DNA of 64,000 nt from Eledone cirrhosa (lineage: Eukaryota), in assembly GCA_964016885.1 (NCBI GenBank), contig OZ024753.1:15252001-15316000 (forward strand). The letters run 5' to 3'. Position 1 is the stretch's first letter, and each line of letters opens with the position of its first letter. The notes beneath the pieces were generated by a model, which searched no databases, was not told the DNA's origin, and was given only the letters and a program-made list of their open reading frames with translations. The translations under genes and the position numbers were made by a program. Positions 1 to 64,000 of this stretch are shown here, piece by piece.

Positions 1-1760
1 CGCATTAATAATCCCTGTTTCTTGTTTAGGAAACTGTTTGATAGCAGACCGCATTAATCGTCCCTGTTTCTTGTTTAGGAAACTGTTTCATAGCAGACTG
101 CATTAATCATCCCTGTTTCTTGTTTAGGAAACTGTTTGATAGCAGACCGCATTAATCGTCCCTGTTTCTTGTTTAGGAAACTGTTTGATCGCAGACCGCA
201 TTAATCGTCCCTGTTTCTTGTTTAGGAAACTGTTTGATAGCAGACTGTATTAATCATCCCTGTTTCTTGTTTAGGAAACTGTTTGATAGCAGACCGCATT
301 AATCGTCCCTGTTTCTTGTTTAGGAAACTGTTTGATAGCAGACCGCATTAATCGTCCCTGTTTCTTGTTTAGGAAACTGTTTCATAGCAGACTGCATTAA
401 TCATCCCTGTTTCTTGTTTAGGAAACTGTTTGATAGCAGACCGCATTAATCGTCCCTGTTTCTTGTTTAGGAAACTGTTTCATAGCAGACTGCATTAATC
501 ATCCCTGTTTCTTGTTTAGGAAACTGTTTGATAGCAGACCGCATTAATCGTCCCTGTTTCTTGTTTAGGAAACTGTTTGATAGCAGACCGCATTAATCGT
601 CCCTGTTTCTTGTTTAGGAAACTGTTTCATAGCAGACTGCATTAATCATCCCTGTTTCTTGTTTAGGAAACTGTTTGATAGCAGACCGCATTAATCGTCC
701 CTGTTTCTTGTTTAGGAAACTGTTTGATAGCAGACCGCATTAATCGTCCCTGTTTCTTGTTTAGGAAACTGTTTGATAGCAGACCGCATTAATCGTCCCT
801 GTTTCTTGTTTAGGAAACTGTTTGATAGCAGACCGCATTAATCGTCCCTGTTTCTTGTTTAGGAAACTGTTTGATAGCAGACCGCATTAATCGTCCCTGT
901 TTCTTGTTTAGGAAACTGTTTGATAGCAGACCGCATTAATCGTCCCTGTTTCTTGTTTAGGAAACTGTTTCATAGCAGACTGCATTAATCATCCCTGTTT
1001 CTTGTTTAGGAAACTGTTTGATAGCAGACCGCATTAATCGTCCCTGTTTCTTGTTTAGGAAACTGTTTGATAGCAGACCGCATTAATCGTCCCTGTTTCT
1101 TGTTTAGGAAACTGTTTGATAGCAGACCGCATTAATCGTCCCTGTTTCTTGTTTAGGAAACTGTTTGATAGCAGACCGCATTAATCGTCCCTGTTTCTTG
1201 TTTAGGAAACTGTTTGATAGCAGACCGCATTAATCGTCCCTGTTTCTTGTTTAGGAAACTGTTTGATAGCAGACCGCATTAATAATCCCTGTTTCTTGTT
1301 TAGGAAACTGTTTGATAGCAGACCGCATTAATCGTCCCTGTTTCTTGTTTAGGAAACTGTTTCATAGCAGACTGCATTAATCATCCCTGTTTCTTGTTTA
1401 GGAAACTGTTTGATAGCAGACCGCATTAATCGTCCCTGTTTCTTGTTTAGGAAACTGTTTGATAGCAGACCGCATTAATCGTCCCTGTTTCTTGTTTAGG
1501 AAACTGTTTGATAGCAGACCGCATTAATCGTCCCTGTTTCTTGTTTAGGAAACTGTTTGATAGTATACAGCATTAATCATCCCTGTTTCTTGTTTAGGAA
1601 ACTGTTTCATAGCAGACCGCATTAATCGTCCCTGTTTCTTGTTTAGGAAACTGTTTGATAGTATACAGCATTAATCATCCCTGTTTCTTGTTTAGGAAAC
1701 TGTTTGATAGTAGACATCATTAATCATCCCTGTTTCTTGTTTAGGAAACTGTTTGATTTA
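1..1760. repeat. 49-bp tandem satellite, about 36 copies, truncated by the window start
   Basis: Unit cgcattaatcgtccctgtttcttgtttaggaaactgtttgatagcagac recurs with period 49 (starts at 1, 50, ...). Last copies are degenerate. Confidence 0.97.
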
Positions 1761-1954
1761 AGATGTTTATATTAATCCCAAAACCTTTCATCATAATTTC
1801 ATTTATTGAATATTTGTTGAGTTATGCTCAAGCTCCAGCTCAATAATGAGTTATATTATGAAATGTCTTTTAAACTCTTGATCATTTATTAGATTATTTG
1901 AAAATAGGAGGCAGTTTTCATATATTTTTTCAGCAAGATTCTTGATGTGAAATT

Positions 1955-2085
1955 AAAAAGGTCATAGAATGTGTCACGAAAGAACTTTGACAAACCAATG
2001 AATTACAAACACTAAAGATAATGTGAAAATTAAATGGTGCGTGTGTTTCTTTCTAATGGCAACATGACCATCCTCAAATATAACA
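1955..2085 (+). mobile_element. Degenerate fragment of the hammerhead-bearing family at 2693-3140 / 20483-20900
   Basis: gtcatagaatgtgtcacgaaagaactttgac and ggcaacatgaccatcctcaaatataaca match the other copies. No CUGA core remains. Confidence 0.6.
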
Positions 2086-2656
2086 GACTAGACAATGTTT
2101 TTCATGAGGAATATGCAGCAAAAGTGTTAAAGTGCCTATATTTATCTACAAATCTTCCATCATCATTTCTGAAAGAACCTTTGTTAAACTCTATTCCAAA
2201 CCCCAGCATAATTATGAGAAGGTTAGCTATCTTATTGAAGCCCTCAAATTCTTAATTATTTTGAAAATTATTACAACATTATAGACAATATGTTTCATTG
2301 CGAATATGGTAAAAAAGAGTTAACTTATATCGAATTAGCCTACAAGTGAAATTACAATTCAAACAACAAAACAAAATGATTGGTTTTTTTCATTCTATTT
2401 ACTGTAAACTTCAAAGTAAATTTAATTAGGTTGATGCTGTTTTTAAATACAATTAAATGTTTTACAATAGAGTAAACGAATTTCTTTAGTTTTCTTCAGC
2501 AGATGTGACAACCAGCTCTGATTGTTATCTTGTAAAGAAACATATAGCACTGAACAAGTCTAAAATCCAAAGAATACCGTACAAAAATTCCTACTATAAC
2601 CTCGGGTTGACCAATGGTTTTTAAGTGGAATATGGTGACTGAAAACAGCGAAGCCC

Positions 2657-2691
<35 letters not shown>

Positions 2692-2785
2692 CTATAATTT
2701 AGGAGGGTCATGCTGCCAATAAAAACGCATGCACTTGTTAGTTTTCACTTGGTTGGTTTCATAACCGGTTGGTTGTTTATATATT

Positions 2786-2828
2786 GTCAAAGCTCTTTCG
2801 TCACACATTCTGTGACCTCCTCAGTGAC
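2786..2828 (-). ncRNA. Minimal type I hammerhead ribozyme motif
   Basis: Minus strand reads gtca-CTGAGGA-g-GTCACA gaatg TGTGAC-GAAA-gagc-TT-tgac. Stem I gtca/tgac, 6-bp stem II, minimal stem III, CUU triplet. Confidence 0.7.
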
Positions 2829-2913
2829 TAGGTTTTTATTTTGTGTCTCTCCTTTCTTCTATCCTACACCATCTTGTTTTGTAAACAAAGGAGAGGGACA
2901 AAATAAAAACCTA

Positions 2914-2956
2914 GTCACTGAGAAGGTCACAGAATGTGTGACGAAAGAGCTTTGAC
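2914..2956 (+). ncRNA. Hammerhead motif with mutated core (CUGAGAA)
   Basis: gtca-CTGAGAA-g-GTCACAgaatgTGTGAC-GAAA-gagc-TT-tgac. Mirror copy of 2786-2828 with one core substitution. Confidence 0.55.
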
Positions 2957-3210
2957 AATATATAAACAACCGTCTGGTTATCAAATCAAACAACCAGAAA
3001 TCTATAACAAACTGAAGTGAAAAACCAACAGGTGCGTGAGTTTGTGTGTTTTTTTTTGGCAGCATGACCCTCCCAAAGTATAACAATATCTGTTTCAACA
3101 CACGTTTTCAGATAAAAAATCTTGCAAAAATTCAAAAACAATATATATATATATAGAGAGAGAGAGGGAGAGAGGGAGAGGGAGAGGGGAGAGAGAGAGA
3201 GAGAGAAACG

Positions 3211-3250
<40 letters not shown>

Positions 3251-3254
<4 letters not shown>

Positions 3255-3533
3255 TTTATCAAGTTACAGTGAATACCACAGGGAATACCACTAACGTATG
3301 GAATCTATAAACATGAAAGGTGAGGTAGATACATTATAATTAAAAATATAAATTAAAATGAATTTACCCACCCCTGTAACTATATATCTGACTTCGTTCT
3401 TGTGTGGCATATAGTTACAGAGGTGGGTAAATTCATTTTAATTCATATTTTTAATTATAATGTATCTACCTCACGTTTCGTAGTTTATAGATTCCATACG
3501 TGAGTGGTATTCGCCGTAACTTGATAAACACAC
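3251..3533. repeat. Long imperfect inverted repeat (fold-back element)
   Basis: agtgtttatcaagttac...cccctgtaactatat pairs with atatagttacagagg...gtaacttgataaacac around a loop of about 25 nt. Confidence 0.85.
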
Positions 3534-3653
3534 TCTCTCACTCTAGTGTGTTTTCCTCTCTCTATTACATTTGAAGAGCCCGGGATTCTTTTTCATTTGA
3601 CCTCATTAATTACAGGGACTAATGCGAGTTTCTGACTCCGTTAATTCATTTTG

Positions 3654-3684
<31 letters not shown>

Positions 3685-3686
3685 AA

Positions 3687-3905
3687 TGAAGTAATTCCGT
3701 CGGAAAAGTCCAGGAAAAAAGAGTGCTCTATGTAGGTAACAGAGCTTAATAGTTATGTGATAAACAACATAAGGCAATTATTTCATTTACCAGTGGTTTC
3801 TTAAAAGCAAAAAAAGAGGATTTTTTCATTCTGATGATTGAAAGCAAAATTTTTTTGCTTTTAAGAAACCACTGGTAAATGAAATAATTGCCTTATGTTG
3901 TTTAT

Positions 3906-3910
<5 letters not shown>
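3687..3910. mobile_element. Fold-back hammerhead element (family also at 9457-9710 and 61095-61390)
   Basis: taaacaacataaggcaattatttcatttaccagtggtttcttaaaagcaaaa is inverted at about 3853-3905. The tail gaagtaattccgtcggaaaagtccagg is nearly identical to 61098 onward. Microsatellite flanks. Confidence 0.8.
3824..3884 (+). ncRNA. Type I hammerhead ribozyme
   Basis: tttcatt-CTGATGA(3831-3837)-ttgaaagcaaaa..ttttgcttttaa-GAAA(3865-3868)-CC act GG-TA-aatgaaa. 7-bp stem I, about 12-bp stem II, stem III ACC/GGT, GUA triplet at 3875-3877. Confidence 0.88.
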
Positions 3911-3938
<28 letters not shown>

Positions 3939-3941
<3 letters not shown>

Positions 3942-4133
3942 AACGAGTAGGACCCCGACGGCTGAGCTCAAGCCGTTTCGACGGCTAATTCTGGATCCAG
4001 AATTAGCCGTCGAAACGGCTTGAGCTCAGCCGTCGCGGTCCTACTCGTTCCTATTACCCACTCTACTACCCTAAGTATTGAGTACTTTGGTGCGTTATGG
4101 TCCATCTGGTTCCTTACCATATTTCCTTGGTTA
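3939..4133. mobile_element. Abundant (TA)n-flanked hairpin element carrying the 3' half of a hammerhead (about 15 copies in the window)
   Basis: Palindrome gaccccgacggctgagctcaagccgtttcgacggcta / tagccgtcgaaacggcttgagctcagccgtc plus a conserved tail of about 80-bp (...ccactctactaccctaagtattgagtac...ccttaccac). Confidence 0.8.
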
Positions 4134-4193
4134 TATATATATATATATATATATACGCGCGCACATATACACACACACGCAAGCACATTTATA

Positions 4194-4364
4194 TACAAGT
4201 GTGGGCTGAAGATTTCGTAGGATGACAATGAAGGAGTGATGCTAGAGCTGTGATTTCAATTCTTATAATTAATAACTACATTGTTTCTTTCTAGGGACTA
4301 TGTTGAAATATGTACCTCACTTGAGAATATCTTCGTCAGCCTATGATATATTCAGCCGACCCTC

Positions 4365-4367
<3 letters not shown>
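4194..4367. mobile_element. Mariner-like MITE
   Basis: Imperfect TIRs tacaagtgtgggctgaaga / ttcagccgaccctcgta in TA context. Homologous copy at 27563-27733 shares gaaggagtgatg..agagctgtga. Confidence 0.6.
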
Positions 4368-4426
<59 letters not shown>

Positions 4427-4892
4427 AGGCCGGGTAAAATTCTCGAGATCCATGGATCTCTCAAGCGGTCTCTGTCCCTCATTATCGCTGCCATGTCCTG
4501 CGTCTCCGCCCGTCCGCGTGCGTGCGTGCGTGCATGAGCGCGCGTTTGAGTCTTCGACTATGTTTAAATAGACTAAGTATGAAACGTGAAAACAGATAAG
4601 TTCTGGAGTGGTTATGCTCGATTAAATCAAGGCTGTGCTCCAATAGTTAATGACTAAAAGCAGTAAAAGAATATATATCTATATTAAGACGCAATTACCC
4701 AGTACATTACTAAAATAATGTACCAGAAATATACTGGGTAATTGCTGGCCTTGTGCCAAAATTAGAAATAATTATTACTTAAGACGTTGCTGTATGATGA
4801 CTGTATTAGGTAATCACGAACACCACAGAAATACGTATTCCAGCAGATTATGAATAAAATGTATTATGAAATCTAAATATGGCTTTCGCAAT

Positions 4893-4928
<36 letters not shown>

Positions 4929-6554
4929 CAAATAAATAAAATAAATAGAGAGAGCTTATCCAAGTTATACTTAAGACATAATTTTAGTCCTACATATGTT
5001 TCAATGTATAACGTCGGGCCGTAACATGATGTACACGGGGTATCTGTCCGTTGTCTACATATCTTCAGGAATATGTATGTTGCTATTAGTTTCAACATTA
5101 ATACATACATGAAATAACTTCATACCATGGATGAGCCTCATTCCAATTAATATAATGCAATTAAAAGTACATTTAAAAGCAACACCAAAGCATAGCAAAA
5201 GACAGTATATGAAAATTTAGTTCTTCTGTGCATCCATACATTAACAGATATATTATTAAAATTACAAGATATTTTTTAGTTTTTAAATTGACAAGAAAAG
5301 TCTAATATTTAGTCAATCATGCGATGGGTGTATAAAAATATATAAAAAAATAAAAAATGGCAAATAGGATTTATAATTTCGTAATAATTCAAGTCTGAAA
5401 TTAATTCTTCTTAAGAAGATTTGCGCGGGTTTAGAAGAAAAAATTAATGGTAAAACACTGATATTAATCATATTTTATATTAATAAATAAAATAAATATA
5501 GAAAGATAGATAATTAAACAATTATGTATTCGTATGTTCAGTAAAAGTGTGTATAAGAATATATACAGGAGACTATAGTGTTATACTGATTATTATTAAT
5601 TTAAATTACAGGAACAGAAATTGCCACTATTATGGGTAAATAATTAAATAAAACATGTTCCCTGTATCTAAAGTGGCTTTGCAATTATTATATTTTGCCT
5701 CTAACATCTTTGAAAAATCCCGTAACAAAACATATTTACCCTCAAGAATCAGCCATCAAAACGAATTGAATTTGACCGGAAAATTAAACGGTGTTTTATG
5801 AGATTGAAGCAACTGTGTAATGTTCCTAGGGTGTGGCTTTTTAAATACGGACCGTTGTAGGAGGTGCAGGTTCAATTTTAGACAACAGAGACCAGTCGTG
5901 CAAGTTACGTCTGACAGCCTTTATTATTATTACTGTTACATCAAGTTAGTGAGCTCTACACCAGCCCAACTGTATGTTACACATACCATTTAGCCTCCAC
6001 GAGGTTTAAAGAAACCTAAGATGGGATTATAATGCACATCTACAATACAGAATATTATAACCGAAAGATCGATATAGGACAAACGCCCATATGTAGCCCA
6101 AAACACGTTCTTGTGCTCAAAATTTAGAATGCCCGGTTTCCCACCCACCAGACCGACCAGATCCCATGACTATCCTAGGCATGGGAGGGTCAGATGCCAT
6201 TCCCACTGCTTAATGTGGTATCGGTATGGAATCACTAAATATACATCATATGCATATGACCAGAACCTGTTACAACATTAGGGGTGGTATAATTTGATAT
6301 CTTAATTTGGGCAGGATAGACTTCAGAAAGAGGTACACTTAAACTGCCAAGATAGACGCACAAGACAACCCACCCCGTTATAACGTCTAATATTGGTATA
6401 CACTAATATTGGTATAAATCTACACTTTTTACACGGAATATCAAATTCACGCAAAATCAATCAGTGCTGAAACGAGTATCACATGTAGTAATTAACATTT
6501 CTCACCAACTGGTTATATATATATATATATATATATACATGCACATAGATAACA

Positions 6555-6706
6555 GATTAAAGTTTAAAATAACAGATTAAAGTTTAAGCAAAGAATCGCT
6601 GCTTTCACCCTTAACGGGATCTTCTGAAATATTTGGTCTACGATTTTATATATATATTATCCTTATCGAGCCCTCTTCGGATTTCAGTCTTCACATTTAT
6701 TTGTAT

Positions 6707-6710
<4 letters not shown>
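6555..6710. repeat. (TA)n-flanked dispersed repeat, second copy at 34366-34547
   Basis: aataacagatt..gtttaagcaaagaatcgctgctttcacccttaacg..atcttctgaaa..atccttatcgagccctct is shared between the two loci. Confidence 0.75.
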
Positions 6711-6746
<36 letters not shown>

Positions 6747-7660
6747 GTATGTATGTGTGTGTGCTTCTGTGTGTGTGTAACATAAAATAACAGAGATATA
6801 AAAAATTGATATTATTAGGTTCACACTTTGTATAAAAAAGAGAAAAAGAAGTTCAACGTATCGGACTTTAGCCCTTCGTCAGGAGAATACAAGTAGGAGA
6901 TGAAAAAGGAAACAATTAAAAAAAGGAGGACATGTGTGTGTGTGTGTGAGTGTGTGTGTGAGTGAGCGTGTGTCTGTGTGTGAGAGTGAGTGTGTGAGTG
7001 AGTGAGTGAGTGAGTGTGTGTGTGTAGGTATTAATGTTATGCGTATATAGGTAGGAAGATCTAAACATTGTTGTTGAAATTGCCTAACTGTGTCTAGCTT
7101 TATAAGGATTGGGTATGAGTGAGATTAGTCAGTGTATGTAACAAATATAAAAGAAAAATAGTGACAAAAGTATCGTTGAAACAACATGCAACTTTAACCT
7201 AATATTGAACTGTTTGCTTTCATTTTTGGCGGGAATTCCAGTTTTTTTAATTCAACCCCTCGATACGTGGCTTTCTCAACAAAAGGGTTTCCCTACAACA
7301 CTGAACAGCTAGCATTCTGTGCAGATGTGTTTACTTTAAATATCAAAACATTGAGATGAGCATCCTGCTGATGGGCTCAGCAGTCCAAATTACGTAATAT
7401 CTGTTGATATTACGTAATTCTCTACATATAACACTTTTAATATCTGCTAGAGACAGTTTGTTGCGCAGAAACGAAATTAATCCAGGAATTTGATACGGAA
7501 ATATCACCACCAAAACATTGCCATCTTACTCACTAATTAACTAATGTGTTCACTTTATAAGATAATTTTCCCTTTTTTACTTGCAAATTTATCTCATTGA
7601 ATGATGACCGGAGAATGCTAAAATAAATTCGGTGACCTCTGTATATCGTATGTGTGTGTG

Positions 7661-7728
<68 letters not shown>

Positions 7729-7734
7729 TAATTT

Positions 7735-8475
7735 TCTTTTTATTTGCCACCAGGGCATCAAAAAGTGGGACAAGTACAATGGGGGGAGTTTACATGAAAA
7801 GGCGTCCCCAAGGAGGCAATAACAAAGTATAAAAATAAAATAAAATATAACAAAATAAATTTTATAACAAAATCCTCAATATGGAGGAGGCGCATTGGGG
7901 GGTCGCACACACCCCCGAAAACAATGTGCAACCCTTCTCCTCAGGAGCACAGAGAGGGGGTGCTCCCTTGATCTTTCATCTTCCTCACCTATAGTCTGAT
8001 GTAGAGTGAAGGCCCATTCACACGGGCCATTCTCGCCACTTTCACCCATCTTTCATAAAAACGGCTGGGGTGTAGCACCTCTCTCTCCGTCCTGATCCTT
8101 CTTCCGAAATGATATCGGCAGAAACGGACCAGTTGTTGGCCAGAGAGAAAGGTGTCTGACCTCAGTCCTTTCAGACGCGTCCACCATACAACCTCTTTCG
8201 CCATGGCTATTACGCACAGAAACACCGCCTCTCCTTCGTTTTTGAAGAGGGGAGGCGGCTTGATCGTTACAATAGACTCGGTGGTCAACCGGATCGGTCC
8301 CACCTTTGACAGCAGTTGTTCGACATAGCCCCACAGATCGACAATGCCCGAGCAGTGTACCAATGCGTGTGCAACGGTTTCCTCGTCGCACACGCATCTG
8401 GGACAGATCTTTTTCGAGGGGTCCCTACCCGGGCGCCCGTGTCTGTAGAGCCTTTCTCGAACGGGCAGAGCCCTT
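7735..8475 (-). mobile_element. 5'-truncated Tx1/L1-like LINE 3' end (zf-RVT-like C-terminus and 3' UTR)
   Basis: Minus strand encodes ALPVRERLYRHG...CPRCVCDEETVAHALVHC (CCHC-type motif) through ORF 7989-8393. Near-identical copy at 63791-64000. Confidence 0.8.
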
Positions 8476-8519
8476 AGATAGATAAATATACACGGGTGTG
8501 TATTATTGTGTATAAAAGA

Positions 8520-8778
8520 TTATATTAATAAGAGGAATTCCAACTTTGTCTGATTTACTCGTTTTATTTACAATCCTTTAAAATTTATAATGGTATTATA
8601 ATGAAATAGTATGATAGAATATTAAATGTTAAGTGTTAATTGAACACTGTTAAGTGTCAATTAACACTTAACATTTAATATTCTATCATACTATTTCAAT
8701 ATAATACCATTATAAATTTTAAAGGATTGTAAATAAAACGAGTAAATCAGACAAAGTTGGAATTCCTTTTATTAATAT
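8520..8778. repeat. Near-perfect palindrome with arms of about 120 bp
   Basis: tatattaataagaggaattccaactttgtctg... is mirrored by ...cagacaaagttggaattccttttattaatata. Centre about 8650. Confidence 0.9.
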
Positions 8779-8834
8779 ATATATATATATATATTTGCGT
8801 GTGTGTGTGTGCACATATATATATATATAAATAT

Positions 8835-9058
8835 GTTTATCCCGAGTTGAGTCGGGGTAACCACAGTAAATAAAGTACTCAATACATGTGTAGAGAGTGA
8901 CGACAAAGTTTTACATAGAAAATGCTTCTACAGGACTAGAACTGTTTCATTCGTATGAAGTCATTAGGAATACCAGTTGAAATACTAATGATATACTATT
9001 CCAGCCGGATTTCCTAATGATTTCATACGAATGAAACAGTTCTAGTCCTGTAGAAGTA
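8835..9058. mobile_element. Fold-back element with two core-mutated hammerheads (CUAAUGA)
   Basis: ttc-CTAATGA(9014-9020)-tttcatacgaat-GAAA-CAG ttctagtc CTG-TA-gaag, with a mirror copy at about 8925-8970. Same family as 14462-14832. Confidence 0.7.
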
Positions 9059-9095
9059 AATTCTATATAAACCTATAACCCCCCCTCTCTCTTTG

Positions 9096-9156
<61 letters not shown>

Positions 9157-9166
9157 ATATATATAC

Positions 9167-9213
<47 letters not shown>

Positions 9214-9254
9214 CATATATATATATACATATACATATATACATATATATATAC

Positions 9255-9303
<49 letters not shown>

Positions 9304-9376
9304 CATATATATACATATATATATACATATATATATATACATATATATACATATATAAATACATATATATATATAC

Positions 9377-9459
<83 letters not shown>

Positions 9460-9480
9460 ATAAACACCATAAGATAATTA

Positions 9481-9541
9481 TTTCATTTACCAGTGGTTTC
9501 TTGAAGGCAGATATTTATATGTCTTCAGTCGTCAGAATGAA
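9481..9541 (-). ncRNA. Type I hammerhead ribozyme
   Basis: Minus strand: ttcatt-CTGACGA-ctgaag..cttcaa-GAAA-CC act GG-TA-aatgaa. Confidence 0.8.
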
Positions 9542-9557
9542 TAAATGACCTCATTTA

Positions 9558-9615
9558 TTCATTCTGACGACTGAAGACATAAATATCTGCCTTCAAGAAA
9601 CCACTGGTAAATGAA
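9558..9615 (+). ncRNA. Type I hammerhead ribozyme
   Basis: ttcatt-CTGACGA(9564-9570)-ctgaagacataaatatctgccttcaa-GAAA(9597-9600)-CC act GG-TA-aatgaa. First stem II pair is a C/A mismatch. Confidence 0.8.
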
Positions 9616-9702
9616 ATAATTATCTTACGTTGTTTATTCCATAACTAATAAGCTCTGTAGCCTACACAGAGCACTCTCTTTTCCTGCACATTTCCTACGG
9701 AA

Positions 9703-9749
<47 letters not shown>

Positions 9750-9751
<2 letters not shown>

Positions 9752-11125
9752 GGCCTCCTTCGGTCAAGGCTGACCATGTGCAGTATCCTGTTGTTAGCTT
9801 GGCTGGAGCAGTGTTTCCGGTGGCTAAACAGATTTATACCTGAGTGACAGTCTCTGTCACGTTGATCACATCTGTATATTGCCACGTTTCAGGATATGCG
9901 ACTAGTGGACTCTGGTACACTGAATGAAAAAGACCACACGTTCTACTGGCAGGGGAGGGGCTCAGACGAGCCCAGAGAGCATGGAGTAAACTTTGCAGTG
10001 GAGAACCTCTTTCTGAGTATGGTAGAACCAGAGAATAACGGCTCAGAGAGACTTCTCACTCTCCGCCTCAACACCACCGCAGTTCCCGCCACCCTTGTCA
10101 GCCTGTATGCCTCAACGTTGTCCTCCACATCAGACACAAAGGACAGGTTCTAGGAGAACCCTGCATCCATTATCAGCAACATCCTCAATAGGGAACAAAT
10201 CCTTCTCCTTGGGGATGTCAATGCCAGAGTGGGAGCAGATCATGACTCATGACCCTCCTGCATTGGACAGTTTAGAGTGGGTAAAATGAATGACAATAGA
10301 CAGCACCTTCTCAAGCTGTGCATCACTAACTCCTACTACCGCACCAAGCGTTTTTCTGGTGACATCCACACTCAAAGAACTGGTACCAGCTGGTCCTCAT
10401 TCTAGTCAGACGTACCGCCATCAAGAATGTTCTCCACACACATTCCTACCACAGTGTAGACTCTGAAACAGACCACTCCATGGTGTGTTGCAAGATCAGT
10501 CTGCCAACGAGGAGATTCGATCGAGTCTAGAAACAGGGGAATCCTTGCTTTGATGTCATCAAGATGTACCAGCCAGAACCTGTAAGGCAATTCACAGAGG
10601 CTCCCAGGAAAGAACCTCACACCTCTCAACATGGGGCCTCTGACACAAAGAAGTGGGAAATGTTGCGAAACATCATGCACAGCACGGCCTTGGCTACCCT
10701 TGGAAAGAGGGTCTGGAGGTGGCATGACTGGTTTGAGGCCAAGTCCATCAGGATGACCCCTGTCATAGAAGTGAAGCCTGCTGCCCTAGCTGAGTACAAA
10801 CGATCACAGAGTGAAAGGAACCGGGAGACTTTTCAGGGCTGCCAGAAGTAAGGGTCAACAGAGTGCAAGGCACTGTGCTAATGAGTACTGGACGCAGCTC
10901 AGTGAGGACATCCGGACATTTGCCGTAACAGGGAACATCAGAGGCATGTAGGATGGCACTGGGACCGGTCCAGAGCTAGACACTGGGGAAGTAATCACAG
11001 ACAGGGGCCGGCAGATGGAGAGATGGGTCGAGCACTACTCTGACCTCTACTCCAGATAGAACACTGTGTCCCACTCGGCTCCCTTTCCTGTTGAGTTCCT
11101 GCCTGTCATAGAAGAGCTTACTCTC
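9750..11125 (+). mobile_element. Degenerate RTE-clade LINE fragment (APE endonuclease and linker), many stops and frameshifts
   Basis: Translations include SGTLNEKDHTFYWQG..HGVNFAV, SERLLTLRL, LVSLYAST, LLGDVNARVG, DHSMV and WHDWFEAK, typical of the RTE/BovB-like ORF N-terminal half. Confidence 0.85.
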
Positions 11126-11194
11126 CCTCACACTTGCCCTCCTTCTCAGAAAAGACCGTAAATGGGAAGGGCACCACCAGGTTTAAAATGTCCG

Positions 11195-12300
11195 GAACAC
11201 ACAAGTACACACACCACACACGCACACCATATGCATGCACACCGCACACACACGCACACCACACACACAATAACACGCACACTACACACGTACACCGCAC
11301 ACACAAACACACACACACCACACACGCACACCACACACGCACACCACACACGCACACCATATGCATGCACACCGCACACACACGCACACCACACACACAA
11401 TAACACGCACACTACACACGTACACCGCACACACAAACACACACACACCACACACGCACGCACTCACACCACACACACCACACCACATGCATGCACACCG
11501 CACACACACAACACACACATGCACGCACGCCACACACACATTCACGCATACCACATGCATGCACACACACAAACACACACACATGCACACACACACCACA
11601 CACGCACACCACAAGCACAAACACACGCACACCACACACACAATCACGCACACCACATACACACACACACACAAACACACACACGTACACACACACAACA
11701 TGCACACACACACACACCACACACACAAACACACGCAAACACACGCACACACAAACACGCACACATGCACACACACACCACACAGGCACACACACACCAC
11801 ACAGGCACACCAAACACGCACACCATACGTACAAACACATGCACACACACACCACATGCACGGACACCGCACACACACGCACACCACACACCACACACAA
11901 ACACACGCACACCACACACATGCAGGCACACTATCACGATTCTCTGTTTCCCTCATGCATCTGGTTGTCTATCATATGTGTGTGAATACATATATATATA
12001 TATAGAGAGAGTGATAGATAGATATGTATGTACATACACCCACACACATACATACACATATATATATATAGAGAGAGATAGATAGATAGATAGGTATGTA
12101 CATATATATACACACACACACATATATATATAGAGAGAGAGAGGTAGATATGTACATATATATGCACACACACACACACACACACACATACACACATATA
12201 TATATATATATATCGAGAGAGAGAGATAGATATGTACATATATATACACACACACGCACATATATATATATAGAGAGATAGATAGGTACATATATATGCC

Positions 12301-12334
<34 letters not shown>

Positions 12335-12361
12335 GAGAGAGAGATAGATAGGTATATATAT

Positions 12362-12428
<67 letters not shown>

Positions 12429-12569
12429 TAGATAGGTACATATATATATACTCACACACATATATATATAGAGAGAGAGATAGATAGATATGTATGTACA
12501 TACACATACACACACACACATATATATATATATATAGAGAGAGAGATAGATAGATAGGTACATACACAT

Positions 12570-12612
<43 letters not shown>

Positions 12613-12635
12613 TAGATAGGTATGTACATACACAT

Positions 12636-12666
<31 letters not shown>

Positions 12667-12887
12667 GAGAGAGATAGATATGTACATATATATGCACACA
12701 CACACTCACACACACACACACATATATATATATAGAGAGAGAGATAGATAGATATGTACATATATATACACACACATATATATATAGAGAGAGAGAGAGC
12801 GAGAGATAGATAGATAGATATGTACATATATATACACACACACATATATATATATAGAGAGAGAGAGATAGATAGATAGGTACATAT

Positions 12888-12932
<45 letters not shown>

Positions 12933-12970
12933 GAGAGAGATAGATATGTACATATATATGCACACACATG

Positions 12971-13016
<46 letters not shown>

Positions 13017-13098
13017 TAGAGAGAGATAGATAGAGAGATATGTACATATATATACACACACACATATATATATATAGATAGATATGTACATATATATG

Positions 13099-13132
<34 letters not shown>

Positions 13133-13389
13133 GAGAGAGATATATACATATATATGCACACACACACATATATATATATAGAGAGAGAGATAGATATGTA
13201 CATATATATGCACACACACACACGCACACACATACACACACACACACACATATATATAGAGAGAGAGATAGATATGTACATATATATGCACACACACGCA
13301 CGCACACACATACACACACACACACACATATATATAGAGAGAGAGATAGATATGTACATATATATGCACACACACACACGCACACACAT

Positions 13390-13438
<49 letters not shown>

Positions 13439-13548
13439 TAGATATGTACATATATATGCACACACACGCACACATATATATATATAGAGAGAGAGAGAGA
13501 ATGTAACGTCGAGTTACTTTGGGCTAACCAGTGTGAGCACTCGATGCG

Positions 13549-13640
<92 letters not shown>
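11195..13640. repeat. Compound (CA)n/(TA)n/(GA)n microsatellite region with a loose higher-order unit
   Basis: Low-complexity CA-rich tract followed by repeated blocks of gatagatatgtaca-(TA)-(CA)-(TA)-(GA). Confidence 0.95.
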
Positions 13641-13644
<4 letters not shown>

Positions 13645-13728
13645 AAAGGTAAACAGAAATAACAACACAATCGGTACAGTATATTGAAGGTATATATTAG
13701 GTTAACGCTTGATATAGCAGGAAGAGGG

Positions 13729-13764
13729 TCATGACGTTTCGGACGCTACTCCATCATCAGATGA
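13729..13764 (-). ncRNA. Minimal Penelope-type hammerhead
   Basis: Minus strand: tcat-CTGATGA-t-GGA gtagcg TCC-GAAAC-GTC-atga. Stem III reduced to the palindrome ACGT, GUC triplet. Degenerate relatives at about 19005-19040 and 6851-6885. Confidence 0.75.
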
Positions 13765-14137
13765 AAAAATGAGAAATAAGATAGATTGAGAGGACGGGCG
13801 GGATGGAATTGGAAAAATCTATACACACACACAGGCACATACACGGATAGAGAGACAGAGAGGGGGAGAGAGGGAGAAAGAGAAAGATAGAGAGGGTGGG
13901 TGAATTGGCAGAGTTGTTAGAGCATCGAAAAGAATGTTTTTCGCATATGGTTTCCATTCTCTTTCTCTCTTTTTCCCCCTTTCTCTCTGTCTCTCCCCTT
14001 CTCTCTCTCTAAGAAGTCCTCTGTAAACTGAGATTATCTCCGTCATATTTACAGTGCCCTACACCCCAATAAAGAGTTACACGCTGAACATGTGTAAATG
14101 GCTATGATTTCTTTTATAGCTTTAATCTTATATATAT

Positions 14138-14322
14138 AATTGTTTCTACGTTTGGCACAAGGCCAGCAATTACCCAGTGCATTACTGGTACTTTATTTTA
14201 TCGACCCCGAAAGGATGAAAGGAAAAGTTAACCTCGGCGGGATTTGAACTCAGACCATAAAGGGCTGTAACTCGTTGCTGCAAAGCAACCGACCCTCTAC
14301 CGATACTGCCAATCCATCGCCC
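14138..14322 (-). mobile_element. tRNA-derived SINE (family A)
   Basis: Reverse complement of gggcg..tggcagtatcggtag..gagttcaaatccc (A/B boxes)..ctttcatcc..ggggtcgataaaataaagtaccag..ggccttgtgccaaa..gaaacaatt. Confidence 0.9.
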
Positions 14323-14429
14323 TTTAATATTATATATATAATAAATATTTATTTAGTAAAAGTTGTTTCGGTAAAAGCAGGAGGAGGCAGGAGAACGATT
14401 TCTGTGACAGCATCTTTCTTAATGTTATA

Positions 14430-14464
<35 letters not shown>

Positions 14465-14546
14465 CTTATTCCTGGTTCAATCGGGGGTAACCACAGTAAG
14501 TAAGGTACTCAATACATAGCAGAGTATAAATGTTTTAATATAGAAA

Positions 14547-14597
14547 AGCTTCTACAGGACTAGAACTGTTTCATTCGAGAAAAATCATCAGGAAGCT
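14547..14597 (-). ncRNA. Type I hammerhead ribozyme
   Basis: Minus strand: agcttc-CTGATGA-tttttctcgaat-GAAA-CAG ttctagtc CTG-TA-gaagct. Stem II is weak. Confidence 0.72.
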
Positions 14598-14645
14598 CCC
14601 TGATGATTTCTCACGAATGAAACAGTTCTAGTCCTGTAGGAGCTT
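14593..14645 (+). ncRNA. Type I hammerhead ribozyme
   Basis: aagctcc-CTGATGA(14600-14606)-tttctcacgaat-GAAA-CAG ttctagtc CTG-TA(14637-14638)-ggagctt. Perfect 7-bp stem I, GUA triplet. Confidence 0.8.
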
Positions 14646-14828
14646 ATCCTTTCGTTACTTTGGTATTGTGTGTTAGATTTTGCCTGCCACAATGTTCAAT
14701 TTGTCAAGCTATTTAAACGTATGTTATTACACTAAAGATCTACCCTGGTCGAGTGCTTTGCTAACTCATTCATATCGTAGGTCGAATTTGCTTGCACACC
14801 ACCAAAGATTCGATTTTACTAAGCCTCC

Positions 14829-14893
<65 letters not shown>

Positions 14894-15107
14894 AGAGTAT
14901 TGAAGTTTGCTTGAAGCATTGTGGAACAATAAGTAAATGTCTATAAGTCGTTTGGAAGCCTCGACAATGCAAATGGGTAAACCTCCGGGTAACAAGGTCC
15001 GGTGGTGGAGAGAGAGATGTAAGTGGGTGTACGTTGAGATGCGTGGTGTGTATAAGATGTGTGAGATGTGAGAATGGAGGGAAGAGTAAAAGGATATATA
15101 TACTAAA

Positions 15108-15144
<37 letters not shown>

Positions 15145-15287
15145 TCTGTTCGCATGCCAACACAAGAGCAAGAATGAAGTGTTCATTCTACTGACATGGC
15201 TATAAAATTGAGGCTCGTTTGCTTAATTGCAAACGAATCGAATGTTATTATTAATATTCGAAAAACTCAGATTACATTTATTATATA

Positions 15288-15319
<32 letters not shown>

Positions 15320-15320
<1 letters not shown>

Positions 15321-15974
15321 CGGCGATGAATTAGTTTTGCGAGGTTTTTTATATGAAATCGTGTGTCGAAACAGATATTGTTATATTTGGGGAGGGTCAT
15401 ATTTGCGTAATATTGCCAGAATTAATAACAGAACACACTCACTGTTTGGTTGGTTTTCGCTTCTCGCTGTCTTTTATATATATATATCTGCGATCTAACT
15501 TACTCGGTCCTCAATGTTGCCATTGACTGACCGGCGGTCAAAAATAATACAGATACAATATAGACAAACACATATATATATAGTTTACATAATTTACATA
15601 AATCTTTCGTTGCACATCTGCAACATCGTCAGTGGTGTTATATTCATTGTTCCTCCTGTTGTGTTGTATGTCTACGCCATTTTTTTTGGCGTAGACATAC
15701 AACACAACAGGAGGAACAATGAATATAACACCACTGACGATGTTGCAGATGTGCAACGAAAGATTTATGTAAACTATATATATATGTGTTTGTCTATATT
15801 GTATCTGTATTATTTTTGACCGCCGGTCAGTCAATGGCAACATTGAGGACCGAGTAAGTTAGATCGCAGATATATATATATAAAAGACAGCGAGAAGCGA
15901 AAACCAACCAAACAGTGAGTGTGTTCTGTTATTAATTCTGGCAATATTACGCAAATATGACCCTCCCCAAATAT

Positions 15975-15980
<6 letters not shown>
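15320..15980. mobile_element. Large near-perfect palindrome (arms about 300 bp) with degenerate hammerhead cores on both arms
   Basis: Arms about 15376-15678 and 15687-15980. CTGACGA(15734-15740)-t-GTTGCA gatg TGCAAC-GAAA is present but stem I is weak. The end atgaccctccccaaatataacaata is shared with the 2693 and 20483 elements. Confidence 0.85.
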
Positions 15981-16015
<35 letters not shown>

Positions 16016-16123
16016 AAAAGAGAGTCAGAATCCCGACGGCTGAGCTCCGGCCGTTTCGACAGCTAGATCTGACGCTTTTGCTATTACCCACACTACTACA
16101 CTAAGTTTCGAGTACTCTGGTGC

Positions 16124-16168
<45 letters not shown>

Positions 16169-16257
16169 CGGAGATAGAGAGAAGGGGAGAGAGAGTGACA
16201 GAGGCGGAAAGAGAGAGACAGAGAGGGAGTGAGGCAGAGAGAGAGAGAGAGGGAGTG

Positions 16258-16289
<32 letters not shown>

Positions 16290-16507
16290 GTGAGAGGGAA
16301 TAAGAGAAGGATGGTGTATTCCATTCGTAGCTATAGCTGGTAGAAGGCTGAGCTAAGATCTAGGAGACAGTAGTTCTCACGTAAAGGTAACTTTGCCATA
16401 AGTATCTCTTTAATTTACAAGACGGTATTTCTACTTATCTGAGCCTGTGTCTGTGTGTGCGGCATATATTGATTCACTCTACACTGGTGGGTGTGTATAT
16501 ATATATA

Positions 16508-17009
16508 TGTTCTGCTTATATTAATATTATAGTTCTGGTATGTCAAATTGATACCATAGAACAACCTTAAATCATAGACAACCTATGTATTTCCAGGGGT
16601 ACTTAGTACCCACGGGCTTACTAACTTCTTCTATCACCCTCCATTTGTTGAGAACAACCACGTTGATTCTATTTAGCTGCTATTTTTAGTAACAAGATAG
16701 ACAACACGTCTATGTTTTTCCCGCTTTAACCTCGGGTAGTTCACGTACAGGTCATTTTTCGGCCTTTTGGATCTGTGCTAGCTGGCAGATAACAATATAT
16801 TTTATCGTTCCTGGGTCTTTAGCCCTAGGAAAGGAAAATGCTTCTCTGATGAGCCTTGATTTTCCATTAGAAATCCATTGGGTCTCTGGTGTTTTACAAG
16901 GCGAAACCGATCGGTAAGAGCCATATGAATAGGTAAATATTTAAATTATATTTTTTAATTTATTTTAAAAAATTGGTTGAATTTTGCTTGTTCTGCTTAT
17001 ATTAATATA
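16508..17009 (+). mobile_element. Penelope-like pLTR-type fragment with a 20-bp direct terminal repeat and a hammerhead
   Basis: tgttctgcttatattaatat occurs at both ends (about 16508 and 16990), (TA)n flanks, internal hammerhead. Confidence 0.65.
16842..16920 (+). ncRNA. Type I hammerhead ribozyme
   Basis: ttct-CTGATGA(16846-16852)-GCCTTG...CAAGGC-GAAA(16903-16906)-CCGATCGG-TA-agag. Canonical G-C closing pair of stem II, palindromic stem III ACCGATCGGT, GUA triplet. Confidence 0.88.
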
Positions 17010-17025
17010 TATATATATATATATA

Positions 17026-17235
17026 TGACGAAGGAATTGTGGTAAGGAACCAGATGGACCATAACGCACCAGAGTACTCAATACTTAGAGCAGTAGAGTG
17101 GGTAATAGGGAAAAGGTATGACCCCCGACGGCAGAGCTCAAGCCGTTTCGACGGCTATTTCTATCTAGAAATATTTGAGTCCAGAAATAGCCGTCGAAAC
17201 GGCTTGAGCTCTGCCGTCGGGGTCATACCTTTTCC

Positions 17236-17237
<2 letters not shown>
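17026..17237. mobile_element. Copy of the half-hammerhead hairpin family
   Basis: Same tail and gaccccgacggc..gccgtcggggtc palindrome as 3939-4133, in the opposite orientation. Confidence 0.8.
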
Positions 17238-17268
<31 letters not shown>

Positions 17269-17284
17269 ATGTGTGTGTGTGTTT

Positions 17285-17315
<31 letters not shown>

Positions 17316-17370
17316 GGAGTTTATATAAGAATGCACACCTGTTATTATATATACAGGTATATATATACAG

Positions 17371-17417
<47 letters not shown>

Positions 17418-17475
17418 CTGTGAGTTTATAAGAATGCACACCTGTTATTATATATACAGGTATATATATATACAC

Positions 17476-17506
<31 letters not shown>

Positions 17507-17711
17507 CGTCATATTGGTTCTCTCTATACTGGTGTGTATATATATATATATATATATTTATATAAATATATATATATGTGTGTGTGAGTGTGTGTGTGTG
17601 CGTCTGTGTGTGCGTCAAAATAGTTCTCTCTACATTAGTGTATGTATATATATATACATATATATGTGTGTGTGTGTGTGTTCGTGTGTTCGTGTGTGTG
17701 TGTGTGTTCGT

Positions 17712-17747
<36 letters not shown>

Positions 17748-18058
17748 TTATATAACACAGGACACCTGTTAGTGGAATATATAGTATGTATGTGTGTAGG
17801 CGTGTATCAACGTATTTACGACTGTTATTGATCCAGCGAGTCTCAAAACACTCAACTGACAGCCTAACACAAACTGTACTCCTGAGCAGCTCTCGGCAAA
17901 TCAAACACGTACCACCCATCATTCGTATCCCGGCTGTAACGGCCGCCAAATAGGGAAGACATGTTATCAAGCTGCGGCTGTCATATAACATACCTTCTAT
18001 ATAATACAAGCTAAAAAAGCTTTTATTATCTAAATACTATGGTTTCTGTCGAATAGCG

Positions 18059-18375
18059 AATGTGCATGGCTTAGTGGTTAGAGAATTGGATTCACAATCA
18101 TGAGGTTACACGTTTGATTCTCAGATCGGGTGATGCATTATGTCCTTGAGCAAGATACTTTATTTCATTTTGCTCCTTCTGCCAGGAGTTGCGATGGAAA
18201 AATCAAGAGAAACATTGTTTCCTGGGTCTCATCTGGCGAGTTCCACCCCATTTTTCTTTTACTGGTTTCAGGTGTTAGAGTACGTCAATGCGAGGACCCC
18301 ACCTTCACGGCAATTATTATATCGACCCCCAGGGCGCATTTTATTTCGAGACTGGTGATTATATCATCAGTTACC
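18059..18375 (+). mobile_element. tRNA-derived SINE (family B, CORE-like domain), degenerate
   Basis: A-box tggcttagtggttag, B-box-like gtttgattc, then tgtccttgagcaagatactttatttca. Confidence 0.7.
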
Positions 18376-18847
18376 TTCTCTTGAAACCTAACTACACACA
18401 CAAGCACAAACACACACATACACATGTTAAGATACACACTCACATACAAAAGCACATATACATCCATTTACACACGCACACACAATTACACACACACCCA
18501 TACACAAAGGTACATACAAACATTTACACATACACAAAGTGTGAAACGTAACTACACACACATACACATGTTAACACACACACACACACATATATACACC
18601 CAATTACACACACGCACACACATATATTTACACGCACAAACACATGGAGACACACATACACAAACACATATATACACGAACACACACACTTACAAAGAAA
18701 CATTCACCCCGACACCTACTTACACAGACATATGTAGGACGGACTTGTACATTTTATTAACAAGGTATTGGTCAATCGGAGTTTACGGTAGAACATCTTA
18801 ACCATGCCTATATGTGTATATACATGTGTATATACACACACTCACAA

Positions 18848-18915
<68 letters not shown>

Positions 18916-19170
18916 ATAAAGTAAATAGAAATTAAAAAAACAAAATAAATTATACAGTACAATGAAGAGATATATTAGTTTCACGCTTAAAATAGTAGGA
19001 AAAGAGTCATAACATTTCGGACGCTAGTCCTTCATCAGAAAATAGAATGAGAAATTAAAGAATTAGAAAGTTAGATGAGAGTGAGCAGAGGCAGATGAGA
19101 GTGAGCAGAGCAGAGTCGAAACAGCTTGAGCTCTGCCGTCGGGGTCATACATATTCCTATATATATATAA

Positions 19171-19467
19171 TGAGTTAAAGACTTCGTTGATATATAATCA
19201 GCTGAGTTATGTTTATAACAGATACGAAGCACTCGACAGATTATACTTAACTGGAGTATTATGATAATAATAGTAATAAACGAAAGATATAACTTTATAA
19301 CATCACTATTTATTTCATTATATATATTTCGGGGATGCAAACATTTTGTCTGAAGAAGGCATGCTCTGATTTATGTTAAACATAAATGTTTGCATCCCCG
19401 AAATATATATAATGAAATAAATAGTGATGTTATAAAGTTATATCTTTCGTTTATCACTAATATTATA
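19171..19467. mobile_element. Fold-back element with a possible degenerate hammerhead
   Basis: Arms about 19265-19346 and 19385-19465 are inverted. CTGAAGA at 19350-19356 and GAAA-tatata-TA at 19400 are present, but stem I is not evident. Confidence 0.65.
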
Positions 19468-20114
19468 TATACACATATATACCTGTTTGTCTGTATATAT
19501 GAACATAATAAAAACACGACAATTGGACATACAAAAATCTCCTAAATCCTAAATCTAGAGTAAGGGTGCCGTTGAATCTGAGCTTTAAATCAACCCCGAC
19601 GGAGCAGTTTTATAAAGAAAGTATTCCACCTGTAATTAGAGAATCGTTTAAGAGGTATCGTTGTATACATGAAATAATGTATCGTTCTAAATCTTAAGAT
19701 TAGAGTTGGATTTGAGTCCATATTGGTTTCTACTGCCATGTCTAGCATCCACGTAGAGGGTCCCTCGTTAAAGGAACACAAAATCTATTTCTAAAGAATG
19801 AAGTATATTTATTGAGTACTGTGTACGTGACGTAATTAAGAATGCCCCCCCCCCCCCACAAACACATTATTTGAAGCGATAACCTAATACATTCCTTCCA
19901 TATACTGTACCGATTGTGTTGTTATTTCTGTTTACCTTTCATATATATATATATATATACATACATATATATATATATATACATACATATATATATATAT
20001 ATACATACATATATATATATATACATACATATATATATATATATATACATACATATATATATATATATATACATACATATATATATATATATATACATAC
20101 ATATATATATATAT

Positions 20115-20169
<55 letters not shown>

Positions 20170-20212
20170 CATACATATATATATATATATATACATACAT
20201 ATATATATATAT

Positions 20213-20243
<31 letters not shown>

Positions 20244-20338
20244 CATACATATATATATATATATATACATACATATATATATATATATACATACATATAT
20301 ATATATATATATATACATACATATATATATATATATAT

Positions 20339-20383
<45 letters not shown>

Positions 20384-20427
20384 CATATATATATATACAT
20401 ACATATATATATATATACATACATACT

Positions 20428-20482
<55 letters not shown>

Positions 20483-20484
<2 letters not shown>

Positions 20485-20900
20485 TTTCTGAAACATCACA
20501 ACTCACAATTAAGGACAAAATGAAAACATACACACATAGAATAAACAACTAACCAGTAACATATAAATAAACAAATAAAAACACACACCAGACACCCGGA
20601 TGTAACACATGCGCAAACTAAGCACACAACACACACAAAAACAAGATGGCGTAGGACAGAACAAAGGAGAGGCACAGAACAAAGAAAAGAATCCCCAGTC
20701 ACTGAACTGAAGAGGTCACAGAATGTGTGACGAAAGAACTTTGACAATATATGAACAACCGTCCTGGTGGTGGAACCAATCAGCCAACCGGAAATTTATA
20801 AATTTTTAAATTCATAATTTAATTTATAATAAATTGAAGTGAGAACTGCTGGTGCGTGTGTTTCTTATTGGCAACATGACCCTCCCAAAGTATAACAATA
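20483..20900 (+). mobile_element. Non-palindromic copy of the 2693 family with hammerhead at 20698-20745
   Basis: gtca-ctgaa-CTGAAGA-g-GTCACAgaatgTGTGAC-GAAA-gaac-TT-tgac (5-nt duplication before the core). Ends ggcaacatgaccctcccaaagtataacaata(TA)n. Confidence 0.72.
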
Positions 20901-21678
20901 TATATATATATTATACTACAATCTGTCTAGCTCTACCCCTCGATACCGATGCTCATCCGGGGGAACCTACAGTAACTCCGCGTTACATTCCCTGGACTGG
21001 ATATATATATATATATATATATATATGTCTGTGTGTGTATACATATGTGTATATATATATATATTATATATATGAGTAGTTGGCAGTGAGAGGGAAAGGT
21101 ATTTAACCAGGAAGAATATGCAATGTTTTCTGATTCAGGCACAAGGCTAACTGTATTAGAGGGGAAAGTCGATTAAATGGACCCCAGTGCATTACTGGTA
21201 CTTCATTTTATCGACCCGTAATGATGAAAGGCAAAGCTAACCCAGGCGGGATTTGAACCCAGAACTTAAAAGGCCATAACTCTATGCCACAAATCATGTC
21301 ATCCGAATTTAGAATGAAAAATAGACCTAAATACATATGAAATAGAATGTACATATTTATAATTTTATCGATCTGTCATCATGTAAGTTACTCTTCTTTT
21401 CTTGAGACACACAACTAATATTTAATATCTCAGTGGTGTTTATAATTTATTAGACCTAACATTCAGTTCAATTTGCGAAGATATTCCAACCGTGACTATC
21501 CTGACTTTTATTTCAAACATAGTTTTGCTTATTACGATTACATTTCCCAAAATTAATTATTCCAAACGATAAGTATTTATTATTCAAATATATTCATATA
21601 TACGCAGTCAATCTCTTGGATTTTTACGAAGTGCTGAGGAGATGAAGAAGTTAAGGGGCGAAATGCTTGAGGGGGGGA

Positions 21679-24600
21679 TTTCTTCTCTGAAGAACCTCTG
21701 CTGTCCAACTCTCCTCAGAGTTTCTTCTCTGAAGACTGTCTGCTGTCCAGCTCTCCTCAGAGTTTCTTCTCTGAAAACCGTCTGCTGTCCAACTCTCCTC
21801 AGAGTTTCTTCTCTGAAAACGTCTGCTGTCCAACTCTCCTCAGAGTTTCTTCTCTGAAGACCGTCTGCTCTACAACTCTCCTCAGAGTTTCTTCTCTGAA
21901 GACCGTCTGCTCTACAACTCTCCTCAGAGTTTCTTCTCTGAAAACCGTCTGCTGTCCAACTCTCCTGAAAGTTTCTTCTCTGAAGACCGTCTGCTGTCCA
22001 ACTCTCTTCAGAGTTTCTTCTCTGAAGACCGTCTGCTGTCCAACTCTCCTCAGAGTTTCTTCTCTGAAGACCGTCTGCTCTACAACTCTCCTCAGAGTTT
22101 CTTCTCTGAAAACCGTCTGCTGTCCAACTCTCCTCAGAGTTTCTTCTCTGAAAACCGTCTGCTGTCCAACTCTCCTCAGAGTTTCTTCTCTGAAGACCGT
22201 CTGCTGTCCAACTCTCCTCAGAGTTTCTTCTCTGAAGACCGTCTGCTCTACAACTCTCCTCAGAGTTTCTTCTCTGAAAACCGTCTGGTGTCCAACTCTC
22301 CTGAAAGTTTCTTCTCTGAAGACCGTCTGCTGTCCAACTCTCTTCAGAGTTTCTTCTCTGAAGACCGTCTGCTGTCCAACTCTCCTCAGAGTTTCTTCTC
22401 TGAAGACCATCTGCTGTCCAACTCTCCTCAGAGTTTCTTCTCTGAAAACCGTCTGCTGTCCAACTCTCCTCAGAGTTTCTTCTCTGAAAACCGTCTGCTC
22501 TCCAACTCTCCTGAGAGTTTCTTCTCTGAAGACCGTCTGCTGTCCAACTCTCCTCAGAGTTTCTTCTCTGGAGACCGTCTGCTGTCCAACTCTCCTGAGA
22601 GTTTCTTCTCTAAGACCGTCTGCTGTCCAACTCTCTTGAGAGTTTCTTCTCTGAAGACCCTCTGCTGTCCAACTCTCCTCAGAGTTTCTTCTCTGAATAC
22701 CGTCTGCTGTCCAACTCTCCTCAGAGTTTCTTCTCTGAATACCGTCTGCTGTCCAACTCTCCTCAGAGTTTCTTCTCTGAAGACCGTCTGCTCTCCAACA
22801 CTCCTGGGAGTTTCTTCTCTGAAGACCGTCTGCTGTCCAACTCTCCTCAGAGTTTCTTCTCTGAAGACCGTCTGCTGTCCAACTCTCCTGAGAGTTTCTT
22901 CTCTGAATACCGTCTGCTGTCCAACTCTCCTCAGAGTTTCTTCTCTGAAGACCGTCTGCTGTCCAACTCTCATCAGATTTTCTTCTCTGAAAACCGTCTG
23001 CTCTCCAACTCTCCTGAGAGTTTCTTCTCTGAAGACCGTCTGCTGTCCAACTCTCCTCAGAGTTTCTTCTCTGAATACCGTCTGCTGTCCAACTCTCCTC
23101 AGAGTTTCTTCTCTGAAAACCGTCTGCTCTCCAACTCTCCCGAGAGCTTCTTCTCTGAATACCGTCTGCTGTCCAACTCTCCTCAGAGTTTCTTCTCTGA
23201 AGACCGTCTGTTGTCCAACTCTCCTCAGAGTTTCTTCTCTGAATACCGTCTGCTGTCCAACTCTCCTCAGAGTTTCTTCTCTGAAGACCGTCTGCTGTCC
23301 AACTCTCCTCAGAGTTTCATCTCTGAAAACCGTCTGCTGTCCAACTCTCCTGAGAGTTTCTTCTCTGAATACCGTCTGCTGTCCAACTCTCCTCAGAGTT
23401 TCTTCTCTGAATACCGTCTGCTGTCCAACTCTCATCAGATTTTCTTCTCTGAAAACCGTCTGCTCTCCAACTCTCCTGAGAGTTTCTTCTCTGAAGACCG
23501 TCTGCTGTCCAACTCTCCTCAGAGTTTCTTCTCTGAAAACCGTCTGCTCTCCAACTCTCCTGAGAGCTTCTTCTCTGAATACCGTCTGCTGTCCAACTCT
23601 CCTCAGAGTTTCTTCTCTGAAGACCATCTGTTGTCCAACTCTCCTCAGAGTTTCTTCTCTGAATACCGTCTGCTGTCCAACTCTCCTCAGAGTTTCTTCT
23701 CTGAAGACCGTCTGCTGTCCAACTCTCCTCAGAGTTTCATCTCTGAAAACCGTCTGCTGTCCAACTCTCCTCAGAGTTTCTTCTCTGAAGACCTTCTGCT
23801 GTCCAACTCTCCTCAGAGGTTCTTCTCTGAAGACCGTCTGCTGTCCAACTCTCCTCAGAGTTTCTTCTCTGAAAACCGTCTGCTGTCCCACTCTCCTGAG
23901 AGTTTCTTCTCTGAAGACCTTCTGCTGTCCAACTCTCCTCAGAGTTTCTTCTCTGAAGACCGTCTGCTGTCCAACTCTCCTGAGAGTTTCTTCTCTGAAG
24001 ACCGTCTGCTGTCCAACTCACCTCAGAGTTTCTTCTCCGAAGACCGTCTGCTGTCCAACTCTCCTCAGAGTTTCTTCTCTGAAAACCGTCTGCTGTCCAA
24101 CTCTCCTCAGAGTTTCTTCTCTGAATAGCGTCTGCTGTCCAACTCTCCTGAGAGTTTCTTCTCTGAAGACCGTCTGCTGTCCAACTCTCCTCAGAGTTTC
24201 ATCTCTGAAAACCGTCTGCTGTCCAACTCTCCTGAGAGTTTCTTCTCTGAAAACCGTCTGCTGTCCAACTCTCCTGAGAGTTTCTTCTCTGAAGACCTTC
24301 TGCTGTCCAACTCTCTTCAGAGTTTCTTCTCTGAAAACCGTCTGCTGTCCAACTCTCCTCAAAGTTTCTTCTCTGAAGACCGTCTGTTGTCCAACTCTCC
24401 TCAGAGTTTCTTCTCTGAATACCGTCTGCTGTCCAACTCTCCTCAGAGTTTCTTCTCTGAAGATCGTCTGCTGTCCAACTCTCCTCAGAGTTTCATCTCT
24501 GAAAACCGTCTGCTGTCCAACTCTCCTCAGAGTTTCTTCTCTGAAGACCTTCTGCTGTCCAACTCTCCTCAGAGGTTCTTCTCTGAAGACCGTCTGCTGT

Positions 24601-27140
24601 CCAACTCTCCTCAGAGTTTCTTCTCTGAAAACCGTCTGCTGTCCCACTCTCCTGAGAGTTTCTTCTCTGAAGACCGTCTGCTCTACAACTCTCCTCAGAG
24701 TTTCTTCTCTGAAAACCGTCTGGTGTCCAACTCTCCTGAAAGTTTCTTCTCTGAAGACCGTCTGCTGTCCAACTCTCTTCAGAGTTTCTTCTCTGAAGAC
24801 CGTCTGCTGTCCAACTCTCCTCAGAGTTTCTTCTCTGAAGACCATCTGCTGTCCAACTCTCCTCAGAGTTTCTTCTCTGAAAACCGTCTGCTGTCCAACT
24901 CTCCTCAGAGTTTCTTCTCTGAAAACCGTCTGCTCTCCAACTCTCCTGAGAGTTTCTTCTCTGAAGACCGTCTGCTGTCCAACTCTCCTCAGAGTTTCTT
25001 CTCTGAATACCGTCTGCTGTCCAACTCTCCTCAGAGTTTCATCTCTGAAAACCGTCTGCTGTCCAACTCTCCTGAGAGTTTCTTCTCTGAATACCGTCTG
25101 CTGTCCAACTCTCCTCAGAGTTTCTTCTCTGAATACCGTCTGCTGTCCAACTCTCATCAGATTTTCTTCTCTGAAAACCGTCTGCTCTCCAACTCTCCTG
25201 AGAGTTTCTTCTCTGAAGACCGTCTGCTGTCCAACTCTCCTCAGAGTTTCTTCTCTGAAAACCGTCTGCTCTCCAACTCTCCTGAGAGCTTCTTCTCTGA
25301 ATACCGTCTGCTGTCCAACTCTCCTCAGAGTTTCTTCTCTGAAGACCGTCTGTTGTCCAACTCTCCTCAGAGTTTCTTCTCTGAATACCGTCTGCTGTCC
25401 AACTCTCCTCAGAGTTTCTTCTCTGAAGACCGTCTGCTGTCCAACTCTCCTCAGAGTTTCATCTCTGAAAACCGTCTGCTGTCCAACTCTCCTGAGAGTT
25501 TCTTCTCTGAAAACCGTCTGCTGTCCAACTCTCCTGAGAGTTTCTTCTCTGAAGACCTTCTGCTGTCCAACTCTCTTCAGAGTTTCTTCTCTGAAAACCG
25601 TCTGCTGTCCAACTCTCCTCAGAGTTTCATCTCTGAAAACCGTCTGCTGTCCAACTCTCCTGAGAGTTTCTTCTCTGAATACCGTCTGCTGTCCAACTCT
25701 CCTCAGAGTTTCTTCTCTGAATACCGTCTGCTGTCCAACTCTCATCAGATTTTCTTCTCTGAAAACCGTCTGCTCTCCAACTCTCCTGAGAGTTTCTTCT
25801 CTGAAGACCGTCTGCTGTCCAACTCTCCTCAGAGTTTCTTCTCTGAAAACCGTCTGCTCTCCAACTCTCCTGAGAGCTTCTTCTCTGAATACCGTCTGCT
25901 GTCCAACTCTCCTCAGAGTTTCTTCTCTGAAGACCGTCTGTTGTCCAACTCTCCTCAGAGTTTCTTCTCTGAATACCGTCTGCTGTCCAACTCTCCTCAG
26001 AGTTTCTTCTCTGAAGACCGTCTGCTGTCCAACTCTCCTCAGAGTTTCATCTCTGAAAACCGTCTGCTGTCCAACTCTCCTCAGAGTTTCTTCTCTGAAG
26101 ACCTTCTGCTGTCCAACTCTCCTCAGAGGTTCTTCTCTGAAGACCGTCTGCTGTCCAACTCTCCTCAGAGTTTCTTCTCTGAAAACCGTCTGCTGTCCCA
26201 CTCTCCTGAGAGTTTCTTCTCTGAAGACCTTCTGCTGTCCAACTCTCCTCAGAGTTTCTTCTCTGAAGACCGTCTGCTGTCCAACTCTCCTGAGAGTTTC
26301 TTCTCTGAAGACCGTCTGCTGTCCAACTCTCCTCAGAGTTTCTTCTCCGAAGACCGTCTGCTGTCCAACTCTCCTCAGAGTTTCTTCTCTGAAAACCGTC
26401 TGCTGTCCAACTCTCCTCAGAGTTTCTTCTCTGAATACCGTCTGCTGTCCAACTCTCCTGAGAGTTTCTTCTCTGAAGACCGTCTGCTGTCCAACTCTCC
26501 TCAGAGTTTCATCTCTGAAAACCGTCTGCTGTCCAACTCTCCTGAGAGTTTCTTCTCTGAAGACCTTCTGCTGTCCAACTCTCTTCAGAGTTTCTTCTCT
26601 GAAAACCGTCTGCTGTCCAACTCTCCTCAAAGTTTCTTCTCTGAAGACCGTCTGATGTCCATCTCTCCTCAGAGTTTCTTCTCTGAAAACCGTCTGCTGT
26701 CCAACTCTCCTCAGAGTTTCTTCTCTGAAGACCGTCTGCTGTCCAACTCTCCTCAGAGTTTCTTCTCTGAAAACCGTCTGCTGTCCAACTCTCCTGAGAG
26801 TTTCTTCTCTGAAGACCGTCTGCTGTCCAACTCTCTTCAGAGTTTCTTCTCTGAAAACCGTCTGCTGTCCAACTCTCCTCAGAGTTTCTTCTCTGAAGAC
26901 CGTCTGTTGTCCAACTCTCCTGAGAGTTTCTTCTCTGAAGACCTTCTGCTGTCCAACTCTCCTCAGAGTTTCTTCTCTGAAGACCGTCTGTTGTCCAACT
27001 CTCCTCAGAGTTTCTTCTCTGAAGACCGTCTGCTGTCCAACTCTCCTCAGAGTTTCTTCTCTGAAAACCGTCTGCTGTCCAACTCTCCTCAGAGTTTCTT
27101 CTCTGACGACCGTCTGCTGTCCAGACTCCTGAGAGTTTTT
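21679..27140. repeat. 42-bp tandem satellite, about 130 copies
   Basis: Unit agagtttcttctctgaagaccgtctgctgtccaactctcctc. The 14-codon period explains the long repetitive ORFs in several frames. Confidence 0.97.
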
Positions 27141-27332
27141 TTACTACCAAGAAAACGTGGTGTGCTAATGTGTGCAGATGATATAAAACAGTTTACCAAA
27201 TAGGGTGAAGATCCTTAAAGTCGGAAAATGAAGTTGCCATCCCTCGCTACGAGGAATTTTAGTCAATTAACTAAATAGCCAAATGAATGTACATCACAAA
27301 AATTAGAGAGGTTTTATTATTAGTTATATTCA

Positions 27333-27545
27333 AGGGCGGTTGATTGGCAGTATCGGTAGAGAGTAGGATAGCATGCTTTGCAACATAGTTACGGCCCTTT
27401 ATGATCTGCGTTCAAATCCCGCCGAGGTTAACTTTGCCTTTCATCCTTACGGGGTCGATAAAATAAAGTACCAGTCATGCACCAGGTCGATTTAATCGAC
27501 TTTCCCCTCCCCCAATATTGCTGGCCTTGTGCCTATACTAGAAAT
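27333..27545 (+). mobile_element. SINE family A
   Basis: gggcggttgattggcagtatcggtag...gttcaaatcccgccgagg...ggggtcgataaaataaagtaccag...ggccttgtgcc. Confidence 0.9.
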
Positions 27546-27562
27546 CATCATCCTGCTTAATA

Positions 27563-27733
27563 TATTCAAGTGTTGGCTGAAAGGTTCATATCCTGACTAA
27601 GAAGGAGTGATGGTAGAGCTGTGAAATCTTACATGCCTTAATTTCAACTCTTCTGTGTTGGAAACTAAACCTCATTTGGTCATTCCATGAGAGTATCTTG
27701 GTCAGCCTATAAACGTTTCAGCTGACCCTTGTA
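27563..27733. mobile_element. Mariner-like MITE
   Basis: TIR-like caagtgttggctgaaaggttcata / tataaacgtttcagctgacccttgta. Homologous to 4194-4367. Confidence 0.6.
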
Positions 27734-27861
27734 CAGTGGATACGATAGAAAGATTCCTCTATAGACAGAATGATAGTGGTAGATAAATGGACAATAATCT
27801 CTGAAATACGTAAAAGTAATCGTTTATTTTTTGTTTTGTATACAGGGTGAATGTTGTAAAG

Positions 27862-28153
27862 CAGGGGCGTGCAACAGGCGGCCCACGGGCCACAATCCCG
27901 CGATTACCGTTTTTAATTTTTACCTTGTAGGTTTATTTAGAATTTTTTTCGTAACCATAATACAATTTTCTGTTAGTTGACCTATTCTAAAGAGCTTCAC
28001 TGATAGGGTTATGTGTGTTATAATTTCCCAGTTCCATGCTATGGAAAGAAGATATGGTTTTCATTAGATTACATATTTTTGACAGTGACTGGCCCTAATA
28101 GTTGTTCCAATGTTCAAAAGTGGCCCGCCGATGGAATATGTTGCACACCCCTG
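27862..28153. mobile_element. hAT (Charlie-like) MITE
   Basis: TIRs caggggcgtgcaaca / tgttgcacacccctg, subterminal ggccc motifs, 8-bp TSD ttgtaaag / gtgtaaag (7 of 8 match). Confidence 0.85.
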
Positions 28154-28660
28154 GTGTAAAGTATATGCACTTAATTTATTTCAAAGCAAAGGCTTCTAAT
28201 TCAAAGACAGTTTACTTTAAGTTTTTCTACATAATATATTTTTTTAAGTCTTCGTCGGAAGAGGGAAATTCAACGTACATGAGTTATTTTATATAGTCTC
28301 GTGACTTGTGTGAGCGAGGGCGGAAGTTCTACTTAAACTGAAGAACTTCTCCGAATCCCTGCATCAGAGTTGACCCCGCTAAAAGTATTCACATGTTGGG
28401 TGGTGGTATTAATCCCGACTAACACAGGTGAAGTAGGAGACTAATTCAATATACATGCAGCAATAGGGATCGTTCATATTCCAGCAATTGGGATAGGTGT
28501 TCATATTAAGGATGTCCTCCGCCAACCAATCATGTGGCCCTGTAAAGGATATAGGCACTGTCTTGCTCTTCCCCCTCTAACTAAACTGTAAAAAATAGAA
28601 TGGTCATATGAACGTGTTAGTAGCACTTGGAGGTGAGTTCTAAAGTCTAAAGTCTGTCTT

Positions 28661-29310
28661 AAGCCAGAAGACTCATTTGGCCGGTGCTTATCCCGGTTTC
28701 ATGGCGTGAAGCGACTGAGAGTACAAGACTCCCCCCTGGACAAGACACCAGTCAACTATTGCTGGTACTCATTTTCAGCTGAGTATACTGGAGCAACGTG
28801 TAATGAAGTGTTTTGCTCAAGAACACAACACTCAACACAGGAATCGAACCGGCGACATTATGATCGTAGGAGGGCGGTGGATTGGCAGTATCGGTAGAGG
28901 GTCGGACGCCATGCTTTCCAGCATAGTTACGTCCCTTTACGATCCGAGTTCAAATCCCGCCGAGGTTGACTTTGCCTTTCATCCTTACGGGGTCGATAAA
29001 ATAAAGTACCAGTAATGCACTGGGATAATTGCTGATCTTGTGCCAAAAGTATACACTATTATTATTATTATTGTTACTGGCCTTGTGACTATATTAGAAA
29101 TCATTATTATTATTATTGTTTGCAGCATAGAGTTATGACCCTTTACGTTCTGAGTTCAAATTCCGCCGAGGTTAATTTTGCCTTTCATCCTTACGGGGTC
29201 GATAAAATAAAGTACCAGTAATGCACTGGGTAATTGCTGGCCTTGTGCCAAACGTATAAACAATTATGATCGTAAGTCCAACACCTTTACCACTTGGCCA
29301 CATGCCTTCA
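28661..29310 (-). mobile_element. SINE family B interrupted by tandem family A SINEs (28871-29262, plus strand)
   Basis: Host pieces gttttgctcaagaacacaac..ggaatcgaacc and cctttaccacttggccacatgccttc. Duplicated attatgatcgta at 28857-28868 and 29263-29274. Confidence 0.85.
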
Positions 29311-29647
29311 CTCTGTGTGTGTGTGCATGTGTATGTGCCTATGTATGTGTGTGTGCATTTGTGTATGCATGTGTGTGTGTGTGTGTGTGTATGTGTGTTG
29401 GCGCGCGCGCGTACTCTTTCCAAAGTTATTCTGCCTTGTCTATTCAACCTAGTTCTAGTTAGAACGACATTAGATATAAATAGAAAGCCCGTACCTGCTG
29501 TCTGCCACACTGTAGTAATTGGTGTGGAAGAGAGACGATATCAAGTCTCTCTATATGTAATCCACGCCGCTATCTCACTTTCTCTCTTTATATAACTATC
29601 ATTTTCACTTGAGCATTTACTCGACACGTGCTCTCATCCGGAACAAA

Positions 29648-29682
<35 letters not shown>

Positions 29683-29802
29683 TTACATATATGTGCGTAT
29701 GTGTGTGTGTGTGTAGATAAATATCGGCCAAATGTGCCTTCTGGCTTAAGACAGACTTTAGACATTCGAACTCACCTCCAAGTGCTATTAACACGTTCAT
29801 AT

Positions 29803-29865
<63 letters not shown>

Positions 29866-29868
<3 letters not shown>

Positions 29869-30318
29869 TTGTCCTCCGGTATTCCCGAGGGTTACGTTCC
29901 TAGAGCCCCCGCGAAAGGGGAAAAATCGCGAATATTGGACGTGGTACATAAAAATACATATAACGATCAAAATATAAAGTAAAATATAATTGTTTCTACT
30001 TTTGGCACAAGGCCAGCAATTACCCCCCAGTACATTAGTGGAACTTTTATTTTATCGACCCCGTAAGGATGAAAGGCAAAGTTAACCTCGGCGGGATTTG
30101 AACTCAGACCGTAAAGGGACGTAACTATGCTGGAAAGCATGGTGTCCGACCCTCTACTGATACTGCCAATTCACCGCCCATGAAAAATTCGTGAAGTTAT
30201 TTACGATTCCGCGAATATATGGTGGTTTCTACGAACAATTATGAGTTAGGTTCTAAGTAAAATGCCGCGAATAAGCAGGACCATGAATGTAGGGACCACG
30301 AATGCTGGGGTTACACTG
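29866..30318. mobile_element. Tigger/pogo-like MITE with a nested family A SINE (29988-30179, minus strand)
   Basis: TA-flanked ends cagttgtcctccggtattc..gggttacgttcc..ccccgcgaa and gaatgctggggttacactg. Full SINE inside. Confidence 0.7.
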
Positions 30319-30352
<34 letters not shown>

Positions 30353-30461
30353 TATATATAAGCCTAAGAAAATTAACACGGAAGGACAAGACAACGAAAG
30401 GAAACAATTTAAGGGGAAACCTTTAAACAATTATTTTTGAAAATATATATACAAATGTAAG

Positions 30462-32657
30462 GTCGTATAACTATGTATTGGAATATACTAACGTGGTATA
30501 ACTATGTATTGGAATATACTAACGTGGTATAACTATGTGTTGGAATATACTAACGTGGTATAACTATGTATTGGAATATACTAACGTGGTATAACTATGT
30601 ATTGGAATATACTAACGTGGTATAACTATGTATTGGAATATACTAACGTCGTATAACTATGTATTGGAACATACTAACGTGGTATAACTATGTATTGGAA
30701 CATACTAACGTGGTATAACTAAGTGTTGGAACATACTAACGTGGTATAACTATGTGTTGGAATATACTAACGTGGTATGACTATGTGTTGGAACATACTA
30801 ACGTGGTATAACTATGTGTTGGAATATACTAACGTCGTATAACTATGTATTGCAACATACTAACGTGGTATAACTATGTGTTGGAATATACTAACGTGGT
30901 ATAACTATGTGTTGGAATATACTAACGTGGTATGACTATGTATTGGAATATACTAACGTGGTATAACTAAGTGTTGGAATATACTAACGTGGTATAACTA
31001 TGTATTGGAATATACTAACGTGGTATAACTAAGTGTTGGAATATACTAACGTGGTATAACTATGTATTGGAACATACTAACGTGGTATAACTAAGTGTTG
31101 GAATATACTAACGTGGTATAACTAAGTGTTGGAATATACTAACGTGGTATAACTAAGTGTTGGAATATACTAACGTGGTATAACTATGTATTGGAATATA
31201 CTAACGTGGTATAACTATGTGTTGGAATATACAAACGTGGTATAACTAAGTGTTGGAATATACTAACGTGGTATAACTATGTGTTGGAATATACTAACGT
31301 GGTATAACTATGTGTTGGAATATACTAACGTGGTATAACTATGTGTTGGAATATACTAACGTGGTATAACTATGTGTTGGAATATACTAACGTGGTATAA
31401 CTAAGTGTTGGAATATACTAACGTGGTATAACTAAGTGTTGGAATATACTAACGTGGTATAACTATGTGTTGGAATATACTAACGTGGTATAACTATGTG
31501 TTGGAACATACTAACGTGGTATAACTAAGTGTTGGAATATACTAACGTGGTATAACTAAGTGTTGGAATATACTAACGTGGTATAACTAAGTGTTGGAAT
31601 ATACTAACGTGGTATAACTAAGTGTTGGAATATACTAACGTGGTATAACTAAGTGTTGGAATATACTAACGTGGTATAACTATGTGTTGGAACATACTAA
31701 CGTGGTATAACTATGTATTGGAACATACTAACGTGGTATAACTATGTGTTGGAACATACTAACGTGGTATAACTATGTATTGGAACATACTAACGTGGTA
31801 TAACTAAGTGTTGGAATATACTAACGTGGTATAACTATGTATTGGAATATACTAACGTGGTATAACTATGTGTTGGAATATACTAACGTGGTATAACTAA
31901 GTGTTGGAATATACTAACGTGGTATAACTAAGTGTTGGAATATACTAACGTGGTATAACTAAGTGTTGGAATATACTAACGTGGTATAACTAAGTGTTGG
32001 AATATACTAACGTGGTATAACTAAGTGTTGGAATATACTAACGTGGTATAACTATGTGTTGGAACATACTAACGTGGTATAACTATGTATTGGAACATAC
32101 TAACGTGGTATAACTATGTGTTGGAACATACTAACGTGGTATAACTATGTATTGGAACATACTAACGTGGTATAACTAAGTGTTGGAATATACTAACGTG
32201 GTATAACTATGTATTGGAATATACTAACGTGGTATAACTATGTGTTGGAACATACTAACGTGGTATAACTATGTATTGGAACATACTAACGTGGTATAAC
32301 TATGTATTGGAATATACTAACGTGGTATAACTATGTATTGGAACATACTAACGTGGTATAACTATGTATTGGAACATACTAACGTGGTATAACTAAGTGT
32401 TGGAATATACTAACGTGGTATAACTATGTATTGGAATATACTAACGTGGTATAACTATGTGTTGGAATATACTAACGTGGTATAACTAAGTGTTGGAATA
32501 TACTAACGTGGTATAACTATGTGTTGGAATATACTAACGTGGTATAACTAAGTGTTGGAATATACTAACGTGGTATAACTAAGTGTTGGAATATACTAAC
32601 GTGGTATAACTAAGTGTTGGAATATACTAACGTGGTATAACTAAGTGTTGGAATATA
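30462..32657. repeat. 31-bp tandem satellite, about 70 copies
   Basis: Unit tactaacgtggtataactatgtattggaata with three main variable positions. Confidence 0.97.
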
Positions 32658-32699
32658 CGTGCTAACGATTCTATCACTCCATCATCGCCATTATATTCA

Positions 32700-33012
32700 T
32701 CATCTTCATCATCCTTCAACTCCTTGTTGGCAGTCGGAACTCTCTTGACAATTATTTTCCACACTGTTACATAAGGGACATAAGGGATCTGTCCCCAGAT
32801 CCCTTATGTCCAGCCCTGAGTCCCGAGCTATGCTGTCTGGGAAAGTCATTTCTTGTGAATAGACACATCGAGAGAGATGCCACAGACGGAGAGATGAAAT
32901 GATTTCTTTGTCAGCTCGATGACAGTGACCAGCAAACTGTAGTCTTTTTTGCTTGAGTCTGAGGGATATTGGAATCAAATCTCTGTAGATGGTTTCAAGT
33001 GTTGCGTGTGAT
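32700..33012 (-). mobile_element. RTE LINE 3'-end fragment
   Basis: ORF 32709-32978 PISLRLKQKRLQFAGHCHRADKEIISSL resembles the RTE C-terminal RL.(W/F).GH motif, followed by a (gat)n-like tail. Confidence 0.75.
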
Positions 33013-33288
33013 CTACAGAGTCTGGAACTTGCTGTTGAAACGGCAGGAACTCAGCTGTCGGGGTCCTGACTCATCCATACAACCACACTCGACAAATTCT
33101 TGTATGGAATACTCTGGTGAGTAATGGTTATACAGGTTTCATACTGAATCCTTCTTGATTTATATTTCTTCATAGGAGCCTTTTAATCTTATAGCCTGGT
33201 TTAATTGATTTTTTATGTGGTTAATTATGCTAATTGGGAGAGGAAATGGTGTATATATATTATCAAATGATTCTATGGATATACTTCA

Positions 33289-33332
<44 letters not shown>

Positions 33333-33804
33333 GAAAAATGGCGTGCTGCGTTGTTGCGAATGTGATACATTAGAATTAAAAAGGAATAAAAAAAATAAAA
33401 AAATAGAATGGGACTATCCCTCATCAGTGATCTTCTGGCCATCATAGGTATTTCTTCGCATAAAGACCAGATACCTCAGACCAGTGCGAACAACAACTAA
33501 AATAAATTATTGAGATAAAAAGAATTGGGTGGAGAAAGAGAGACAGGTAAACAAACAAAAATGGTGACGCAACGTAAAGAGCGGAAAACGAGAAAACAAG
33601 TCAGTGATACATCTGAGCATAAGAACGAGCGAATCCGTGACGAGAAGACGACAGACGCCATGCAAAATATGAGCGAGAAAAGAATATCACACGGGTAGGA
33701 TGGGGGAAGTGAGAGAGAGTGAGTAGCAGAGAGTGAGTGAGTGAAAGTGTGAGGAAGTGGCTAGCCGAGAGAGGGTGACTAGCAGAGGGGGTGAATGAAA
33801 GTAA

Positions 33805-33869
<65 letters not shown>

Positions 33870-33924
33870 AATGATATTAATAAATGGAAACTATATTTAT
33901 AAAACCATATTTATTCATATTTCA

Positions 33925-34088
33925 AGGTCGGACGCCATGCTTTGCAGCAACGAGTTACAGCCCTTTATGGTCTGAGTTCAAATCCCGCCGATGTTAACTT
34001 TGCCTTTCATCCTTACGGGGTCGATAAAATAAAGTACCAGTAATGCACTGGGTAATTGCTGGCCTTGTGCCAAAAGTAGAAACAATTA
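33925..34088 (+). mobile_element. SINE family A, 5'-truncated
   Basis: gagttcaaatcccgccg..ggggtcgataaaataaagtaccag..gtagaaacaatta. Confidence 0.9.
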
Positions 34089-34310
34089 TATATATTTCAA
34101 GGGTACCAAAACTTTGGTACGCTCTCATCAGATAAAATACAAAAAGTTTGTTTTATAAATATTGACTTATTCAGGAATGATACCTTAACGGTTCCAGTTT
34201 CGCCCATTAATATCATTGATATTATACTCCAGAAAATCTGTCGAGTGCTTCGAAACTGTATATATACTGTATATATTTGTTGAATTACCAACAAATTAAA
34301 TATCCATTTA

Positions 34311-34372
<62 letters not shown>

Positions 34373-34542
34373 TAACAGATTTAAGTTTAAGCAAAGAATC
34401 GCTGCTTTCACCCTTAACGAGATCTTCTGAAACTAACAAAGTCAATCTGTAAACGCAGAAGTAACGGGATTTTAGTCTTCAAATTTATATATTTATCCTT
34501 ATCGAGCCCTCTTTGGATTTTAGTCTTCAAATTTATTATTAT

Positions 34543-34582
<40 letters not shown>

Positions 34583-34668
34583 CAAAGGAATTGTGGTAAG
34601 GAACCAGATGGACCATAACGCACCAGAGTACTCAATACTTAGGGTAGTAGAGTGGAGTCATACTTTTT

Positions 34669-34753
<85 letters not shown>

Positions 34754-35191
34754 CTGTGTGTGTATTCATATATTTAGAACATTGAACTAGAAATGCCAGT
34801 GCCAGCTTATTTTCAGCTTAGTCGTTGCTTGGCGACAGAGTCACACTAAGAATATTATCGTAAAATCGTAAAAATATATTGTGAAAACGATAATATCAAA
34901 AGTAAAATGAAAAATATAAAACTAAAACTAACTGAACGTTGCAGTAAAACGTTGAAGACTGGTTCTTGACTGTCGTTTGTGTCACATTGCAAGAAATGTG
35001 AAGACGATACTGTAAAGCAAAGGTGACATCTGCCTCACCCATCTTGCAGAGGGTGTGTAAAATGGATCGATTCGTAATCGAAACCGCATCTCGAACATGG
35101 AACTTAACACATTTTCTTAGCGAAGATACGAAATAGATTATTGTAAAATGTAATGAGGTGTGTTGTCAAATCTCTCTCTCTCTCTACCCCC

Positions 35192-35305
<114 letters not shown>

Positions 35306-35369
35306 TCTCTCTCTCTCTCTTTAATTTTATTTCTTAGCTCATAATACATATGCTCATACACACACACAC

Positions 35370-35430
<61 letters not shown>

Positions 35431-35835
35431 TGGTATCCACCTGTTTAAGTTCAACACACACACACATATATATAGAGAGAGATTAGAATGAACATATAAT
35501 TAAATAAATAAATCCATTTATCTACGTGTAATATATCAATAATTATTTATCTGTAATCCCTCTCTATGTAACAATACATACGAAAATGCCTATCTTATTA
35601 TTGTAATGATATTTAGTATTCATACTCAGATATCACAGGTTTCCTAAACATAGGTACTCCAGAAATTATGTTTCTTCTTTCATCTTAGTAACACCCAAGA
35701 GAACACCCAAGTAGATGTATATCTGCCTTGTATTTTCCAGGCGAACACCTTGAAATTCTTTTCTCCTTTTCATTAACACGAACTGTGTTTTGGTATTTAT
35801 ATCTGTGTTAGTCATTTTCATTATATATATATATA

Positions 35836-35949
35836 TAACGAAGGAAATGTGGTAAGGAACCAGGTGGACCATAACGTACCAAAGTACTCGATACTTAGGG
35901 TAGTAGAGTGGGTAATAGGAACCAGTAAGACCCCGGGGTCTTTCTGGTT

Positions 35950-35983
<34 letters not shown>

Positions 35984-36165
35984 AAAAGTATGACCCCGAC
36001 GGCAGAGCTCAAGCCGTTTCGACGGCTATTTCCAAAAATAGCCGTCGAAACGGCTTGAGCTCTGCCGTCTGGGTCATATTTTTTCCTATTTCCCACTCTA
36101 CTACCCTAAGTATTGAGTACTCTGGTGCGTTATGGTCCATCTGGTTCCTTACCACAATTCCTTTG

Positions 36166-36239
<74 letters not shown>

Positions 36240-36540
36240 ACACACCCATGAAAATCATGCCTTATCGGTCGGAAATTCACTGGATAGTCTATATATATAT
36301 ATATATGTATATCATAGAAAAAAGAGAATCAGTGTTGCGACGAAAGAAATTTATTGGACATATTACAATTGTTTCTCGGGCGACCAGCTCGAGGCACGAT
36401 CGATGCGATGATCAAACCTGACTCTGAAATCGCGCGGTCCTCGGATATGTCTCGATTCCATGAAGCAGATTTCGGCCTACCGCATACGGACGCTTTAAGT
36501 ATCCAACACCAATCATCTCTCTCTCTCTCTCTCTCTCTCC

Positions 36541-36590
<50 letters not shown>

Positions 36591-36800
36591 CGAAGGAAGT
36601 GTGGTAAGGAACCAGGTGGATCATAACGCACTAGAGTACTCAATACTTAGGGTAGTAGAGTGGGTAATAGGAAAATGTTCAAGACCACGACGGCAGAGCT
36701 CAAGCCGTTTCGACGGGTATTTCTGGACCAAGAAATAGCCGGTCCAGAAATAGCCGTCGAAACGGCTTGAGCTCTTCCATCGGGGTCTTGAACATTTTCC
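35836..36800. mobile_element. Cluster of three half-hammerhead hairpin elements (35836-35952, 35981-36168, 36588-36800) separated by (TA)n
   Basis: Each has the aacgaagga..ggtaaggaaccag..gggtagtagagtgggtaatagg tail. Hairpins differ in length. Confidence 0.8.
36357..36451 (-). ncRNA. Hammerhead motif with long stem II and core variant CCGAGGA
   Basis: Minus strand: gacatat-CCGAGGA-(about 60 nt)-GAAA-CAATTG-TA-atatgtc. Perfect 7-bp stem I, palindromic stem III. Confidence 0.65.
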
Positions 36801-36833
<33 letters not shown>

Positions 36834-36849
36834 ATCTATATATAATTAT

Positions 36850-37240
36850 AATTGTTTCTACTTTTGGCATAAGGCCAGCAATTACCCAGGACATTACTGC
36901 TAATTTATTTTATCGACCCTGTAAGGATGAAAGGCAAAGTTAACTTCGACAGGATTTGAACTCAGAATGGCAAGGGCCGTAACTCTATGCGTCAAAGCAT
37001 GGCGTCCGACCCTCTACCGATACTGCCAATTCACCCCCTATATATATATATATATATATAATTGTTTCTACTTTTGGCACAAGGCCAGCAAATACCCAGT
37101 GCATTACTGGTACTTTATTTTATCGACCCCGGAAGGATGAAAGGCAAAGTTAACCTCGGCGGGATTTGAACTCAGATCATACAGGGAGGTAGCTCTATGC
37201 TTCAAAGCATGGCATCCGACCCTCTACCAATACTGCCAAA
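36850..37240 (-). mobile_element. Two tandem family A SINEs (36850-37038, 37060-37240)
   Basis: Both match the family consensus on the minus strand and are separated by (TA)n. Confidence 0.9.
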
Positions 37241-37367
37241 TTCAGGACCCCGACGGCTGAGCTCCAGCCGTTTCGACAGCTGAATCCGAGTCTGGGTCCT
37301 GAATCTTTTCATATTCCCCACTATACCACCCCAAGTGTTGAGTACTCTGGTATCTTACAACACTCTC

Positions 37368-37439
<72 letters not shown>

Positions 37440-37467
37440 CATTTTTAAAATGACTAACACATGTTAA

Positions 37468-37561
37468 AACATAACTGAGGAGCTTCCGATTCCAGAGTCA
37501 GGTTCGATCATCAATAGATCGTTCCTCGAGCTGATCGACAGTGAAACATATGTAATATGTT
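37468..37561 (+). ncRNA. Hammerhead motif with long stem II
   Basis: aacataa-CTGAGGA(37475-37481)-(about 60 nt)-GAAA(37543-37546)-CATATG-TA-atatgtt. Homologous to 36357-36451 (shared cagagtcaggtt.gatcatc..ctcgagctg). Confidence 0.68.
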
Positions 37562-37911
37562 ATTAAATATGTATATGATGCAACATTGATTCTTAGTTCC
37601 TTCATATATTAATACGATATATATGCACATATATACACATATATACACATATATACACACACACATATATATATATATGTAATCTGAGTTTTTCGAATAT
37701 TAATAATAATATTTTATTCATTTGCAATTCTGCAAACAGCCTCTTTACAGCCATGTCATTAGAATGACTCCGTCATTCTTGCTCTTGTGTTGGCATGTAA
37801 ACAGAACAGTTATATATATATATATATATATATATGAAAACAGGGAGAAATAGACGATTATTAGGAAGAAAATATATTTTTTTCCCCAGATATATATATA
37901 TATATATATAT

Positions 37912-38241
37912 GTAGGAGGTGAGTTTTATTGTAGTACAATAAAGCAATGCAGATATCGGATAAGAAGCACTCTACAGTTTGTAGGACTGGAGTATACATA
38001 ATATATAAGATCAAAAGATGGTTAAATGAGTTTCATGTATTTTATTATGTAATTCAACATATGTTGATTTAAATCAACATATGTTGAATTAAAACTGCAC
38101 TATCCACAAGTGTTTTTAACCTTCATATCATGTCCTCCTATTTTATCTGATGAAAACACAAATGTTATTGCATGATGATATTTGTTTTTGAAATGCGCAT
38201 AATAATATTTTTGGAACTCATTTAACCATCTTTTGATCTTA

Positions 38242-38245
<4 letters not shown>
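37912..38245. mobile_element. Fold-back hammerhead element (family of 61408-61711)
   Basis: atataagatcaaaagatggttaaa is inverted at 38221-38244. The tail tgtaggaggtg..gtaggactggagtatac matches the reverse complement of 61625-61711. Internal palindrome at 38051-38090. Confidence 0.8.
38140..38208 (+). ncRNA. Type I hammerhead ribozyme
   Basis: attttat-CTGATGA(38147-38153)-aaacacaaatg..tatttgttttt-GAAA-TGCGCA-TA-ataatat. Confidence 0.78.
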
Positions 38246-38282
<37 letters not shown>

Positions 38283-38642
38283 TAGTTCTTTCGTTGCTTT
38301 TGGTATTGCATGGTAGGGTTTTGCCTACCGGAATTTTCAATTTGTCAAGCTTTTAAACGTAATGTTATTACTCGAAGGACCTACCCTTATTGAGTGGTTT
38401 GCTACTCATTCCTTATTGTAGGTCGGCTTTGCTTGGCTCCAGGCAACGCTTCGATTTTACTAAGCTTCCACTTATATATATATACATGTATACACACACA
38501 CAATGCGTCACATTGCTCGCCAGGAAGGTGGCTGACTAGTTAAAGCTGCAGTTATCTGTTCGGCTTAGGTAACTGTGTGCATTTTGTCTTGTTACTATAG
38601 TTATTTATATTAACCCTATCGTCTGCTATTTCTGTCAGGCTG

Positions 38643-38678
<36 letters not shown>

Positions 38679-38923
38679 GTTTTATAAATATCTATTTAGA
38701 TATACATCCATATAGAGTTCAGTTTACGGTTAATCTCAAGCCAAGCCATAAGTTATCAAAGAACTTCAATTCATACAAAGAGGGTATATAATCGATATTG
38801 GAAAAATAGCCAAGTACAAAGTGTTAACATCTGTTGTTATATCACACACCACACACACACATATATAGATACACACATACGTAAGTACATACATCCATAT
38901 ATATATATATATATATATAAATA

Positions 38924-39082
38924 TAGGAAAATGTTTAACCCCGACGGCAGAGATCAAGCCGTTTCGACGGCTATTTCTTGACTCCAGAAAAAACATTTTC
39001 CTATTTACCCACTCTACTACCCTAAGTATTGAGTACTCTGGTGCGTTATAGTCCATCTGGTTCCTTACCACACTTCCTTCGT

Positions 39083-39083
<1 letters not shown>
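38924..39083. mobile_element. Half-hammerhead hairpin family copy (internally deleted)
   Basis: accccgacggcagagatcaagccgtttcgacggcta plus the conserved tail. Confidence 0.75.
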
Positions 39084-39117
<34 letters not shown>

Positions 39118-40869
39118 GTATGTATATATGTATGTATATGTATACTAGAGACTACCCATTGTTGCTTTGCCCCATGGTTTTAATAGAAGACATCATAAAG
39201 AAAGAGGACGAGAGATATTTTTATCAGACACAAATAATACCATTATTTTTTAATAACAAAATGGTATTAATAACTAAAATATATTTTTTTAATGATTTAA
39301 AAATTCATGTTTACATTTCTATTTAGTTTCCGTTATGTATTTAGTGAGATCAAGTTTTCACTAACCTACTATATATGAGAACTAATAAACAAATACATTA
39401 TTACATGATAAAAGAGAATAAAATAAAGCTTAATATGGAAATTAACAACAAAATATACCATGCAATATTTGCACAACTGAAACCTATAAAATCCTCTCTG
39501 CAATGAAAAGTACACAAAAAAGATATTGGAATAGACAAGGAATGTCCATTTATGGAGATGGAATTAATAACATCTTTATACACTACAAACCCATGATATA
39601 TTTTGATAGCTAATGTAATTCATTTCCTATTACACTTTACCATGTTGCTCATACATTAACATAACTCCTGACATTATATGTAAAAATCTAATCCTAGCAT
39701 GCTACAAATCATGTATATACTATTTATTCATTTTAAACCTATATTATTTTTATTTCTTCGTATTAATTGTACATCATATCCATATTTTACTTTTTAACGT
39801 TAATTATCCTAATGACAAGTTAAATTATAGTCCTTTCCCATACAGCCAGATCTTCCCTTCCTTACCTCAGACTTAATTTTGCTTTTCTCATATAATTATT
39901 TATCTTTTGAAAATAAAACTCTTTTGATAAATATCACTTCATCATTCTAAGCCTATCAAATTATAATTTAAATTGGTTAATCTCTATAAATACTGTAACA
40001 ATACTAAAGTGTTTTGCTCAAGAACACAACGCGCAAACTAATCCAGGTATGAAACCAACAACATTATGATGGTAAAACCAAAACCTTTACCACTAGGAAA
40101 TGCCCTTCCACTTCTTCTTGTGACGCTAAACTCCGCCAGTTACAGTCTGCGCATCAACATGAGATATTTTTCTCCACAAAGTTCGATCACCAACAGCAGA
40201 GTTGAAAGCGCCTCGACTCGGGACTGCTATTTTATTAATTGATTCCGAAAGTATGGAAAGAGAAGTTGAATCTTGTCCAGATTTGAACGCAAAGTACAGT
40301 GAACCGGAACAGATACCACGAACTATTTAACCAAACCATCTAATGCTTCTTCCAATCCGCCATCTTTAAAATATCTATATATCATGTTTAGACAATATTT
40401 CTTAATAATTACCACCCAAATTTAAACAGTAAATCACATACACCCAATAATCCGATAAAACATTTATAGGTTCGATGATGGAACATCAATATCAGGTCAT
40501 CATAGGATTATATCCAACATCCACTTAATCTGAACAAAATGGAAGCAGAATGTTTTGCATAATCAAACAATTATTTCACGTGATTACCTCCCTTGTAATT
40601 CAAAGATGAGAAACACGTCTGGCTTCGTTAATGTTTTGATCTCATATTTCAGGATTTGAAAACAACAATGATATATATATATATGTATATATATACATAT
40701 ATATATATATTCATATATATATATATGCATATATACATACATATATATATATATATATTCATATATATATATATGCATATATACATACATATATATATAC
40801 ATATATATATACATACATATATATATACATATGCATATATATATGCATATATATATATAAATATATATG

Positions 40870-41047
<178 letters not shown>

Positions 41048-41470
41048 CGTGTGTGTGTTAGTGTACGTGTGTGTATGTGTATGTGTTAGTGTATGTGTGT
41101 GTCTTAGTGTAAGTGTGTACGTGTGTATATGTGTGTGTGTGTGAGTGTGTATGTGTGTGTGTTAGTGTATGTGTGGGTGTGCATGTGTCTGTGTGTATGT
41201 GTGTGTGTGTGAGTGTGTGTGTGTATGTATATGTCTGTCTTTATGTGTGTATGTGTGTATGTGTGTATCCGTGTGTGTACGTGTCTGTGTGTGTGCGTTG
41301 TATCAAGTGTTTCCGTAGAAGAGATAAAGATAAATATGCTCTATATGTTATGATATTAACAATAATAATAATAATGATTTCTGATTTAAGCACAAGGCCA
41401 GCAATTTGAAAGGAGGGGAAAATCGATTAAATCGACGCCAGTACTCATTGGTGCTATATTTTATCGACCC

Positions 41471-41527
<57 letters not shown>

Positions 41528-41604
41528 CTATCTATGTACAATTCTTTGTCTCTCTGTCGGTCCCTATGCATTCTCAAACGGCTCCACCAAATCAAACAAA
41601 TTTT

Positions 41605-44600
41605 ACAACAGTTAACTGAACACACTAACCACTAAGTCACCAGACTCTGATCACTCACAACTGTTAACTGAACACCCTAACCACTAAGTCACCAGACTCT
41701 GATCACTCACAACTGTTAACTGAACACCCTAACCACTAAGTCACCTGACTGTGATCACTCACAACAGTTAACTGAACACCCTAACCACTAAGTCACCAGA
41801 CTCTGATCACTCACAACTGTTAACTGACCACCCTAACCACTAAGTCACCAGACTCTGATCACTCACAAAAGTTAACTGAACACCCTAACCACTAAGTCAT
41901 CAGACTCTGATCACTCACAACCGTTAAGTAAACACCCTAACCCCTAAGTCACCAGACTCTGATCACTCACAACAGTTAACTGAACACCCTAACCACTAAC
42001 TCACCAGACTGTGATCACTCACAACTGTTAACTGAACACCCTAACCACTAAGTCACCAGACTGTGATCACTCACAACAGTTAACTGAACACCCCAACCAC
42101 TAAGTCACCAGACGCTGATCACTCACAGCTGTTAACTGAACACCCTAACCACTAAGTCACGAGATTCTGATCACTCACAACTGTTAACTGAACACCCTAA
42201 CCACTAAGTCACCAGATTCTGATCACTCACAACTGTTAACTGAACACTCTAACCACTAAGTCACCAGATTCTGATCACTCACAACTGTTAACTGAACACC
42301 CTAACCACTAAGTCACCAGATTCTGATCACTCACAACTGTTAACTGAACACCCTAACCACTAAGTCACCAGATTCTGATCACTCACAACTGTTAACTGAA
42401 CACCCTAACCACTAAGTCACCAGATTCTGATCACTCACAACTGTTAACTGAACACCCTAACCACTAAGTCACCAGACTCTGATCACTCACAACTGTTAAC
42501 TGAACACCCTAACCACTAAGTCACCAGATTGTGATCACTCACAACAGTTAACTGAACACCCTAACCACTAAGTCACAAGATTCTGATCACTCACAACTGT
42601 TAACTGAACACCCTAACCACTAAGTCACCAGACTCTGATCACTCACAACAGTTAACTGAACACCCTAACCACTAAGTCACCAGATTCTGATCACTCACAA
42701 CTGTTAACTGAACACCCTAACCACTAAGTCACCTGACTCTGATAACTCACAGCTGTTAACTGAACATCCTAACCACTAAGTCACCTGACTGTGATCACTC
42801 ACAAGAGTTAACTGAACACCCTAACCACTAAGTCACCAGACTCTGATCACTCACAACTGTTAACTGAACACCCTAACCACTAAGTCACCAGACTGTGATC
42901 ACTCACAACAGTTAACTGAACACCCTAACCACTAAGTCACAAGATTCTGATCACTTACAACTGTTAACTGAACACCCTAACCACTAAGTCACCAGACTGT
43001 GATCACTCACAACTGTTAACTGAACACACTAACCACAAAGTCACCTGACTTTGATCACTCACAACTGTTAACTGAACGCCCTAACCACTAAGTCACCTGA
43101 CTCTGATAACTCACAGCTGTTAACTGAACATCCTAACCACTAAGTCACCTGACTGTGATCACTCACATGAGTTAACTGAACACCCTAACCACTAAGTCAC
43201 CTGACTGTGATACCTCAAAACTGTTAACTGAACACCCTAACCACTAAGTCACCTGACTGTGATCAGTCACAACAGTTAACTGAACACCCTAACCACTAAG
43301 TCACCAGACAGTGATCACTCACAATTGTTAACTGAACAACCTAACCACTAAGTCACCTGACTGTGATCACTCACAACAGTTAACTGAACACCCTAACCAC
43401 TAAGTCACCAGACTCTGATCACTCACAACTGTTAACTGAACACCCTAACCACTAAGTAACCAGACTCTGATCACTCACAACTGTTAACTGAACACCCTAA
43501 CCACTAAGTCACAAGACTCTGATCACTCACAACTGTTAACTGAACACCCTAACCACTAAGTCACCAGACTCTGATCACTCACAACTGTTAACTGAACACA
43601 CTAACCACTAAGTCACCTGACTGTGATCACTCACAACTGTTAACTGAACACCCTAACCACTAAGTCACCAGACTCTGATCACTCACAACTGTTAACTGAA
43701 CACACTAACCACTAAGTCACCTGACTCTGATCACTCACAACTGTTAACTGAACACCCTAACCACTAAGTCACCAGACTCTGATCACTCACAACTGTTAAC
43801 TGAACACCCTAACCACTAAGTCACCTGACTGTGATCACTCAGAGCTGATAACCGAACACCCTAACCACTAAGTCACCAGACTCTGATCACTCACAACCGT
43901 TAAGTGAACACCCTAACCCCTAATTCACCAGACTCTGATCACTCACAACTGTTAACTGAACACCCTAACCACTAAGTCACCAGACTCTGATCACTCACAA
44001 CTGTTAACTGAACCCCCTATCCCCTAAGTCACCAGACTCTGATCACTCAGAGCTGTTAACTGAACACCCTAACCACTAAGTGACCAGACTCTGATCACTC
44101 ACAACAGTTAACTGAACACCCTAACCACTAAGTCACCAAACTCTGATCACTCACAACTGTTAACTGAACACCCTAACCACTAAGTTACCAGACTCTGATC
44201 ACTCAGAGCTGATAACCGAACACCCTAACCACTAAGTCACCAGACTCTGATCACTCACAACCGTTAAGTGAACACCCTAACCCCTAATTCACCAGACTCT
44301 GATCACTCACAACTGTTAATTGAACACCCTAACCACTAAGTCACCAGACTCTGATCACTCACAACTGTTAAGTGAACACTCTAACCACTAAGTCACCTGA
44401 CTCTGATCACTCACAACTGTTAACTGAACAACCTAACCACTAAGTCACCAAACTTTGATCACTCACAACTGTTAACTGAACACCCTAATCACTAAGTCAC
44501 CTGACTGTGATCACTCACAAGAGTTAACTGAACACCCTAACCACTAAGTAACCAGACTGTGATCACTCACAACAGTTAACTGAACACCCTAACCACTAAG

Positions 44601-47600
44601 TCACCAGATTCTGATCACTCACAACTGTTAACTGAACACCCTAACCATTAAGTCACCAGACTCTGATCACTCACAACTGTTAACTGAACACCCTAACCAC
44701 TAAGTCACCAGACTCTGATCACTCACAACTGTTAACTGAACACCCTAACCACTAAGTCACCAGACTCTGATCACTCAGAGCTGTTAACTGAAACCCTAAC
44801 CACTAAGTTACCAGACTCTGATCACTCAGAGCTGATAACCGAACACCCTAACCACTAAGTCACCAGACTCTGATCACTCACAACCGTTAAGTGAACACCC
44901 TAACCCCTAATTCACCAGACTCTGATCACTCACAACTGTTAACTGAACACCCTAACCACTAAGTCACCAGACTCTGATCACTCACAACTGTTAAGTGAAC
45001 ACTCTAACCACTAAGTCACCTGACTCTGATCACTCACAACTGTTAACTGAACAACCTAACCACTAAGTCACCTGACTGTGATCACTCACAACAGTTAACT
45101 GAACACCCTAATCACTAAGTCACCTTACTGTGATCACTTACAAGAGTTAACTGAACACCCTAACCACTAAGTAACCAGACTGTGATCACTCACAACAGTT
45201 AACTGAACACCCTAACCACTAAGTCACCAGACTCTGATCACTCACAACAGTTAACTGAACACCCTAACCACTAAGTCACCAGACTCTGATCACTCACAAC
45301 TGTTAACTGAACACCCTAACCACTAAGTAACCAGACTCTGATCACTCACAACTGTTAACTGAACACCCTAACCACTAAGTCACAAGACTCTGATCACTCA
45401 CAACTGTTAACTGAACACCCTAACCACTAAGTCACCAGACTCTGATCACTCACAACTGTTAAGTGAACACTCTAACCACTAAGTCACCTGACTCTGATCA
45501 CTCACAACTGTTAACTGAACAACCTAACCACTAAGTCACCTGACTGTGATCACTCACAACAGTTAACTGAACACCCTAATCACTAAGTCACCTTACTGTG
45601 ATCACTCACAAGAGTTAACTGAACACCCTAACCACTAAGTAACCAGACTGTGATCACTCACAACAGTTAACTGAACACCCTAACCACTAAGTCACCAGAC
45701 TCTGATCACTCACAACAGTTAACTGAACACCCTAACCACTAAGTCACCAGACTCTGATCACTCACAACTGTTAACTGAACACCCTAACCACTAAGTAACC
45801 AGACTCTGATCACTCACAACTGTTAACTGAACACCCTAACCACTAAGTCACAAGACTCTGATCACTCACAACTGTTAACTGAACACCCTAACCACTAAGT
45901 CACCAGACTCTGATCACTCACAACTGTTAACTGAACACACTAACCACTAAGTCACCTGACTGTGATCACTCACAACTGTTAACTGAACACCCTAACCACT
46001 AAGTCACCAGACTCTGATCACTCACAACTGTTAACTGAACACACTAACCACTAAGTCACCTGACTCTGATCACTCACAACTGTTAACTGAACACCCTAAC
46101 CCCTAATTCACCAGACTCTGATCACTCACAACTGTTAACTGAACACCCTAACCACTAAGTCACCAGACTCTGATCACTCACAACTGTTAACTGAACCCCC
46201 TATCCCCTAAGTCACCAGACTCTGATCACTCAGAGCTGTTAACTGAACACCCTAACCACTAAGTGACCAGACTCTGATCACTCACAACAGTTAACTGAAC
46301 ACCCTAACCACTAAGTCACCAAACTCTGATCACTCACAACTGTTAACTGAACACCCTAACCACTAAGTTACCAGACACTGATCACTCAGAGCTGATAACC
46401 GAACACCCTAACCACTAAGTCACCAGACTCTGATCACTCACAACCGTTAAGTGAACACCCTAACCCCTAATTCACCAGACTCTGATCACTCACAACTGTT
46501 AATTGAACACCCTAACCACTAAGTCACCAGACTCTGATCACTCACAACTGTTAAGTGAACAACCTAACCACTAAGTCACCAAACTTTGATCACTCACAAC
46601 TGTTAACTGAACACCCTAATCACTAAGTCACCTGACTGTGATCACTCACAAGAGTTAACTGAACACCCTAACCACTAAGTAACCAGACTGTGATCACTCA
46701 CAACAGTTAACTGAACACCCTAACCACTAAGTCACCAGATTCTGATCACTCACAACTGTTAACTGAACACCCTAACCATTAAGTCACCAGACTCTGATCA
46801 CTCACAACTGTTAACTGAACACCCTAACCACTAAGTCACCAGACTCTGATCACTCACAACTGTTAACTGAACACCCTAACCACTAAGTCACCAGACTCTG
46901 ATCACTCAGAGCTGTTAACTGAAACCCTAACCACTAAGTTACCAGACTCTGATCACTCAGAGCTGATAACCGAACACCCTAACCACTAAGTCACCAGACT
47001 CTGATCACTCACAACCGTTAAGTGAACACCCTAACCCCTAATTCACCAGACTCTGATCACTCACAACTGTTAACTGAACACCCTAACCACTAAGTCACCA
47101 GACTCTGATCACTCACAACTGTTAAGTGAACACTCTAACCACTAAGTCACCTGACTCTGATCACTCACAACTGTTAACTGAACAACCTAACCACTAAGTC
47201 ACCTGACTGTGATCACTCACAGCAGTTAACTGAACACCCTAATCACTAAGTCACCTTACTGTGATCACTCACAAGAGTTAACTGAACACCCTAACCACTA
47301 AGTAACCAGACTGTGATCACTCACAACAGTTAACTGAACACCCTAACCACTAAGTCACCAGACTCTGATCACTCACAACTGTTAACTGAACACACTAACC
47401 ACTAAGTCACCTGACTGTGATCACTCACAACTGTTAACTGAACACCCTAACCACTAAGTCACCAGACTCTGATCACTCACAACTGTTAACTGAACACCCT
47501 AACCATTAAGTCACCAGACTCTGATCACTCACAAATGTTAACTGAACACCCTAACCACTAAGTCACCAGACTCTGATCACTCACAACTGTTAACTGAACA

Positions 47601-48688
47601 CCCTAACCACTAAGTCACCAAACTTTGATCACTCACAACAGTTAACTGAACACCCTAATCACTAAGTCACCTGACTGTGATCACTCACAAGAGTTAACTG
47701 AACACCCGAACCACTAAGTAACCAGACTGTGATCACTCACAACAGTTAACTGAACACCCTAACCACTAAGTCACCAGACTCTGATCACTCACAACTGTTA
47801 ACTGAACACCCTAACCATTAAGTCACCAGACTCTGATCACTCACAACTGTTAACTGAACACCCTAACCACTAAGTCACCAGACTCTGATCACTCACAACT
47901 GTTAACTGAACACCCTAACCACTAAGTCACCAGACTCTGATCACTCACAACTGTTAACTGAACACCCTAACCACTAAGTCACCAAACTTTGATCACTCAC
48001 AACAGTTAACTGAACACCCTAATCACTAAGTCACCTGACTGTGATCACTCACAAGAGTTAACTGAACACCCTAACCACTAAGTCACCATACTCTGATCAC
48101 TCACAACTGTTAACTGAACACACTAACCACAAAGTCACCTGACTCTGATCACTCACAACTGTTAACTGAACACCCTAACCACAAAGTCACCAGACTCTGA
48201 TCACTCACAACTGTTAACTGAACACCCTAACCACAAAGTCACCAGACTTTGATCACTCACAACTGTTAAGTGAACACCCTAACCACAAAGTCACCAGACT
48301 CTGATCACTCACAACTGTTAACTGAACACCCTAACCACTAAGTCACCAGACTGTGATCACTCACAACTGTTAACTGAACACCCTAACCACTAAGTCACCT
48401 GACTCTGATCACTCACAACTGTTAACTGAACACCCTAACCACTAAGTCACCAGACTCTGATCACTCACAACTGTTAACTGAACAACCTAACCACAAAGTC
48501 ACCAGACTCTGATCACTCACAACTGTTAACTGAACAACCTAACCACAAAGTCACCAGACTCTGATCACTCACAACTGTTAACTGAACAACCTAACCACAA
48601 AGTCACCAGACTCTGATCACTCACAACTGTTAACTGAACACCCTAACCACAAAGTCACCAGACTCTGATCACTCACAACTGTTAACTA
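41605..48688. repeat. 52-bp tandem satellite, about 136 copies, with internal block duplications
   Basis: Unit gttaactgaacaccctaaccactaagtcaccagactctgatcactcacaact (starts at 41611, 41663, ...). Confidence 0.97.
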
Positions 48689-48794
48689 TTTGTCATCCTT
48701 CTAGCACGAATACATTCTTTGTGTATAATTATCAAATTAACCAAGACGAGTTTTAGAGAAATAAACAACGTTCGACTTAATGATTTTTTTCAAG

Positions 48795-50410
48795 TACTGG
48801 GGCGGGGGTTGAGAGCATCGACCTAAGTTATTACTGGTACTTTACTTTATTGACCCCGGAAATATGAAAGGGAAATTTGCCCTCAGTAGGATCTGAACTC
48901 AGAATGTAACAGCCAGAACAAACGAGACAAAACTTTTTGTGAAACACCTTAATGAATTTGCTAATCCATCACGTTGTTAATTTCTGATTGAGTCACATGA
49001 CCAACAAAGTATGGAGAGGAGAAAATAGAATGCATCTACCCTTAGTATATCACAGGTACTTTATTTTATTGATACCGGAAAAAAATGAAAGGCAAAGTTA
49101 ACCTCGACGGGTTTTTAATTTAGAACGTAAATTGTCGTGAACAAAATGCTGCAAGCCATTTTACCTGGCGCTCTACCGATTCTGCCTGTCTACCGACCCA
49201 ACTTAATAATGGTTTCTTATATAGGCACAAGGCCAGCACTTTTGGGAAGAAGGGAAAGTCGATTACCCCCCCCCCCCCCTCCGCCAGTGCGTGACTGGTA
49301 CTTTATTTTATCGACCCCGTAAGGATGAAAGGCAAAGTTAACCTTGGTGGGATTTGAACTCAGATCATAAAGGGCCTTAACTCTATGCTACAAAACATGG
49401 CGTCCGGTGCCCTACCGATACTGTCAATCCACCACCCTGTCCCAACTTAATAATTGTTTCTACTTTTGGCACAAGGCCAGCAATTATCTCAGTACATTAC
49501 TGGTACTTTATTTTATCGACCCTGTAAGGATGAAAGGCAAAGTTAACGTCGGCGGGTCTTGAACTCAGTTCGTAAAGGGGCGTAACTCTATGGTGTTTGT
49601 TTTAGGCACAAGGCCAACAATTTTGAGGAAGGGTAGGGTCGATTAAATATAACCCTGTGCCTCACTGGGTATTTTTTCGACCCTGCAATGATCAATGTCA
49701 GAGCTGTCTTCAGTGGGATTTAATCTCAGAACGTAGACAATCGTATCTAAACACCACAAAGTATGTAATTTGACGCTCTACTGATCCAACTACTAATCCA
49801 ACACCATTAACTGTATAGTAATACTGGTTTCTTAGTTAGGCACAAGGCCAACGATTTGGGGGGAAGGGAAAGTCGATTAAATCGACTCCAATACATTACT
49901 GGTACTTTATTTTATCAACCCCGAAGGATGAAAAGGAAAGCTAACCTTGGCAGGATTTGAACTCAGAAAGTAAAGTACCGTATCTAAATGCTACAGTGTA
50001 TTTTGTCTGACGCTCTAACATAAAGGGATGTAGCCACATGCCACAAAGCCTGTTATCCAATGTTCTACCAATTCTACTGCCAATCTACTGCTATAGTTAT
50101 AATAATGTTTCTACTGCTGCAAGCCATTTTGCCTGACGCTCTACCGATTCTGCCTGTCTACCGACCCAACTTAATAATGGTTTCTTATATAGGCACAAGG
50201 CCAGCACTTTTGGGAAGAGGGGAAAGTCGATTACCCCCCCCCCCCTCCTCCAGTGCGTGACTGGTACTTTATTTTATAGACCCTGTAAGGGTGAAAGGCA
50301 AAGCTAACCTCGTAGGGATTTGAACTCAGAACGTAAAGGGCCGTAACTCTATCCCACAAAGCATGGCGTCCAACGCTCTACCGATCCGACTACTAATCCG
50401 CCATTTACAC
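48795..50410 (-). mobile_element. Chain of about 7 head-to-tail family A SINEs of differing divergence
   Basis: Repeated blocks ggcacaaggcca..ggtactttattttatcgacccc..gaaaggcaaagttaacct..gatttgaactcaga, all on the minus strand. Confidence 0.85.
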
Positions 50411-50512
50411 TTCAACAAAAACCTTTCCAAGCGGAATGGATGACAGCCTCTTGTTCTCTCACTGGGCTGTACTGTGAGTGTGTGTGTCTGTGTGTCTGTG
50501 TATATGTGTGTG

Positions 50513-50544
<32 letters not shown>

Positions 50545-50862
50545 CATGTGTATGTGTATATATGTGTGTGTGTATATATATGTGTGTGTGTATGTGTATG
50601 TGTATATATGTGTGTGTGTATGTATGTGTGTGTGTGTATATATGTGTATGTGTGTATATATGTGTATGTGTTTGTGTGTGTGTGTGTGTATGTGAGTATG
50701 TGTGTATATATATATGTGTGAGTGTATGTGTATATATGTGTATGTGTGTATGTGAGTGTGTATGTATGTGTGAGTGTGTGTGCCTGTGCATGTCTGTATG
50801 TGAGTGTATTTGTGAGTGTGTGTATGTGTATATGATCTAAGTGTGTGTGTCTGACTGTTGCT

Positions 50863-50908
<46 letters not shown>

Positions 50909-51434
50909 ATGTTGCTAAGTGTATGTGTGTGTGTTGTTAAGTGTGTGTGTGTGTGTGTGTGTCGATAGAATAAAGTACCAGTAACGCACTGGGGTCGATC
51001 CAAACGACTTTTCCCCCTCCTCCCGAAATTGCTGGCCTTGTGCCTAAATCAGAAACCAACATTGCTCCCCATTGGTAGAATCGGTAGAACAACAGACAGG
51101 CAAAATATTTTGCTTTATTTTGTTACGACCCTTTACGTTCAGAGTTCAAATCCCGTCGCGATCAATAAAATTAAGTACCAGTCATGTATTGAGGTTGATT
51201 TAAACGAATCGCTCCTGCCTCAAACTGTTGGCTTTGTGCCTAACTAATAAATTAATATTGGAGCTCCCCTACCACCAACACCACCACCACAGCTGTTGCG
51301 TCGTTGTGATGCGAATGTTGTTATAATTGATGTTGGTTTAGATGTAAAGATGCTGCTAAAGTTGATAGCTTTCAGAGAGAGAGAAATGATTAAAAGCAAA
51401 AAAATTGACTACGGTTATATGTAGACACACACAG

Positions 51435-51598
<164 letters not shown>

Positions 51599-51662
51599 CC
51601 CATGTGCAACCACGCAGTATTCTTCTTTCTTCTCATGTTTTTTATATATATATATATATATA

Positions 51663-51978
51663 CGAACAGATTCAGGACCCCGACGGCTGAGCTCCGGCCG
51701 TTTCGACAGCTAGAACCGAACAGTTCGGATCTAGCTGTCGAAACGGCCGGAACTCAGCCTTCAGGGTCCTGAATCTTTTCATATTACCCACTCTACTACC
51801 CCAGTTATCGAGTACTCTGGGTTTTTTACCCTACCCTATCTGATATACATATATATATATATAACGAAGGAAATGTGGTAAGGAACTAGGTGGACCATAA
51901 CGCACCAAAGTACTCAATACTTAGGGTAGTAGAGTGGGTCGAAACGGCTTGAGCTCAGCCGTCGGGGTCTTACTGGTT

Positions 51979-51981
<3 letters not shown>
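51663..51981. mobile_element. Two half-hammerhead hairpin family copies (51663-51845, 51862-51981)
   Basis: ttcaggaccccgacggctgagctccggccgtttcgacagctag hairpin, and a deleted copy joining the tail directly to gtcgaaacggcttgagctcagccgtcggggtc. Confidence 0.78.
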
Positions 51982-52009
<28 letters not shown>

Positions 52010-52015
<6 letters not shown>

Positions 52016-52330
52016 ACAAACGACCATACAATATGCACCTAGAAAGGTTACCTCCGAGGCATTAGTCCAAGAAGGTTATTTGTAGAAGACCACCAGTCTC
52101 CCATGTATCCCAGTCTCCCCTCTCCACACCACCCACGTTGTCCAAGGGAAAGGCAATGACCGATACGGCTTGGCACCAGTGACGTCGCAACTCATTTCTA
52201 CAGCCGAGTGAACTGGAGAAACGTGAAATAAAGTGTCTTGCTCAAGAACACAACTCAAAACCCATTCCGAGAATCGAACTCACAACCTTGTGATTGTAAG
52301 TCCGACGCTTTAACCAACAATCCATGTGCA
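52010..52330 (-). mobile_element. SINE family B (CORE-like)
   Basis: aaagtgtcttgctcaagaacacaac and B-box complement gaatcgaactc. tRNA-like head at 52270-52330. Confidence 0.8.
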
Positions 52331-52367
52331 TATAGATGTGTGATAAGATGTATGTATACATGTATAA

Positions 52368-52399
<32 letters not shown>

Positions 52400-52692
52400 A
52401 TGTGCGTATTTATACTAGTATAGTAACCGTAAAAATGACTATATGGCGTTCTACTCACTCCAATGAGTTTATAGTAAAATATATTGTTGTAGTTGTTATT
52501 GCATCGATATTCTCATGTTATTGCTAAACAATGATATAAGCATGTTGTTGCTATTATCTGCCGTGATAATATTCCCTGACCTAATCATTATCTGATATTG
52601 CTAATGTTTGCAGTGGCAATTTCCTGACGTTGCTAATACTTCACGTTACAATATCATGAGGTGGAAATTGTTATTATTATTACATTGGATTA

Positions 52693-52970
52693 CGGGGTAG
52701 ATAAAATAAAGTACCAGTAATGCACTGGGTAATTGCTGGCCTTGTGCCTAAAGTAGAAACAATTATTACATTGGATTAGGGCGGTGGATTGGCAGAATCG
52801 GTAGAGGGTCGGACACCATGCTTTGCAGCATAGAGTTACGGCTCTTTACGTTCTGAGTTCAAATCCCACCGAGGTTAACCTTGTCTTTCATCCTTACGGG
52901 GTCAATAAAATAAAGTACCAGTAATGCACTGGGGTAATTGCTGGCCTTGTGCCAAAGGTAGAAACAATTA
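52693..52970 (+). mobile_element. Truncated SINE A (52693-52761) plus full SINE A (52779-52970)
   Basis: attattacattggatta is duplicated on either side of the truncated copy (TSD). Confidence 0.85.
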
Positions 52971-53285
52971 TTATTACGGTGTAGCTAATAAACAGCGTTG
53001 CTATAGCAGGACATTGTTAACGGTTGACGTTAAAACTTCATGACGTTGCTATGGCTTCACGTTACAATATCACGACGTGGCTATTATTACGGCGTAGCTA
53101 ACAAACAGCGTTACTGGTGCAAGACGTTGTTAACGGTTGACGTTAAAACTTCCCGACGTTGCTATGGCTTCACGCTACAATATCAAGGCGTGGCTATTAT
53201 TACGGCGTAGCTAATAATCGCGTTGCTATTGCAAGACGTTGTTAACGGTTGACGTTAAGACTTCATGACGTTGCTATGGCTTCAA
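52970..53285. repeat. About 112-bp tandem repeat, about 3 copies
   Basis: attattacggcgtagctaa..gttaacggttgacgttaaaacttc..gttgctatggcttca repeats. A related partial unit lies at about 52620-52665, before the SINEs. Confidence 0.85.
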
Positions 53286-53399
53286 TTTGCTCTTTTCATC
53301 CATATGGATGACATCTGACATCTGAAATATATGTCAGTCTGTCTGTCTCTCTATCCGTCTGTCATTTCTCCATCTGTTCGTCTGTCAGACTGTCAGTCA

Positions 53400-54735
53400 T
53401 GCGGCTATCTGTCTTCCTGTCCGTCTGTCTGTCTATTTGTCTGTCTGTCCGTCTGACTGAATGTCAATCTATCAGTCTGACTGTATGTCAATCTGTCTGT
53501 CTGACTGTATGTCAATCTCTCCGTCTGACTGTATGTCAATCTCTCCGTCTGACTGTATGTCAATCTATCAGTCTGACTGTATGTCAATCTGTCCGTCTGA
53601 CTGTATGTCAATCTCTCCGTCTGACTGTATGTCAATCTATCAGTCTGACTGTATGTCAATCTATCAGTCTGACTGTATGTCAATCTGTCCGTCTGACTGT
53701 ATGTCAATCTCTCCGTCTGACTGTATGTCAATCTATCAGTCTGACTGTATGTCAATCTGTCCGTCTGACTGTATGTCAATCTCTCCGTCTGACTGTATGT
53801 CAATCTCTCCGTCTGACTGTATGTCAATCTATCAGTCTGACTGTATGTCAATCTGTCCGTCTGACTGTATGTCAATCTCTCCGTCTGACTGTATGTCAAT
53901 CTCTCCGTCTGACTGTATGTCAATCTATCAGTCTGACTGTATGTCAATCTGTCCGTCTGACTGTATGTCAATCTCTCCGTCTGACTGTATGTTAATCTCT
54001 CCGTCTGACTGTATGTCAATCTATCAGTCTGACTGTATGTCAATCTGTCCGTCTGACTGTATGTCAATCTGTCCGTCTGACTGTATGTCAATCTGTCCGT
54101 CTGACTGTATGTCAATCTCTCCGTCTGACTGTATGTCAATCTGTCTGTCTGACTGTATGTCAATCTGTCTGTCTGACTGTATGTCAATCTGTCCGTCTGA
54201 CTGTATGTCAATATGTCAGTGTGTCAATCTGTCCGCCTGACTATGTCAATCTATCAGTGTGACTGTATGTCAATCTGTCCGTCTGACTGTATGTCAATCT
54301 GTCAGTTTGTCTGTGTCAATCTCTCTGTCTGACTGTATGTCAATCGCTCCGTCTGACTGTATGTCAATCTCTCCGTCTGACTGTATGTCAATCTATCCGT
54401 TTGTCTGTATGTCAATCTGTCTGTCTGACTATGTCAATCTGTCCGTCTAACTGTATGTCAATCTCTCCGTATGTCTATATGTCAATCTGTCCGTCTGACT
54501 GTATGTCAATCTGTCAGTTTGTCTGTGTGTCAATCTCTCCGTCTGACTGTATATCAATCTGTCCGTCTGACTCTATGCCAATCTGTTCGTCTGTCTGTAT
54601 GTCAATCTGTCCGTCTGACTGTATGTCAATCTGTCCGTCTGTCTGTATGTCAATCTCTCCGTCTGTCTGTATGTCAATCTCCCCGTCTGTCTGTATGTCA
54701 ATCTCTCCGTTTGACTGTATGTCAATCTCTCCACT
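53400..54735. repeat. 24-bp minisatellite
   Basis: Unit gtctgactgtatgtcaatct(ctcc/gtcc/atca). Explains the SDCMSI-type ORFs. Confidence 0.95.
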
Positions 54736-55035
54736 TGGCTGACAAGGGCCTTAAAACATTGCACTACCGATATTTGCTTAGCATGGCTATTATTATAGAC
54801 ATGACTTAATATAAGATGGCCTAAAAATACAAGTTTGACATAGGATTTGCTGAAATATAGGACCTGGGTTGGGGAAAGAAGGAGTAGAGAAGAAACGGGA
54901 GAGAGAGAGGGTGAGAGAGAACGAGAGAGCGGTGTAAAGAATCCGATTTCGTTGCAGAAGCACACACACACACACACACGAGTGTACACAAACATGCATC
55001 CAATACTCTCCTTGCGTGAAACACACACACACACC

Positions 55036-55066
<31 letters not shown>

Positions 55067-55084
55067 TAGAGAGAGAGAGAGAGA

Positions 55085-55622
55085 GAGGCGGATCTTCAGG
55101 TCTTTACGAAGGTCCGACTTCCACAAAGATCTCAAGCTGTGGCACGCCGCCCAGGCTTTGCTCTCCCTCTCGACTACATCATCTTCCGTATTCCCAATCT
55201 TTGCTGTAGTGGAGTCTGTGCTGCTGTATGGGTCTGAGACTTGGACACTGACCAAGAAACTCACTCAGATGGTGGATGGGTGCTACACGAGAATGCTGAG
55301 GATGGCTCTGAACATTAATCAGTATACACTGAGGATGAAAAACTCAGAGCTGTACGGAAGCCTCACAAAAGTCAGCTCAAAAGTGACACAGGGGAGACTG
55401 AGGTTAGCTGGACATGATCACCGACATCAAGAGTTGACACTGCACTCAGAGGTCCTGTGGGAGCCCCTGCATGGACACACTGGACGAGGGAGACAGAGGT
55501 TAACATATGTTGATGCCCTAAGGACAGACAGTGGTCTATTGGAGACGCAGGACATGGCAGCGATAATGAGGGACAGAGACCGCTGGAGAGAACTCGTCCA
55601 TGGATCTCGGGAATTTTACCCG

Positions 55623-55625
<3 letters not shown>
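55085..55625 (+). mobile_element. RTE LINE 3' end with an inverted 5' segment
   Basis: Plus strand AVVESVLLYGSETWTLTK..CYTRMLRMAL..RLRLAGH..GRQRLTYVD..DRDRWR. The upstream coding part (KAWAACHSLRSLWKSDLRKDLKIRL) is on the minus strand at about 55085-55195. Confidence 0.88.
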
Positions 55626-55684
<59 letters not shown>

Positions 55685-56082
55685 GATTAGCAGCTTGTAG
55701 CAGCAACATATAATTTATCACTCCGGTCCTAGGAAGAGCGATAAAACCTGTTGATAAACTGAATCCAACGTTCGATCACCAATACCATGAGCTTGCCTTT
55801 CAAGTAAGTCTGATATTTGATTTCGGATTCAAAGAAACACTTTAAACGATTGTTCGTTTAATTTGTCCAGGTGTACTTTTCTCAACCTGATTAGTTCAAT
55901 CGTTGCTTTGGTACATATTGTGTGTTAGTTTAGTCTACAACAATGTTCGATTTGTCAAGCTATTTAAACGTATGTTATTACTCTAAGGCCCTACCTTATC
56001 GAGTGCTTTGCTAACTCATCACTTCATATAAGTAGGCCGAATTTACTTGCAAACCGCCAGAGATGCGATTTTACTGAGTTCC

Positions 56083-56140
<58 letters not shown>

Positions 56141-56149
56141 GTATCGACT

Positions 56150-56610
56150 GTAAGTTGTGGGGTCTATTCTGTATGAAGAACTCAATGTAATCCATATGTT
56201 GAAAATGTTGTAGGTTAAGATAAATCTCAGAAAACAATAAAACATTAAAAGGAAAACAGAGTCATGATATAAGTTAAAACAATGAAATAAAAAATCAAGT
56301 CATTAGAGATATACTTCATTGCTTTACGATCGTTTCTAGATGATGATAATACATTGTATCTATACCCAGTTATTGAGCTATGTAAGTTTACTAACTATCA
56401 GATAGAGAGAATATTTACTTACATGCATATCACCAGGAAAACAGCTGTTGATATGCATGTAAGTAAATATTCTATCTATCTGATAGTTTGTAAACTTGCA
56501 TAGATCAATAACTGAGTATAGATACAATGTATTATCACCATCGAGAAACGATCGTAAAGCAGTGAAGTATATCTCTAATGACTTCATTTTTTATTTCATT
56601 GTTTTAACTT
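56150..56610. mobile_element. Fold-back element (arms about 165 bp) with a partial hammerhead
   Basis: Arms about 56269-56432 and 56449-56612 are inverted. GAAA-CGATCG-TA (palindromic stem III) at 56545-56556, but no canonical CUGANGA. Confidence 0.75.
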
Positions 56611-56783
56611 ATATATATATATATATATATATAAATATATACAGTGAGAGAGAGATGGAGAGACAGAGAGAGAAAATGTTTTTGTTTTCTGAAATATTTA
56701 ATCGTAGAGGTGAGTTGTTTCAAGATTGAGATGGTCATAAAACAGTTAAATGATTTGATTTAAACCCTTTTTATAATATTTAT

Positions 56784-56872
<89 letters not shown>

Positions 56873-57034
56873 GGCTAGTATTTACATGTTTATATTGGGG
56901 CCAATAGCCTTGTTACAACTCCACATAGTCCTGAAATAATAGTTCCAACGGAATCATGTGATAAGAGTTATTGCTTTTGTAGTACGTTTCCACCATATTG
57001 GATTCCGTTGTGGATTCTAAACAAGCTACAGGAT

Positions 57035-58490
<1,456 letters not shown>

Positions 58491-58504
58491 AAGTATGTAT
58501 GTAT

Positions 58505-59075
58505 ACGTACATGGTGGCTGCCAACTCGTTTTCGAGTACGGCCACTACTTTATATCCATGTAGGAGAACCCCTACTGATGCGCTGAACGAGTGTGACTTT
58601 TTAGTCCAGCCAGCGACTTGAAAGCTCTGGTACAAACACTACACTTGTGACAATTATTGACACATAGTGCTGGGCCCATGGTACCATGTGACGACAAATG
58701 CAGAGAGATCTCCAGATATAAAGCAATGCCTGTGCCGTGAAGCTTTTATAGTGAGCAAAGGCACTGCACAAAGCCAGTCCCACTCTCTTAACCAAGATGA
58801 TATTTACCAAAAAGAAGAACAAGTCAACATCATTGGATACCATCAGGGTTGCAGGTGTTATATCAGAGTTTTCCTTCTCCTAGAATTCTGCCTTGACAAA
58901 GGCTAAGGGGTCATCTCTCCCGGTGATTTTGGATGGCCATTGACTCTTAAGAGCTCCTTTGCCTTTTGACAGGTTTTGTTTTTAGTCCTGCAGGATGTCC
59001 AAAGTCACCCTCCTCACCAAGAAACCTTGGTGGGGTTGCCAGTTTAGTCGCCAACGACCCGACCATGGGACAGGT
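58505..59075 (-). mobile_element. Probable internally deleted RTE-like LINE derivative (5' UTR-like part joined to C-terminal C2H2 finger)
   Basis: Minus strand 58649-58572 encodes [25 protein letters not shown] then stop. The 5' part ggtcgttggcgactaaactggcaacccc..aaaacctgtc resembles RTE 5' UTRs from memory. Confidence 0.6.
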
Positions 59076-59115
59076 TGTACATACATACATATATGTATAC
59101 AGACGTACAGTAGCA

Positions 59116-59153
<38 letters not shown>

Positions 59154-59263
59154 CATATACATACACATACACATATGCATACAGGTACACATACATATAT
59201 GCACGCATCAGTTTAGCCATACTAAGAGTGAGAAATGAAATTTCGTTTTCATTTTTTTCAACT

Positions 59264-59297
<34 letters not shown>

Positions 59298-59344
59298 CAT
59301 ATATATATACATATATATATACATATATATACATATATATATAC

Positions 59345-59375
<31 letters not shown>

Positions 59376-59458
59376 CATATATATATAAATATATACATAT
59401 ATAAATATATACATATATAAATATATACATATATATATACATATATATATATATATAC

Positions 59459-59492
<34 letters not shown>

Positions 59493-59566
59493 GTATATAC
59501 ATATATATATATATATACATATATATATGTATATACATATATATATATACATATATATATATATAC

Positions 59567-59645
<79 letters not shown>

Positions 59646-59652
59646 TATATAC

Positions 59653-59717
<65 letters not shown>

Positions 59718-59771
59718 CATATATATATACATATATATATAAATATATACATATATATTTATATATATATA

Positions 59772-59985
59772 TAACGAAGGAATTGTGGTAAGGAACCAGG
59801 TGGACCATAACGCACCAGAGTACTCAATAATTAGGGTAGTAGAGTGGGTAATATGAAAATGTTCAGGACCCCGACGGCATAGCACGAGCCGTTTCGATGG
59901 CTATTTCTGGACTAGCCATTTCTAGTCCAGAAATAGCCGTCGAAACGGCTCGAACTCTGCCGTCGGGGTCTTGAACATTTCCCTA
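59772..59985. mobile_element. Half-hammerhead hairpin family copy
   Basis: Tail plus palindrome gttcaggaccccgacggc..gccgtcggggtcttgaac. Confidence 0.8.
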
Positions 59986-60072
59986 TATATATATGTGTGT
60001 GTGTGCAATATATATATATACACATATATATATATATATATCAAGTAAGTATATTTATATATATACATCTAT

Positions 60073-60106
<34 letters not shown>

Positions 60107-60723
60107 TTATATTTATGCCGTTAACGGCCGAGAGAAAGGAGGACTCAATACCAAGTAGAGTTTCAACATGCCACCGAAATAAACAGGCGAAGCTCCAGAG
60201 TAACAAGACTCACTATTTAACCTTAATATAACGAGTACACACACTCACGCAAGCGCATAATCATCAACGTATACCTATATATATCTATATATGTGCCATG
60301 AAGTGATGATGGGCTCAAACAGCATGTCATGGGTACCAACAGTTGTTTCAACAAAGCAGTAGGTCGCAGAGAGCGCGCTAGAGAGAGGGAGGTACACAAG
60401 AAACAAATAAACAAGAATCGAACCAGTTTTTGACCTCAAAAGTAAGGTAAGATTGATTTTGAATATATGTGTAAGTAAACACGCACACACACACACACAC
60501 ATACATACATACATATATATATAGTATAACTCAACAAAAAAGAAAAACGAACACAGACATATATATGTATGTGTTCAAATCGTAATGAACCAGAATCTTT
60601 TTTGTTCAGTTATACTATACGGCTCGGAAAAAGCTTTTTTCCTAGAGCCAATTTTCTGTAATGAGATTATTTTGAGTTTCTAACTCAATACATGCCTTGA
60701 TATATATATATATATATTTAATT

Positions 60724-60759
<36 letters not shown>

Positions 60760-60762
<3 letters not shown>

Positions 60763-60962
60763 CGAAGGAAATGTGGTAAGGAACCAGATGGACCATAACG
60801 CACCAAAGTACTCAATACTTAGGGTAGTAGAGTGGGTAATAGGAACGAGTAGGACCCCGACGGCTGAGCTCAAGCCGTTTCGACGGCTAATTCTGGAGTA
60901 AATTCAGTCTAGAATTAGCCGTCGAAACGGCTTGAGCTCAGCCGTCGGGGTCCTACTCGTTG
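60760..60962. mobile_element. Half-hammerhead hairpin family copy
   Basis: Nearly the reverse complement of 3939-4133 with a different hairpin centre. Confidence 0.82.
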
Positions 60963-61031
60963 CTATATATATATATATATATATATAATTTGTGTATATT
61001 TATATATATATATATATACACATACACACAC

Positions 61032-61097
<66 letters not shown>

Positions 61098-61190
61098 GAA
61101 GTAATTTCGTCGGAAAAGTCCAGGAAAAAAGAGTGCTCTATGTAGGTAACAGAGCTTAATAGTTATGTAATAAACAACATAAGGCAATTA

Positions 61191-61250
61191 TTCCATTTAC
61201 CAGTGGTTTCTTAAAAGCAAAAGATTTTGCTTTCAATCCTCAGAATGAAA
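61191..61250 (-). ncRNA. Type I hammerhead ribozyme (left arm of fold-back element 61095-61390)
   Basis: Minus strand: tttcatt-CTGAGGA-ttgaaagcaaaatcttttgcttttaa-GAAA-CC act GG-TA-aatggaa. Confidence 0.85.
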
Positions 61251-61303
61251 AAAAAGTGCATTTTTGTTTTTAAAATCCAAATTCAATAAACAGACCAGGA
61301 TTT

Positions 61304-61363
61304 TTTCATTCTGAGGATTGAAAGCAAAATCTTTTGCTTATAAGAAACCACTGGTAAATGGAA
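61304..61363 (+). ncRNA. Type I hammerhead ribozyme (right arm)
   Basis: tttcatt-CTGAGGA(61311-61317)-ttgaaagcaaaatcttttgcttataa-GAAA(61344-61347)-CC act GG-TA-aatggaa. Confidence 0.85.
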
Positions 61364-61444
61364 TAATTGCCTTATGTTGTTTATTACATAAATATATATA
61401 TATATATAATATATAAGATCAAAAGATGGTTAAAAGAGTTCCAT

Positions 61445-61517
61445 GTATTTTATTATGCGCATTTCAAAAACAAATATCATCATGCAATAACATTTGTGTT
61501 TTCATCAGATAAAGTAT
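61445..61517 (-). ncRNA. Type I hammerhead ribozyme (left arm of fold-back element 61408-61711)
   Basis: Mirror of 61514-61586, with stem I tttat/ataaa. Confidence 0.8.
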
Positions 61518-61586
61518 TTTATCTGATGAAAACACAAATGTTATTGCATGATGATATTTGTTTTTGAAATGCGCATAATAAAATAC
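61514..61586 (+). ncRNA. Type I hammerhead ribozyme (right arm)
   Basis: gtattttat-CTGATGA(61523-61529)-aaacacaaatg..tatttgttttt-GAAA(61566-61569)-TGCGCA-TA-ataaaatac. Perfect 9-bp stem I, palindromic stem III, AUA triplet. Confidence 0.86.
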
Positions 61587-61708
61587 ATGGAACTCTTTTA
61601 ACCATCTTTTGATCTTATATATTATGTATACTCCAGTCCTACAAACTGTAGAGTGCTTCTTATCCGATATCTGCATTGCTTTATTGTACTACAATAAAAC
61701 ACACCTCC

Positions 61709-61748
<40 letters not shown>

Positions 61749-61959
61749 CACACACACATATATATATATATATGTAATGAATGATTAATAAACAGGTAGA
61801 CATCATAAAAACGTAATTTATTCCAAGTGTTTACAAATGTTTCTTTAGTAGTTACACAGCCTAGTCATGCTATATGCAAATTGGTCGTCGACTCCATCTA
61901 GCGGAGTGATTAACCATTACTGCATTCAGCATAATCCTAAGCATTTCTTGCATAGCCTA

Positions 61960-62145
61960 ATATTTGTTTCTACTTTTGACACAAGGCCAGCAATTACCCT
62001 AGTGCATTACTGGTACTTTATTTTATCGACCCAGTAAGGATGAAAGGCAAAGTTAACCTCGGCGGGATATGAACTCAGATCATACAGGGAGGTAACTCTA
62101 TGCGTCAAAGCATGGCGTCCGACCCTCTACCGATACTGCCAATCT
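61960..62145 (-). mobile_element. SINE family A (further truncated copy at 62893-62987)
   Basis: Matches the family consensus. Confidence 0.9.
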
Positions 62146-62225
62146 ACCTGCTTGCATAACCTAATAAAATATATATATGTGTGTATATATACATATATAT
62201 ATATATGTATATATATGTATATATG

Positions 62226-62268
<43 letters not shown>

Positions 62269-62463
62269 ATATATATATGTGTGTATATATATATATATAT
62301 ATCTGTATATATATATATACATACACACATATATATATGTATGTATATATATATATGTATGTATATATATATATGTATGTATATATATATATATACACAC
62401 ATATATATATATACATACATATATATATATATACACATATATATATATATATATATACACACG

Positions 62464-62494
<31 letters not shown>

Positions 62495-62725
62495 GTGTGT
62501 GTGTGTATGTATATATGTACAAGTGTGTGTGTGTGTATATGTATGGGCGCGTGTGTGTGCGATTGTTCATAATAAAAAAAACAAAATGTCTATTTTACAG
62601 ACAGTGAGATAGATAGATAAAAATAATTCTTAGATTGGAAACCACCATACTGTGAAAGAGAGTGGTAGGGGGAGATATCGATTCTGACATAGTAGCTAAA
62701 TCCGAGCAATTGCGTTTTTTTATAA

Positions 62726-62762
<37 letters not shown>

Positions 62763-62855
62763 TCGACACATGCCGACATACACATAAATATGTATAAATA
62801 TGTCTATGTATATATATGTGTATACATATAAATATGTATAATACATGTGTATGTA

Positions 62856-62893
<38 letters not shown>

Positions 62894-63069
62894 TGTTTCT
62901 ACTTTGGGCACAAGGCCAGCAATTACCTAGTACATCACTGGTACTTTATTTTATCGACCCCGTAAGGATGAAAGGCAAAGTTAACCTATATATACACGTA
63001 TATTATACATATAAATATGTATAATATATGTGTATATAATACATATATATATATATATATATAATATAT

Positions 63070-63128
<59 letters not shown>

Positions 63129-63290
63129 AATATATATATATAGGAAAATGTGTGAGATCCTTGGTACAGTTAGGTATATTTGAAAAAAAGGAAAAGTTTG
63201 ACTTCACTTGTAGTGTAACATTTTTTTAACACTACAAGTGAAGTCATTCTTTTCCTTTTTTTCAAATATATATATATATATATATATATA

Positions 63291-63650
63291 TTTCTTTAGG
63301 TTTGTTGGTTCACCACTGGATAGAACTGGTCATTCCATATAGTCAATCCTGGTGTAATATTGTGAAGAGTACTCAACGCAGTGCAGTTCACCCATCTTCG
63401 TTTGTGTAGTTGGTGGTGCGAATACGGAGTTAATTATAAATGAAATAAAATAACAGGAGGCTGGACTGGTGTAAATCCTTGAAAGGTTTATTATACTATG
63501 ATCATTTCAATGACCGGGTTCCATACGAATCCAGTGATATCCTGATGATATCACCGGATTCGTATGGAACCCGGTCATTGAAATGATCATAGTATAATAA
63601 ACCTTTCAAGGATTTACACCAGTCCAGCCTCTTGTTATTTTATTTCATTT
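63291..63650. mobile_element. Fold-back element with a hammerhead core at the palindrome axis
   Basis: Arms about 63436-63541 and 63547-63652 are inverted. CTGATGA at 63542-63548, accgg..ccggt stem II, GAAA(63580-63583)-TGATCA-TA. Stem I is disrupted by the inversion. Confidence 0.75.
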
Positions 63651-63790
63651 ATATATATATATATTATATATTATATATATATAATATATGTATATATACA
63701 TGTGCATATATATTTATCTATATATTTATTAACATGCATATATGTATATATACATGTGCATATATATTTATCTATATATATATTAACATG

Positions 63791-64000
63791 ATCAAGCCGC
63801 CTCCCCCCTTCAAAGATGAAGCAGAGGCGGTGTTTCTGTGCGTAATAGCCATGGCGAAAGAGGTTGTATGGTGGACGCGTCTGAAAGGACTGAGGTCAGG
63901 CACCTTTCTCTCTGGCCAACAACTGGTCCGTTTCTTCCGATATCATTTCGGAAGAAGGATCAGGATGGAGAGAGAGGTGCTGCACCCCAGCCGTTTCTAT
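63791..64000 (+). mobile_element. Tx1/L1-like LINE 3' fragment, continues beyond the window
   Basis: Near-identical reverse complement of about 8055-8265 (IKPPPPFKDEAEAVFLCVIAMAKEVVWWTRLKG). Confidence 0.82.

What the first reader, a model, noticed from the sequence alone, without database searches (positions are those of the whole stretch)
3687..3910. One hammerhead family at three loci keeps core and stems I/III while stem II is replaced
Copies at 3824, 9481/9558 and 61191/61304 all keep ttcatt-CTGANGA...GAAACCACTGGTA-aatg. Position N varies (T, C, G), which is the tolerated position 7 of the hammerhead core. Stem II differs in sequence (ttgaaagcaaaa/ttttgcttttaa versus tgaag/cttca) yet still pairs. 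This pattern suggests selection on RNA structure in the source elements.
Basis: partly seen in the sequence, partly recalled or inferred. Interest (0 to 1): 0.75.

Follow-up and report, generated by a model that had tools for sequence, protein, structure and literature searches.

The report
Hammerhead ends of Hydra-clade Penelope retrotransposon
These are clipped, mirror-image end pieces of an abundant jumping gene of an already known kind, whose predicted self-cutting RNA keeps its fold while its stems change between lineages, and whose youngest lineage carries a second copy with the cut site predicted to be disabled.

Summary
The window has three insertions, each a head-to-head pair of arms in (TA)n, holding five complete type I hammerheads. 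One 17-mer occurs 9,716 times in the 3.0 Gb genome. The parent is a 4.1-4.7 kb Penelope-like retroelement with an intact 710-aa RT plus C-terminal GIY-YIG ORF bearing the Hydra-clade motifs; a relative, Hydra-1_Obim, is published.

Across five lineages, 12 of 18 stem pairs show double-sided changes, in stem I as well as stem II. The core is fixed except N7 and one U4C branch. Single copies decay in the core about as fast as in flanks, so selection acted on source elements. Stem II is remodelled on a shared base, not replaced.

In 41 of 46 head-to-head pairs one arm ends short and one long, about 65-70 nt apart, as two-site priming predicts. This scan noted that pattern before in other families of this genome.

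Not found in my searches: the young lineage carries a second, internal hammerhead in its 3' UTR with core intact but GUG at the cut site (50 of 52 arms). Cleavage is untested; no RNA data. Known kind, modest interest.

The parts
3685..3911 (.). Insertion 1: head-to-head pair of 5'-truncated 3' ends of the Penelope-like element (lineage A, N7 = T), flanked by (TA)n/(CA)n
3685..3815 (-). Long arm: cut off inside stem II (no CTGANGA); GAAA-stem III-UA at 3800-3788; runs to the long end, about 103 nt past the predicted cut site
3685..3753 (-). Tail of about 69 nt present on the long arm only; equals the 5' leader of the next unit in tandem copies; contains the conserved GCTCT..AGAGC hairpin
3817..3911 (+). 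Short arm with a complete hammerhead; ends about 34 nt past the predicted cut site in (TA)n
3824..3884 (+). Type I hammerhead: stem I 3824-3830/3878-3884, CTGATGA 3831-3837, stem II 3838-3864, GAAA 3865-3868, stem III CC-ACT-GG 3869-3875, U16.1 3876, A17 3877; predicted cut 3877/3878
9457..9709 (.). Insertion 2 (lineage B, N7 = C): short arm on - (core 9535-9529), long arm on + (core 9564-9570, GAAA 9597); stem II partly decayed in both arms
61095..61392 (.). Insertion 3 (lineage A, N7 = G): long arm on - (core 61243-61237), short arm on + (core 61311-61317, GAAA 61344; a private T>A breaks one stem II pair)

Best explanation
The motif is a type I hammerhead in the terminal repeat of an abundant Hydra-clade Penelope-like retroelement, predicted to self-cleave after GUA, and the window copies are 5'-truncated, likely inert insertion remnants whose lineage differences record selection on the fold in the source elements. 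Shown: unit of 4.1-4.7 kb = hammerhead, 226-nt leader, 710-aa RT + GIY-YIG ORF, microsatellite-rich 3' UTR, hammerhead; insertions lie in (TA)n; arms end at two fixed sites about +36 and +99 to +112 past the cut site; stems I and II covary between lineages. Inferred: the element's protein nicks both strands of a (TA)n target and primes cDNA at the two sites of an RNA that still spans the cut site (uncleaved tandem transcript or re-ligated circle); the two truncated cDNAs join head to head, giving one short and one long arm. Inferred: the ribozyme cuts slowly, probably helped by pairing of the near-palindromic stem III of two copies, and trims tandem transcripts to unit length. Inferred: a copy captured in the 3' UTR of the young lineage was tolerated because its cut site became GUG, since a cut there would separate the ORF from the priming sites.
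For: Copy number: 9,716 matches of the 17-mer, 0 for the reversed control; 12,054 of a tail 15-mer. Parent: hammerheads flank intact 713-718 codon frames in tandem and inverted arrays. The protein has RWK, DKT, a CxCX5C linker (CSCRKPDEC), CxxC and CxH near the C-terminus, as listed for Hydra (PMC8557442 section 11), and by eye aligns from its first residue with Hydra-1_Obim. 16 intact ORFs differ by a median 1.0% (chosen as best protein matches, so biased to young copies). Covariation. Neutral decay of copies: in 54 full hammerheads found by the tail alone (of 92 tail hits), core plus position 17 differ from the lineage consensus at 10 of 639 sites against 75 of 2,527 in the 3' flank (P = 0.054), while N7 differs at 16 of 53. 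Ends: 41 of 46 head-to-head pairs are short + long; loose TA ends at the same two places in contigs of public runs (possibly the source sample). Two-site, both-strand priming on unprocessed RNA is shown in vitro for another Penelope-like element (PMC11167929 passages). Internal copy: GUG in 50 of 52 arms, already in the earliest variant; 50 of 52 continue into the same 3' UTR; present in all 16 intact-ORF copies; GUG is not a hammerhead cut site (PMC4191386 passages).
Against: No cleavage data. 5' breakpoints do not pile up at the cut site: 3 of 48 placed breakpoints lie within 1 nt of it, and 1 of 18 ORF-bearing copies starts within 2 nt. Every arm examined that reaches the cut site spans it, so cleaved linear RNA is not the template. 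In the anole element hammerhead mutants did not affect insertion in vitro and no RNA reads ended at the cut site. Stem III loops of lineages C, D, E (UUU, UCU) are not self-complementary, which weakens a strict dimer requirement. The pair next to the core is not the usual G10.1-C11.1; the conserved G-C lies two positions out. One branch of lineage E has U4C. Pfam found no RT or GIY-YIG family in the protein, and no tree was built. One insertion (L062, 2 of 52 arms) has an internal-type copy with GUA. The shuffle controls ignore relatedness; only about five lineages are independent.
Confidence: 0.85

Rival explanations
1. The fold is selected as a protein-binding or priming signal for the element's RT, and cleavage is weak or irrelevant.
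For: No fossil ends at the cut site; the template spans the site; hammerhead mutants did not change insertion in vitro in the anole element; low in vitro activity of metazoan Penelope hammerheads; no G10.1-C11.1 pair.
Against: The invariant positions are the catalytic ones (CUGA-GA, GAAA, U16.1, A17) while N7 is free. The internal copy changed the scissile base early. The priming sites lie 36-110 nt downstream of the motif.
Confidence: 0.2
2. The internal GUG copy is a cleavage-dead helper: it pairs its stem III with the terminal copy in a double hammerhead and lends its intact core to cut the terminal site within one transcript.
For: Core intact in 97 of the first 100 listed internal copies; zero core changes between internal and terminal consensuses while roughly 15 of 95 other positions changed (read by eye); mixed stem III duplex -7.0 against -8.2 kcal/mol for the terminal pair, and cofolding gives the strand-swapped form; present in all 16 intact-ORF copies.
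Against: Zero core changes has a chance of about 0.15 at that divergence (my estimate). An A6U core change in the internal copy occurs in four insertions on four contigs, two with intact ORFs. Its stem II has lost a pair and the open-core fold costs about 6 kcal/mol (-3.5 against -9.3). Older lineages spread without it (L034, L036).
Confidence: 0.12
3. The short copies are a non-autonomous retrozyme or MITE-like family rather than truncated ends of a coding element.
For: Short palindromic copies far outnumber ORF-bearing ones, and no ORF remnant was found in the window.
Against: 5' breakpoints are scattered; many arms continue into the same 3' UTR and ORF; no tandem non-coding monomers in the loci read; lineages A and E read through into the same ORF.
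Confidence: 0.04
4. Covariation is an artefact of relatedness, or of fold-back copying during insertion.
For: Few independent lineages; the 'further pair types' measure does not exceed shuffles (21 against 21.5); AT-rich sequence pairs easily.
Against: Double-sided changes at 12 of 18 pairs in two separate stems; slid controls fall to 33-48%; the variants are shared by many dispersed insertions.
Confidence: 0.03

Closest known systems
Hydra clade of C-terminal EN+ Penelope-like elements, esp. Hydra-1_Obim of Octopus bimaculoides (Craig et al. 2021, PMC8557442; abstract, sections 5 and 11, passages, supplement parts and search hits read)
   Same: RWK, DKT, CxCX5C linker, CxxC and CxH motifs, (TA)n targets; hammerhead with an extra base on each side at the base of stem II and stem III acca-N-tggt; the protein aligns by eye from residue 1.
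   Different: Different stems I and II from the Obim motif; unit 4.1-4.7 kb rather than under 3 kb because of a microsatellite-rich 3' UTR; thousands of copies with pLTRs and young intact ORFs (Obim listed without pLTR); tail about 65-70 nt rather than 30-40; second internal GUG hammerhead.
Minimal hammerheads of metazoan Penelope-like elements (Cervera and de la Pena 2014, PMC4209133; parts 1-2 of 4 read)
   Same: Type I motif in pLTRs, long stem II, extra base after A9, short stem III, consensus families with compensatory changes, opposite-strand pairs 100-700 bp apart, dimer model.
   Different: No G10.1-C11.1 pair adjacent to the core; stem III loop not palindromic in three of five lineages; a U4C branch.
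Poseidon element of Anolis carolinensis, PAc (Frangieh et al. 2024, PMC11167929; passages read)
   Same: Two RT start sites downstream of the hammerhead define the tail; both strands are cut and extended; unprocessed RNA is the template.
   Different: Other clade; there the ORF starts inside the hammerhead, here 226 nt after the cut site; here the two sites lie at TA-rich points that resemble the target, and are further apart.
Metazoan non-LTR retrozymes (preprint 10.64898/2026.07.22.740005, part 1 of 5 read; PMC7229834, search listing only)
   Same: Type I hammerhead related to Penelope pLTRs.
   Different: Retrozymes are non-coding tandem monomers; these copies are dispersed truncations of a coding element.

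Membership tests
Type I hammerhead ribozyme | Core CUGANGA, GAAA and NUH cut site in type I order | tested here: met
   triplet GUA
Type I hammerhead ribozyme | Three stems around the core, supported by covariation | tested here: met
   stem III never varies, so it has no covariation support
Type I hammerhead ribozyme | Match to an Rfam hammerhead model | tested here: not met
   no hit at gathering score in the window; none among 41 weak hits for 3650-3950
Type I hammerhead ribozyme | Site-specific self-cleavage | not testable with these tools
   needs a cleavage assay or RNA ends
Type I hammerhead ribozyme | Tertiary contact between stems or loops I and II | not tested
   loop II differs in length and sequence between lineages
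Penelope-type minimal hammerhead (Cervera 2014) | Extra base after A9 and long stem II | tested here: met
   position 1 pairs in only 4 of 12 sublineages, positions 2-8 in 10-12 of 12
Penelope-type minimal hammerhead (Cervera 2014) | G10.1-C11.1 pair | tested here: inconclusive
   a G-C/G-U pair is kept in 12 of 12 sublineages but one pair further out
Penelope-type minimal hammerhead (Cervera 2014) | Palindromic stem/loop III for dimer formation | tested here: inconclusive
   lineages A, B: ACC-ACU-GGU self-duplex -8.2 kcal/mol; C, D, E have UUU or UCU loops
EN+ Penelope-like element | Single ORF with RT and GIY-YIG-type endonuclease | tested here: met
   710 aa, YRDDG and VVY...YVG motifs read; 1,328 relatives of similar length; Pfam scan itself found neither domain
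EN+ Penelope-like element | Partial tandems (pLTR), 5' inversions, tail at one end | tested here: met
   tail about 65-70 nt, longer than the 30-40 reported
Hydra clade | RWK, DKT, CxCX5C linker, CxxC and CxH around E and N; C-terminal EN | tested here: met
   against the list
Hydra clade | (TA)n insertion preference and canonical hammerhead | tested here: met
   a TA or CA run starts at the end of 91 of 107 short and 113 of 115 long arms
Hydra clade | Generally short (under 3 kb); a typical trait rather than a diagnostic one | tested here: not met
   hammerhead-to-hammerhead 4.1-4.7 kb in young copies
Hydra clade | Placement in the RT tree | not tested
   reference sequences were seen only in the paper's supplement and compared by eye
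Naiad clade | N-terminal GIY-YIG domain | tested here: not met
   the endonuclease motifs are C-terminal
Non-LTR retrozyme | Non-coding tandem monomers each with a hammerhead | tested here: not met
   dispersed truncated arms continuous with an ORF

The most novel reading that the evidence does not exclude
The youngest, still-intact lineage has built a two-part ribozyme into one transcript: a cleavage-dead GUG hammerhead in the 3' UTR that keeps its catalytic core and acts as the partner strand of a double hammerhead to cut the terminal site. A weaker form (about 0.5 likely) is that the captured copy simply had to be silenced, which would be genomic evidence that Penelope hammerheads do cut in the animal.
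Probability: 0.12. Interest if true: 0.72.

Novelty: new member of a known kind. Interest (0 to 1): 0.36.

Why it matters
Hammerheads in Penelope-like elements, their covarying families and their inverted pairs are published, so the finding as posed is ordinary. Its value is as a test set. Whether these ribozymes cut in vivo and what for is still open (PMC4209133, PMC8557442, PMC11167929 all say so). This family offers five structurally covarying lineages, natural core variants (U4C), a natural GUG-disabled internal copy beside a GUA terminal copy in the same young element, intact ORFs about 1% apart, and a clear genomic footprint of two-site priming in a clade where I found no such report.

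Tried and rejected
Rfam: no hammerhead hit; the weak miRNA hits only reflect the long inverted repeat. Naiad as parent: my first guess, rejected on domain order. Pfam and PDB sequence searches gave nothing useful.

Off-switch idea (the 3' strand of stem I pairing with the long end of the leader): predicted by folding in lineage A and partly E, but RNAalifold did not recover it, only 81% of cells pair and 1 of 11 pairs has a double change; not supported.

Fossil ends at the cut site: no pile-up. Expression: no RNA holder listed; the runs laid were contigs of unrecorded kind and cannot show RNA ends. The ORF and 3' UTR were not covered by any read-laying.

Papers: no report of an internal or GUG hammerhead in a Penelope element (0 hits; 4 listings, none on this by title or abstract start); octopus or cephalopod plus hammerhead returned only Craig 2021 and a twister paper; the O. 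vulgaris repeat paper has no 'hammerhead' or 'Hydra' in its main text (PMC13282606; supplements not read). The library lacks most subscription journals, and Repbase/Dfam were not available, so this family may already be catalogued. The scan's own index had no look-alike of this sequence and no note on an internal GUG copy.

Rows dropped: 43 of 287 motif instances lacked a parsable 5' core and 4 unclassified ones were left out of the lineage consensuses; 38 of 92 tail hits were truncated or unaligned and left out of the decay count. Two notebook statements were wrong and are corrected here: L087 does carry the internal copy (with a further G>T in stem III), and 27, not 26, of the 30 GUG loci are of the internal type.

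Full report
Observation. The 17-mer spanning GAAA, stem III and the cut site has 6 matches in the window against 0.02 expected. They form three head-to-head pairs flanked by (TA)n, so there are three insertions, with five complete hammerheads and one arm cut inside stem II. At 3824-3884 the MFE fold is the three-way junction with the core open. It is a type I hammerhead with a GUA triplet. Rfam does not detect it.

A large repeat family. The 17-mer occurs 9,716 times in the 3.0 Gb genome, with 0 for the reversed control. A 15-mer from the downstream tail occurs 12,054 times. The host is probably an octopod (inference from the closest described element; not determined). Longer copies continue upstream through a microsatellite-rich 3' UTR into an ORF. 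A protein search found many intact frames. In 20 fetched stretches the unit is hammerhead, 226-nt leader, 710-aa ORF, 3' UTR, hammerhead, 4.1-4.7 kb, in tandem and inverted arrays. Sixteen intact ORFs differ by a median 1.0% and at most 3.9%, so one lineage is young; this sample was picked by protein similarity.

Clade. The protein has RT motifs followed by a C-terminal endonuclease region. It carries RWK, DKT, CSCRKPDEC (CxCX5C), CxxC and CxH, the features Craig et al. list for the Hydra clade, which also targets (TA)n and has canonical hammerheads (PMC8557442 section 11). Their supplement lists Hydra-1_Obim from Octopus bimaculoides, with stem III acca-a-tggt and the same extra bases at the foot of stem II, and its protein aligns with ours by eye from the first residue. 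Pfam gave no domain hit and I built no tree, so clade membership rests on motifs and by-eye comparison.

Is structure selected? Searching by the tail, which does not condition on the ribozyme, revealed five lineages, A-E, with different stems. On a MAFFT alignment of 26 natural copies chosen to span them, RNAalifold predicts the junction unaided. With the hammerhead structure imposed, 92% of cells pair (shuffles 80%, slides 33-48%) and 12 of 18 pairs have double-sided changes, 5 in stem I and 7 in stem II. The number of extra pair types does not exceed shuffles, and shuffles ignore relatedness. Counting lineages rather than copies, 52 of 55 cells pair (shuffles 40 +/- 2.5, slides 20-31). Core, cut-site and stem III positions are invariant at 15 of 16, the 3' flank at 22 of 55 (P = 1.3e-4). 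The exception is U4C in one branch of E. In single copies, by contrast, the core decays at 10 of 639 sites against 75 of 2,527 in the flank (P = 0.054). All this matches what Cervera and de la Pena reported for Penelope hammerheads in general.

How the insertions are made. Arms end at two sites: about +36 (+40 in the young lineage) and +99 to +112 past the cut site. Of 46 head-to-head pairs, 41 have one short and one long arm, 3 two short and 2 two long; classification was automatic and the set includes one likely segmental duplicate and one locus counted twice. In tandem copies the long end runs on into the leader of the next ORF. Contigs from public runs show loose TA ends at the same two places (they may be the source sample). 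Frangieh et al. showed for an anole element that both target strands are cut and extended from two internal RNA sites, on unprocessed RNA. That model predicts this arrangement; applying it here is inference. The spacing of about 65-70 nt is longer than the 30-40 nt tail usually given. Earlier notes of this scan describe two fixed ends in other families of this genome (their loci not checked). Because the ends lie beyond the cut site, the template was uncleaved or circular. 5' breakpoints do not cluster at the cut site, so the DNA holds no direct trace of cleavage.

A second, disabled hammerhead. The young lineage has another copy in its 3' UTR, 0.3-0.55 kb after the stop codon and 1.3-1.9 kb before the terminal one. 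It ends like a short arm followed by TA, so it looks like a self-insertion into a TA run of the 3' UTR (inference). The GUG pattern has 782 matches; 27 of the first 30 loci are of this internal type. Of 52 internal arms, 50 read GUG, including the least changed variant, and 50 continue into the same UTR. GUG is not cleaved by hammerheads. The 5' core is intact in 97 of the first 100 listed. All 16 intact-ORF copies carry it; two older broken copies do not. The simplest reading is that a cut here would sever the ORF from the priming sites, so only a disabled copy could be carried; that would imply the ribozyme cuts in vivo, but one lucky mutation in one source cannot be excluded. The bolder reading is a dead helper in a double hammerhead: the mixed stem III duplex is nearly as stable as the normal one. 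Against it, core retention is not significant at this divergence, an A6U form has spread to four insertions, its stem II is weakened, and one insertion has GUA. I found no report of such a copy.

Verdict. It is a new member of a known kind: a Hydra-clade Penelope-like element with a type I hammerhead. Shown: motif, parent, covariation, end pattern, internal GUG copy. Inferred: cleavage, dimer use, two-site priming, the reason for the GUG. Interest 0.36.

Noticed in passing
window 61401-61630: A second hammerhead family as a near-perfect palindrome in (TA)n: CTGATGA at 61523 (+) and 61508 (-), long stem II, palindromic stem III (ATGCGCAT), AUA triplet.
   Followed up: no
window 3937-4130 and 60770-60966; relatives at 17105, 35979, 36667, 51660, 59851: Another family of head-to-head arms with one short and one long end sharing a tail; arms at 3937 and 60839 carry the 3' half of a hammerhead (GAAAC, long palindromic stem III, GTC). 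One is inserted in the TA run right beside insertion 1.
   Followed up: no
window 16838-16925: Isolated canonical-looking hammerhead with G-C closing stem II and palindromic stem III CCGATCGG.
   Followed up: no
window 2749-2993, 3283-3512, 8521-8779, 8907-9074, 14543-14648, 15375-15982, 19256-19472, 56267-56614, 63435-63653: Further long inverted repeats in TA or GA runs, several with CTGANGA-like words; likely other Penelope-type insertions.
   Followed up: no
L175, L189, L202, L205, L210, L225, L242, L243, L250: One branch of lineage E has the core variant U4C (CCGACGA) in many dispersed copies, so a source element with this change transposed.
   Followed up: partly
leader, e.g. window 3730-3750 (-): A GCTCT..AGAGC hairpin in the tail is nearly invariant across all five lineages while its loop varies; candidate protein-binding site between the two priming sites. 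Part of it was the search anchor, so its conservation is partly built in.
   Followed up: partly
L199, L201, L220, L221, L037: Several inversion junctions fall within the near-palindromic stem III, suggesting the two cDNAs can join by pairing there.
   Followed up: partly
L062:771 (-) and 2794 (+): One insertion whose internal-type hammerhead reads GUA, with changed loop III and a broken first pair of stem I; reversion or separate branch.
   Followed up: no
L010:2473-3015, L181:269-1050, L203:933-1499: ORF remnants about 42-50% identical to the 710-aa protein: more distant Hydra-like families in this genome.
   Followed up: no
window 1-1757, 21679-27138, 30458-32658, 41605-48687, 53423-54732: Long minisatellite arrays with units of 49, 42, 31, 52 and 24 bp.
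   Followed up: no
run X5 laid on L082:1850-2500: A run of a second coded organism holds low-depth contigs with lineage A and B hammerheads; a related species or carry-over, not resolved.
   Followed up: no
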